A DNA stretch of 63,978 bases, filler included, from Collodictyon triciliatum (Eukaryota): assembly GCA_043381765.1 (NCBI GenBank). It is 7 parts of 7 records of this genome, joined end to end, with 100 filler letters (N's around TTAATTAATTAA, not from the genome) between each part and the next. Parts side by side here need not be neighbours in the genome. Positions count along the whole stretch, not along the records: positions 6,372 to 14,491 come from JBHJMP010001825.1; positions 14,592 to 25,378 come from JBHJMP010001826.1; 5 more parts are not named here. One strand, 5' to 3'. Shown in pieces: positions 1 through 63,978 of the stretch (within the stretch, counting starts at the first letter, position 1; the number at the start of each line of letters is the position of its first letter). The translations under genes were made by a program, and so were the position numbers. The notes under the pieces were generated by a model. It searched no databases. It was not told where the DNA came from and saw only the letters and a list, made by a program, of their open reading frames with translations.

Positions 1-108
1 ACATACATACATACATACATACATACATACATACATACATACATACATACATACATACATACATACATACATACATACATACATACATACATACATACAT
101 ACATACAT
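1..108. repeat. (ACAT)n microsatellite
   Basis: Perfect tetranucleotide run; probably intronic in the DENN gene. Confidence 0.98.
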
Positions 109-189
109 GTTTAAACACATTTGGCTCCTAAAGGAAATGCTTCTTTTCATTTGACAACCCCACTGTGCTAAAATCTGTGCGTTGACTAG

Positions 190-1621
190 TCCAAATCGTT
201 CCGCAAGAAGGGAGTGGTAAGTGAACAATGGCATAAAGGGGTAGAGATTTCAGTCGCCGAAGAGCCAACTGAAACGCCAATGAAGAATGCTGAGGAGGAC
301 TATATGAAGGAGATTATGGATGTGCTAGACAAACTCCGGACATCGCCCGCTGCTGCATCCTCATTAACCAGCAAAATCGAGTTTTCGACAGAGGATAAGC
401 TGATTCGGTCCGAATTTACGGTCCCAGAAACCGCTGATGTTGAGTGTAATCTCCTCATCCGCTGGTCAGCACAGACCCTCTTTTCAAAGATGAAGCCTAA
501 GGTGGTTGTAAAGATGATTTCAAACATCCTTTTAGAGCGTCCCATCATCATCGTCTGTCCAGATTTGAGGGAACTATCTTGTATCATGTGAGTGTTTGCC
601 ATACATGGGGGTTTTTTTTTTCCAACGCACATATGCCGCCGCATCGCTCATACATTTTTTTTCTTAAATAAAAAATTATGTGGTTGACAGGTTGTCCATT
701 ATCCCACTCCTGCGGCCATTTTACTTTCAGCTGCCCTTCATTCCAATCCTACCGGCCCAGCTGCAGTCCATTCTGGAGGCCCCTGTGCCGTTCCTTGTGG
801 GTGTGTCGGAGCTGAAACCAGAGACCAGGCAGACCGTCCAAAAGTCTGGTGTTGTGATTGTGGATACAACTATCGGCCGTGTCATCCTGCCAAACAAAGT
901 GACTAAATACAAAATTCCTCAGAACGATATCCTGTGAGTATGATTGTATTCTCATATATACACAACTCATTCTCCCTGTGAATTCATCTGCAACAGTCAT
1001 TAAGATATCCCCGAAGAGAGAAACCTTTCGCATGATTTCTACACCTTTCAAAAAAAAAAAAAAAGCCCAGTATATATTTGTTCATCTGATTTGTTGCATT
1101 TTTCCTTAGTCTGTGTGTTGCATTTTTAGTTTTTGGTTTTAGGGGGGAATGACAAAAGTATTAACATGTATGATGAATGTGTATGTGTTTCTTCTCTTGC
1201 CCTTCTGTGGCGCACCAGGGTCGAGAGACTCAAGCCTGTTCTGGATGGCATGCAGGCGCCCAAAGTGCGGTCGGACAAGCGGCTGATGGACCACTACTCG
1301 GACAACATCGCCCGCATCTTCACGACGCACTACGAAGCGCTCTTCAGCCGAATCACATCGTACTCCATCACAAACACCAGCGACCGACTTCATCCTGTCG
1401 CAGTCTTTCTCAAGGACACGTTTCTGGACGAGATGGTCAGCACGAAGGAGCGGGGCTTCATGAAGCACTTTCTCGAGACGCAGCAGTTCAATGAGTACTG
1501 CGACCGCATTTTACAGCAGACGGTGCAGAAGCCGCGTGATGTTGTTGCGGAGGAACAGAACGCGGGTGCAAAAGCAGCGGTCCAGGTGGTGGATGTCTTG
1601 GACAAGGACGAGTCGGGCTGA
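190..1621 (+). CDS. DENN-domain protein (Rab GEF family), 3' part; exons ~190-587, 691-933, 1219-1621
   Basis: GT-AG introns 588-690 and 934-1218 join in frame. Motifs ILLERPIIIVC, PLLRPFYFQLPFIPILP..ILEAPVPFLVGV (cDENN) and FMKHFLETQQFNEY (dDENN). The 5' end lies outside the window or is uncertain. Confidence 0.85.
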
Positions 1622-2175
1622 TGACGGGGAATCTGTCGGAGCGAGTTGGCAGCCCCTCACCCTATCTGTCTCCCTTTTCCTTTTCCTTTTTTCTATTTTG
1701 GCCACTCATCTCTTTTCTCTATTTTTTTTTTTAATGATTTCTTGATACTTCATGTTGCCCGCTTAATTGATCGATAGATTGATGAATCGAATAAACGGAT
1801 GGGATGGGACATAAGTGCGGTGGGAAGAGATGCATTATTCATGTGTTTTGTGGAGGTGCGTGCGGTTTGGTTGCACACAGTTGCAAACTGGATGATGTGC
1901 GGTTGTTGGTGCTGATGATGAATCGCCCTATCCTGTTTAATATTAACCATTCCTTAACGAAATATGCATAGTCGCAGGTTTTTGTTGCCCTCCCTTCTCG
2001 GTATTTCTTATGCTAAAGACTGGATGCAAGGTTTTTTTTTTTTGTTTGTGTCTTTCTTGGTCTTGGGTATAAATACTTGCCACGTTCAGACAGTTTGGAG
2101 AACAGGGAGAAGAAAGAGAAAGCGAGAGAAACTGCGGAGATGATATAGAAAGGCCAGCGTTACAGGATTGAGCCT

Positions 2176-3538
2176 TCACTGTCCCGCGCCTGCCTGGAGA
2201 GTGATTGACTTATCAAACTGCTGCAAAGTGCTGTATATAGCATGGAAACCGCGTGTGATGTCGGAGCGAGTCTTTGCGCCGGTGAGGACAATCTTGCCAG
2301 AGACAAAGATCAGCAGGACAATCTTTGGCTCTTGCATGCGGTAGATCAGGCCTGGAAAGAGCTCGGGTTCGTAGCTGCAGTATGAATGATGTACATGGGC
2401 AAGCCCTTCCAGACGGATAGGGAAGCTCACGTCGCAGCTTCCGACGATGTTCTGAATCTTAAAGTCGAGAAACCGCGCCTCGAAGCCAATCTTTTGTACA
2501 ATGCGGGCATACTTTTTCGCGGCCAGCTTCGAGTCCTCCTCACTCTTGGCACCTGTGCAGACCATCTTGCCAGAACTGAAGATCAGAGCCGTTGTTTTCG
2601 GCTCGCGGATACGCATAATCACAGCAGCGAATCTATTTGCGAGAAACCTCTTGTTAGGCCGTTGTAATTCGATCCTTTCATTTGCCACGGAGAAATAGTC
2701 TGTGACACTATGGCCTCGGTATTGTGCAAGGTGCATATGAGACAACCATGCTGTCCATTTAATTCCGGCAACAGCATTTGCCAGAGGGAGGATATATAGA
2801 AGGGTAGGACAAGCATGGACAGAATGAAGATAAGGGAATATTTACAAAAAAAAAATAAAAATCCGAATATATGCGAAAATAACAGAGAAATGAACAAATA
2901 TACAGAAATACGCAATAATGCAAACACAGACATATGTAGAAATAACTAGTTATAAGCAGATATAAGCAGACATATATAGATATAAGCAGATGTACTCAGA
3001 TATGAGCAGTAAAGATATTGCTTGCAAGGAAAAGAGAAGGCAAGGAAAACCTCTTGGGATTGTACTCTGCATTTCGTGCATGGAGAGCAATTGTCTTGAG
3101 ATCCAGCTTGCAGCCGAGGTTGACCGTGGACACGACGTTCTGGAGAGTCGGCTCGATGAGCGGGACGTGTGTATTCTCCTCGGAGCGGGAAGGATCACGC
3201 TCGGTCATCATGTCGACCTGGTAGGGTCGCGGCAGCCCTTGCGATGCAGCAAGCATTCCAGACCCTGTATTTGCATGCTGGCCGGCAAAGCCATAGCCGG
3301 GCGCAAGAGAGCCGTACGGCTGCGGAGGCATCTGAGAGCCAGGGCGGCTGAGGCCGAAGGACGAGCCCAGAGACAGGTTGGAGCTGCTTTGCAAGCCCGA
3401 CGAGGCGCCTGTCATGCTGATCTGACTCAGCTGACTCAGCTGGCTCATGTGCCCCATGTGGCTGGCCTGGCTGAGTGGAGCCACGGGGTTCATTTGCGAC
3501 GGGGGCGCGTAGAAGGTGTTGCGTGTGGGGTGGGACAT
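2176..3538 (-). CDS. TBP: TATA-box binding protein; exons 3538-3051 and 2632-2176
   Basis: The spliced product reads [61 protein letters not shown]...[13 protein letters not shown]...[14 protein letters not shown]. All four DNA-intercalating Phe are present. It has an S/Q/G/P-rich N-terminal extension. Confidence 0.97.
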
Positions 3539-5506
3539 TTCGGCGCCTTGTTTTCTTTTTCTTGTTTCTTTTTCTTTTAGGAACTGTGCTATCCTGTGGT
3601 GTGGTGTGGGGTTTGGAGTTTTCATTTTAGCCTTTTGCTGCCGTGCTCTTGATTATTATAAGTTTTTTTTAAAAAAAAAAAAAAAAAGGAAAAAGGGAGG
3701 CAGAAAAGAGGCTTTGATCGATCGGAGCGGTTTGAAGCGGGAATGTTTGGACTGGTTGGGCATATAGAGGAGGGCCATTACGTGTGGTTGAATCGTGGAC
3801 GAGTCGAGAGTGCGATCGGCAGAATCGATCAGGCAGGCAGGAGGGTGGTCACGGAAGATCGTCAGGCGTTGTTGCAGGGTTTGATCGGACACACAGGCAA
3901 AGGCCGCAGATTGATCGCATGGCAGAGAGCAGAAGAGGCGGGTGGATGCGTTTTGTGGTTGGGAAGTGGGTTTGGTGGTTGCGAAGATTGTTGAGTACTG
4001 AGCTTAAAGCGGGTGGGAGGCTGATATAGCGCTTGCTTGCTTATATTCGTTGCTGCTGTATATATATCTCTCTGTCTGGGTTTGTGTGTGTGTGTGTCTG
4101 GATTGGCTGCTAAGGTGTTTTGTGATGTCTGGCGTGTTCGCGAGTTCCGTCAGCTGTGCCAAGATTTCGTGGAAGGGAGGATGTGGTGGAATATTCCAGG
4201 AACACGGGCGATTGTGGAAGATGGTGAGGGTAGGGCGTATATATGGTGTCTGAAAGTGAACTGATATGGATTTCCGCTATATATACTGTTGCAGGCGAAA
4301 TATAGTTTTGACGCATGTGGGTGGGAAAGTTGATGCGCAACGGATGTAAATTTGCCTTATGCTATTGTTTCTACTGCTCTGGCTATGCAACTTATATATT
4401 TGTTACATGCACATACACATTGTTTCATTATGTATATTACATGAAATACAGAAGTATAATAAATGTAGTATATCTTATGTACAGTAAATTCCAGATATGC
4501 AATATAAAGAAGACACTTTTTTTTTTAATTCTCTTGCTCTTCAATCGCTGAAGATTTGGATGCAGGGCAAAGCGCTACGCCAGGGTGTGGGTAAATGTTC
4601 ATGTGCGAAGCAAGAACGTATAGCAATACCAGATGCAGGATCTGGTTCTGGTGAATATCGTGTTTGACAGGCGTGGAGGGAAATGAGGCCGAATTATGGG
4701 CTGCAATTCCTGAGACCCAGCCTCCAATTGTTAACATGCCCAAGAGGAGCGCGTTCCGCTAGAATACTCACCTAGGGCAGGGCTTGCAGAAAAAATGCGT
4801 TGTTCAGTCCAGGGTTTCCAATCTCACGGAAAGATTTTGACAAAAAACATATCCGCCCAGAGCCCCGAGGCCGCGGTCGCTGCGTAACATCGCCCAAACA
4901 CAATATCTGGTATGGTATATGATTATTGATAGCAACTATGGTATGAAACAATTACTTGATATGGTACAATTACTTCCAAATGTGGCGTATTTGTGGCACA
5001 ATCTAATTACCAGAAACGAATTATTGACGAATCCGAGGTATAAGTAGCAGAACGGAGGCAGAGATCCATTTTATATTTAATTGGAAAAATTAGATTTTAA
5101 ATATAAAGAAGGACAACCAACTCACGCTTAGGTGGATCGAGAATGGGGCGGAATCGAGCCGAGGCGCTTTGTTTTGCGCATAACTGCAAAGTGTAGCGAG
5201 TCTTACAAACATACAAGCCGAGTGGCTCAAGGATGGGGAAGAGACTGGAGCGTGAGAAACCACTGGAGGGACAACACCGAGAGAGAAAGAGCAGCTGTCG
5301 ACAATCTGTGGGCAGAGTTTGCCGTAGAGCAGTCACCCGCTTCCCCCAGGCGCTGGCCTTGTCCGATGCCATATATTTCTTCTTTCTTTTATTTTTCCCC
5401 TCTTATTTCTCGCCTTTATCATATTCACAGGCTCAATGACAAATATTTCTTTCTTTCTTTCTTTCTTTCCCTTTCATTCTGTTCATAGGCCGAATACCTA
5501 GCGCAG

Positions 5507-6950
5507 ATGGCCCAGGAACACACTCATCGATATATAGCAGTATTACTGCTACTTGCAGCTGTGGTGGTTGTGTCCTTTCTGGTTTATGACAGGCAAACTG
5601 TCCTGGGCCCAACCGATGCCATAGCAAAGCACGATGAGTTTTCACATACTGGTGTTGACAAGGGGATCAAAAACGCAGAGTCCAGACACATTGCATATAT
5701 GGGAGATGATTTGGGAGACAGAAAATCGGATTACAATAAAGCTCTACGCAAAAACAAAGCAGTTGTCCTATCCGTTTGCAACGCTCCCAGGCTCCGGTTC
5801 TGTGACTTTATCAAATCAGCTCGTTCATACGGAGCTATGGTTCATTTATTAGATTACAAAGCGCAATGGGTCAGCAATAGAAATAAGATATTTGTTATGC
5901 GTGATGCAGTCCAGAAGTACTCAAACGACACTGTGATTGTTTTTGCAGACTGCTTGGATGTCATCTTCAACGATGAGTTTTCTTCTATTGTCAACAAATT
6001 CAAAGAGAAAAAAACAAACATTATTATGCCACTAGAATATATATGTTGGCCAAACGATATTGCATTTCAGTTCGTTCCCGATAATGTGCCGGCTGCACGA
6101 AGATGTTCCAGTGCATACGACGTTAAGAAATCTCATAATAAATGCTTCAAAAACGGGTAAGTGTTGTTTTATCACAAAGAAATTTTATTTTGGTTTAAAC
6201 ACACACACACACACACAAAAAAAAAAAAAAAAACTAACACAAAAATAAAAAAAACAAAAAATAACAACGGANNNNNNNNNNNNNNNNNNNNNNNNNNNNN
6301 NNNNNNNNNNNNNNNTTAATTAATTAANNNNNNNNNNNNNNNNNNNNNNNNNNNNNNNNNNNNNNNNNNNNAATTTTATTTTGGTTTAAAAACACACACA
6401 AAAAAAAAAAAAAAAAAAAAAACTAGACGAAGAGGAAAGAAGACATATGATTGCATGGGATAAAGTCGCAATCCCATCGAATTTTAAACAAACAAATCTC
6501 ATTCCCCATAGACCTCGATATATCAACTCAGGAACCTACATCGGATACGCCTGGGTGCTAAAGGAGTTTCTCGGCGCAATGTGCAACGAAATAATAACGA
6601 TGAATCACAAGGGAGTCGACGACCAAAAATACTTTCACGAGCTTTTCTTACACAACAAGCTCGATGTTTACTTGGACCACTGTGTTGAGTTTACGATGAT
6701 AATGCTAACGGTAGAACAAGCGTGTCGCCCTAATTGCCCTTGGGTCCGGAGAAACTATGATTATCTGGAGTACATACCAACCGGCTCAAGACCAGGTTTG
6801 GTGCACTTTGTTTACCACACTAAATTCACCATCTACAACAAGTACGTCAACAGCACGATGATTGTCAAAAAACCTCAACAAGTCTACAATGTGCCAATGT
6901 TATGGACAAACAACGAGCCAAAAGAAGTACATGAATTGTGCCCTTCATGA
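5507..6950 (+). CDS. Type II membrane glycosyltransferase, PLOD/procollagen galactosyltransferase-like GT-A domain; exons 5507-6156 and ~6440-6950
   Basis: N-terminal signal-anchor (IAVLLLLAAVVVVSFLV), VIVFADCLDVIF (DxxD), EYICWP, YINSGTYIGYA and DDQKYF motifs. GTAAGT donor at 6157; the intron spans an assembly gap and the acceptor is uncertain. Confidence 0.75.
6272..6371. other. Assembly spacer N-run / TTAATTAATTAA / N-run (also at 14492, 25379, 39865, 54343, 62351); sized gaps at 23106-24083 and 45109-45871
   Basis: The same 100-nt spacer with six-frame stops recurs; it is an artificial contig joint. Confidence 0.95.
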
Positions 6951-7070
6951 TATAAACTAAAAGCTTGAACCACAATCCTTCTTTTGACGAAATAATTTTT
7001 TCCCTCTCAATCTAAGTTATCGTTCAAGTGTGACCGAATGAATGTCATCACCTGCTGCATTATATTATAT

Positions 7071-7225
7071 AAGAAAAAAGAAAAAAGAAAAAAGAAAAAA
7101 GAAAAAAGAAAAAAGAAAAAAGAAAAAAGAAAAAAGAAAAAAGAAAAAAGAAAAAAGAAAAAGAAAAAAAAGAAAAAGAAAAAAGAAAAGACGGAAACAG
7201 AAACAGAAAAAGAAAAAAAAAGAAA
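7071..7225. repeat. A-rich (GAAAAAA)n low-complexity tract
   Basis: Direct reading. Similar tracts occur at 31454-31550 (opposite strand) and 50390-50762. Confidence 0.9.
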
Positions 7226-7477
7226 AATCGGAAACTTAACATTGAAGTAACACTTTACATAAACCAATCCCCATTACATTCAAAAGATTTTCGTTTCGAA
7301 GTACGGTTGGAATGTTTCATATTTATGTTTTTTTTTTGTTTTGTTTTGTTGATGGAGTGTTCTGGGAAAAAAGCGGTGTGACCATCTCGAAAAAACCCAG
7401 AGAACCTATATTCAATATGATTTTTGTTTACACATTTATTTACTTAATCATGGAAGGGTTAACTATACTCTACCTCA

Positions 7478-10400
7478 TCAAGTCGTTGCTTTCTGTCTCC
7501 ACTCCATACCTTTCTCGGTGTCCTGTTCAACACCCCACCCACTCTCATAGCATTCAGCAACCAAAGAAAACGCCTGAGGATATTTGTATTTATCGCCAAT
7601 CCTTTCTCCCCACTTGCCCAAAACATTCTCTTTCTTTTCAGCCATTTCTTTCAAAACAGTGAATGCCTCTTTTGAACCTTTCTGCGTGAGCAGCTGCAGT
7701 TTTTCGAAGTTTTCGGCCTTTCCAAACCATTCGATACCTTTCTCAGCGTCTCTTTCGACGACCCATCCATCTTCGTAACATTCAGCCATCATTTGAGCCT
7801 GAAACCTGGAGAATTTGCCCCGGGCGCAATGGGCAACAAAGTCCGCATCATAAGATACCGCACCAATTGAAAGCAAGAGGGATTTGTTGAATAAGCTCAA
7901 ACCTGACGCATTTCTTAGTTCAATATCCCCTCCTTCCAACTTCCTTGGGCCAATAATCCGAACTGTTTTTGCATCATAGATTCTGTTGGTATCAATCAAG
8001 TTCATTGTACCACTTGGTCTGCTGAATAATTCAAAGTTTTCATCCGTGGCTTCATTCATAGGGAGGAATTTTACTGGGGTGTATGTTACTTCCGGTTCTT
8101 TGAAGCTGGGGGTTTGGTTACCTGTGGCTATATCCCACATATGTATTTTGTTATCTTCACCCCCAGAGGCCAGCAAGATTTCATCATTTGGTCCTTGAAT
8201 AATGCAAACAATTTTGGTTGCTTTCTTATGACCCTCGTATGTTTTTATTTGGTATCCATAGGTTACGTCCCAAAGACGTATCGTACCATCTTCACTTCCA
8301 GATACCAACATCTTTTCGCCATTCGGCCCTTGAATACTGCAAACACTGTTCACAGAGCTGGTGTGTCCTTCTAACCTTTCTATTTGATTTCCTGCAGCTA
8401 CATCCCAAACAAGTATTGTTTTATCATCACTTCCAGAGGCCAATAGAAATTCACCATTTCGCCCCTGGGTGCTGCAAATACTTAAAACATAGCCTGTATG
8501 TCCTTCAAGTGTTTTGATTTGCTTTCCTGTGGCTACATCCCAAATCCGTATCGATTTATCATTGCTTCCGGATGCCAGCCACTCTTCACCATTCGGTCCT
8601 TTTATACTGCAAACACATACAACCCAGGCTCTATGACCGTCTAATTTTCTTATCATACTTCCTGTGGATACATACCAAATACATATTGTTCTATCATCTC
8701 CCCCAGATGCCAATAAGGTTTTACTGTTCGGTCCTTGAATGCTGCAAACACTATTTATAGATGCTGTATGTCCTTCTAATGCTTTGATTTGGTTCCCTCC
8801 TGCAAAGTCCCAAATACGAATGGTTTCATCTTCACTTCCAGAGGCCAACCAATTTTCACCATTTGGTCCTTGAACACTACAGACACAATTGATATATCCT
8901 TTATGGCCCTCTAGTGTTTTGATTTGGTGTCTAGAGCTTACGTCCCAAAGTCTTAATTTTTCATCCAAACTTCCAGAGGCCAACCAGTTTTCACCATTCG
9001 GTCCTTGAACACTGCAAACACACTTGGTGTGAATTGTATTCCCCTCTATTTTATCATGAGGAATTCCAAATTTTACATTCTTCATATTTGCATTATCAAA
9101 AATACAATCACCAAGCATCGAATTTGTAAAGTCAACCCCACTCAAGTTGGCACCAGTGAAGTTTGCACCGTCAAGCATTGAATTACTAAGATTTGCACAC
9201 GGAATTTTGATTTTTGATAAGTCCATATGACCAAACGAAACATTCATAAAATTCAAAAGTGTAATTGCATCAGATGCAGCATTTGATTTAGTTTCATCGG
9301 CTCTTGACATAAAGACGATTCTGAATAATGATGTAATTATTTGCTCACGGTTCCATTCCTCATCCATTGTTGTGTCATCAAGAGTTTCCTTGATAAATTC
9401 CTTGACTCTTGTAAACTCGACAGGCTCTCGGTTGATTCCGATGTCTTTTGAATGAGTGGACAAGTATTCGCATGAGTTTAATGTTCTGGGGTGAAACCAT
9501 CCAACTTTTATTGAGAATATATCCCTCATTTCAGTCCAAAATTCGACAGCGTCATAATGCTGTTTTAATTCGGTATATTTTATCGCAATTGATTCACAGC
9601 TAGTCCATATTCCAATATAGTCCATGGTGTGTATTTCACTGAATAAATGAATCAATGATCTATACAGTTGAATGGCTGCTTCATGCTCTTTCTTTTTCTC
9701 CATTAGGCTTGCTATTTTTACACATAAAGAACCATCTTTCAACGCCATAGTGGTCTTTGTTTCCTTCCTGATAGTAGCTGCCTTCTGGAAATACTCAACG
9801 ACTTGGTCTAATCTGAATGCATCGAGTTATTCAAAAAAAAATTGATATAAAAGCACTTGCATGAAGATGGCTTAGTTTTTTTTTAAATTGAACAGGTCTG
9901 TTACCTTTGAAGTTCAAAGTTTTTTCTCCCAGCAGCTTCAAGATAATTTGCATTATCAACATGTGAAAACTTGAAGCTTCTCAAATTAATGTCGAAATTT
10001 TCAACACTTTTGATGCAATCCAGAATAAAAATATTTGCCAGACTTGTTCTCTCATGGTTCCATCCAAGTTTTTCATGAAACCTATCTCTAATTTCAGCCC
10101 AGAATTTGGCGGCATTTTCGAGCAGTCTATTTTCCTTGCAATATTTATTTGCATTTTCACAAGCTGTCCAGCAGTGCCAATTTTCAAAGGACGATTTTTC
10201 ACCATGTCTGACAGCAAAAGTTTTGCAAAGTTGAATGACTGCTTCATGCTCTTTTTTCTTCTTTACGAATATTATGATTTTCTCTATCTGTTGTATATCA
10301 TTCAAGGACATGACAGTTTTTGTCTCTTTTCTTATATAAGCTGCCCTCTGAAAGAATTCCACGACTTGGTCTAATCTTAATTCAAAAATTATGAAGAGGA

Positions 10401-13400
10401 ATATTAACTGAAATATGTAATTAAATGCCTCAATAATTGGTTTTTAACTAGAATCTTTACCTTTGAAGCTCAAAATTTGTTCTCCCAATATTTTCAAGGG
10501 AAGTTGCATAGTCAACATGGTTTTCACCTGATGTTCTCTCACGAATGTTCAGAGTCTTTGTGTAAGCCTCCAAAGCATCCTTAAAGCTAAATTTATTGTT
10601 CCGCTTTTACAATTTATTCAGGAAGTATATTCAAGTTGTCAAATTTACATGTATTTTTTTATTTTTACTTTTTCAAATCATGACTATTGTCTCCAATAAT
10701 TTCCAAGCAGGACACAACATTGGGGTGATTTTCTCCAAGAGAAAATATGAAAATATCCAGAGATTGATTTAATGAGTGCAGAGCCTCAGTTTTCCTACAT
10801 TAATATGATTTAATTGAATGCAATTTACGATGATTTTTTTATTCTTCCTTTAAATTTTGTCATACAATTTACGATGGTATAAAAATAATTAAATAGAACT
10901 ATTTTTACCTCCCACTGGCGAGGTAATTGTTTGCAATAAACTGAATTGTCAAAGCAACTGATGCATGCTTGAATCCAAGAGATTTTTGAAAAATTGATTT
11001 TGCTTTTTCGTAGCTCTCGGTGGATTCTTTGTACCTTGATTATACAGCCAACTTATAATCTTCACATAAAAACAAGGGGTCCAATATACAATAAATATGA
11101 ATGAAAAAGCAATTCATAAAAATAAATTTCAGAGATATCTGTTACTTTTTTTCGGCCAAAAACACATGCCCATAGTTCTGATATGATGACGCGACAACAG
11201 GGTGCTCATTTCCGACTTTCTTTTGGCGAATCTCCATAGACTTCGTGTATTCTGCTAGAGCAAGCTCAATCCTTTGGCAAAGATGTTCATTAGATGTACA
11301 TTTTTATATCTTGTTGACTAATTTAACACAATAAATGATCGAATAAATAAAAAAAATCATGTAAATATAGAAAATGAACAACTTTGATTGATTCAGATGG
11401 ACATCCCCGAAGCGGTCGTAAGATTGAGCCACTTGCAAGTCATTCTCTCCCACATTTTTGAGTCTCAATTCAAGTGATTTTTTATATTCCTGTAGAGCCT
11501 CATCAACCCTTTATATTTATGTTAGCCAAACACGTCAATTAATATTTTAATAGGTTATAAAGCATTTGAACGTGTATATTAACCCCACTTATCCTGCTAT
11601 TGGTAGATAAATCCCATTTCTTCATAAATCGTGGCTATTTGCAGAGCATTATCTTTACATTTCTCCATTGAATCAAGACATTTCTTGTAGTAAATCATGG
11701 ATTCAACCCAGCTATACGTTTTTTTTAAAAATAATTAAAACGGTTTCGGATTCATACGTTTATAATTTTTATTATAAATAATCATATACTTTTGTAGGTT
11801 CTGATAGACACGGCCAAGATAGTGGTAATCGGCAGCCTTCGATTCTTTGAATTCAACGTAATCAGTTATTATTAAAATCTAACTTTTTATCTAAATTTTA
11901 CAATCTCTCAAAAATGACGTATCGAATACCTTCTGTTTGATGCTTTGCAATACGAACATTAAGAATAGATAGAAGATACTGGTTTTCGAATGACTCCAGA
12001 AAAAATTCAACAAGTAATTCACCGAAATCATCCAGAGACTGAAGAAAAAAAATCATAATTCATGAACTCGTTATTCAATAAAAATGCATATAAATACCCT
12101 TGGATATTGATACATGATTTACATTAAATTTAAGGACCTTAGAAAGATTTCCGTAAACATCCTTGTAGTTCGATGTTCCACTTGCATGAATTGCTCTCCA
12201 GCATGTAAAGAATTCGTAGCGATAGCGACCACTGAGCATAGTCCTGATGACCTTTAATAAAATTATAACCCATAAGCAGACAAGAAAATACGACCAAAGA
12301 AGTAAAATACCAAAAATTCTACTCAAAATCATTTACATGCTTTTGCTTCAAATATTCGAGAAGCAAGTCAAAGGAATTTCCCTTCATAAGTTGGTAGCAT
12401 ATTTCAGCAGCAAGTTCCTCATCCACATCAATGTTATCTAAATATTGAGCAAAGAGCCATTTTCCAAATCTTTCTCGTGTTTTCTCCATTTCTTGGCTTT
12501 CAGAAAAGAAGACCTTTTCACTGGTCTCCAAAAGGAGCTGGTGAAAGTACATGTATCTATTGAATTCAAATCCGGATTTTATTCCAAATAAATCCGCATA
12601 AAAGCACATATTTTAATACAAAAAAGTTGAATAAGCCCAACCTTCCATTTCGAACGAACAGTGAATCTATGAGCGTGAAGAAGAAAGATTTCCTATAAAA
12701 AATATAAAAGTCAATCCAATAGAAGTTCATAGCTGCAAATTTAGTAGAAATAAAGCCTGTAGATGGCTTTTTTTAGTAAGAACAAACCATTTGGCTAGCT
12801 CGAAACCCGTGCCAGTCATGTCTTTCATGTAATTATCCAAATCTCCTTCGCTCAAACCAATTCGAGAAACAAAAAGAACTTTCATCGAAGTTGCGACATA
12901 TTCTACGCCTAATTACAATCATTTTAAGGCTCCATGAACCATCTAATTTATTTCAAGCGATTGACACAAATTAAAAAGAAAAACAATTTTTCTTTGGGAA
13001 ATAGTCTAAAGGACAAACCTTTACTATCAAACTTTCCTTGCCAGCGTTGGATAATGAGGGTGTAAAGCTCAATAACTCCATCTGTCGAAAGCAGTGAGTA
13101 TAATTCATCATCGAGTTTCTCATATACACCGAAAACCTTAATCTCCTCCAGAATGATACGGAGATAAAGTGGGTGACCTGAGTTTATTTTAAAAGGAAGT
13201 ATCTTACAATATTATCGACAAAACAGATTACCATTAAATCTATTTCTCGTAATAAAAATATATGACTCACCAGTATCTTCCAAATCACCCAGAATCATTC
13301 CAACTTGCTTCTCGTTCAGAGTTTTGTCATAGCGAATGAGAAATAATTCGACACCATCCTTAACTTCACTTTCTGTCAACTTTGTGAGAGGAATGGGCTC

Positions 13401-14491
13401 CAACCCGCTTCGCTCGGCAGACTTGTTTTTGGTTAATAATAATTCGATGGTATTTTTACCAAAAAAAAAAAAGTAAAATAAATACCTTGCAAGATTCATG
13501 TGAGTGAATAGTCGACACAACCATGGAAACATTAGGCGATGTCTCTTTGGGCAGCCAACTCAGCAGATGCGGGGCTGGTGTTCCTTGCGATGGATGCATT
13601 TGGTTGATAGCATCGATAAGGAAGACAAACTTCTCGTCCCTAAGAAAAATTAAAAATTTTCTATTGGTAGAAACAAAAAGATATATAGTAAACAATAATA
13701 TTACTTATCTTTCTCCTGAATCATCGTAAGTAACCCCTGAAGCTCCTTTTTTTCGTATTCTGGAGGCAAAATTAAGTGAACATATTAATAATTATTCAGT
13801 ATTTCAAAAAAGGGATAAAAACATGGTATTTCAAAAAAGTCAAAAAAGTCAAAAAAGTCAAAAAAGTCAAAAAAGTCAAAAAAGTCAAAAAAGTCAAAAA
13901 AAAAGGGACACCATCATACAGTTTAAAATTAATTTAGCAGTTCCCTTGAATCGAATAAAGGGAAAAAAATAATTAATTTACCAGCTTCCAGTTTTTTTGC
14001 CCGATAAAATTGGCAGTGTTTGTGACCAAAGTCCAGAAGCGAATCGAAATACTGAATAATAACAACCATTTTAATAAAAACTGCATATTGAAATAAAAGA
14101 CTTTAAATCAGAAAGAAATATAAACAAAAAACCTTTCCACGTAGTTGCTGAGATTGGTGCATCCGACAAAATGGAAAAAAACATTCAGCCCAGGATGCTT
14201 CAGCCCCTCGAGGTCTCTCGCTGCAGCAGCCATGAGCGACGATTTTCCAATCCCAGACTCGGCAGCAAGAACGATGATTTTGGACTTATCCACACCAAGT
14301 TGATTCATAGTCTGATAAATAAAAATAATTTACAGATAAGACAAAAGAAAAAAAAAAGGATATTACAGTTATTTTTATATATAATTCTATATTTTCAACT
14401 TACTTGCTCCGTGATTGTCTTGAGAAGCTCCTTTCTTCCGCCAAACCCAGCCAGTCGATGCATCTTGAACTGGTGCTGCGCTTGGTCTTCA
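7478..14491 (-). CDS. NLR-like STAND NTPase: NACHT (TEP1/NPHP3-like) - TPR array - pentapeptide repeats - 7x WD40 - 2x SEL1; multi-exon, 5' end runs into gap
   Basis: FGGRKELL; Walker A IIVLAAESGIGKSSLMA (~14235-14280); FFHFVGCT; Walker B FVFLIDAINQM; LSWLPK..PNVSMVVST; GHPLYLRIILEEI. 126-nt TPR exons follow. The terminal exon 9812-7478 encodes ANLSNSMLDGANFTGANLSGVDF, seven GH..WD repeats and two AECYE.GW.VE.D.EKG.EW SEL1 repeats. Confidence 0.85.
8113..9049 (-). repeat. Seven tandem 135-nt (45-aa) WD40 coding repeats with high internal similarity
   Basis: Recurring LEGH...VCS.QGPNGE.LASGS.D..IRIWD. Nucleotide period of 135 (for example ttccagaggccaacca at 8836 and 8971). Confidence 0.92.
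10461..11711 (-). repeat. Array of one-TPR-per-exon cassettes (126 nt, same intron phase on both sides)
   Basis: Exons 11508-11383, 11271-11146, 11034-10909, 10794-10669 and 10586-10461 are each 126 nt and flanked by AG/GT. Exon 11711-11589 is 123 nt. They encode 42-aa kinesin-light-chain-type TPRs (for example ALAEYTKSMEIRQKKVGNEHPVVASSYQ). Confidence 0.85.
13831..13898. repeat. 9-bp minisatellite (TCAAAAAAG)n in intron
   Basis: About 7 tandem copies read directly. Confidence 0.9.
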
Positions 14492-14591
14492 NNNNNNNNN
14501 NNNNNNNNNNNNNNNNNNNNNNNNNNNNNNNNNNNTTAATTAATTAANNNNNNNNNNNNNNNNNNNNNNNNNNNNNNNNNNNNNNNNNNNN

Positions 14592-14682
<91 letters not shown>
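14592..14682. repeat. (ATT)n microsatellite abutting gap
   Basis: Direct reading. Similar runs occur at 54443-54540, 62041-62195 and 62263-62350. Confidence 0.95.
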
Positions 14683-14684
<2 letters not shown>

Positions 14685-16206
14685 AGTATAATTATAATTT
14701 AGTCCAAATTGACTCACTATATATTAATGTAATGTTGTATAGCGTTTAAAGAAACACTTGGAAGTACGAGAATATGCCCATTTAAACCAACCACTGAAGT
14801 AAATCGAACATCATGCTTCCATGAAAAAAAAGGATGCAGTGGTCATGTAAACTCTGACAAATGTTTTTAAGGGAGAAAAGCTTTGAATACTTATGCTCAG
14901 TTCTAAAAGTCAGAAAATATGTGAAAGTATTATTTGCAAGTCATGTGACAATTTTTCGAAAATAATCAAACAACCAAGGTATTTACTTTGAATTTTGCAC
15001 TAGATGAGAGATTTTATTAGAAATACTTCATCAGACTATCAATAACATACCTTTCTTTTTTTTTAAAAAAAAATCAAGTTTATTAACTATTTTAACAGTC
15101 ATTAAATATTATTTTTGACCTAAAGTACACACAAATATTGCAGATAAAAGATTTCCTACCCAATCCCCATCGTATTTATGTTTGAATATGTGTTTTCATA
15201 CTAATCAATCCTGCTTAAAATTATATGTATCTTTGATTTACTTGAATTTTATTTCTAATCATTTTTAAAAGTAACTAAGCTGTTTTTTGAAAGATGTATT
15301 TTGGCAAAATTATAATTAAAAGTATATATGAAATTACATATATGACAGCATGGTGCAGCTGTGATTGATCGTTCTCATAAATCGAGCAGAAGTGTCGCCA
15401 TAATATTTTCCCATAGTTTTGTATAAAAAAATCAAAAAATTATCTTCAATTAGATTGTAACCTTGATTTTCTCATAATTACACCAAACTGTAAAGATTGT
15501 AAAAAGACAAATTTTTAAAATTCAGAATATGATGAATTCCTATAACGCACAAACAAGACAAAATCGGAAAATGAAAAAAAAATTATTGCGTCTTAATAAA
15601 TGAAGAATGTGCAATTGAAAGAAAATTGAAATATTAGTTAACGCATAAAATCTGCACATTTATTTTTTTTTATACGTCTGCCATTCAAATAATTATCTAT
15701 GACTGCTCATAAACAAAATCATGCCTTTATTTTTTTTGGCATGTATACGAAGTACACTTTCAGAGCAATTTTTTCCAATTTTCAGAAAGCACTGCATCAC
15801 AACCTGCAACTTATAATTTAAATATAACAAATGAAGTAATAATATTGCGCCTATTTTTATCCTGTTTTTAGGTCGATTTTTTACTCCATTATGAGGAAAC
15901 CAAAATTTTCTGCTATGAACATCGCGTACGACCCTATTTTTAAGCAATAATACTAGAATCAGGCTCGCAATTTATATTAAGCATTTTATCACATAAAATT
16001 TTCAAATTGTAGCAAAGTGCGAGACATATATACAGAGGGTGCCAAATACTCCAGCCACAAATATGTCAGAGGCAGTGGAGTGTTTTACAGAAAATCTTTG
16101 AGGTTAGTTATTAATTCACTAATCCAATGGTTTACTGTCATAATATCTGATAAATTGCTTTTACATCCCACTAATATTCAATCAATTTTAATATCATCAG
16201 TTTTCA

Positions 16207-19200
16207 ATGCTGCTTATCACATTCATTGCAATAACTTCGTTGGTGTCATTTACTGCTTCTGGTAAGCCCCGCAGAATGTGATTTTGTTATTTAGGGGCAT
16301 TCAATTTTCGGTACGAAAGTTTTTATGTAATCAAGTAAATTGCATAACACAAGCTGTCAATATTCTCGGGAATAATTACTTTCCATGAAAATGCAAGATG
16401 CATTTCAAATATTGCTGAATCTGTATGATGAGAGCTGCCCATTCGATTCGGAAGCACACAAAAAAACTGTCATGTCGCCCGGTTTACATGATATCTATCG
16501 AAATATATCCACATCCAGAAAAAAAGTCCTTAATAGACATGATTATTCAGGTAAGCACCATAAGAATGATAGTAATTCCCATGAAAATATTCTGTAGATC
16601 AATTTGAAAGAAACTAATATGCAATATTTGATATACTATAAAGACGTGGGCATGAAACGAGCCGGAAATATTACCAGCCAGTTAGAACTTCTAATTCAAT
16701 TTTACGATTTACTTGATGGAGAAAAATGGATCAATAATCGTGGATGGAAGGACCAATATACTCCAATTTGCGAATGGTATGGAATCCACTGCGAAGAGAA
16801 TTGCTCAAACGAAGATATACTTGTAAGTATGAAGTAATTTTAAACTTCTTGTCTTATATTCAAAAACTACTAAAATAATAATGACTAATTTTGTAAAAAA
16901 AAAATTAGATAGAGAAATAACCCCATTCCATTGTTTTGTTTTGATAGAATAATACATGTCCGATTGTCGGAATCATATTGCCAAATAATGGACTTTATGG
17001 GGGAATGGAAGCTCCAAATGCAATCATCGAGCAGCTTCCTTTCTTGAAGAACTTGACCTTAAGCTCCAATTTCATTTACGGGAATCTACCTGACTTCAAT
17101 CTTCCGAATATTTTGTATTTAAATATTCGAGGGAACCAGCTTATTGGAACAATACCAGACTTTCAGAGAATTCCACATATCTCGAATTTGATTATTGATA
17201 ATAATATGTTAAGTGGAACTGTTCCTGATTTCTCTGGAGTCACTCATGCAAGATATTTGTGGATTGGATCTAGTAGCAAATTGACTGGTAGCTCATAGTT
17301 TGTCATCTAGGAATGATAGAACTTGAAAATTGACCAGTCTTTTTTTTATAAAGGAACATTGCCTGATTTCTCTGGATTACCAACCGTTCAAGACCTTAGG
17401 ATATACGAATGCAAAATATATGGTTAAAATCCTTTTAAAAATTAAATTTCACCTTATCTCTAACATTATTCTATGTTGTAGGTACCATTCCAAACTTTCG
17501 ATACATCCCGAATGCCCTGATAGTCTTTCTTCATAGCAATGAGTTTACAGGTGATAATTAAAACTATGTTAGTAATGTTAGGCATTTGGACCTAATTAAA
17601 TAACTCAATAGGAACGATTCCAGACTTCAATGAGATTCCAAATGTCGAACAGATATCTTTATATATCAACCTATTGTCCGCCATATTTCTTTTCAAGCAC
17701 TAGCCTGATTTGTTTCGGTATTAATATAAGACCTAATAGGGCCCATTCCAAACTTTAGTAAGATAAAGAACGTCTGGTGGATATCTATTTTTTATAACCG
17801 ACTGACAGGTAAGTAAAAGTGAGGATAATTTCTAATTAAAACACTTTTTTCCTTTTTTAGATTTAAGGGAAAGGTTTTTGTATCGTTTTCTATTGTCTGA
17901 TGTTGTTATTGCGCATTGTATTCAATCAGTGGTTAATTTATTACCATAGGAACTCTTCCAGACTTTGATGGAATTCCAAACTTAAGTTTTCTTGATGTAT
18001 CAAACAATCTGTTATCTGGTAGGTCTATGTATTATTTTCAATTGATTTGTGTATCTAAATTTATTTCGAACAAAGGTAAAATCCCAAATTTTCATGGTAT
18101 TCCATGCGCGGAACATATTTTTCTTCAAGCCAATTTACTAGAGGGTGAGTTTTTTTTTCTCCTATATTCGATTCAAGTGAAGGACGGTTTTTTTTTTAGA
18201 TTTTACTGGAGGGTAAGTTTTTTTTTCCTTTATTCGATTCAAAGTACTGGAGGGTAAGTTTGAAATCACATAGTTGGATTATACAATCGGATTTTAATCT
18301 ATTTGAAGCGCAGGAGCGATCCCAGACTTTACTGGTTTTACGCAAGTTAAATCAATAGATTTATCCAAAAACAGACTTGGCGGTGAGTGACCTTGTATCG
18401 AAGCTTGAGTATCATACGTTAAATATAACACTATATATATATTCAAAATACCACGTTCAAGTACACTAAGAAACATACCTAGAAATATTATGCATTTAAG
18501 TATTTTTAATCCTGCAGGATACATCCCGGATTTTCACAACATTCCATCGATCCAAAACGTTGACATTTCTAATAACCAAATTGTTGGTAAGATAATCTTG
18601 TTTTTTTAATAGATATTGTTGTCACCTCAGATTCTTTTTTGTAGGTACAATTCCGAACTTTGGAGGAATTCCGAATATTTTATTCGTCCTCTTATATAAG
18701 AATCAGTTCAACGGTAATTTTTATATTCCCTAAATATCTTGCCAGGTACTGCAACCAAGAAAAACTGTTCATGTCGCCTATTACTTTCATATAGGAACAA
18801 TACCAAACTTCAATGGAATCTCAAAAGCACTTTCTTTGCTTTTATATAGCAATAAATTGACAGGTAAGCCTCATCAGTCCGTGGTTAAATGATTGAAGTT
18901 TAAATTCAAACATATCATGATAGGAACGATACCTGATTTTGATGGAATTATAAACATCAGAAGGCTTCAAGTAGACAGCAATCTCCTAACAGGTTGGTAA
19001 AATATATTCATGAACGAATCGGATTTTTATAAATATACTTATTTCTCCAGGACCAGTACCCGATTTCACCTATTTGGCGAGCATGGAGCATTTTTCCGCT
19101 TACAAAAACCTTGTTCAAGGAAGTGTGCCAACCTTTGAAAACTGCCCAAATTTAAAAGAAATAGTGCTCTTTAGAAACAATTTAACAGGGACCATGCCTT

Positions 19201-21597
19201 CTTTTAAGTTACTTGACTTAACGAGATTGATTTTGAGCGAAAATCATATTAGTGGCTCCATTCCAGATGAATGGGAAATACCATCAATCCAATATATCGA
19301 TCTTTCTAGAAACAAAGTGGAAGGGAAAATGCCTAAACAATTTGAAACACTTTTTGAATTGAAATCTCTCATCCTGTCACACAATTGCTTCTCTGGAAAT
19401 ATGCCCATCAAGTTCTGGAATCTACCAGACCTTGTCACAGTCGATTTAAAGAATAATTCATTTATTGAAGATGTCGGTGTCTTTGTATCTCCAATAAATG
19501 ATGAAGATGATTACAACTATTTCTACGAGAGTCTCTTGCTTGATGATAATAATCTATATGGAGAACTAAACTGGTGGATCTTTGATTACGTCTTTAATGT
19601 AAAAACAGTTAGTTTGAGAAACAATAATATCACTAAGCTCGATAATCTTACAAATTTACTCAAATGGACATCACTAGAGTTGTCTGGAAATCCAATTGTG
19701 GGAAGCATTCCAGAATCATATAGTCTTTTTTCAAAGCTAGAGTATTTAGGATTCAGTAATACATCTATGAGTCGTGGACGGGCCAATTTTCTTCCTTCTT
19801 TCATGACATACGCAATTCCTTTTAGCCTGGGTGATGATTCAAAGCTTTATTTGTGTCCTTCAATTATTTCTAATAATGGAATTATTACATTGAAAGTAAA
19901 CTTGGATCCAGGATACTATGAATATGAATTCTGTAAATGTTTGCCGGGATATTTTGGCTTCGGTGATAATTGCGTTCAATGTCCCAGAGAATGCGAATGC
20001 ACAGATGGAGTCACTTTGAATTATTGCCATGCATCCCCAAATCTGATTACGATCAAGACAATCATCTCATGCCCATACCCTCAATCTTGCAAGACATTAA
20101 TTCCAGGGAAGACTTCTAATTCCAATAAAACGGTTGAAATTACTCACTTGTGCGAGGATGGATACGAAAGTCATGCATGTTCAAAATGTAAAAGCGGGTA
20201 CGGAAGTCAAGGGAGGTCTTGTGTAAAATGTCAAAATGGGACTACATATTCAACACTGATTTTTGGCTCTATTGGTTTTTGCGTCTTCATGTCATTTTTG
20301 TATTTCTCAGAAACATCAAAATCAGGTAGCTTTATAATTTATTTCACTAATCGCACCTCAGTTATTGGCATTCATCAATAATGTTCTTGGTATTAATACA
20401 TATATATTTAGCAAAACTTGGAATAACTTTGTTTCATCTGCAAACTCTCTCAATTGTCTCGACCGGATTGAACGAGTCAGAGGAAACAAGCAGCTTTATT
20501 GACATTTTTTCATCCATCGGCTCTATTCAATTCCCAAACCTTTCCTGTGTCCTTGGGATAGATAATTTATTTGATTCTCTCTTGTTCAGTTTTTTAAGAA
20601 TTCCTGTTTTCATAATTTTTGGGTCAATTGTGTATTACCATGGACATGGACAAAAAAGAAACAAGGTAAGGAATAGTTGCATTGTTTATGTAGGCTTATT
20701 TTTTTTTGAAAAAATACATATCTATAGGCGTTCTTCATCACTATGAACCTTTTGTTCTTTATCTACTATTCCATCGCAAGAGAAGTATTCGGAGTTTTTG
20801 GATGCACTGTATATGATAATGGAGAAGCCGTTTGGTACTTGAATTTCAAACCGTGGATTCAATGCAGTCCGTCTACTTTTGAATACGCGAAACTTATTGC
20901 AATTTCTGTCCTAGTGTTTGTTGTATTCTTGGTTGGATTACCTGTTTTTGCTTGGTGGAAAGTTAATATTACGACAAAAAGTTATGGCTACGACCCAGAA
21001 GCGCGATATGGATTTCTTTACCTGGCTTACAAAAAGGTATACCTCGGTAATACATTGTCATATATAGCGATTCAGTACTTGGTATCAATTCTCAACACTT
21101 CTTTATTTTAGACCTTTCAATATTGGGAATTTGTCATAATCGCCCGTCGCATCGCATTTTCTTTTGTTCTTAGTGTGATTCCATACACTAGTCCGTCCGT
21201 TTTCTTTTTTCTTCTTGTAATCGTCATCCAGGTTAAATTTTACTTTTTTTTTTTACCTTTACAAAAAAAAACAATTTTCAAGGATATACCATAATTGACC
21301 ATATACTTACAGGGTTCAATTTGGATGCAAAAAGAGTACCAGCCGTACAAAGTTGAAATAGAAAACCAAATGGAACTAACCAGTTTGTACATCATTTTCA
21401 TCTCATTCTTACTCGCGCTTTTATCGAATCTTCTTGGATCAAAAACGTGGGTCACAGTTTTGGTAGTTGGAATGAACTCAACGTGGTTGTTGTATTTCAC
21501 GACTGTCGCATTTATAATTCCGCTCTTGAAAAAAAGTGGAATCAAAAAAAGGATTGTATCTCTGAGACGACTCAAGGGGAAATTAACATCATTATGA
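16207..21597 (+). CDS. LRR ectodomain - Cys-rich linker - multi-pass (about 7 TM) membrane receptor-like protein, multi-exon
   Basis: Signal-peptide exon 16207-16261 (MLLITFIAITSLVSFTAS), LRRNT cap (W.NNRGW...PICEWYGIHC), and plant-type extracellular LRRs (G.IP.F....L..L.L..N.L.G). Then CKCLPGYFG..C..C, CEDGYESHACSKCKSGYG, hydrophobic helices with FHLQTL, YL..PWIQC, YGFLYLAYKK|..YWEFVIIARR, QPYK..EN.ME. Stop at 21595-21597. Confidence 0.85.
17354..18992 (+). repeat. Eleven 69-nt single-LRR exons (phase 1-1)
   Basis: 17354-17422, 17482-17550, 17612-17680, 17740-17808, 17950-18018, 18076-18144, 18314-18382, 18518-18586, 18645-18713, 18795-18863 and 18924-18992. All are preceded by AG, and all except 17612-17680 are followed by GT. 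Confidence 0.9.
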
Positions 21598-21989
21598 AAC
21601 AATGCTTCCTCGAATAACATGTCCAGGATGATGACAATCCAAGAATAAAGCAAGAAATGAAAATGATATTCTTTTCCTTTTTTTTCTGTGACATGAATTA
21701 TTCCCATCGTTTTTTTTGGTCCATCAATTCATTTCATGATTTTTTCGAAGTTATGGCTTATGTTCGCTTATCTCATCGAAGTCTCTCTAGCACCACATGT
21801 GCGGTTATTGTATCGGGTGTTGTTATGGTTGTAAAAGCGACAGCCTTCCTTATAGGCGAGCCCTTTCAGCTCCTCAATCACAAATAAATCCCCATTACAG
21901 TGAAGACTGTCAATAAGGTGGTGCCTTATTCAACATAATGTTTAGAGTGCTCTAGACCGATATTTTTTAAAGCTTGAAGTGGGCACTTC

Positions 21990-23105
21990 ACCCCAATCAA
22001 AGACAACTGGACAAAATCTGGGGGAATACGCGTGAATCCTAAATTCGTTATATTTGACAAAGAGCAGGAAAAAAATGGGGAAAATACCCACCTTTGTCGC
22101 CAATCATTCAGGAGAGTCGCTGCCGTTTGGAGATACGCCCTCAATGAGTCTGACATCCCACCAACTCTCACAACAATGTGCTCTGAGTCGGATAAAGGAA
22201 AAAAAACTCACAGAAATGCATGAAATGGCAGAAAAGGTCAACCAGCCCAAAAGATCGCCACCGCCAAGCCGACCACTGCCAAACGAGCAATTACAACACG
22301 CAAAATGCTACAACACGCAACTTTGGCCACAACACAAAAGAAGCCAACTACAGCGCTGAAAGCTGGCCAAAGTCAAAACGATTCATTTTCCAATGCCAAT
22401 AGGAGAATTCGTGACGAGAGAAAGTCGTGGATGAAGTGCTTGATATCTCAGTCAAAACAGAGTGTTATGGAGGGTCCCAAAATCAATATATGGATATCAA
22501 AATAAAAAAATGGACGAACGACCTGTCGCTTTGTCTGGACGTACTTCTTCAAGTTTGTCAATCAACACGGAGGAGGCGATATCGATATGCATCAACAGAA
22601 GCCCAGCATAAATCACTGATGCGAAGCAGCCTAGTCCATCGGAACGGTTTTCCTGATTGTTTAGTGGCTTCAAAAATCCTAGACTATTGGCCTGGTATAA
22701 TTCCTCAACATTGAATATTTCGAATTAAAGGAGCTCTTTTAAAAATAATAATAACAAAAAGGAAATTCTTATGAGAACCATTTTCTAATTCCCAAGTATT
22801 ATCGCATGTCTCACGCACTCAGCTGAAGCTCAAGAGGCTGAAGGAGCTGGAAGACATCCGCCGCAGCTTCATCGCTACAGATAATCAAAAGTATAAAAGC
22901 TGGAAGCAAGCCCATATATCTCAGTTACGTCCTAAACACCGCGCCCTACTTCTCAATATCTCCAACAGAGAGCTGTGGATAGGTGCGCGCGTGTTTCATG
23001 TAGCAACGACATCTACAGAACGCTCCATGTGCCTTAGTGGAGACGACTCTATCGAACACACATTTGTGAAGTGCTCTCTTGCTCAAAAAGTGACAGAGTC
23101 TACCC
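21990..23105 (+). mobile_element. Decayed non-LTR retrotransposon (L1/Tx1-like) ORF2 C-terminal remnant
   Basis: Fragments in shifting frames: SGGIRVNPK (end-of-RT-like), KWQKRSTSPKDR (W..R.LS.kGR-like), and a zf-RVT-like WKQAHISQLRPKHRALLLNISNRELWIG...SMCLSGDDSIEHTFVKCSLAQKV running into the gap. Confidence 0.65.
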
Positions 23106-24087
23106 NNNNNNNNNNNNNNNNNNNNNNNNNNNNNNNNNNNNNNNNNNNNNNNNNNNNNNNNNNNNNNNNNNNNNNNNNNNNNNNNNNNNNNNNNNNNNNN
23201 NNNNNNNNNNNNNNNNNNNNNNNNNNNNNNNNNNNNNNNNNNNNNNNNNNNNNNNNNNNNNNNNNNNNNNNNNNNNNNNNNNNNNNNNNNNNNNNNNNNN
23301 NNNNNNNNNNNNNNNNNNNNNNNNNNNNNNNNNNNNNNNNNNNNNNNNNNNNNNNNNNNNNNNNNNNNNNNNNNNNNNNNNNNNNNNNNNNNNNNNNNNN
23401 NNNNNNNNNNNNNNNNNNNNNNNNNNNNNNNNNNNNNNNNNNNNNNNNNNNNNNNNNNNNNNNNNNNNNNNNNNNNNNNNNNNNNNNNNNNNNNNNNNNN
23501 NNNNNNNNNNNNNNNNNNNNNNNNNNNNNNNNNNNNNNNNNNNNNNNNNNNNNNNNNNNNNNNNNNNNNNNNNNNNNNNNNNNNNNNNNNNNNNNNNNNN
23601 NNNNNNNNNNNNNNNNNNNNNNNNNNNNNNNNNNNNNNNNNNNNNNNNNNNNNNNNNNNNNNNNNNNNNNNNNNNNNNNNNNNNNNNNNNNNNNNNNNNN
23701 NNNNNNNNNNNNNNNNNNNNNNNNNNNNNNNNNNNNNNNNNNNNNNNNNNNNNNNNNNNNNNNNNNNNNNNNNNNNNNNNNNNNNNNNNNNNNNNNNNNN
23801 NNNNNNNNNNNNNNNNNNNNNNNNNNNNNNNNNNNNNNNNNNNNNNNNNNNNNNNNNNNNNNNNNNNNNNNNNNNNNNNNNNNNNNNNNNNNNNNNNNNN
23901 NNNNNNNNNNNNNNNNNNNNNNNNNNNNNNNNNNNNNNNNNNNNNNNNNNNNNNNNNNNNNNNNNNNNNNNNNNNNNNNNNNNNNNNNNNNNNNNNNNNN
24001 NNNNNNNNNNNNNNNNNNNNNNNNNNNNNNNNNNNNNNNNNNNNNNNNNNNNNNNNNNNNNNNNNNNNNNNNNNNNNNNNNNNAAAA

Positions 24088-24123
<36 letters not shown>

Positions 24124-24129
24124 AAAAAA

Positions 24130-24178
<49 letters not shown>

Positions 24179-25289
24179 AAAAAAAACTAAAAAAAAACGC
24201 AAAAAAACAAAAACCAAAGCAAGAAAAACAAAAACAAAACAAAACCAAAAAAACAAAAAAAAAAACAAAAAAAAAAACAAAAAAAACAAAAAACAAAAAA
24301 AAAAACCAAACAGAAAAGCAAAAAACAAAAAAAAAATACAGAGAATGACAGAGCCGGAAGTTATTATGCTCTTGTCTTAGAGAGAAGCCCTTTACTTTCA
24401 TTCATCGATTCCTTTGCTATAGCTTTACTTGAAATTATTACGTATGTCCCTCTATTTCCTTTCTATTAATACAATTATATACCTAATAAAATGCTGATGA
24501 AATCCGAAACTTACCTAATCAACTCTCTCATCCAAAAGAAAACCCACTTGAGTTGAAACCTCGTGCTCTAACTCCTACTTGGAAGAGCTGCTTCTAGCTT
24601 CAAATCAGACGCTATACTAGATAAGCATGCAAGTATCAGAAGAAGAAGTATGCTGTGAAGGGGAAACAGTTTGTATTAATTGGCTTCTTACATATTAGCT
24701 TTCACTAGAGTCCCAGATTATTCATCGTTCCTTAATTTATTCACTTTCATCGCTACTTAGATTCTAATGTACTTGATTTTCATTTAATGCTCTCATTAAT
24801 TTTCTTCTATTTTCATTTTATTCTTTTTACTAAATATAATATTTTCCTTTTCTCTCTTAGATTTTGAAGCGCTTGTGTAATCGCTTCAGTCTCCAGCATT
24901 TACAGGAAGTTTGGTGCAACTTTCTCTCCGATGGGAAAGTATTCCCTATAAAATATTGGATATTAATTGTGCGTAGCATTTATTCGACTACAATATAGGA
25001 CTTTGGACATGAGCATTGGGAAGATAAGCGCCTCTTTATTAGTCACTTTGTGGAAAATCACATGGTATTCTTACTGTATCGCTAGAATGTACTCTTTTTA
25101 TAAAAAAAAAAAAAAGCATGATTTCAGCAATACTGATTTACCATACATTCTCTTTCAGCTGAAGAAACTGACGTTCCACCAATGCTCCGTGATGGAGACA
25201 TATCGTGTTTTTTTATCTCATCCACCTATTTTATATAAAATTCCTTATAATAAAAAAAAAAAGAAAAACTCCCGCTTTATATTTTGTAC

Positions 25290-25369
<80 letters not shown>

Positions 25370-25478
25370 TTTATTTTTNNNNNNNNNNNNNNNNNNNNNN
25401 NNNNNNNNNNNNNNNNNNNNNNTTAATTAATTAANNNNNNNNNNNNNNNNNNNNNNNNNNNNNNNNNNNNNNNNNNNN

Positions 25479-25482
25479 AGAG

Positions 25483-25542
<60 letters not shown>
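25479..25542. repeat. (AG)n microsatellite
   Basis: Direct reading. Another lies at 38423-38520 in an intron. Confidence 0.95.
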
Positions 25543-25547
<5 letters not shown>

Positions 25548-26188
25548 AAAGAATTATGGTGCATGATGAGTTGTGGAGTGATTAAAAAGACCACTGGTTA
25601 TCCCAACCGAGATACCAATAACATGGAGAAAGAAAGCGGGGGATAAAATGTGCAAGTCTGAGGCGAGCACAGGGAAGCCGAGCAACGAGACGCCTGCTTC
25701 TGCCGTGCCTGTGGTCTGCCCACTCCAACTCTGTTTTCCACAGCTTGGCGAGATATGCCTCTGCCTTCCCATATATCAGAGTCTCTCATTTATTAAGCAA
25801 AGCTGTAATCCTCGCACAATCCTTCTCTGCAGTCGCGCACATTCGGCCCACAGCAAAGTGAAGGGGGTGAGAATCAGTGCCGATGAGTGCCTGCAACATA
25901 GGAAGGAAGCAGAAGCACAAAGACCACACGACGGGAAAGTGGCCAAATCATGTCGAAAGTGATATTCCACATTTGTCTTGATTTTTTTTTTCTTATTCGC
26001 TCGCTACCGATCCAGTTTTGTAGGGTTAAGGCTCTCTTGACGTCACTATTATCCACACCTCATCACGAGTTTCGCTGACTCCGAATCGCCCTTTGTAAGA
26101 AGCAATCCGCACCCAGAAACCACCCATCCTGTTATTCGTCTGTGTGCGCGCCCCCTTTTTATCCTCCTAACACGCTGGACTCTTAGGA

Positions 26189-28018
26189 ATGAAGGTTGAA
26201 AACATAGAAGACAGAGGCGAGGCGGAGGAAGGCAAACAACCGGCTGAAGTTCACCAAGGTTGGTGTCTAGAGGAGAAAGACGGCAAGGAGCCCCGACAGG
26301 ACCAACGAGACCTAGAGCCATGCAACCCCAAGGCCACGAATGAACAAATCACCTCGTCAACTGTCAAGCTGAACATGTGCAAGAGGACAAAGTTTGTTGA
26401 AAGAAGAAAGACTATTCTGTCTATTCTTGTCAGGAACGAGCGACTGTTTGCGTTAGCTCTCAATATTTACAAAAACCCCATCGTTACACTGTTTGTTGGT
26501 GTGCTCTGGTTTGTTTTCACTCTTCTAGGGCTTTCAGTATGCTTCAAAATTCCGTTGATAGAGCCAAACCACCATATGTACCTGCAATTCGTATACAGTT
26601 TGAATTTTTTTCTCCATCACGCGGTCTTCCTGAGACTGGATGTCATTAAAGAGCTGGTGAAATCATTCAACTTTTGGTTCACCGTTTACAACAGCATCTC
26701 ATGCTTTGTTTGCCTGTTGTTGCTTTGGGGGCCAACTTCCGGAATGATATCGGTTACTACCCACTCAATTCCTAGTATATTATTGATTGTCTTCTTTGAC
26801 GCCCATTCCAGAAAACATCTTTTTGTCGTCAAAGCGATGTCCTTTGTGGGCCTCCTTGCATACCTACCCATCATAGCAATTCTGTTTTTTCGCTTGGTGG
26901 ATTTTCGTCAAGAAGAATTTGAGTATGACCTATGGGGAACAGCTGTATTTAACATCAGGATGCAAGCAATAGATAACGCCATTAACTTCATCGTCTACCT
27001 TCTACGTATATCATATACACACTTAGTCCTTAGGGAGACAAATACCCTTACCTTTTTGTCTCGATTTTATGAGATTGAAGAAAAGGCATACGAGCGACAA
27101 GTTTCAAATAGAGGGAAGGGAAAATCACCAAATACTGTCGATGGCAAGACTAGCAGAAAGGTCCACATGGCCGGTGTTTGTCCAGGTGGGCAAGTAATAA
27201 TAGATGAAGAGGCCAAATGTGGTGACCCAGTTTATGAACCAACGGAACTCCGAAGAGATTCAACAAAGTATCTTACGATTGGCATTATTGAAAATAATGC
27301 AATAGAATATGACTCACATCACACCCTTTTTCACAAGTATTTCGAGAAGAAAAGCCCGTTGTTGTCTGGAATATTAAAGTCAAGAAAGTACCATGTCTTT
27401 GTTTTTTGCATGAGTATTGTAACGCCAATTTGTTCTTCCGTTCTGTCAATTGGCCTTCCTGTTAACAATTTCTTCGATTGGGGTGGGAAAATTATTGTTT
27501 TGGCAGGAATATTCCTCTACATACTACAAATTTTTCTGGTCTGTAACATTTCCATGCTCCGCTACGCATTGCGGTCATTTGATTTCTGGTACATAGTTAT
27601 CTTAATCCTCAAGGTTTGTTTTTCAACCGGCTTGTTGTGTGATTGGGATTCAAGGATGATATACTGGTTACTTTATGTCACCGCTTTGACATGGTGCGTG
27701 ATGATAGATACATTCCACGTAAAAGCACGCAACATGTCTTACTTGAGCATTCTGGGTGCAATGTGGTCTCTGTCTGTTTCTATCCTGTGCAAGACGCATA
27801 TCGGGAGAACGTTTGGGAGAGAGAGCTACCTCCATCTTTGGGGTGTGCCTCTGATGTCCTCCAAAACAACCCTGTCGAACGCTTCTTTCTCTGTGACTCT
27901 TTTCAGCCTTCGCTATTTGTGGAGCTTCCACAGCAACCCACGCCGTATTTTCTTCATGACAAAGAACATGGAATTGGTTGAGCTTCAGCCGCCCGCAGCC
28001 CCTGCTGATATTAAGTAG
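26189..28018 (+). CDS. Uncharacterised intronless polytopic membrane protein, two homologous halves
   Basis: 609-aa ORF with two hydrophobic blocks separated by a hydrophilic loop. Repeated motifs ELVKSFNFWF / YALRSFDFWY, FFDAH / MIDTF and YDLWG / LHLWG. Confidence 0.8.
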   Translation: MKVENIEDRGEAEEGKQPAEVHQGWCLEEKDGKEPRQDQRDLEPCNPKATNEQITSSTVKLNMCKRTKFVERRKTILSILVRNERLFALALNIYKNPIVTLFVGVLWFVFTLLGLSVCFKIPLIEPNHHMYLQFVYSLNFFLHHAVFLRLDVIKELVKSFNFWFTVYNSISCFVCLLLLWGPTSGMISVTTHSIPSILLIVFFDAHSRKHLFVVKAMSFVGLLAYLPIIAILFFRLVDFRQEEFEYDLWGTAVFNIRMQAIDNAINFIVYLLRISYTHLVLRETNTLTFLSRFYEIEEKAYERQVSNRGKGKSPNTVDGKTSRKVHMAGVCPGGQVIIDEEAKCGDPVYEPTELRRDSTKYLTIGIIENNAIEYDSHHTLFHKYFEKKSPLLSGILKSRKYHVFVFCMSIVTPICSSVLSIGLPVNNFFDWGGKIIVLAGIFLYILQIFLVCNISMLRYALRSFDFWYIVILILKVCFSTGLLCDWDSRMIYWLLYVTALTWCVMIDTFHVKARNMSYLSILGAMWSLSVSILCKTHIGRTFGRESYLHLWGVPLMSSKTTLSNASFSVTLFSLRYLWSFHSNPRRIFFMTKNMELVELQPPAAPADIK

Positions 28019-28628
28019 GAGACAAGCCTTTGCAGTCCCCGAATAAAACAACCTTGGCTACCTCTGAACCGGCTTCGGAGCGTGCTTCTCCTGACGCAAA
28101 GATGGGGAATCGACAAGGGCAGGTGCATGTGGGGGGATCGTGTCGTAAAGCCCGCGTGCTGTGGTGGGCGGCGGTGGGATAGAGAGAAGAAAAGGACGTA
28201 TTTTATTCTCTTTAAAGGGAGCGCTCTTTTGATATCTGCTGCGGACTGGGAGTGGCGATGGGCGCCCACTTATTCAAGGCACTTTGTGCGATGAGGTGAA
28301 GTCCTGAGCTGGTGCGCCTTGCCCTAAGGTTTGCGCCGCATGTTGCAGATAATATAACAGGGAATAAAATATGGTTCCATGAAGAATGAGCAAAGAATGT
28401 ATATGCTCCCTCCTTTTCAAAGGGTAAAGAGGTTAAGAAAAAAGAAAAGGAAAAAAAAAGGAAAAAAATGTAAGATGGGACACCAGGAAATCGAAGGAAC
28501 GTTGTGGTTGTTCACGACATATATTAATTGTCGCATCGGTGAGGTGAAACGCAGGGCTCAGGAAAAAAAAAAAAGAGTGATGAATACGAATAAACACTGT
28601 TTGACGTTTCCTCTTCACGTAAAATTGC

Positions 28629-31151
28629 TTAGGCCCAGATCTATGTGACAAAAGAAAAAGAATGAGTTTTACTCGAAGACATACGGTAAGTAATATTTCA
28701 TTTCGCGATACTTGGAAAGGAATTTTCATGAGTGTATTTTGCTTTCTTATTAATATGAAGTTAAAATTACTCTGAGCATGCTGTCCCAGCTTCCAGTGCA
28801 AAGGGCCATACCATCACCAGAAACTCCCAAGCAACTGGATGAATGAGTGGAAAAAAGAGGAGTTGATTGATTAATAGGAGGGTGCTATTGTAATGACAAA
28901 ATAGTGAACCTATCTGCCTTGGGATAAATTATTATCTACGGAATCATACCTGACACGATTATCATGGCCAGCGAGTACAGCAACTTGCTTGCCTTTAAGA
29001 GTATCCCAGACATAACAGTTGAAGTCATCATATCCAGCGAAGAGGAAGCGCCCTAAAATTGATCAAGATGGCTTTAGACGAAATGACGTGCGTTTGGAAT
29101 GACTCTTCTAGTGTGGAGGTGGAAATTAAAAACAAAAAAATTGAAGAAAAAACTGACCACTCAGAGAGAATGCGACGGATGTGATACCACAGAGAATGTG
29201 CTCGTTGGTGTAGGAAACAAGCTCGCTAAAAGAGTTGATTTTAGTGACGCACTTAAAAGATGGAATAAATGTCACGAAATGCGATTGGTGTGGGTTAATA
29301 GATGGTGCTTTGGACCAAGTCTTGAGAAAGTGTAAAAGCTGGTGATTCTGGGATGGAGACTTCCAAATCGAGATATGTACTAACCGGTCTGCACGAACGT
29401 CAAACAGCTTACAGGAGGCATCATCTGACCCTGTTCCGAAAGCATTTCCGTTGGGGAAGAATCTGAGATAGTTAGGGACAATTGATTATTACGTTATAAG
29501 ACAATATGATGCGTTTTCTTTCTTTTCTTCAAAGAAATGAAGATTTAGCTATGAAATCACAACGTTCTTGTGTGTTATGTGTGCTACTTCGATCGATTCC
29601 AACTTACTGCACGGAGTTAATGTCAGAACTGTGTCCAACAAAGGTGTGTTCGGCTTGCCCAGTACGGATATCCCATAATTTTGCGTTGAAGTCACAGGCT
29701 CCAGAAACGAAGAGATTCTTGTCCTGGTTGGGGGTGATGGATACACTAGTATGTGGAAGGGTTTTGTGAGGATAATGTAGGAATAACAACTGAAAAAGAA
29801 TATTGACACGCCTCGAATTTCTGAGACATATGGATATTATCAAAGGTAATGAGGTGAATATGAAAGAAAAAAACCTCATAACGTCACCGCTGTGATCACT
29901 GAATGTGGTGGTCTAAATAAAGTCAGAAAATGTGTCACAATTGAGAATAATCTGATGCTGTACATAGGGATATTATGAATATATAACGGTATATATATGA
30001 CATGTTTGGATACGGCCTTATGAATAGGTCTATTGCAATTTGTGGCAATTTTCACGATTATGGATGATAAGTGTGCTAAAAGTGAAGGAGGAGCATGCAT
30101 ACAGCTGTGCTGCTGTCGATGTCCCACAGAATACAAGTGGTATCGCCAGACGACGTGAGAATATTCTTGTCGCTCAAGAATCGACAGCATGAAAGATAAC
30201 TATGTTCATATTAATATTGTAGGGGCCAAAAGTTAGAATGCTAGCGAAAACATCGTCAAGTAGGCGCGATATCGAGAAATATATCTGCCATAAGACGGGA
30301 TAGGGAAGATAAATAGGGAGGGGGCGTGTGCGATAGAGACATACCCAGAGTGTACATTGAGCTCCTTCATGACGCGGATGGGATTCTCACGCTGTCGGAG
30401 GTTGTAAATGGAGCAGATGTTGTCGAGGCCTCCGCACGCAACAAGATTTCCGGAGGGCGAATAAGCACAAGTCATCACCCAAGACGATCGCAGAGGAATA
30501 GCGTGGACCTACACCCAGACAGAAAAGTGGCCAGCGTTGATTGTATGTACGCTTAACAGCTGAGTCAGGATAGAAGTCTTAAGGGAAAAAAGGGTGTTTT
30601 TCAAAAGGGACAGAGCCCCACCTTGTTTGTGGAGAAAGCGTTCCAGACGATCAGCTTTCCGTCCTGTGAGGCACTGACCAAGTGGCGTTTGTCCTCGGAC
30701 CAGTGCATGGCGTAGATCTTGGCAAGATGGCCCTGTTTGATAGAACCCAACAAGACACAACGTATGGAGAGAAATGGACACAGTCAGGATCAGCCGAAGA
30801 GACATGCTGCTGGTCTGTATGGTGTTGAGCCACCAAGAGCAGTTTGTATGTGTGAGTATGATTGCAACCTTCAGAGTTCTGCGCGGCTTGAGCGACAGCT
30901 TTGTGACGGCCTCAATCTCTGCAGTCAGGTCAAGAACTGCGGGACGGGCGCAAAGGGTTAGCAGGATAACAGAAGGGTGCCAAGGCTCAAGACTGGAGGA
31001 GGCCCAGGCAGAAGGACACAGGTGAGGAAGGGGCTTGCGTGCAAGACTTACAGTTTCCGTCGTTTGCGGCGTCGCGGTTCTTCTTGATGGCCTCTTTGAG
31101 AGACTCAGCCTCCTTCTTTGCCTGGGCGATGCGAGCAGAGTTGTCTGTCAT
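28629..31151 (-). CDS. GNB: Heterotrimeric G-protein beta subunit (many short exons)
   Basis: [48 protein letters not shown]..|[62 protein letters not shown], with GT-AG introns. Confidence 0.96.
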
Positions 31152-32982
31152 TATGGGCGCTGGTGCGGCGTGGGCGTGGCTGTGTTGAGAGAAGAGAGAG
31201 AAAGAGAGAAAGAGAGAAAGAGAGAAAGAGAGAAAGAGAGAAAGAGAGAGAGAGAGAGAGAAACGTGTGAGTCAGGGACGTTTGCGGCTGAGGTGGAGCT
31301 CGGCAGTTCTGCACGGCTTCGCTGGAAAGAGCTTCTCAACACGCTCTGGCTTCTGTTCAGGTAAACAGGAGAGTTGCCAAAGAGAAGAAAAAGGTCTGTT
31401 GACGCCGATCGTGGGTGGGAGGCACTGGCTTTTGTGTGCAGTAGGCGTGCTCTTTTTTCTTTTTTCTTTTTTCTTTTTTCTTTTTTCTTTTTTCTTTTTT
31501 CTTTTTTCTTTTTTCTTTTTTCTTTTTTCTTTTTTCTTTTTTCTTTTTTTCCAGAGCTAGGCTCGTAAAATGAGCTTTGCTTGAGGAGGCTATCGAGGGC
31601 TCTCGGGGCCTGCTGACTCTAAGATCAAATCTTCAACAAAGAGGCCACTATTTAAGGCTTGCGCCCACCCAACGAAAAGGGGAAAGAAAAGAAAAGAAAA
31701 GAAAAGAAATCAAAAGAAATCAAAAGAAATCAAAAGAAAAGAAAAGAAAAGAAAAGAAAAATAGAACTGAAGAAGGAGGACGCAAGCCCCTAGTCTTTTC
31801 TGTGAGGTTTGCCTCCCCAAGCCAAAGCCTCCTCAGGCCGAGAACCACAGACAGCCTCCTTTGCTCTCCCTGTGTTCGGGGCAGAGAGCCCCCAGAGTCG
31901 CGTTTGGGTGTCTGCGTAGGCACACAGGCCCAGTCCCAACCGCACGCCCCACCCGGCTGATCGGAGCGGCCTACCACAGAGACGCGGCTTTGGCCTCCAC
32001 AGCGCGAATCAACACATGAATCTGCACGCAAATACGTTTGTCTCGATCATTGATCCAAGCCCAAACGAATTCGAAATTTTTCTTGGAGAATCAATGAATT
32101 TGGTGCAAGAGAGGGAAATATTGCCGCTTGTCACCAGAGAAAAATCAAGTGCAAACATTCGATGAATCTGGAGACAAAATAGACATTTCAATCTAATTTA
32201 CGGATTGAAGTAAACAAGATTGCTATATCCCCAACTCTGGAATTATGTTGCAAAGCAAAGGCCTTCATTTTCAATGAATATATTCTTTTATGGTCAATAG
32301 AATGTAATGTCATTCCATTCCTGTCTTTGGTTTGCCTCTGCTTCATTCTCTGTACGTCCCATATCCTGCTGCTGCCAGTAAAAAAGAATTTCGGTATGGT
32401 ACCAAAATATAATGGACATTAATTATATATATTAAATATTTTATTAGATATTAATTAAAGGTTTAATACAATAACGAGGATAAAAATAGAATCGACAAAT
32501 AAATTCCGCATGTGTCAATTAACGTCATTAATCATCACCGCATGCAACATTTAACATCAACTAACCAAGCACCTCCAGCAACCCGACCCCAGAGAAGAAA
32601 GGCAGTCCCAGAAACCGACTTGGTCGAGCCATATCATACAACTGTTGCGCCATATCAGCCACTTTATATTCGTAAAACTCCTTTCAATCAAAAGAAGGCG
32701 GGGCCTGTTTTTTTTTTCTTTTTCTTTTTTCGCAAAAGCTCCTTCTTTTACCTGTCGAATACTCTTCTCTTCTGGACTTTAAATTATTTTTTTCTGATTT
32801 GCTTCTTGCAAAACCCCGACGCTTTGCTTAAGTCTATGGCATATTTTGGACCTTAGACGCAGCTATTCTGTAAATAATACCTGCACAAAATACAAACAAC
32901 AACAAACTTTGGAGGTAAAGTGGTTGGTTAATCGCCAGATATTCACTGGGTTGAACATGTTGCTTGGATTTAGAACAGGGTT

Positions 32983-35816
32983 ATGTCCTTTTCCTTCATG
33001 AGTCGCGTGTGGAAAGGGGTTATTGTGGCTGGGGTTTTCGGGGCCAGCTTTACCGCTCACCAGCAAAATAGAGATGTGTCTTCAGGAGCTCACGAGACAA
33101 TCCAAAAGGCTGTCCAACCGCACCGCAGAGGAATATTCACAGGTTCGTACCCAACCACCTGTTTTTTTTTCTTAAAAAAAAATAAATAGAAGAGAATCTT
33201 GGGGTGATATTGAGCTATTATTTTCTCTACTATACCCGAGCAAAATTGACGGTTCCAGATATAACTATGAGAGTGAACCGATCTATACCGACAGACTTAT
33301 TGGGCGAGTCCCCTCTGAATTATTTGGTATCGGCCCTTCTTCATAATCGTGTGCTGTGTGAAAACAGCGTTGGTCAAAAGAAGCCTCATTCGCAGCCGCA
33401 CATGGTTTTGCCACCAACTTTCAAGGAGAGGCCAGCCGAGGCTCCGATTTATCGCGTGGTGTTGACTGGAGGTCCATGTGGAGGAAAAACCACAGCAATC
33501 ACGGTAACCTAATATTTTGTAAAAAACACGATCCGCTAAGCATTGAGACTGTGGATACTTTGATATAAATGGTCAAAAACACATTCTATTCTATATTTAT
33601 GCGAGATTCCTCCACATGGATGCACTGACCTGGATATCATTTTTATTTTACTTTATTTTATTCGTTGATGGTCTGTACTACTAGACAATATCGGAGCAAA
33701 TGAAGGACCGAGGATTCAATGTGTATGTCGTCCCAGAGGCAGCAACCATGCTGATGACAGGAGGAGTTCCTCCTTTGGTTGGTTCGTTTCTATCAAATTG
33801 AAAATTTCCTGTTCCAGTCTTTTCGAAAAGAGTTAACTACGAGACACACGACAATAGAAGGAGATAATTTAACATGAAACATGATTTTTTCTTTCACCTT
33901 TTTAAATGTATCTCACGTATTATTTTATACCCATAGGCGGGGATTTGATTTTATTCCAAGAGAGCATCATGAAAGTACAAATGAGGCTAGAAGAGGTATT
34001 TTTTGAGATAGCAACGTCTACTGGGAAACCTTCAATCATTTTGTGCGATAGAGGAATGATGGATTCGTGCGCCTACGTATCTGCTTTGGATTGGCAGGTC
34101 TCCCTATTTTCTTTTGATGAGTTCTATCAATCATGCAATGGTAGTATGTTTTGTTTGAATACTGTAGTTGGGGTGGTTCTTTTATGTAGGCTATTCTAGA
34201 TAGGAATGAATGGACAAACGTCCGAATCCGAGACGGGTAAAATTCCAATACAGAGCACGATAAATTCACGCATAATATTGTGAAATGAACAAAATGCTCA
34301 ATTCACAATCTGAAATCTCTTTAAAAAAAGTCGGTATGATGCTGTCATTCACCTTGTTACTGCCGCCATCGGAGCGGAGGGCTACTATACCACTGCCAAC
34401 AACAACGCACGCATGGAATCTGCAGAGGAAGCCATAATTATGTTTGTTGCAGAGTGTGATTGCTGTATTCCTTTCTGCCTATCAAGGATTGTCATATATT
34501 TTATTTTAAAAAAATACAAAACAAAATAAATATTTAACAACTCTAAAATACTGGACAAATGCCTAAATGTGACGATCGACCCAATTATCTTGCTTATGCA
34601 CACAACCAGGGATATGAAGACAAGGGAAGCATGGAGTGGACATCCTCACCTTCGAATTATTGACAACAGCACAGATTTCAATACGAAAATCAACCGTGTT
34701 GTTGATGACTTGTGTCTCTTGGTCTGTCTTCTAAATCTTCTCATTGAAATATATGTGGTCATAAAAAAGACATGCTCCAAAACAATAATAATAATTCAGT
34801 ATTACTCAAATATTGAATTCCCATCGAAAACTTATCATAAAATATCAATGTCAGGTAGGGATGCCGCCGTCTGACCGAATAGTGAAGAAAAAATACCTTC
34901 TATCCTCTGAACCCCAGTGGGGGTCTAGTCCCGTTCATGCAAAAACATTTGAGGCACAATTTTTTTTTTTTTTTTTTACAAATGGCTCATAATACTGCTT
35001 TATATACATGAATACACTTTATGCCCATATCCTCTAATAAAAAGAAAAAAAACATAGGTAGAGCAGACTTTCCTTACCTCGTCTGATGGCTCCGAGATGA
35101 GTGTGAGTCGTCGAGGACAAACTGGTTCCTATTCGTACACGCTGAGAATTGTAAAGTCTGTATTGCAATCATATTCATTTACATTGCGTTTCACCATTAT
35201 ATTCGATTTCACATATTTCCGACTATTGGGGATATGAGATACGCTCAGCACCTGAATTTTGCATCAAACGAAATGACGATGGGCGGTTTTTTTAAACTGT
35301 TATTATTATCATTATTATTATTCTTGATATAAATTAAGTAAAAAATCAAAACAGGGAGGAGGTGAATAACGGCGTTGTCACAAAAAATGAGCTGAAGAGA
35401 AAGATTTCAAGTAGAGAATACGTCTCCTACCTTACCCAAAGGGATGCGAGCCGAGGCACCATCCGCCTGACCCATCACTGCTTCCTCTGGAAAAATACCT
35501 ACTACGTGGTAGATTCAGTCTACAAGTATGCGCTTTCGCCCCCTTGATAGCTCCCAACCCTTCTCCTTTTCACAGCAAACAGGCAGCACCCATACTAACG
35601 TACATCCTCCTCTTGGATTGATACAGCCTGAAGGTCAAGGAAAACGGAGACTTGGAGCAGTCGCCCAACGAGTCGGACCGCATCCACATTGTGCGAATCG
35701 AAATGGACAAGCATGAGGCAGGCAACTTCCAGCATCCCGACTTCCTTTCTATCGAAAGAGACGTGACCACAGACCCGCGCTACAAGTTTGTGAACCTCTC
35801 GCTTCGCCAAAAATAA
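32983..35816 (+). CDS. NadR/Ttd14-like AAA_28 P-loop protein with C-terminal CYTH-like domain, multi-exon
   Basis: IYRVVLTGGPCGGKTT|..VPEAAT, IILCDRGMMDSCAY, RYDAVIHLVTAAIGAEGYYTTANNNARMES, AWSGHPHLRIIDNSTDF, VEQTFL..RRGQ.GSYSY, CFLWKNTYYVVD, IERDVTTDPRY. The start (32983 or 32998) and last exon are less certain. Confidence 0.85.
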
Positions 35817-36186
35817 CCCGCTCACATCCATATCCACACCTCTCCATTCCCTGTTTGAGGCCAATACAGTCTGCCTCGATAAACTAATCAGCTGCCTCGA
35901 AAGAAGCGGCTTTCTCGACGAAGGATTTACCACCACTATAGCCTTTTCCATTTATTTTTTTTCCATCACTAGTTCTTTCCTCTCCTTCTTTCTCTTTCGT
36001 CTTTCTCCTTTTCGCTTCTGTGGGGAAGCCTAGTCCCAAAGACCCCGCCGACCGGGTCACGAGAAGAGCTCCTGCCTCTCGACCAGCCTCCTGTGGCGCT
36101 CCTCTCTGTGCCGCGATATAGCAGACGATCCAATTAGATGGTACTATGGCTGGGCTTGCATCTGAGGAAAAGAATACCTCATCTGG

Positions 36187-36904
36187 TCAATCAAGTCTCG
36201 GTGGTACATGATGCTGCGGTCGATCTTTGACTTTGCCAGATGCATGCTCCTCCTGTTTTGAAAGAGACAAGATGTTCTTTCTTTGTTTCTTGTTTTCAGA
36301 ACAGTCGGCTTTGAAACACGGGATAGGAATATGTCTGTCCGAATTTACATGCGAAGGGAAATACAAACTGCTCCTCAGACGCGGCTTTCGTCCGAATCAT
36401 ATTGAGCTCGTCCTGAAGCTGTTTCTGGTCTTGTTCCTTTAGCAGTGTGGAGTTATTTTCCAACATAAACGGCGATTAGGTTGTGTTATGTGGGAGGGAG
36501 TGCGGAGGTACTTTTCTCATTCTCTTCTCCTGCATCTGCTCGTGCAACGCTTTGTACATCATGGATTTGCCAGCGTGGACTTTCATTCTGTGGGCTTCTT
36601 CCCTTTCCAGGGATTTCTGGTTCAGCTTCTCTTGCTCCAACAGCGTCCTCTTTTCTTCCTGCGCATTATCACACAGGCAACGGCAACGCGATGAATGCAG
36701 TGCCGTTCAGTTAGTTCCTCCAAAGTATCACACAGTATCAGCTTTAGTTCATTGGGCACATTCCGCACCAATCGAAGGAAATAACACATACATACATACA
36801 TACATACATACATACATACATACATACATACATACATACATACATACATACATACATACATACATACATACATACATACATACATACATACATACATACA
36901 TACA

Positions 36905-36935
<31 letters not shown>

Positions 36936-38427
36936 GCTATTTCGAATCAACCTCAAGCAGTCTCTGGGCGTCCAGCAGCGCATATCTCTGGAATGCCTCG
37001 TACTTTTTCTCACTGGCCACCACAACTTTCTTCTTCTCTTCCTGTCTTTCTTTCTCCTTCTGCTCCAGGAGAGCCATGCGCATCTCTTGCTCGATGCGGT
37101 CCTTCTCCACCTGCTCTTTAGCGAGTTGTTTCCGGATTTCAACCTCTCTCTGCCATGCGGCCATCTCACTCATCTGTTTCTGCTTTCTCTGAATAGTATA
37201 AACATTACAATAACGAATGGTTATATTTGTAGCGAGTGCAAACTCCCACACACAGGGTTAGACATCAGCGAAAGAAAACCTAATTCTTACCTCCATTCTC
37301 TTTTTAACATCTTCGAGTTGGCCCTCCTGCACAGAAAATATTATAATGAAAATACTTTGATCGAACCACAAACAAGAACAAAACAAAAACACCGTCGATA
37401 GGAACCATATCTTTCTCTACATCGAGCTGTTACACGATATTACCTTTATGTCACCCTGAAGAATCTCACTCTCCATTATCTCGTGCGCCTTCCTTTCTCT
37501 AGCCTCGAGCATCGCAGCCATCTTTCTATCTTCTGCCAGCTTCTTTATCTCTATCATATCTCCTCTTTCACGACGAAACTTCTCTTCCTAAAGAGTAGAC
37601 ATATTGTGATGCAAGGTACTGTCCATTCACTCAGGTCCAATTCATAATTGCTTACCTGCTTCTTTCTCTGCTCCTCTCTCCATAGTTCATAATCTTTCAT
37701 CACATGAGCAGAGTACTCGGACTCTATCTCTTGTTCTTTTTTCATCTGGATCATGCGTCCATCAGCCTGATGGAAAGAAACATACTAGTAATTAGTGGCT
37801 CTCCACCTTAAGACCTTACATAAATATCATAGAATGCTAGCTGTGTTCTGAAGTTTAGTTTACATGCGGAGCCCCAGACGCTCTCCTTGAGGCTGGTGGA
37901 GAGGCAGAATATCCCTAAAAATAAAAAGAAAAAAAGAGATAAATACAAATATAAATGAATAGTGTCTTTTGTACCGAAGAAAGGAAAATAAGTTAACAAA
38001 TAATTTGAAACGTGTATTTCGAAAGACTATGGGATTACATCTGGCTGTAAAAACCCGGGGAGTGGCCCAGTTTTCCCAGGATTTCCATGGCTCCATCCTT
38101 GCGCCTTCCCTATTAACTGTGGGTTAATACATACAAAGGCACCAGACAGCAACGAAAACCAGCAACAGAATATCTCTGTAAACGAAAGAGAGAGAATTCA
38201 CTGTGTGTCTATATTCACAAGAATGAAGTTCACTAAAGCAAAATGAGAAACAGGCATTGGCCCAACCTGTTGACAGGGAACGGCTGCGACTCTCACCGGC
38301 ACCGGCTTGTGAGGAACTTGAAACACGGGCCGATCCGAGAGCAGGGAATCCCTTCAAATGAAAAAGAACATAGAACAAGGAAATGACATTATTTAGACTA
38401 AGATGACAGAGGTCTTTGGCAGAGTAG

Positions 38428-38522
<95 letters not shown>

Positions 38523-38658
38523 AAGAGGCGACGAAGTGGCTGGAAAGTGGACAACAAGGCAAGACTTTCTGAGCCGACGACTTGAGCCGGGCGGACGCCG
38601 CTGCCTCCTCGATATGCCTCTCTCGCACGTGCAGACGATGAACCGGATCGTACTCCAT
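36187..38658 (-). CDS. Multi-exon E/K/R/Q-rich coiled-coil protein of unknown function
   Basis: In-frame chain of GT-AG exons: MEYDPVHRLH..AQK|GFPALGS..LST|GKAQGW..QPD|GYSASPP..PH|ADGRMIQMKKEQ..|EEKFRRE..|..RKQKQMSEMAAWQREVEIRKQ..PPRLD*. Confidence 0.65.
36786..36933. repeat. (ACAT)n microsatellite (intronic)
   Basis: Direct reading. Another lies at 60768-60866. Confidence 0.97.
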
Positions 38659-39318
38659 CTACTCCTGTTGCATATATTTACTGCTGTCACACACGGCCAG
38701 TTCCCTGCCCCTTTGCAAACACGCCGAACGTGTCGGTTGTCGATGCACGGCTTCGCGACAGAGCGTGCAACGCGCTTGGATAATCGAGCGGGTTTTGTTG
38801 GCGAGTAATGTCCAATTAAGTCTGCCGTTGGATAAAGTACCATACAATCCAATTATGACATCATCAGGTGGCGGGGTTTCTCTTGCTCTGCTTGCAAAAA
38901 CCTCACAGATTCTCACCACCCCCAAGATTGTGTTGGGGCAGTGATGATTGGGCGCCAGGGTCGCTGCGAAGCGAATACAAATAATCGAGAAGCCGAGCCT
39001 TTCTGTCGAGTATCCAAAGAAGACCAGGCCGTTATTTTCATGTGGGTCGTGGTCGTCGCGCCGCGTCGATTTCTGTGGGATGACTGTGCGGTATGCAACT
39101 CTTGTGGCCCACTGCTGGCTAGTATTGTATACATATTCCAGATAGTATCTTCCTTCGGCTGTTTATCTTAAATGTTTTGTTTTCAACCATTTCTTTTAGC
39201 TGTCTCTATTAATTCATATCACATATATTGTAAAACTGGCTTGAGAAATATACATGCTTGCAATCCGCGTAAAGAGTTGCCAATCAAATGACGCCTACAA
39301 GAGATAATCAGAGGGGTA

Positions 39319-42300
39319 ATGAGGCTGGCCTCGGTATTTTTTTTTTTATGTGTTGCTGGTATTAAGGAATAAGAATCTCGGTTCAAAATTTTACTGATTC
39401 GCAAAAAGGAGCGTTTATTGGGGACTTTTTTTTCTCTCTGGCTTTAAAATTAAGCTGGGTATAACTTGATACCAAATGGGAATATAATGAGGAAAGCTGT
39501 AAGGAGTTAACTCCTCTCGGTATGCTGGGTTTATACATTTTGTGAAGTCGGCTCTACAATCAAGGAGTTGAAGTATGCTCCACAGATTATAGATAATATG
39601 AATAACCTTTTTTCAAAAAAGGCCGATATAAAACTGTTTCAAACAATCCAAAAAAACAAAAAACAAATACCAGGAAAAGGTGTTCGCATTATATATGTAA
39701 ACAGGCCACATCTTCCCAGATAAGTTCATGCCATGCGAGATATTTCTGTGTTAGGCACCCATGTTCTAAGAGGGAATCTCAACTTATTCTGTTCGTACCA
39801 TCTTGCTGCATCTATTTCGGAGAACACGTTCCTGTGGAAGGATAAACTCATAACGTCCTGCCTGNNNNNNNNNNNNNNNNNNNNNNNNNNNNNNNNNNNN
39901 NNNNNNNNTTAATTAATTAANNNNNNNNNNNNNNNNNNNNNNNNNNNNNNNNNNNNNNNNNNNNGGATTATATCAAAAGGAAGATATCACAAAAGACTCA
40001 AAATCATGCTACGCTTGTCCAAAAGGCACATTCAACTCAAAATCAGGCTCATATGGAAATAAATCATGCATCGAATGTCCACAAGGCACTTGGAATGATA
40101 GAGACGGTCAAGCATCATGCACGTCATGTCCAGCTGGTACATTCAACAATAAAACAGGCTCATTCAACCAAGCATCATGCATTTCATGCCCAGATGGAAG
40201 CTACAGCTCAGTTGGAAGCGCATCATGTAGTTTATGCTTATCAGGATTCTACCAAAAAGAAGGAATAAAAAAAGACTCACAATCATGCCATACCTGTCCA
40301 AAAGGCACATTCAACTCAAACTCCGGTTTATATGGAAACAAATCATGTATTGAATGTCCACAAGGTACTTGGAATGATAGAGATGGTCAAGCATCATGCA
40401 CATCATGTCCAGCCGGGACATTTAACAATATAACTGGCTCATTCAATCAATCATCATGTATACCGTGTCCAAATGGAAGCTACAGCTCAGAAAGAAGTTC
40501 ATCATGCAGTCTATGCTTATCAGGATTCTATCAAATAGAAAATATCACAAAAGACTCAAAATCATGCTACGCTTGTCCAAAAGGCACATTCAACTCAAAA
40601 TCAGGCTCATATGGAAATAAATCATGTATTGAATGTCCACAAGGTACTTGGAATGATAGAAATGGTCAAGCATCATGCACGTCATGTCCAGCTGGTACAT
40701 TCAACAATAAAACAGGCTCATTCAACCAAGCATCATGCATTTCATGTCCAGATGGAAGCTACAGCTCAGGAAGAAGCGCATCATGCAGCTTATGCTTATC
40801 TGGATTATATCAAAAGGAAGATATCACAAAAGACTCAAAATCATGCTACGCTTGTCCAAAAGGCACATTCAACTCAAAATCAGGCTCATATGGAAATAAA
40901 TCATGCATCAAATGTCCACAAGGCACTTGGAATGATAGAGACGGTCAAGCATCATGTGCATCATGTCTAGCCGGCACATTCAACAATAATACTGGCTCAT
41001 TTGATGAATCATCATGCCTTTCGTGTGCAAATGGGAGCTACAGCTCAGTTAGAAGCGCATCATGCAGTCTATGCTCATCAGGATACTATCAAAAAGAAGA
41101 CGTCACAAAAGACTCGCAATCATGCTACGCTTGTCCAAAAGGCACATTCAACTCAAACTCCGGCTCATATGGAAACAAATCATGTATTGAATGTCCACAA
41201 GGCACTTGGAATGATAGAGACGGTCAAGCATCATGCACATCATGTCCAGCTGGTAGATTCAACAACAAAACCGGCTCATTTGATGAATCATCATGCATTT
41301 CATGCTCCAATGGAAGCTACAGCTCAGAAAGAAGCGCATCATGCAGCTTATGCTTATCAGGATTCTATCAAAAAGAGGGAATCATAAAAGACTCACAATC
41401 ATGCTATGCTTGTCCAAAAGGCACGTTCAACTCAAACTCCGGCTCACATGGAAACATATCATGTATTGAATGTTCACAAGGCACTTGGAATGATAGAGAC
41501 GGTGAAGCATCATGTGCATCATGTCCAATTGGCACATTCAACAATAAAACTCGTTCATTTGATGAATCATCATGCCTTACGTGTTCAAATGGAAGTTATA
41601 GCTCAGAAAGAAGCTCATCATGCAACTTATGTCCATCAGGATTCTATCAAAAAGAAGGAATCACAAAAGACTCAAAGTCATGCCAAGCTTGTCCAAAAGG
41701 CACATTCAACTCAAACTCCGGCTCATATGGAAACAAATCATGCATTGAATGTCCACAAGGCACTTGGAATGGTAGAGATGGACAAGCTTCATGCACATCG
41801 TGTCCAGCCGGTACATTCAACAATAAAACTGGCTCGAATAATCAATCATCATGTATTTTATGTCTGAATGGAAGCTACAGCTCAGCCGGAAGCACCTACT
41901 GCAACTTATGTCCAACACGTTCGACAACTAAGAAAGAAGGCTCTAAAGGAATCGAAGACTGTGAATGCATGAACACATATGTGTCTTTTGGTGGTGTTTG
42001 CACATGTCCCCCAGGAAAATTCGAGGATGGGAGTCGATGTGTCAACTGCAAAGTTGGCTCATATAAACCAACATACGACACCAGTTACTGTATTCTTTGT
42101 CTGAACAAATTTACAACCAAAAACAATGGTTCCATGAACTCGACGGATTGTGTTTGTAATAACGGGTTTAAATTGATAAATTTTACGTGTCAGTGTAAAC
42201 CAGGATGGTACGAAAAGCAGGAAGAATGTTTCAAATGCTCTCCAGGTACCTTCAATGAGTATTACGGTCAAACTTTGTGCAAAGACTGCCCTACAAATTC

Positions 42301-43834
42301 ATTTGCAAATATGACGGGCTCAACATCAATACACGATTGCAAATGCCTTTCAAACACATACCTTGACTCCAAGAGTAATAAATGTAAATCATGCCCAGAA
42401 GGTTTTATTTGTGATGGAAGTAACAGCCTTAGTGTTGCACCTGGATATTGGCAAGCTCCGAATTCAAATGGAGAATACATCGCTTACAAGTGCTTAAATC
42501 AATATGCATGTAATGGAGGCAACAATACTTGTGCTGATGGATATAGTGGAGCTTTATGCAGCGTCTGTGAAAGAGGGTTTGGAAAAGCAGGGTACTCCTG
42601 TGTTAAATGTCCACCCAATGGACTTAATGTAATCTTGATTATTTTGAGCTTTTCTGTTCCCCTTGCTTTTGTTTTCTTCATGATAGAGCAGTCAAGAAAG
42701 CCCAAAATAGGAAATATTCAAATTCTGAAGTCATTATCCACTCATTTTCAAGTTTTGTCATATCTAGCAAACTTTGATGTTAATTGGAGTACAATCATCG
42801 TATCAGTGATGAAAATTCCAGCTTTGTTTTCCTTTTCACTTTCTATAGATGGCTTCCCGATGAACTGCCAAGCCGGTGTGTCAGTATATGACAAAGTCCT
42901 ATACTCCATGTTTAGTCCGATAATACTGACATTTGTTATGATTGTATTCATTTTGTTGAGAGAAATGTGGCGGCTTTACAAGGAAGAAATCTCAAACACC
43001 CAACTAATACTTGCTCATTTTTGGAGAGAAATCATATACTCAATGCTGGTTATGTTGGTTTTTGTCCACCCTTCAATCACTTCGAGTATTTCTGAAATAT
43101 TTCCTTGTGAAACACTTGGAGATAAAACCTATTTGAAGGCAGATATGTCAATTTTATGCGATAACGAAACTTACAAATTATGGAGAAGCATCTCTTTTTC
43201 TTTCCTGATTATTTATTGCCTCGGTGGACCCTTGTATTTTTTTGTACAAATCATTCGAAAGAGAACGGCTTTGAGCAATCCTAATTCCAAAACATATGCT
43301 TTACTAAGGTTTTTGGTCGACGGATATAACGAAAAATGCCAGTATTGGGAAGTTGTGATGATGATGCAAAAGATTATAATAGTGATGATAAGCACGTTTT
43401 TTTCAGCTTCGCTTCAAATCTACTTTGGGTTGTGGCTGCTGTTTCTCATGATAGCTTCAACCATATACTTCAAGCCATTCATATCTAATGTATTGAAAAA
43501 GTCACAAATTCAATCACTCATGGTTCTCTATTTTACTTTGATGCTGAGTCTACTTTTCCGATACAACAATTTGAATCAAGAAACTGAAGTCGTGTTGGTG
43601 TTTTTGGTAGTTATTCTGAATGGAGGGATAGGAGTTGTTTTCCTTTCCAAAGCTGGCCCTGATGTTTTGAGATTGGTGCTGATCAGAATTTTATCTATTC
43701 TGCAAACAGTGCGAACCGTGGTTGTTGACAATTATATTTCGCAATATTTTTTCAGAAAACTGACTAGAGATAAAGTTGTCAAAGATATGGAGATGAGGGA
43801 CATTTCTCATACAAATGCTGATGACGAAATTTGA
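39319..43834 (+). CDS. Cys-rich (GCC2_GCC3/ephrin-receptor-like repeats) ectodomain - multi-pass (about 7 TM) receptor-like protein
   Basis: I found no in-frame stop from 39965 to 43834 (same frame as the 41969 ORF). C..CP.G.(F/Y/W) repeats, then PGYW, YKCL..AC, CADGYSGALCSVCERGFG, THFQVL, YLKADMSILC, FLVDGY...YWEVVMMMQK, KPF. The tentative 5' part (signal-like MRLASVFFFLCVA at 39319; exon from ~39756 ending ITSCL at the gap) is less certain. Confidence 0.82.
39965..41917 (+). repeat. About 7 tandem 279-bp (93-aa) coding repeats
   Basis: Units start at 39965, 40244, 40523, 40802, 41081, 41360 and 41639 (gga-ttX-taY-caa..). The array begins at an assembly gap. Confidence 0.93.
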
Positions 43835-44159
43835 TCCCTTTCTCTCTCTCTCTCTCTTTTTTTTTTAAAAAAAAAACAATTATGCACTTAAAAAGAATAT
43901 ATGCAAGAAAAAATTGAATCAAACATTTTACAAGAATTCCGAGCTTCTTTCGGTTTTGTGAGAAAAACACCTGAATAAAATTATCCAGCAAAAAAATCAT
44001 GTATGATTTTTTTATTCTTCCTTTCAATTTGTACAAGATAGTGTAGATGCTGGCTTTGGTTCGCTAGCTATCGTTTGCACCAACGCTGCTTGTGGCCAGG
44101 TGGCGGAGAAGTAGTCGGTAATCAGCAATTGCATCCTGCGGTTTGGCCTGTGGCTTGGG

Positions 44160-46380
44160 TCTTATGCTTGCATGAGAAAAACAAGGAGAGGTTTAATATC
44201 TTTATCAGCCTCTTTACACATGTCTCTTCTCACGGGGTCTGAGTAATGGAGAACGTGCAGGTGGCGAAGAAAGCTGTTGAGGAAAGAGATTTGTATGATG
44301 TCATTCAGCCTATTATCAGGAATAAGTTGCTGGTTCTTGAATCTTGCTTTGCGTGAGTATATGCGCGCTATCCACATAGTCCATAGCAAATGGCCTCGCG
44401 TCACTCACCAGAATGTTTTTGCCTCTGGACGCAGCTGTTGCAGAGGCCCAAATATCGCATGGATGGAATATTGTAAGACAATATTCAGGAAATAATTGCT
44501 TCTAGGACAAACATGAGCTGTGGACAAGACAGTGGAAAACCCCGGATTGTGCGGTTGGAGTATTTGTGTTTTGGGTGGAAGGAAAAGCGATGGAAAAAGA
44601 AGAAATAGAAAAAACAAGATAGAAAGGAGAGAAAGCGTTCTCACACGCAAACTATTCTACCCGAGGTGAATCAGCTCCAACGCGATTTCTGGTTGTATTC
44701 GAGACTGACAAAAGAGCGGATATAGTTGTCGGGTCGATGAAAGTACGCACATGGCAGTTACTTCTCAAATCGATTCGACGAGTCCTTTCAACCACCTATC
44801 TCAAACAAGATTTACATCCTATTTCATTCCACTGGATGAGTCTTTTGAGGGGACAACGGGTCACTTTCCTTGAGTTTCTTGCTGGGCGACTCAGACAAAA
44901 AGCGGTACATCGTTTTTTATCTGGTACTCACGGAAGTGGCGCTTGACTGTTCCCTGGTTTCGGAACCATGCGTAGTCAGCAGTGGACTTTGCTTAACCGG
45001 AGTATGATTATGCGTTTGTGGTTTTAGAAACATACGCTCCTGCTTGCTCGGACTGTCTTTGGTGTGTGAAGTTCCAAGCTTGGATTCGACTTGTGCTGTT
45101 TGCTCTTGNNNNNNNNNNNNNNNNNNNNNNNNNNNNNNNNNNNNNNNNNNNNNNNNNNNNNNNNNNNNNNNNNNNNNNNNNNNNNNNNNNNNNNNNNNNN
45201 NNNNNNNNNNNNNNNNNNNNNNNNNNNNNNNNNNNNNNNNNNNNNNNNNNNNNNNNNNNNNNNNNNNNNNNNNNNNNNNNNNNNNNNNNNNNNNNNNNNN
45301 NNNNNNNNNNNNNNNNNNNNNNNNNNNNNNNNNNNNNNNNNNNNNNNNNNNNNNNNNNNNNNNNNNNNNNNNNNNNNNNNNNNNNNNNNNNNNNNNNNNN
45401 NNNNNNNNNNNNNNNNNNNNNNNNNNNNNNNNNNNNNNNNNNNNNNNNNNNNNNNNNNNNNNNNNNNNNNNNNNNNNNNNNNNNNNNNNNNNNNNNNNNN
45501 NNNNNNNNNNNNNNNNNNNNNNNNNNNNNNNNNNNNNNNNNNNNNNNNNNNNNNNNNNNNNNNNNNNNNNNNNNNNNNNNNNNNNNNNNNNNNNNNNNNN
45601 NNNNNNNNNNNNNNNNNNNNNNNNNNNNNNNNNNNNNNNNNNNNNNNNNNNNNNNNNNNNNNNNNNNNNNNNNNNNNNNNNNNNNNNNNNNNNNNNNNNN
45701 NNNNNNNNNNNNNNNNNNNNNNNNNNNNNNNNNNNNNNNNNNNNNNNNNNNNNNNNNNNNNNNNNNNNNNNNNNNNNNNNNNNNNNNNNNNNNNNNNNNN
45801 NNNNNNNNNNNNNNNNNNNNNNNNNNNNNNNNNNNNNNNNNNNNNNNNNNNNNNNNNNNNNNNNNNNNNNNNTGAACGGCTTCAGCTCCTCACGAAGGAG
45901 TTGCGGCCACACGTCCAGCGGTAGTTGGTAGATCATCACCGAGGTCTCTGTTGGTTTACTTCTGCTGAAGCTGATCGTAATATCGATCAAACTCACCTGC
46001 TTCAGCTCCAGAAGCTTTCGGGCGTTTTCTGCAGTGCGGAAGGCGATAAGGCAAAGGCTTTCGCTGTCTGGTAAGCGCAATTGGATGGACTCTTCCCAAA
46101 GTCTGTTCGCTTTCAAGAAGGAGACGAGCGCATATGTGAGTCTGCGGCCTTGTTCTTGTTGTAAGCGACTTGCTCGACAACGTGCAAAAATACTGTCCGC
46201 TCAGACAGACTTGCAGGCGGCTTCCTCGCACGGGTCTTCCTAGACTTACGTGCCACCCGAGGTTTTTCCGCACCAGCATTGGAACCAGAAGAACTCGCTG
46301 CAACTTGCAAAGCCTTCGATTCGTCCTGTCTTTCGTTTTCTATCAGGCATGGGAACATAGGCTGCCATGAGATGAATATG
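44160..46380 (-). mobile_element. Degenerate, internally deleted L1/Tx1-like LINE (ORF1 RRM region plus ORF2 3'-end-like remnant)
   Basis: SERTVFLHV..(frameshift)..CLIAFRTAENARKLL..TETSVMIYQLPLDVWPQLLREELKPF resembles Tx1/L1 ORF1. Low-complexity SPSKK tail. Distal FW*VTRGHLLWTMWIARIYSRKARF resembles the post-zf-RVT ORF2 tail. Stops and frameshifts present. Confidence 0.55.
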
Positions 46381-46474
46381 CTTCTGGCAATTGTTTATTG
46401 CTGGTGGAGGTTGGGTTTGTCACCACCCTGTCTCACAATAGAAAGGACATCCCCATTGCAGGTCGAGTCCCTTG

Positions 46475-49400
46475 CTAAACTTTTGTTGTCGATGCTTCGC
46501 TGCTAGAAGACGGGACGTCGATTTGTGCAGAGTAAGCCTTTCCTTTTTTTGCGTTGAAGTGGCGCTTGGCGAGAACACCAGCCACACCCACGGTAGCAAG
46601 AAGAGCCAACGAGCAAGAAACGATGACGATAAGCTCTCCACCACCAACTTCTTCACTAGCTTCCTGCTGAAACGAATATTCCTATTATGTTACCTCGATT
46701 TAGCAAAGATGATTGTGTCTACACGCTTCAAAGATGAGATATAGAGATAATCTCAATGTCGGGCTATGGTGGCAGTTGAAATGAATAGGAAGTCAAAATT
46801 ATGAAAATTGCTAATGATACTTTGATGACGACGAAAGTGGACATAAAACACGTTGATATTTCTTTCAGCTTCATCGACCGAGATTTTTCGGCACATGTAT
46901 TTGATGCATCAACCAATTTTTTTCTTGGTCAAAAGCTATGATTGAGTAACTAAATGAAGCGGAGTTCTCTTGGTCGTTGTCCGTTGTAGTTATCGCCATA
47001 TTTGCTGGCTTGCTCAATAAAAAAGTATCCATGGAACCAAGTCGAACGGAAAAGAAAAGACCCGTTCCCACTATATTGTCGGGCAAGGGTGGTAGTTTAC
47101 CATCAAAAAACAATCCGGGTTCTAGTTTCATCCGAATTAGGGCGTCATCATGGAGTTGGGAAAATGGGTTGTCCATGAACCAGTCAACACGAATACTTCC
47201 ATCTGGTGTGGAAAAGCCGGCTCGAATGTCCCTCCTGACTTGTGTTTCATCTGATTTTGTAAGTGTGGAGTCCCAGTCGCGATAAAGCCATATGTTACTA
47301 CTCGCTGGTGTTGGATAGATGACAGGAACAGGTCCAGTGGGTATCGAGATATTTGAATTCAGTAAAGGTTTTAGATGGAATCGGTATTCAATCCCCATGT
47401 AGAGTGCAGATTTTTCCAGAGTGAATGAGCGTACATCAGATGGCAGGGTTGTTTCAAACACTTTTTGTTTCTCTGTTGTGCTCTCTTCCATAACGACAAG
47501 CTTGTATACCATATTTTCAGCTATGGATGCTGCCGTGTTGTCCTCCCAACTGATTAAAATTGTATTTTCCATATGGTCAGATGTATCCACATGTAGATTG
47601 AAGGGTCCTTTTTGAAACCAATAACATTTCTTTTAAAACTTCACCGAGGCAGATGAGATAACATTTAAAAAAAGAAAAGAAGCTCTCGCAAGAATGAATT
47701 CATATTCATAATTAGTATTATATTACATAAACAAAATAGCTCTTTGACATACGCAGCAAATTTTTATGAAAGGCTTACCTGATTTAGTTGCTGTGTATTC
47801 GTAGTTTGCAATGGAGGCATCAGCATGGTTCTGATTTGCCACACATGTATAATTAGATGTCAAGTAGAAGCCGGACTTGCAAACACATTCACCTTGGCGA
47901 CACAAGGCATTTTCTGGGCATTGGACAGATAAACAAGAGCCGCACCCTGAAATTTTTTTTATTTGTTCCTTAGAAAGGATAAAAAAAATAGTGGAATCTA
48001 ATCAAAATTTAATTCGCTTAATACATCAATAGAATCAATAGGACTGCAATTTCTAATGCTGCCTTACTCATCACAGTCGCCTTGATGATAACCGGAATAA
48101 TTGATACTGATTTACTCTGAGCTCTTAAATAAGCAACTCTCCTTGATCCAGACATCCCACCACAATTATTCAACCGAAGGTGGTATTGCAGAGAATTCAA
48201 ACCAGGCGAAACAAAGGTCTCTTGTAATTGATCACAATGGTCCCACATGTACAAAAAGTTAAGGTCCTTTGACTTTGTCGGATTCCTTAGAATTATATCA
48301 ATCACAGTTCCTGCCATGACATCGACGTTGAAGAGTACGGGAGAAAAGGGAATATTTCTATTCACCTCACCAGCAGGGTATATAGGCTGGGTCTTTGCAT
48401 GGCAGTTGTTTGTTTTCTGGAATGCTCAAGCAGTACGTATATTTTATTGTTTTGAAAAAAGGAATTTTTGTTAAGTTTTAGATACATATTTAAGAATACA
48501 TATTGAATTATGTAAACATATTGAAGTGTCAGACAACACGAATTTTCAATAAGTATAAAGATAAAGTACAAACCATGAAACAATTCAAATAAGGTTTCGT
48601 TGGAAACAACTCATAAGCAGAGCGAATGTATACATCAATATCATGTAAGTCTCTAGTTGACATATGTTGGTGTCTAGCAGAGGGCATGAGAACGGGATGC
48701 TGAGCGTGAAAATATCCCATCGATTCATATGGGATTTCTGTGATCCAATCTGCTCCTTGTCTTCCGATAGACACGAACCGATGCGACTCTTGAACATGTG
48801 CACCTGATGCCAACATCTCCGAGTTGGTTGATACTGGACTAAGAATTGTAGATGCAACATATTTTTTAAAGAAGGAGACGAATTCATAGTTTCCCACTCT
48901 GGGTGAGCCTATTGCCGACAGAATAAAAGGCTTCCATAAAGCCTCTTGGCTTTGGAATGTTGCCAAATCGCTCGCACATAAAATAGCTATGGCTCCTCCG
49001 AGACTATGCCCTAAACAAATGAGATTTACTTTAATATAATGCCCCAATTGAACAGGTATAATCACCAAAGATGCTAGATGGCATAATCAATACCTGTTAC
49101 ATAGATTTGATAATCATGACCGAGTTTTGATAGTTCATTTATCACAGGGGTTCGCAAACTCTTGTACGCACTGAGAAACCCAGAATGAACTTCACCACAA
49201 TCTATCCCATTCATTCTGCATGGCGTTTTCCATACTTGCAAATCAGTCCAGTAGTCATTTGAGGTGTCAGAACCTTTTGCAATTTTATGGATAAGTATGG
49301 TATTTTTAACCAGATGAATAATATGGGTTTCTTCGAAAAAAACTACAATCAGAGTAAACTCAAAGACTTTCAATATCACTCTATCTTTTTCTAGATGATT

Positions 49401-51323
49401 TATAAAAAAAATAATTCCAAAATATTGAGCCGAACTATGAGATAACATGTAAAGAAAGAAAACCTTCAAATGCGATGACAGCTTGCTTGAGGCCGTCGTC
49501 TGTGTGTAGTGTAAATTTGAAGCTTCTGCTTCCTGGATCAATGAACATCTTTCTGAATTTCCATGCTTGACATCCATACGGACCAGGAAGATAGTAGGAG
49601 GAGGGCATATCCAAGTAGCAAAGAGAAGATAAGGTTGACGTTAGGAGAGCAGTTCCCATGGCCTGTGTAAATTGTTTGATGGGAATGAAAATGATTGCGA
49701 AAATACTCTAACTACATCAAAGCATCAAAATGAACTTGCGCTTTTCCACAAGAAAATAGACATGAATTTTCTTCTTATAAATGCGATATATAAGTATTAT
49801 TATTATTTTTTTTACTTTTTCAGTATTGCACCGAGAAGAGTTTGTTACTAAAGTCATTTGAATCTCATAATCTGCGTCCATAAAGAAGTTGGCATTCCAA
49901 ATTGATATAAAAGTAAGCATTTCGGGTAAGATACTGCATTGATACAAGCCAAGATTTAAAGGTATTGTCTTGTCCTCGAGGTCGTAGTGGGAATCTGGAA
50001 GTGCGTTTCGACGAATGTACATATCTAAATCATCATCTCCGGTGGGATTTTTCACCGTAGCCACCATGTAGCTTCCTATAGGAATGAAGACGTGGAAGTG
50101 TTTGTAGCTCTTTGCAGACACTTTCCCCTTGTAGATATTGTTCGGTAAAAGTACAGGGATTGAAACACATCTCCCTCCCATAAAGACCTGGTTGATGTTG
50201 GTGCACCGACAGTAACCGTAGTTGCATATAGACCCAGAGGGACAAGAAATCCCAGCACAAGATGTGCAGTCTGTGATTCATGAGTTAATATACATTAAAC
50301 AAAAAAATCGGTATTGAGAGATGGGCATTACTTGGTTTTTTTTCTTAATCTCAAAAAATGAATATGAAAAAAAAAAAAGAACGACTAGAATTGGAAAAGA
50401 GAAAAGAAAAAGAGAAAAGAAAAAGAGAAAAGAAAAAGAGAAAAGAAAAGAGAAAAGAAAAAGAGAAAAGAAAAAAGAAATGAAAAAGAGAAAAGAAAAA
50501 AGAAAAGAAAAGAAAAGAAAAGAAAAAGAAAAAGAAAAAGAAAAAGAAAAAGAAAAAGAAAAAGAAAAGAAAAAGAAAGGAAAAAGAAAAGGAAAAAGAA
50601 ATGGAAAAGAAAAAGAAAAAGAAAAAGAAAAGAGAAATGGAAAGAAAAGAAAAAGAGAAAAAAAAGAGAAAAAAAAGAAAAAGAAAAGAAAAAAGAAAAA
50701 AGAAAAAAGAAAAAGAAAAAAGAAAAAAGAAAAAAGAAAAAAGAAAAAAGAAAAAAGAAAAAGTAATTATATAGCACAAGAATGACGAGAACAAATAACA
50801 TGCAATTTGATGACCTTGAATAGTAGCCCGGAGTTTGTAATCAGCACTTTGGAACCAGTTATTGTTGAAAACCCCGATATAAAGTGTGCTGTTGAAAGAG
50901 CCAACCCCGCAATTCCGATGAGTCAGCAAGTACGGGTCGGATTTGTCGAGAGCCTCGAAGCTGGACTTTGACGAGCACGAGTCAGTTTGCAGATAGAGAT
51001 GCAAATCATCATCCTTGGACGGGTTTTGCAACTCGACGCGGACGACTGCGTTACTGCCCACAGCAACGTGGAAGTGTGTGAATCCGAGTGGTGCGCGCCC
51101 AGAGTACCAAAAGCCTGGCGCAACTTCGCGAGAGGAGCATGCAAACCCTGTTTGGAGTCGTTTTATTTTTTTCAACAATATGAGAAAGAGAAAAGGGAGA
51201 ATAGCGACAGAAAATAGAGTGCCCCGAGAGATGCAGACCTTCGGTGATGAGTGACAGTAGCAGCAACGCAGAAATCGGCAAGGCCACACTGGCAAAACGA
51301 GGATGCGTTGGTTTGTCCTGCAT
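46475..51323 (-). CDS. Type I membrane protein: signal - PPC-like - EGF-like - PPC-like - class-3 lipase - beta domain - EGF-like - FN3-like - GPS-like motif - TM - short tail (1-nt frameshift at 46917-46923)
   Basis: Signal exon 51323-51239; DDDLHLY and DDDLDMYIRRNALP (PPC-like); AVIAFE|GSDT..DYWTDL, EVHSGFLSAY, IYVT|GHSLGGAIA, GSPRVGN, DWITEIP, DLHDI. Last exon 46681-46475 encodes TM LIVIVSCSLALLATVGVAGVLA followed by KRHF. Confidence 0.8.
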
Positions 51324-51998
51324 TGATCTGGCCGGTTGCAAGAAGAGCGCGAGGGAGAGAAAGAGTGAGAGAGTGAGAAAGAGAGAGAAAGAGAGAGAAA
51401 ATAATACATGGCAGAAATAGACTGTTATTATAATTGCAACTGTATTGCTTTGCTTGTCACACACCGCTTGTTTACTTTTTCTTCCTACTTGTATCCATTC
51501 AGTGCATCCACTCATCTTTTCATCCAGAGATCACTCATACTGGCTTTGTCCGGCCAGGAACGCATATGGGCGGATATTTGTTTCTGCGTCTCTGCTTGAC
51601 CGTTTCGTTTCTCTTTTATTTCATTAAACGCGGCGATGCATCGCCTTCGACAAGCCGTTGCTTAGCCACTCTTGGTATGACAGGCGGTGCCGTTGACGTG
51701 TGAGTACAGTTGCGGTTTGCCCAACTCGCTGGCGCCTAATACGGAATCTCTGGGACGTCGCAGCTGGCATCGCTTGGGACGGGATTCATCGGACATATCC
51801 AGCGCTCAGGCAGGTCTTCGGCCTTGTTTCCGGGTGGAAGAAGGCGCCATTTGTTGCAGTCGTCGCACTGAACCCAGAGTGGAACAGCCTCTTCGGTCGG
51901 GGCAGTGTCTTTGCGGCTAGTGCAGGAACAGGCGATGGTTGGCGGAATTATTGGCCGTGTTGTTTAATTGTGCAAAGCGACATAGGCTTTATTTCTTC

Positions 51999-52107
<109 letters not shown>

Positions 52108-52208
52108 CTACCTTCTTACTTTCCTACTTTCTTTCTTACTTTCTTACTTTTTTTAAAAGAAAATATATGCAGAAAAGAACTTATTTCCTTGATACACAAA
52201 TACGGCGT

Positions 52209-63978: not shown

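Follow-up and report, generated by a model that had tools for sequence, protein, structure and literature searches.

The window, that is, the whole 63,978-nucleotide stretch (filler included) of the Collodictyon triciliatum assembly GCA_043381765.1 that was analysed, probably contains two unrelated, intron-rich repeat-protein genes, in which the encoding of some of the repeats one per exon would be the fossil of an ancient exon duplication. The repeat units appear to be old and their order fixed, so nothing points to active shuffling or to a functional gene pair. In both genes an exon would have been duplicated in tandem with its intron long ago, leaving one repeat per symmetric exon in part of the array, a design that would permit the in-frame gain or loss of repeats. 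The turnover would be slow, with three visible events: a lost donor (exon L3x), a nonsense exon (exon N) and one tandem duplication (exon T).

The first gene, on the minus strand, had been described preliminarily as a cytosolic NACHT-TPR-WD40 gene, and its NLR-like nature was upheld. It encodes a P-loop STAND ATPase. The model contained 21 exons from 14490 to the stop codon at 7478, and the protein contained a NACHT-like module followed by six NPHP3/KLC-type TPR units, pentapeptide repeats, seven WD40 blades and two Sel1 repeats. The features upstream of the TPR array were as follows (P0134 and the other P numbers are Diphylleia rotans proteins).

14404-14490, minus strand: first visible STAND exon (pre-P-loop helix), abutting the assembly gap; tblastn of P0134 residues 611-640, 67% identity
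14133-14311, minus strand: exon B with Walker A (GIGKS); Pfam NPHP3_N 17.3 bits, NACHT 16.1 bits at profile positions 3-47
13982-14051, minus strand: exon C with a frame conflict; three-frame translation, P0134 and P0193 sequences
11930-13759, minus strand: exons D-L with Walker B, GxP motif exon, winged-helix exons and linker to the TPRs; model, tblastn to P0134 with 37-66% identity
13486-13639, minus strand: exon E with Walker B; NACHT 15.7 bits at profile positions 81-128
11790-11844, minus strand: exon M, 55 nt, half TPR unit opening the array; model, aligned with the homologous P0134 stretch

The NACHT matches of exons B and E were weak yet collinear on the profile. The donor of exon B was placed at 14133, or at 14141 in an alternative open-frame model. 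The nine exons D-L measured 51-220 nt and were separated by introns of 64-110 nt. The 5′ third of the gene, the first ~610 codons as counted in the Diphylleia homologue, was missing at the gap, and residues 1-610 of P0134 had no tblastn match anywhere in the window at E<=1. The array and the 3′ end contained the following exons.

11589-11711, minus strand: TPR exon N, 123 nt, phase 2-2, with an in-frame TAG; model translation, positional counterpart of unit 1 in P0134 and P0200
11383-11508, minus strand: TPR cassette exon, 126 nt, phase 2-2; AG/GT scan, model, TPR_12
11146-11271, minus strand: TPR cassette exon, 126 nt, phase 2-2; same evidence
10909-11034, minus strand: TPR cassette exon, 126 nt, phase 2-2; same evidence
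10669-10794, minus strand: TPR cassette exon, 126 nt, phase 2-2; same evidence
10461-10586, minus strand: TPR cassette exon, 126 nt, phase 2-2; same evidence
9905-10375, minus strand: exon T, 471 nt, phase 2-2, a chimera created by tandem duplication; blastn self-match
7478-9812, minus strand: last STAND exon, 2335 nt, with helical linker, pentapeptide repeats, WD40, Sel1 and stop codon; Pfam, repeat table

The five 126-nt exons, with AG/GT borders and phase 2-2 throughout, were separated by introns of 82-114 nt; TPR_12 matched all of them in one register (E 1e-7 to 7e-3), and their TPR HMM scores were 69-77 bits. Upstream of the last exon, the gene contained one intron per ~137 nt of coding sequence, and therefore the 126-nt period is no denser than that of the remainder of the gene. 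The duplication behind exon T had a period of ~556 bp and reached from the 3′ end of exon S across the intron into the 5′ part of the last exon (10519-10229 vs 9963-9666, blastn, 68% identity over 302 nt, intron included); P0134 and P0200 contained one copy of this stretch. The last exon stayed open for 777 codons, with WD40 at E 1.3e-62 (seven units of 45 residues, 42-67% residue identity among the blades) and Sel1 at E 8e-11 (two repeats).

The second gene was modelled on the plus strand with 19 exons, from 16385 to 21597, in a single open frame of 1228 codons. It was found to be the LRR multi-TM gene that had been proposed, with a plant-type LRR ectodomain, a Cys-rich stalk and ~8-10 membrane helices.

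16385-16550, plus strand: putative first exon, coding status doubtful; model
16644-17287, plus strand: exons 2 (16644-16822) and 3 (16948-17287), plant-type LRR N-terminal cap and first three or four LRRs; tblastn of P0121
17354-18992, plus strand: ten 69-nt LRR cassette exons, phase 1-1; AG/GT scan, model, HMM 39.5-46.1 bits
17354-17422, 17482-17550, 17740-17808, 17950-18018, 18076-18144, plus strand: 69-nt LRR exons 1-5
18314-18382, 18518-18586, 18645-18713, 18795-18863, 18924-18992, plus strand: 69-nt LRR exons 6-10
17612-17680, plus strand: eleventh LRR exon L3x, 69 nt, frame and acceptor intact, CC at the GT donor position; HMM 46.0 bits
19051-20325, plus strand: exon 15, 1275 nt, ~eight further LRRs, Cys-rich stalk and first membrane helix; Pfam LRR_4 1.3e-20
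20412-21597, plus strand: exons 16-19 (20412-20665, 20728-21036, 21112-21231, 21313-21597), multi-pass membrane module and stop; model, hydropathy
39965-43834, plus strand: paralogue of the membrane module in one exon, with 17 Ephrin_rec_like repeats ahead of the same Cys-rich and multi-pass module; Pfam 3.8e-123

Relative to 16385-16550, one metagenome contig carried 9 substitutions and a 1-nt insertion. The search of the LRR gene yielded neither a signal peptide nor a secure first exon, and the signal-peptide region of P0121 had no match in the window. Exons 2-3 matched LRRNT_2 at 17.7 bits, under the cut-off of 20.7, and also LRR_4. The ten cassettes contained AG/GT borders and were all in phase 1-1. 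One repeat per symmetric exon, as the preliminary description had it, was found for part of the array in both genes. The LRR HMM was made from the window's own units, and the 11 LRR exons scored within the range listed above. L3x lies inside a 189-nt intron and is probably an inactivated exon. The modelled solenoid contained at least 22 units of 23 residues. Exon 15 shared 41% identity with Diphylleia P0001 at 100% coverage, and exons 16-19 were homologous to Diphylleia proteins and to the C-terminus of the gene at 39965-43834 (blastp against the LRR model: 25% identity, 485 columns, E 2.7e-18), whose 5′ end is open at another linker. The product most likely serves in binding or sensing at the surface, with predicted membrane helices of no known family.

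Both genes were located in an AT-rich block, as had been noted, with GC of 0.24-0.38 across 6-26 kb vs 0.41-0.49 on both sides of the block.

14492-14591, no strand: assembly gap of unknown size, N44, a 12-nt all-frame stop linker and N44, followed by a (TAA)n run
22775-23104, plus strand: non-LTR retroelement remnant, zinc-binding tail of reverse transcriptase; zf-RVT E 1.4e-6, ended by a 978-N gap

Six such stop linkers were present in the window (N-run table). The one at 6272-6371 interrupts a single collinear GT_PLOD domain, and therefore the linkers do connect neighbouring contigs. The divergent arrangement of the STAND and LRR genes runs across the unsized gap 14492-14591, which hides at least 610 STAND codons; the genes would be neighbours on the draft scaffold, with an adjacency resting on that gap and a pairing that is only putative. 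The LINE remnant reported on the right flank was confirmed for the zf-RVT domain but for nothing beyond it: the ORFs upstream contained no RT domain, and the 978-N gap cuts the element.

The repeat arrays themselves were compared for signs of turnover. The 11 LRR exons shared 30-67% DNA identity pairwise (mean 50%), and the introns between the cassettes were unrelated, save for 12-nt chance words and one internal repeat. The TPR exons had 6-18 of 41 residues in common. No stray or antisense exons were found outside the model exons on either strand of the whole window, where the best LRR-HMM score was 7.9 bits and the best TPR-HMM score was 6.9 bits. All six TPR units of the window best matched the same position in P0134 and P0200, and the latter two also matched each other at 6/6. 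None of the 17 Diphylleia isoform pairs of homologous genes contained a cassette-sized internal difference; end truncations and retained introns were seen instead. Diphylleia isoforms ended or diverged exactly at a TPR junction in three of four cases (the fourth was 2-3 residues off), at an LRR junction in two of two, and in one case at the exon 16/17 junction of the membrane module; the intron positions seem to be common to the Diphylleia and window genes and old. Contigs of three freshwater metagenomes (98-100% match, sparse coverage) showed no rearranged exons and only a copy-number difference of 49 nt within an intron. Ongoing shuffling or diversification, as proposed in the preliminary description, was not supported, and neither were the dead-exon debris typical of shuffling, a changing exon order or isoform diversity in relatives.

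Two of the array comparisons count against the relic reading. The number of LRRs between two anchor units was ~2-3 in the window gene vs 13 in P0121, so strongly different that the LRR array has changed length. The window TPR units 2 and 3 had a mutual score of 89, higher than their scores to the Diphylleia counterparts (58-65), consistent with a later duplication or with gene conversion.

According to the preliminary description, the two genes may be a linked pair of a cytosolic NLR-like and a surface LRR receptor, whose recognition repeats would undergo active diversification through exon shuffling or cassette splicing, on the model put forward for the brown-algal NB-ARC-TPR and LRR-ROCO genes. 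The parallel with Ectocarpus is real (Zambounis et al., 2012, PMC3341825). There, too, each exon encodes a single repeat and has a constant length divisible by three, the TPR exons measure exactly 126 nt (42 residues), the LRR exons meet at the G of GxIP, inactivated exons occur, both those with a lost splice site and those with a stop, and the genes form multigene families. The window switch, however, is NACHT-like and not NB-ARC, its LRR exons measure 69 nt as opposed to 72 nt, and its LRRs are attached to a multi-pass membrane module where Ectocarpus has a ROCO GTPase. Exon T and the multigene nature of both families in Diphylleia also fit a diversifying pair, as does the DUF4062/NIR-STAND-TPR architecture of the bacterial antiphage Avs2. 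The ~50% identity of the exons, the unrelated introns, the absence of intronic or antisense exon debris in the window, the TPR order kept in three family members, the 0/17 isoform pairs, the unrearranged metagenome contigs and the unsized gap argue against it, together with the non-immune role of the same-clade relative NWD1, and we consider such a pair very improbable. Counting against the relic reading, events such as the two inactivated exons and the tandem duplication were taken as signs of exon turnover in Ectocarpus.

Diversity could also arise at the RNA level only, if the genomic exon order is fixed and symmetric cassettes are alternatively skipped to give many receptor isoforms per gene. 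Every cassette exon is symmetric, so that any subset could be skipped in frame, a full-length product requires the skipping of L3x and exon N, and alternative splicing of brown-algal ROCO LRR exons was reported in 2024 (PMC11378527). The Diphylleia isoform pairs, with their truncated ends and retained introns, render this unlikely.

A doubtful but still plausible reading is that the STAND copy is a paralogue, already dead or on its way there, in an AT-rich, retroelement-bearing region undergoing decay, the island having no function as a unit. In exon C, the peptide VESISIRFW, identical in P0134 and P0193, was found in another frame than the conserved part downstream, with an A7 run between them. 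Further signs of decay are the TAG of exon N, the absent 5′ third, the adjoining LRR gene with its dead exon and no detectable signal peptide, and the nearby zf-RVT remnant; many members of such Ectocarpus families are pseudogenes. Against this, the open frames of 777 and 1228 codons were kept and the remaining splice sites were all canonical. The frame conflict lies at the A7 run in a gap-rich draft, so a base-calling error is possible; exon N could simply be skipped with the reading frame preserved, and the missing 5′ part adjoins the gap and may merely be unsequenced.

Both genes belong to families that are multigene in Diphylleia rotans, whose transcripts are the nearest sequenced relatives of this freshwater protist. 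P0134 was 48% identical to the window STAND protein over 876 columns and contained CH, DUF4062, STAND NTPase, TPR_12, pentapeptide and WD40 domains, with CH and DUF4062 at its N-terminal end; its Pfam NACHT, nSTAND1 and NPHP3_N scores were each just under the cut-off. The NACHT module had 4581 relatives at E<=1e-3; 10 were looked up, 9 were named, and all 9 were Diphylleia Trinity genes. The LRR, Cys-rich and membrane layout was found in at least four Diphylleia genes. Counting against the relic reading, both families are expanded, as is frequent in immune receptor families.

By its sequence, the STAND gene is NLR-like and of the DUF4062/NIR-associated clade, whose relatives include NWD1, TEP1, NPHP3 and bacterial Avs2. 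Both genes are further members of protein kinds already known; DUF4062/NIR NLR-like proteins were described in 2026, with DUF4062/NIR as the N-terminal effector in most eukaryotic NIR proteins (bioRxiv 10.64898/2026.09.04.749371). In NWD1, NWD2, TEP1, TTC41, (NPHP3) and Avs2, as in the window gene, TPR and/or WD40 repeats come after a STAND NTPase (the same preprint and PMC7186558). The Diphylleia homologues begin with DUF4062, and the TPRs are of the NPHP3/KLC 42-residue type (TPR_12, TPR_NPHP3). Unlike in these proteins, DUF4062 is not seen in the window copy, since the 5′ end of the gene is absent, and the copy contains extra pentapeptide and Sel1 repeats, while the homologue has CH. By analogy, the STAND repeats would hold the ATPase off until ligand binding, and the ligand-bound ATPase would then oligomerise and activate the N-terminal effector. 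An immune role of the genes is only an analogy.

Fungal NLRs are similar in having a NACHT-like switch with TPR and WD40, unusually alike blades and an expanded family. The repeats of HET-E/NWD fungal NLRs are near-identical and lie within single exons, whereas the window blades are only moderately alike and each TPR has an exon of its own. A 2014 study by Dyrka et al. (PMC4986451) reportedly deals with fungal NLRs that combine NACHT with WD40, TPR or ANK. The LRR protein shares with plant LRR receptor kinases and receptor-like proteins a plant-type solenoid with an N-terminal cap, and the predicted structure of its LRR part best matched, by Foldseek, the ectodomains of PSKR, ERL2, FLS2 and MIK2 (E about 1e-10). 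One LRR per exon is also present in SERK-type plant genes. The window protein differs in having no kinase domain, a period of 23 and not 24 residues, and a Cys-rich stalk with a multi-pass module instead of a single helix. The membrane module of 39965-43834 had no direct Pfam match to PF06011 and no PDB relative; the structure models were too poor for comparison. By language-model features (0.95-0.96) it was closest to Ephrin_rec_like/TRP (PF06011)-annotated multi-pass proteins of algae and protists in ESM Atlas clusters, in which 11-15% of the members contained PF06011 and 48-90% contained Ephrin_rec_like.

The GC content was found to range from 0.24 to 0.38 across ~6-26 kb of the window, against 0.41-0.49 in the flanking sequence. 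The window was eukaryotic and intron-rich, and two genes filled the stretch singled out in the preliminary description. The STAND gene (the minus-strand, NLR-like ATPase gene) was modelled as 21 exons; the first begins at 14490, beside an assembly gap, and the last carries the stop at 7478. Every acceptor in this model was AG and every donor GT, the introns ranged between 64 and 222 nt, and the GC content was 0.40 in the exons versus 0.24 in the introns. Exons B and E, searched exon by exon, contained weak collinear NACHT matches that both lay below the 26.7-bit cut-off. The TPR array consisted of a half TPR followed by six 42-residue units. Five of these units were 126-nt exons of phase 2-2, starting 1 base before a codon boundary and ending 2 bases into a codon, and each of the five gave a separate TPR_12 match at identical profile positions.

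Features of the STAND gene
Exon B, minus strand: Walker A, NACHT match of 16.1 bits at profile positions 3-47
Exon E, minus strand: Walker B, NACHT match of 15.7 bits at profile positions 81-128
11589-11711, minus strand: sixth TPR exon (N), 123 nt, in the phase of the other TPR exons
9905-10375, minus strand: exon T, helical, 157 residues, repeating the beginning of the last exon

The last exon (2335 nt) contained pentapeptide repeats (E 1.9e-8), WD40 repeats (Pfam E 1.3e-62) in seven units of exactly 45 residues each, and two Sel1 repeats (E 8e-11). With TPR_12, WD40, pentapeptide and Sel1 repeats, the gene possessed the C-terminal repeat (sensor) domain of NLR-like STAND NTPases. Upstream of the last exon about one intron was present per 137 nt of coding sequence; the TPR array was therefore cut no finer than the NTPase domain, and only its periodicity set it apart. 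The seven WD40 blades (7680-8640, minus strand) shared 42-67% of their residues and 60-72% of their DNA, far more than typical propeller blades, and in a Diphylleia homologue of the STAND gene blades of this type were about three times as numerous.

In the databases, both genes had their best relatives among transcripts of Diphylleia rotans (EukProt). The STAND model was 48-52% identical to the homologues P0134 and P0193 and 30-36% identical to seven more Diphylleia genes; for P0134 (2619 residues) the identity was 48% over 876 columns. Pfam assigned to P0134 a CH domain, DUF4062 (E 1.1e-10), a STAND NTPase, TPR_12/TPR_10, pentapeptide repeats and many WD40 repeats. Its NTPase scored just under the cut-offs of NACHT (24.4/26.7 bits), nSTAND1 (26.1/27.1) and NPHP3_N (22.3/24.8), and its NACHT module had no relative in the PDB at E<=1. 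The N-terminal motif seen in P0134 was also visible in the other relatives examined, and the NTPase of the STAND gene was homologous to that of proteins starting with DUF4062. An exhaustive search with the P0134 NTPase module returned 4581 relatives at E<=1e-3, of which 35 reached E<=1e-30. Among ten of the best, nine were named and all nine were separate Diphylleia rotans Trinity genes, the tenth being an unnamed NCBI record.

Residues 1-610 of P0134, which carry CH and DUF4062, had no counterpart anywhere in the window. No N-terminal effector domain of the NLR-like kind was found in the window; this region adjoins the gap, so it may be unsequenced. The STAND model begins right at the gap (14492-14591). 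The window has six fillers of 100 nt, of which this gap is one, and in each a 12-nt stop linker is flanked by N44 on both sides. A GT_PLOD domain (5489-6947, plus strand) was split by the filler at 6272-6371, with profile positions 3-115 before it and 126-187 after it. These collinear halves indicate that the fillers join true neighbours in the correct orientation, the size of a gap not being given by its filler. If the STAND gene is complete, at least ~3 kb must be missing at 14492-14591.

The LRR gene (plus strand, 16385-21597) was modelled as 19 exons forming a single open frame of 1228 codons. The frame encoded a plant-type cap, 22 or more 23-residue LRRs, a Cys-rich stalk and about eight or more membrane helices. 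Ten LRR exons were 69 nt long, bordered by AG and GT, and all of phase 1-1. Pfam gave LRR_4/LRR_8, and LRRNT_2 at 17.7 bits, under its cut-off of 20.7. The gene thus combined an N-terminal cap with a GxIP-type solenoid, as in plant-type LRR ectodomains. A Foldseek search with the model of a Diphylleia homologue (pLDDT ~85-95 in the LRR part) matched LRR ectodomains only, with matches to those of plant receptors. On this predicted structure, the ectodomain is of the plant receptor type. No signal peptide was found for the LRR gene, the putative first exon of which is doubtful. Insertions of 1 nt, each in a single metagenome contig, were seen after 19866 (exon 15) and after 16459 (putative first exon); they may reflect strain variation or errors in the contigs, or mean that the first exon is non-coding.

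The Diphylleia LRR-membrane protein P0001/P0121 was 41% identical to the LRR gene across all of exon 15, and three further Diphylleia genes shared the layout of LRR, Cys-rich and membrane parts. The next-best relatives were plant LRR receptor kinases, matched in the LRR part only. From these sets of homologues, both genes belong to multigene families in the Diphylleia lineage. No exact copy of either gene was found in the protein collections. Three of four freshwater metagenome runs, from three studies, yielded contigs of 151-265 nt with 98-100% identity to scattered parts of the locus, leaving out the STAND gene, the gap and the donor of L3x, the inactivated eleventh LRR exon. In scans of JGI metagenome contigs, an alignment of the four Diphylleia LRR-membrane proteins gave 118 pattern matches and exon 15 gave 24, none of which was confirmed.

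The membrane module of the LRR gene was shared with a paralogue in the window (25% identity, E 2.7e-18), the 5' end of which was open at an assembly linker.

Paralogue of the membrane module
39965-43834, plus strand: single exon of 1289 codons, 17 Ephrin_rec_like repeats followed by a Cys-rich and multi-pass module

The presence of one module in an LRR gene and an Ephrin_rec_like gene within 20 kb suggests a single membrane chassis that bears exchangeable ectodomains. By hmmscan the module belonged to no Pfam family, the only match being DUF7630 under its cut-off, and a sequence search of the PDB gave nothing. A language-model search placed the paralogue's module near clusters in which 11-15% of the members were annotated TRP (PF06011), a lead to a possible TRP link. 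PF06011 itself gave no match, even at E<=10, to the module of the paralogue or to the Diphylleia LRR-membrane protein P0123. The AlphaFold models were too weak for a fold search of the membrane part, since the pLDDT of P0123 was 62 overall and 55-79 in its membrane part, and that of the paralogue's module 43.6. A word-index search found only one longer relative of the paralogue's module, the JGI metagenome protein P0352 (830 aa; 22% identity, E 2e-11), which carries TIR_2.

The preliminary description had proposed that both genes are built of one repeat per symmetric exon, and this anatomy was borne out, including the lengths and phases (126 nt, 2-2; 69 nt, 1-1). With an LRR-unit HMM the eleven cassette exons reached 39.5-46.1 bits, and no score elsewhere in the window exceeded 7.9 bits; with a TPR HMM the cassette exons reached 69-77 bits and the rest of the window at most 6.9 bits. 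This separation places the cassette anatomy far beyond chance. Symmetric exons that each hold one repeat are a classical pattern, found in SERK-type plant genes and in glycoprotein-hormone receptors.

The same description had read the pattern as a possible sign of diversifying exon shuffling, for which the brown alga Ectocarpus is the comparison. The Ectocarpus report (PMC3341825) builds its case on four features: one repeat per equal-length exon, additional dead or antisense repeat exons within introns, recent duplicates differing solely by a recombined repeat domain, and clusters rich in pseudogenes. The two genes resembled that system in having one repeat per equal-length symmetric exon (five of 126 nt and phase 2-2, ten of 69 nt and phase 1-1). 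They differed from it in that no repeat exon, whether extra, inactivated or antisense, was found within an intron of the window; two exons were inactivated in place. A six-frame HMM scan of the whole window found no stray LRR or TPR coding remnants on either strand (at most 7.9 and 6.9 bits, respectively). The eleven LRR exons were 30-67% identical in DNA, with a mean of 50%, and the introns between them shared only two 12-nt words and one internal repeat. The TPR exons shared 6-18 of 41 residues. At about 50% DNA identity the repeat units were saturated for dN/dS. The order of the TPR units was kept, as all six best matched the same position in P0134 and in the further STAND homologue P0200, and the latter two also agreed with each other at six of six. 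With exons only about half identical, unrelated introns, no stray exons and a conserved order, shuffling that diversifies the repeats was not supported.

The Diphylleia isoforms pointed to the age of the layout. In none of 17 isoform pairs from the same clusters was an internal difference of a 23- or 42-residue block found. Three pairs had gaps of 4-20 residues where one isoform enters unrelated sequence, and in the remaining pairs nothing but truncated ends or a few substitutions set the isoforms apart. Three of four break points in the TPR arrays fell exactly at the junction seen in the window and the fourth was 2-3 residues off; both break points in the LRR arrays were at the G before xIP, and the single one in the membrane module coincided with the exon 16/17 junction. 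The simplest reading is that these breaks are introns retained at the same positions as in the window. The cassette layout would then be old, being common to paralogues whose NTPase modules are just 30-36% identical. Judged from the sequences compared, the cassettes stem from tandem duplication of exons long ago and have stayed frozen since; exon and intron would have been duplicated together.

The changes that were seen in the arrays are those of slow turnover. One exon per gene was inactivated in place, exon N and the LRR exon at 17612-17680. Exon N contained an in-frame TAG. Since the two models, with 2,918 codons between them, contained no other in-frame stop, a variant genetic code is unlikely, and a reassigned stop codon was rejected. 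The exon at 17612-17680 (L3x) had a perfect frame and acceptor with CC in place of the donor GT, and a stop precedes the next GT. A further defect was a frame conflict in exon C, where the VESISIRFW motif, identical in P0134 and P0193, lay in one frame and the next conserved stretch in another, with an A7 run between them; with the alternative donor at 14141, farther upstream, the frame stays open and the conserved motif is lost. Exon T arose from a tandem duplication with a period of ~556 bp, which took in the 3' end of TPR exon S, the intron after it and the beginning of the last exon. The segments 10519-10229 and 9963-9666 were 68% identical over 302 nt, including the intron, and the Diphylleia homologues contained a single copy of the segment. 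The number of LRRs between two clear anchor units was 2-3 in the window versus 13 in P0121, and TPR units 2 and 3 of the window were closer to each other than either was to its own counterpart. The symmetric phases allow such gains and losses to occur in frame. The duplication, the dead exons and the change in LRR count are ordinary slow gain and loss of repeat arrays.

One intron of each gene contained, in the sense direction, a ~45-nt element comprising an exon end, the GT donor and the first ~30 intron bases. Its core, TTATTCGATTCAA, had five matches in the window against 0.29 expected.

Copies of the ~45-nt donor-bearing element
13915-13995, minus strand: once, after STAND exon C, the exon with the frame conflict
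18135-18280, plus strand: two to three tandem copies, in the LRR intron L6-L7

One freshwater metagenome contig lacked one tandem copy (49 nt replaced by 6). The element may represent a short unit that bears a donor and is mobile or prone to slippage.

The locus had also been described as a candidate island of two divergent receptor genes with a LINE remnant on its right flank. On the scaffold the STAND and LRR genes are divergently oriented, with an unsized gap between them that conceals at least 610 codons, a third of the STAND gene. The head-to-head NLR pairs of plants consist of two adjacent NLR genes that work jointly; here the two genes are not homologous and only the STAND gene is NLR-like. 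Neighbouring position alone is not evidence of a joint function. The LINE remnant was upheld as to its zf-RVT tail, but the ORFs at 21978-22711 had no RT match.

By analogy, the STAND protein would fit the NLR-like scheme, with the repeats as sensor, the NTPase as switch and the N-terminal domain as effector. A 2026 preprint, which searched EukProt v3, renames DUF4062 as NIR, an NADase effector in bacterial Avs2, a TPR-bearing STAND protein (10.64898/2026.09.04.749371). There the eukaryotic NIR proteins are mostly NLR-like with NIR at the N-terminus; the mammalian ones are Nwd1, Nwd2, TEP1 and TTC41, with NPHP3 borderline, and NADase activity was not found for Nwd1, Nwd2 and NPHP3 (10.64898/2026.09.04.749371). 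Mouse Nwd1 is reported to act in purinosome assembly (PMC7186558). Given this role and the negative NADase results for Nwd1, Nwd2 and NPHP3, immunity cannot be taken as given for the STAND family. We file the STAND gene as a further DUF4062/NIR-type NLR-like protein, a kind already described, and assign the LRR gene to an LRR-membrane family not yet described. Our literature searches gave no paper on both Diphylleia and leucine-rich repeats, and none on a family in which a Cys-rich stalk and a multi-pass membrane part are combined with either an LRR or an Ephrin-receptor-like ectodomain.

A diversifying receptor system at this locus is, in our judgement, very unlikely. It also seems improbable that a lineage near Diphylleia (CRuMs) reached the brown-algal cassette design independently for two receptor families, NIR-type NLR-like ATPases with TPR cassettes of 126 nt and LRR-membrane proteins with LRR cassettes of 69 nt, and varies recognition among its many paralogues by in-frame exon loss, duplication and skipping; the dead exons and the tandem exon duplication would then be the visible traces of turnover across paralogues. 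Compared with the classical genes of one repeat per symmetric exon, such as those of Ectocarpus, the lineage and the partner domains differ here. If the ordinary reading, an old and frozen exon duplication, is true, the locus is a clean case of exon-plus-intron duplication building repeat arrays in a little-studied branch of eukaryotes. It would then also show that the design can stay frozen for long, since its junctions are common to Diphylleia paralogues at 30-36% identity. The locus supplies the genomic exon structure for the newly described DUF4062/NIR class of NLR-like proteins and points to the uncharacterised membrane family named above, with its stalk, multi-pass module and two kinds of ectodomain. 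On the present evidence it opens no new kind of immune diversification.

Two further frames were observed in the window. The one at 26171-28018 (plus strand) was open for 615 codons and contained many hydrophobic stretches, with no Pfam match at E<=0.01. The other, at 2176-3652 (minus strand), was a putative TATA-box-binding-protein-like gene whose N-terminal exon was long and Q/S-rich; it was recognised by eye in the ORF translations.

Follow-up and report, generated by a model that had tools for sequence, protein, structure and literature searches.

An array of eleven 69-nt leucine-rich repeat exons in a predicted receptor gene of Collodictyon triciliatum, probably a relic of repeat growth

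A predicted gene of the protist Collodictyon triciliatum carries eleven successive exons of exactly 69 nt, each encoding a single leucine-rich repeat (LRR), and this raises the question of whether such exons are combined in different ways during splicing to give many binding surfaces or are simply the consecutive parts of one solenoid. We consider it probable that the array belongs to the ectodomain of a receptor gene and is a relic of repeat growth, with all of its exons normally joined into one LRR solenoid. The window analyzed here is a stretch of 63,978 nt made up of seven parts from seven records of one genome assembly (GCA_043381765.1), joined end to end with 100 filler letters between parts. 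It is eukaryotic nuclear DNA, with 24 to 49% G+C in 2-kb windows, GT-AG introns and many simple repeats; no Rfam family was detected in the window at gathering score.

Based on splice sites and homology, we modeled a gene at positions 16207-21597 of the plus strand, with 20 exons and a complete, open coding sequence of 3762 nt that specifies 1253 amino acids. The predicted product comprises, in order, a signal peptide, an LRRNT-like cap, ∼27 plant-type LRRs, a Cys-rich stalk and a multi-pass tail (Table 1). The cap matches Pfam LRRNT_2 with an E-value of 0.0037 and 18.0 bits, against a curated cut-off of 20.7 bits. The repeats are of the plant (G-x-I-P) type: the exons flanking the array match Pfam LRR_4, LRR_1 and LRR_8, and the spliced array matches LRR proteins with E-values down to 2e-44. 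The nearest solved chains by sequence are the ectodomains of plant LRR receptor kinases, namely FLS2 (E 2e-65), GSO1 (7e-65) and PEPR1 (4e-56). A tblastn search identified no second LRR gene in the window.

Table 1. Features of the modeled LRR gene, with positions counted along the window
Feature	Positions	Strand	Description
Exon 1	16207-16261	+	Start codon, signal peptide (hydrophobic residues 1-19), ends in phase 1
Exon 2	16398-16550	+	Borders from splice signals and frame only
Exon 3	16611-16822	+	LRRNT_2-like N-terminal cap with W-x-G-x-x-C motif; borders from splice signals and frame only
Exon 4	16948-17287	+	340 nt; first LRRs (22, 23 and 24 residues), uninterrupted; Pfam LRR_4/LRR_1/LRR_8
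Exon 5 (array exon 1)	17354-17422	+	69 nt, phase 1-1, AG/GT
Exon 6 (array exon 2)	17482-17550	+	69 nt, AG/GT
Exon 7 (array exon 3)	17612-17680	+	69 nt, intact LRR consensus, normal acceptor, CC at donor place
Exon 8 (array exon 4)	17740-17808	+	69 nt, AG/GT
Exon 9 (array exon 5)	17950-18018	+	69 nt, AG/GT; Pfam LRR_8 match, E 0.016
Exon 10 (array exon 6)	18076-18144	+	69 nt, AG/GT
Exon 11 (array exon 7)	18314-18382	+	69 nt, AG/GT
Exon 12 (array exon 8)	18518-18586	+	69 nt, AG/GT
Exon 13 (array exon 9)	18645-18713	+	69 nt, AG/GT
Exon 14 (array exon 10)	18795-18863	+	69 nt, AG/GT
Exon 15 (array exon 11)	18924-18992	+	69 nt, AG/GT
Exon 16	19051-20325	+	1275 nt; ∼10 LRRs (some irregular), Cys-rich stalk, first membrane span; Pfam LRR_4, E 8.6e-21
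Exons 17-20	20412-20665, 20728-21036, 21112-21231, 21313-21597	+	Multi-pass membrane tail, stop codon

The array (17354-18992, plus strand) forms exons 5 to 15 of the 20, and each of its eleven 69-nt units corresponds to one 23-residue LRR. Every unit is in phase 1-1, both of its borders splitting a Gly codon after the first base, and is laid out as a G-x-(I/L)-P-(D/N)-F motif at the start, a short loop and an LxxLxLxxN strand; all eleven share conserved residues at positions 15, 17, 20 and 22. The original prediction had described eleven exact 69-nt phase-1 exons, each with one 23-residue LRR on a conserved G.IP(D/N)F scaffold. Length, phase and coordinates hold for 11 of 11 units, as does the opening motif, and the seven-residue strings by which it characterized the units are positions 13 to 19 of each. 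Its account of the borders holds less fully, with AG before and GT after in 10 of 11 units and CC following the third. The LRRs on either side lie, as it had proposed, in long uninterrupted exons (exons 4 and 16). A Pfam match to a single exon was obtained for only one of the eleven, as expected for 22-residue pieces.

The regularity of the array was examined by a script that searched for 69-nt stretches open in phase 1 with AG upstream and GT or GC downstream. This recovered 10 of the 11 units, the missing one being the third. Across the whole window and both strands there are 156 candidates consisting of AG, 69 open nucleotides and GT, yet a G.[ILVM]P[DN]F start occurs in just 10 of these, all of them in the array; the pattern is thus far beyond chance. 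Measured as a run of at least three consecutive exons of one length and one phase that carry whole repeats, the array extends to eleven (69 nt, phase 1-1), one unit of which has no usable donor.

Introns next to array exons, 12 in all, are short (57-169 nt, mostly ∼59 nt), and 11 of them contain an in-frame stop codon, the one without being intron 9 (57 nt). No relic LRR exons were visible in three-frame translations of the three long ones, which measure 141, 169 and 135 nt. The 3′ end of array exon 6, together with its donor, is present in triplicate within the next intron.

Among 5.8 billion proteins, the only close relatives of the product are from Diphylleia rotans (CRuMs, Collodictyonidae), at 39 to 41% identity; they include P0122, P0133, P0149 and P0151 and are known from transcriptome ORFs alone. 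Residues 154-1233 of the model align with residues 343-1419 of P0122 at 39% identity over 1084 columns with 11 gaps, and the array itself aligns with this protein gaplessly, in 23-residue register. The best homolog of exon 16 is P0001, with 41% identity across 100% of the exon, and the spliced array product (253 residues) matches expressed Diphylleia LRR proteins with E-values from 1e-28 to 2e-44. The Diphylleia relatives share with this gene the combination of LRRs, Cys-rich region and multi-pass tail, and repeats of 22 to 23 residues, whereas P0122 differs in having about eight more N-terminal LRRs. A pattern scan for relatives in metagenomes gave 160 pattern matches, with no relative among them. 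Elsewhere in the window, a conserved WD40 ORF (7478-9826, minus strand) has a best eukaryotic match of 38% and no near-identical protein, so that Collodictyon's own proteins appear to be absent from the collection searched.

The original prediction had also drawn attention to variable surface residues. The β-strand faces of the units do differ, with Shannon entropies of 2.3 to 3.1 bits at the exposed positions 13, 14, 16, 18 and 19. To place these values, we drew random sets of 11 from a pool of 82 LRRs, each 23 residues long, in nine Diphylleia proteins, and the exposed-position entropy of the array fell within about one s.d. of these sets; a special variability of the face was therefore not upheld. 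At scaffold positions 3 to 9 the array is less variable than the random Diphylleia sets. Judged from these comparisons, the differences between faces amount to ordinary repeat-to-repeat variation of LRRs, the pattern usual for a solenoid with one composite binding face, in which the differing β-strand residues would together shape one surface for ligand binding.

The third unit departs from the rest at one point. Its acceptor is normal and its LRR intact, and it is among the units nearest to the array consensus, with 49 to 62% identity to the others; the donor dinucleotide expected at 17681-17682 is replaced by CC. Seven GT or GC sites lie between the start of this exon and the next acceptor, and none gives an in-frame alternative donor, the lengths not being divisible by 3. 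Read-through past the unit meets TAG at 17701, whereas a script that left the unit out obtained an open product of 1230 residues with a 189-nt intron. In the assembled sequence, neither GT-AG nor GC-AG splicing can link unit three to unit four, and because of the CC no canonically spliced mRNA could contain all 11 array exons. A U12-type AT-AC intron would be in frame and add three residues if it began at the AT two bases in and ended at an AC seven bases ahead of the acceptor; this candidate was rejected because its sites are unlike the U12 donor and branch-site consensus sequences.

Three readings of the third unit remain, namely a two-base miscall or polymorphism, a very recent loss of the donor (leading to skipping or to a truncated message), and non-canonical splicing. 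It is possible, although we are inclined to doubt it, that the unit is a newly dead exon, which would either be skipped, giving a receptor of 1230 amino acids with one LRR fewer, or be followed by a retained 59-nt intron and truncation, a snapshot of repeat loss and not of regulation. The CC dinucleotide and the failure of all seven alternative sites agree with this, and so do the preservation of frame on skipping and the size of the resulting 189-nt intron, which is near that of the gene's longest intron (169 nt). However, the exon is intact and close to the array consensus, so any loss would have been very recent, and the CC is explained equally well by heterozygosity at the site or by a miscall of two bases.

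Pairs of array exons (n = 55) have a mean nucleotide identity of 50.5% and a maximum of 66.7%, and adjacent exons are no closer than others (50%); identity between array exons and the LRR units of the flanking long exons is 48.1%. Introns flanking the array exons, compared after trimming of splice signals, gave a mean z of 0.02 over 66 pairs, with 3 pairs above 3, against a mean z of 0.05 and again 3 above 3 for 84 control pairs of array and non-array introns. A TRF search of positions 16000-22000 found no tandem repeats at a score of at least 30, and hence no recent DNA-level repeat in the region of the gene. Taken together, the ∼50% exon identity, the TRF result and introns that are no more alike than the controls indicate that nothing in the array is recent; the array looks old. 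In eleven successive repeats an intron interrupts the Gly codon of G-x-I-P at one and the same position, which gives each repeat its own 69-nt phase 1-1 exon, and the identical length, position and phase of these exons point to tandem duplication of an exon-plus-intron unit. On the simplest view the layout would be a relic of array growth by old duplication of this kind; alternatively, an ancestral intron may have been present in each repeat and lost later at both ends. For the LRR exon arrays of Tetrahymena, which consist of 90-bp phase-2 exons, Xiong et al. inferred clonal exon expansion in the text available from that study (PMC6564038).

The introns might instead have been gained independently at a sequence that recurs at the repeat borders, the equal exon length then following from the 23-residue repeat. 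We regard this as improbable. It accords with the loss of any similarity among the array introns and with proto-splice-like exon ends in 5 of 11 units (CAG in four and AGG in one), but the other six ends depart from the proto-splice consensus, exon 16 has at least one repeat border that reads ACAG|GG and lacks an intron, and it would be unusual for an intron to be gained independently at the same codon position eleven times in a row. Given that only 5 of 11 ends are proto-splice-like and that a matching site in exon 16 is without an intron, repeated gain at a recurring site fits worse than duplication.

The remaining question is whether the exons are combined at splicing. Since each carries one LRR and all are symmetric (1-1), any subset can be removed with both the frame and the 23-residue register preserved, much as had been foreseen for in-frame skipping, and omission of the third leaves the product open. 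This modularity is a precondition for skipping, not proof of it. The array exons encode successive diverged repeats, at ∼50% nucleotide identity, and not near-identical alternatives, and we infer that all of them are included constitutively; normally joined, they would form one continuous LRR solenoid. That eleven cassette exons are instead skipped in many combinations, to yield from one gene a set of receptors that differ in their binding surfaces, seems to us very unlikely. The uniform 69-nt, phase 1-1 exons suit such a scheme, and their shortness does too: a survey of 65 eukaryotes associates skipped exons with short exons and longer flanking introns, and links short symmetric exons to skipping, in the part of the report that bears on this (PMC6142364). 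A precedent is human NLRP3, in which the LRR exons are all 171 bp and which is expressed with and without exon 5, as described in the portion of the source concerned (PMC6642158).

Several results weigh on the other side. The flanking introns are short (57-169 nt), and in the same portion of the survey short flanking introns go with fewer skipping events and raised skipping rates are described for bilaterians only (PMC6142364). Even NLRP3 has two main isoforms and not a combinatorial set, and for mouse and pig the passages on exon 5 report that no such splicing was seen (PMC6642158). The variable positions of the array are no more variable than those of ordinary LRRs of the family, and the third unit is not canonically spliceable as assembled. 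We also compared Diphylleia isoforms, that is, members of 90% identity clusters only, in nine groups from this other species: of 29 pairs compared, 28 could be aligned, and none showed a repeat-sized gap, with no gap exceeding 5 residues. On this analysis, the short introns and, as a weak test, the Diphylleia isoforms lean against combinatorial splicing. Slighter still are the prospects of a fuller version in which a free-living protist, neither animal nor plant, would assemble a combinatorial library at splicing time from eleven frame-neutral LRR exons, so that one receptor gene with an ion-channel-like tail would present many LRR surfaces, with the donor-less third exon as a sign of ongoing turnover.

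Exon-modular LRR arrays are already known from ciliates (PMC6564038), from vertebrate NLRs (PMC2747839, PMC6642158) and, less strictly, from plant LRR-RLK II genes (PMC7496461), in the portions of those papers that concern LRR exons. The Tetrahymena arrays resemble the present one in having tandem LRR exons of one exact length and one intron phase with shared junction codons; as the available text describes them, their exons measure 90 bp in phase 2 and number thousands, some at least 97% identical, whereas here they measure 69 nt in phase 1, each with one 23-residue plant-type LRR (PMC6564038). Moreover, the window contains one array of 11 in a single gene, at ∼50% nucleotide identity and with no nucleotide-level repeat family. 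Human NLR genes share the strict modularity of LRR exons, a border at the same place in each repeat and the possibility of removing modules in frame (passages of PMC2747839 and PMC6642158); the NODs have one 28-residue LRR per exon and the NLRPs two LRRs per 171-bp exon, and NLR repeats are cytosolic, of RI type, 28 to 29 residues long and with the border inside the β-strand, as stated in the relevant part of PMC2747839. The LRRs encoded here differ in being predicted extracellular repeats of 23 residues with the border before G-x-I-P.

Plant LRR receptor kinases have the same G-x-I-P repeat type and an LRRNT-like cap, and in SERK-type (LRR-RLK II) genes five 24-residue LRRs are spread over several small exons with conserved borders, according to the section of the source on gene structure (PMC7496461). 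Unlike these, the present gene, from a protist, has neither a kinase nor a single-pass anchor but a Cys-rich stalk and a multi-pass tail, and its repeat has 23 and not 24 residues. Modular units that build a variable binding surface are also a feature of insect Dscam and lamprey VLR. In Dscam the exons are mutually exclusive and the variants compete for one structural slot, and in VLR the germline gene is incomplete and receives somatic copies of the donor LRR cassettes that flank it, which lack splice sites. The gene described here, in contrast, is complete and intron-bearing, and its eleven units follow one another within it; it is open over 20 exons, with AG/GT at 10 of 11 units, which does not correspond to somatic cassettes of the VLR type.

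The new elements are the lineage, the unit of 69 nt in phase 1 and the family of receptors in which it occurs. A full-text literature search found no paper pairing "69-bp exon" with "leucine-rich repeat", and a search combining exon duplication, symmetrical phase 1 exons and leucine-rich repeat returned nothing relevant. If the reading as a constitutively spliced relic is true, the gene adds one more independent lineage with one-repeat-per-exon LRR genes, its nearest known relatives being in CRuMs, and would be of use in studying the growth of repeat proteins by exon duplication. Runs of 69-nt exons are also easily missed by gene finders. A bearing on receptor diversification in unicellular eukaryotes would follow only if skipping proved frequent and combinatorial. 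The locus further draws attention to a so far unstudied family of receptors, with ectodomains of LRR, ephrin-receptor-like or FG-GAP-like type that would be mounted on one common multi-pass tail.

With the tail of one Diphylleia relative as the query, 13 proteins were retrieved at E ≤1e-5, of which 8 are Diphylleia LRR proteins and 5 are distant. In the tails of the Diphylleia protein P0123 and of a paralogue in the window, we detected no Pfam family at E-values up to 1, and neither tail directly reached the cut-off of the PF06011 profile. The protein P0141, by comparison, contains PF06011 at 31.9 bits (cut-off 28.5), and the profile of the tail family aligns with P0141 at 99.2% probability and E 2e-19 in hhalign, overlapping its PF06011 region. 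The tail thus appears to be distantly like PF06011 (TRP; the multi-pass domain of fungal TRP-like/Flc proteins), a link made only through P0141. Among language-model (Atlas) neighbors, PF06011, DUF7630 or Ephrin_rec_like occurs in a minority of members, and we treat these as leads only. Solved structures gave no meaningful match to the tail by sequence. The same tail is found in a single-ORF gene of the window (39917-43834), where it accompanies 16 Ephrin_rec_like matches and a 279-nt tandem repeat, and on metagenome contig L001, in an intronless gene that is FG-GAP-like and Cys-rich and carries no LRRs.

The multi-pass membrane tail that closes the LRR gene product is a shared module, found beneath at least three kinds of ectodomain. 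A second receptor-like gene in the window, with its 5′ end cut by a run of N, carries this tail below an ectodomain with 16 Ephrin_rec_like matches, all of them within a single long ORF; the DNA here includes a 279-nt tandem repeat (6.9 copies, 86% match) at 39965-41885. This arrangement differs from that of the LRR gene, which lies 20 kb upstream along the joined window and devotes one exon to each repeat of its array. We also identified the tail in the intronless ORF of L001, a metagenome contig of 4171 nt, where it follows FG-GAP-like DGDGD repeats and a Cys-rich stalk and includes the motif R-F-G-F-L-Y-L-P.

Coordinates of features in the window and, where stated, in the metagenome contig.
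Feature	Position	Strand	Remark
Second receptor-like gene	39917-43834	+	multi-pass tail in common with the LRR gene
TACTrGAGG|GTrAGTTT copies	18136, 18204, 18245		intron after gene exon 10
WD40-propeller open frame, 782 aa	7478-9826	-	
PLOD glycosyltransferase domain	5489-6950	+	split gene; Pfam match
Class 3 lipase	48529-49640	-	split gene; Pfam match
Oxysterol-binding protein	54391-56218	+	split gene; Pfam match
L001 ORF, intronless, 935 aa	646-3453	+	metagenome contig, 4171 nt

Two introns within the LRR exon array stand out. At the intron after gene exon 10 (window 18134-18261), the exon 3′ end with its donor is present three times, each copy followed by a T-run and a brief common stretch; this local triplication of exon end and donor places two out-of-frame decoy donors within the 169-nt intron. 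Intron 9 (18019-18075) is the sole array intron that lacks an in-frame stop; if it were retained, its 57 nt would insert 19 in-frame residues between one LRR and the next.

In Diphylleia, the transcriptome proteins P0138 and P0139 are isoforms of one Trinity gene, have 1754 aa each and are 91% identical overall; they are the same from about residue 385 on and diverge strongly at about 87-380, the FG-GAP-like region. The difference could stem from the use of alternative 5′ exons, from the two being alleles, or from chimerism in the assembly.

The WD40 frame matched cyanobacterial NB-ARC/NACHT-WD40 proteins best, together with a single EukProt transcript that is 38% identical to it. The neighboring PLOD glycosyltransferase, class 3 lipase and oxysterol-binding protein genes are ordinary eukaryotic, intron-bearing genes. 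All six frames are open at 22775-24400, a stretch that contains a 253-nt A-run (24084-24336), and again at 44917-46200. Microsatellites are numerous in the window; (ACAT)n, for instance, occurs both at 1-108 and at 36786-36934.
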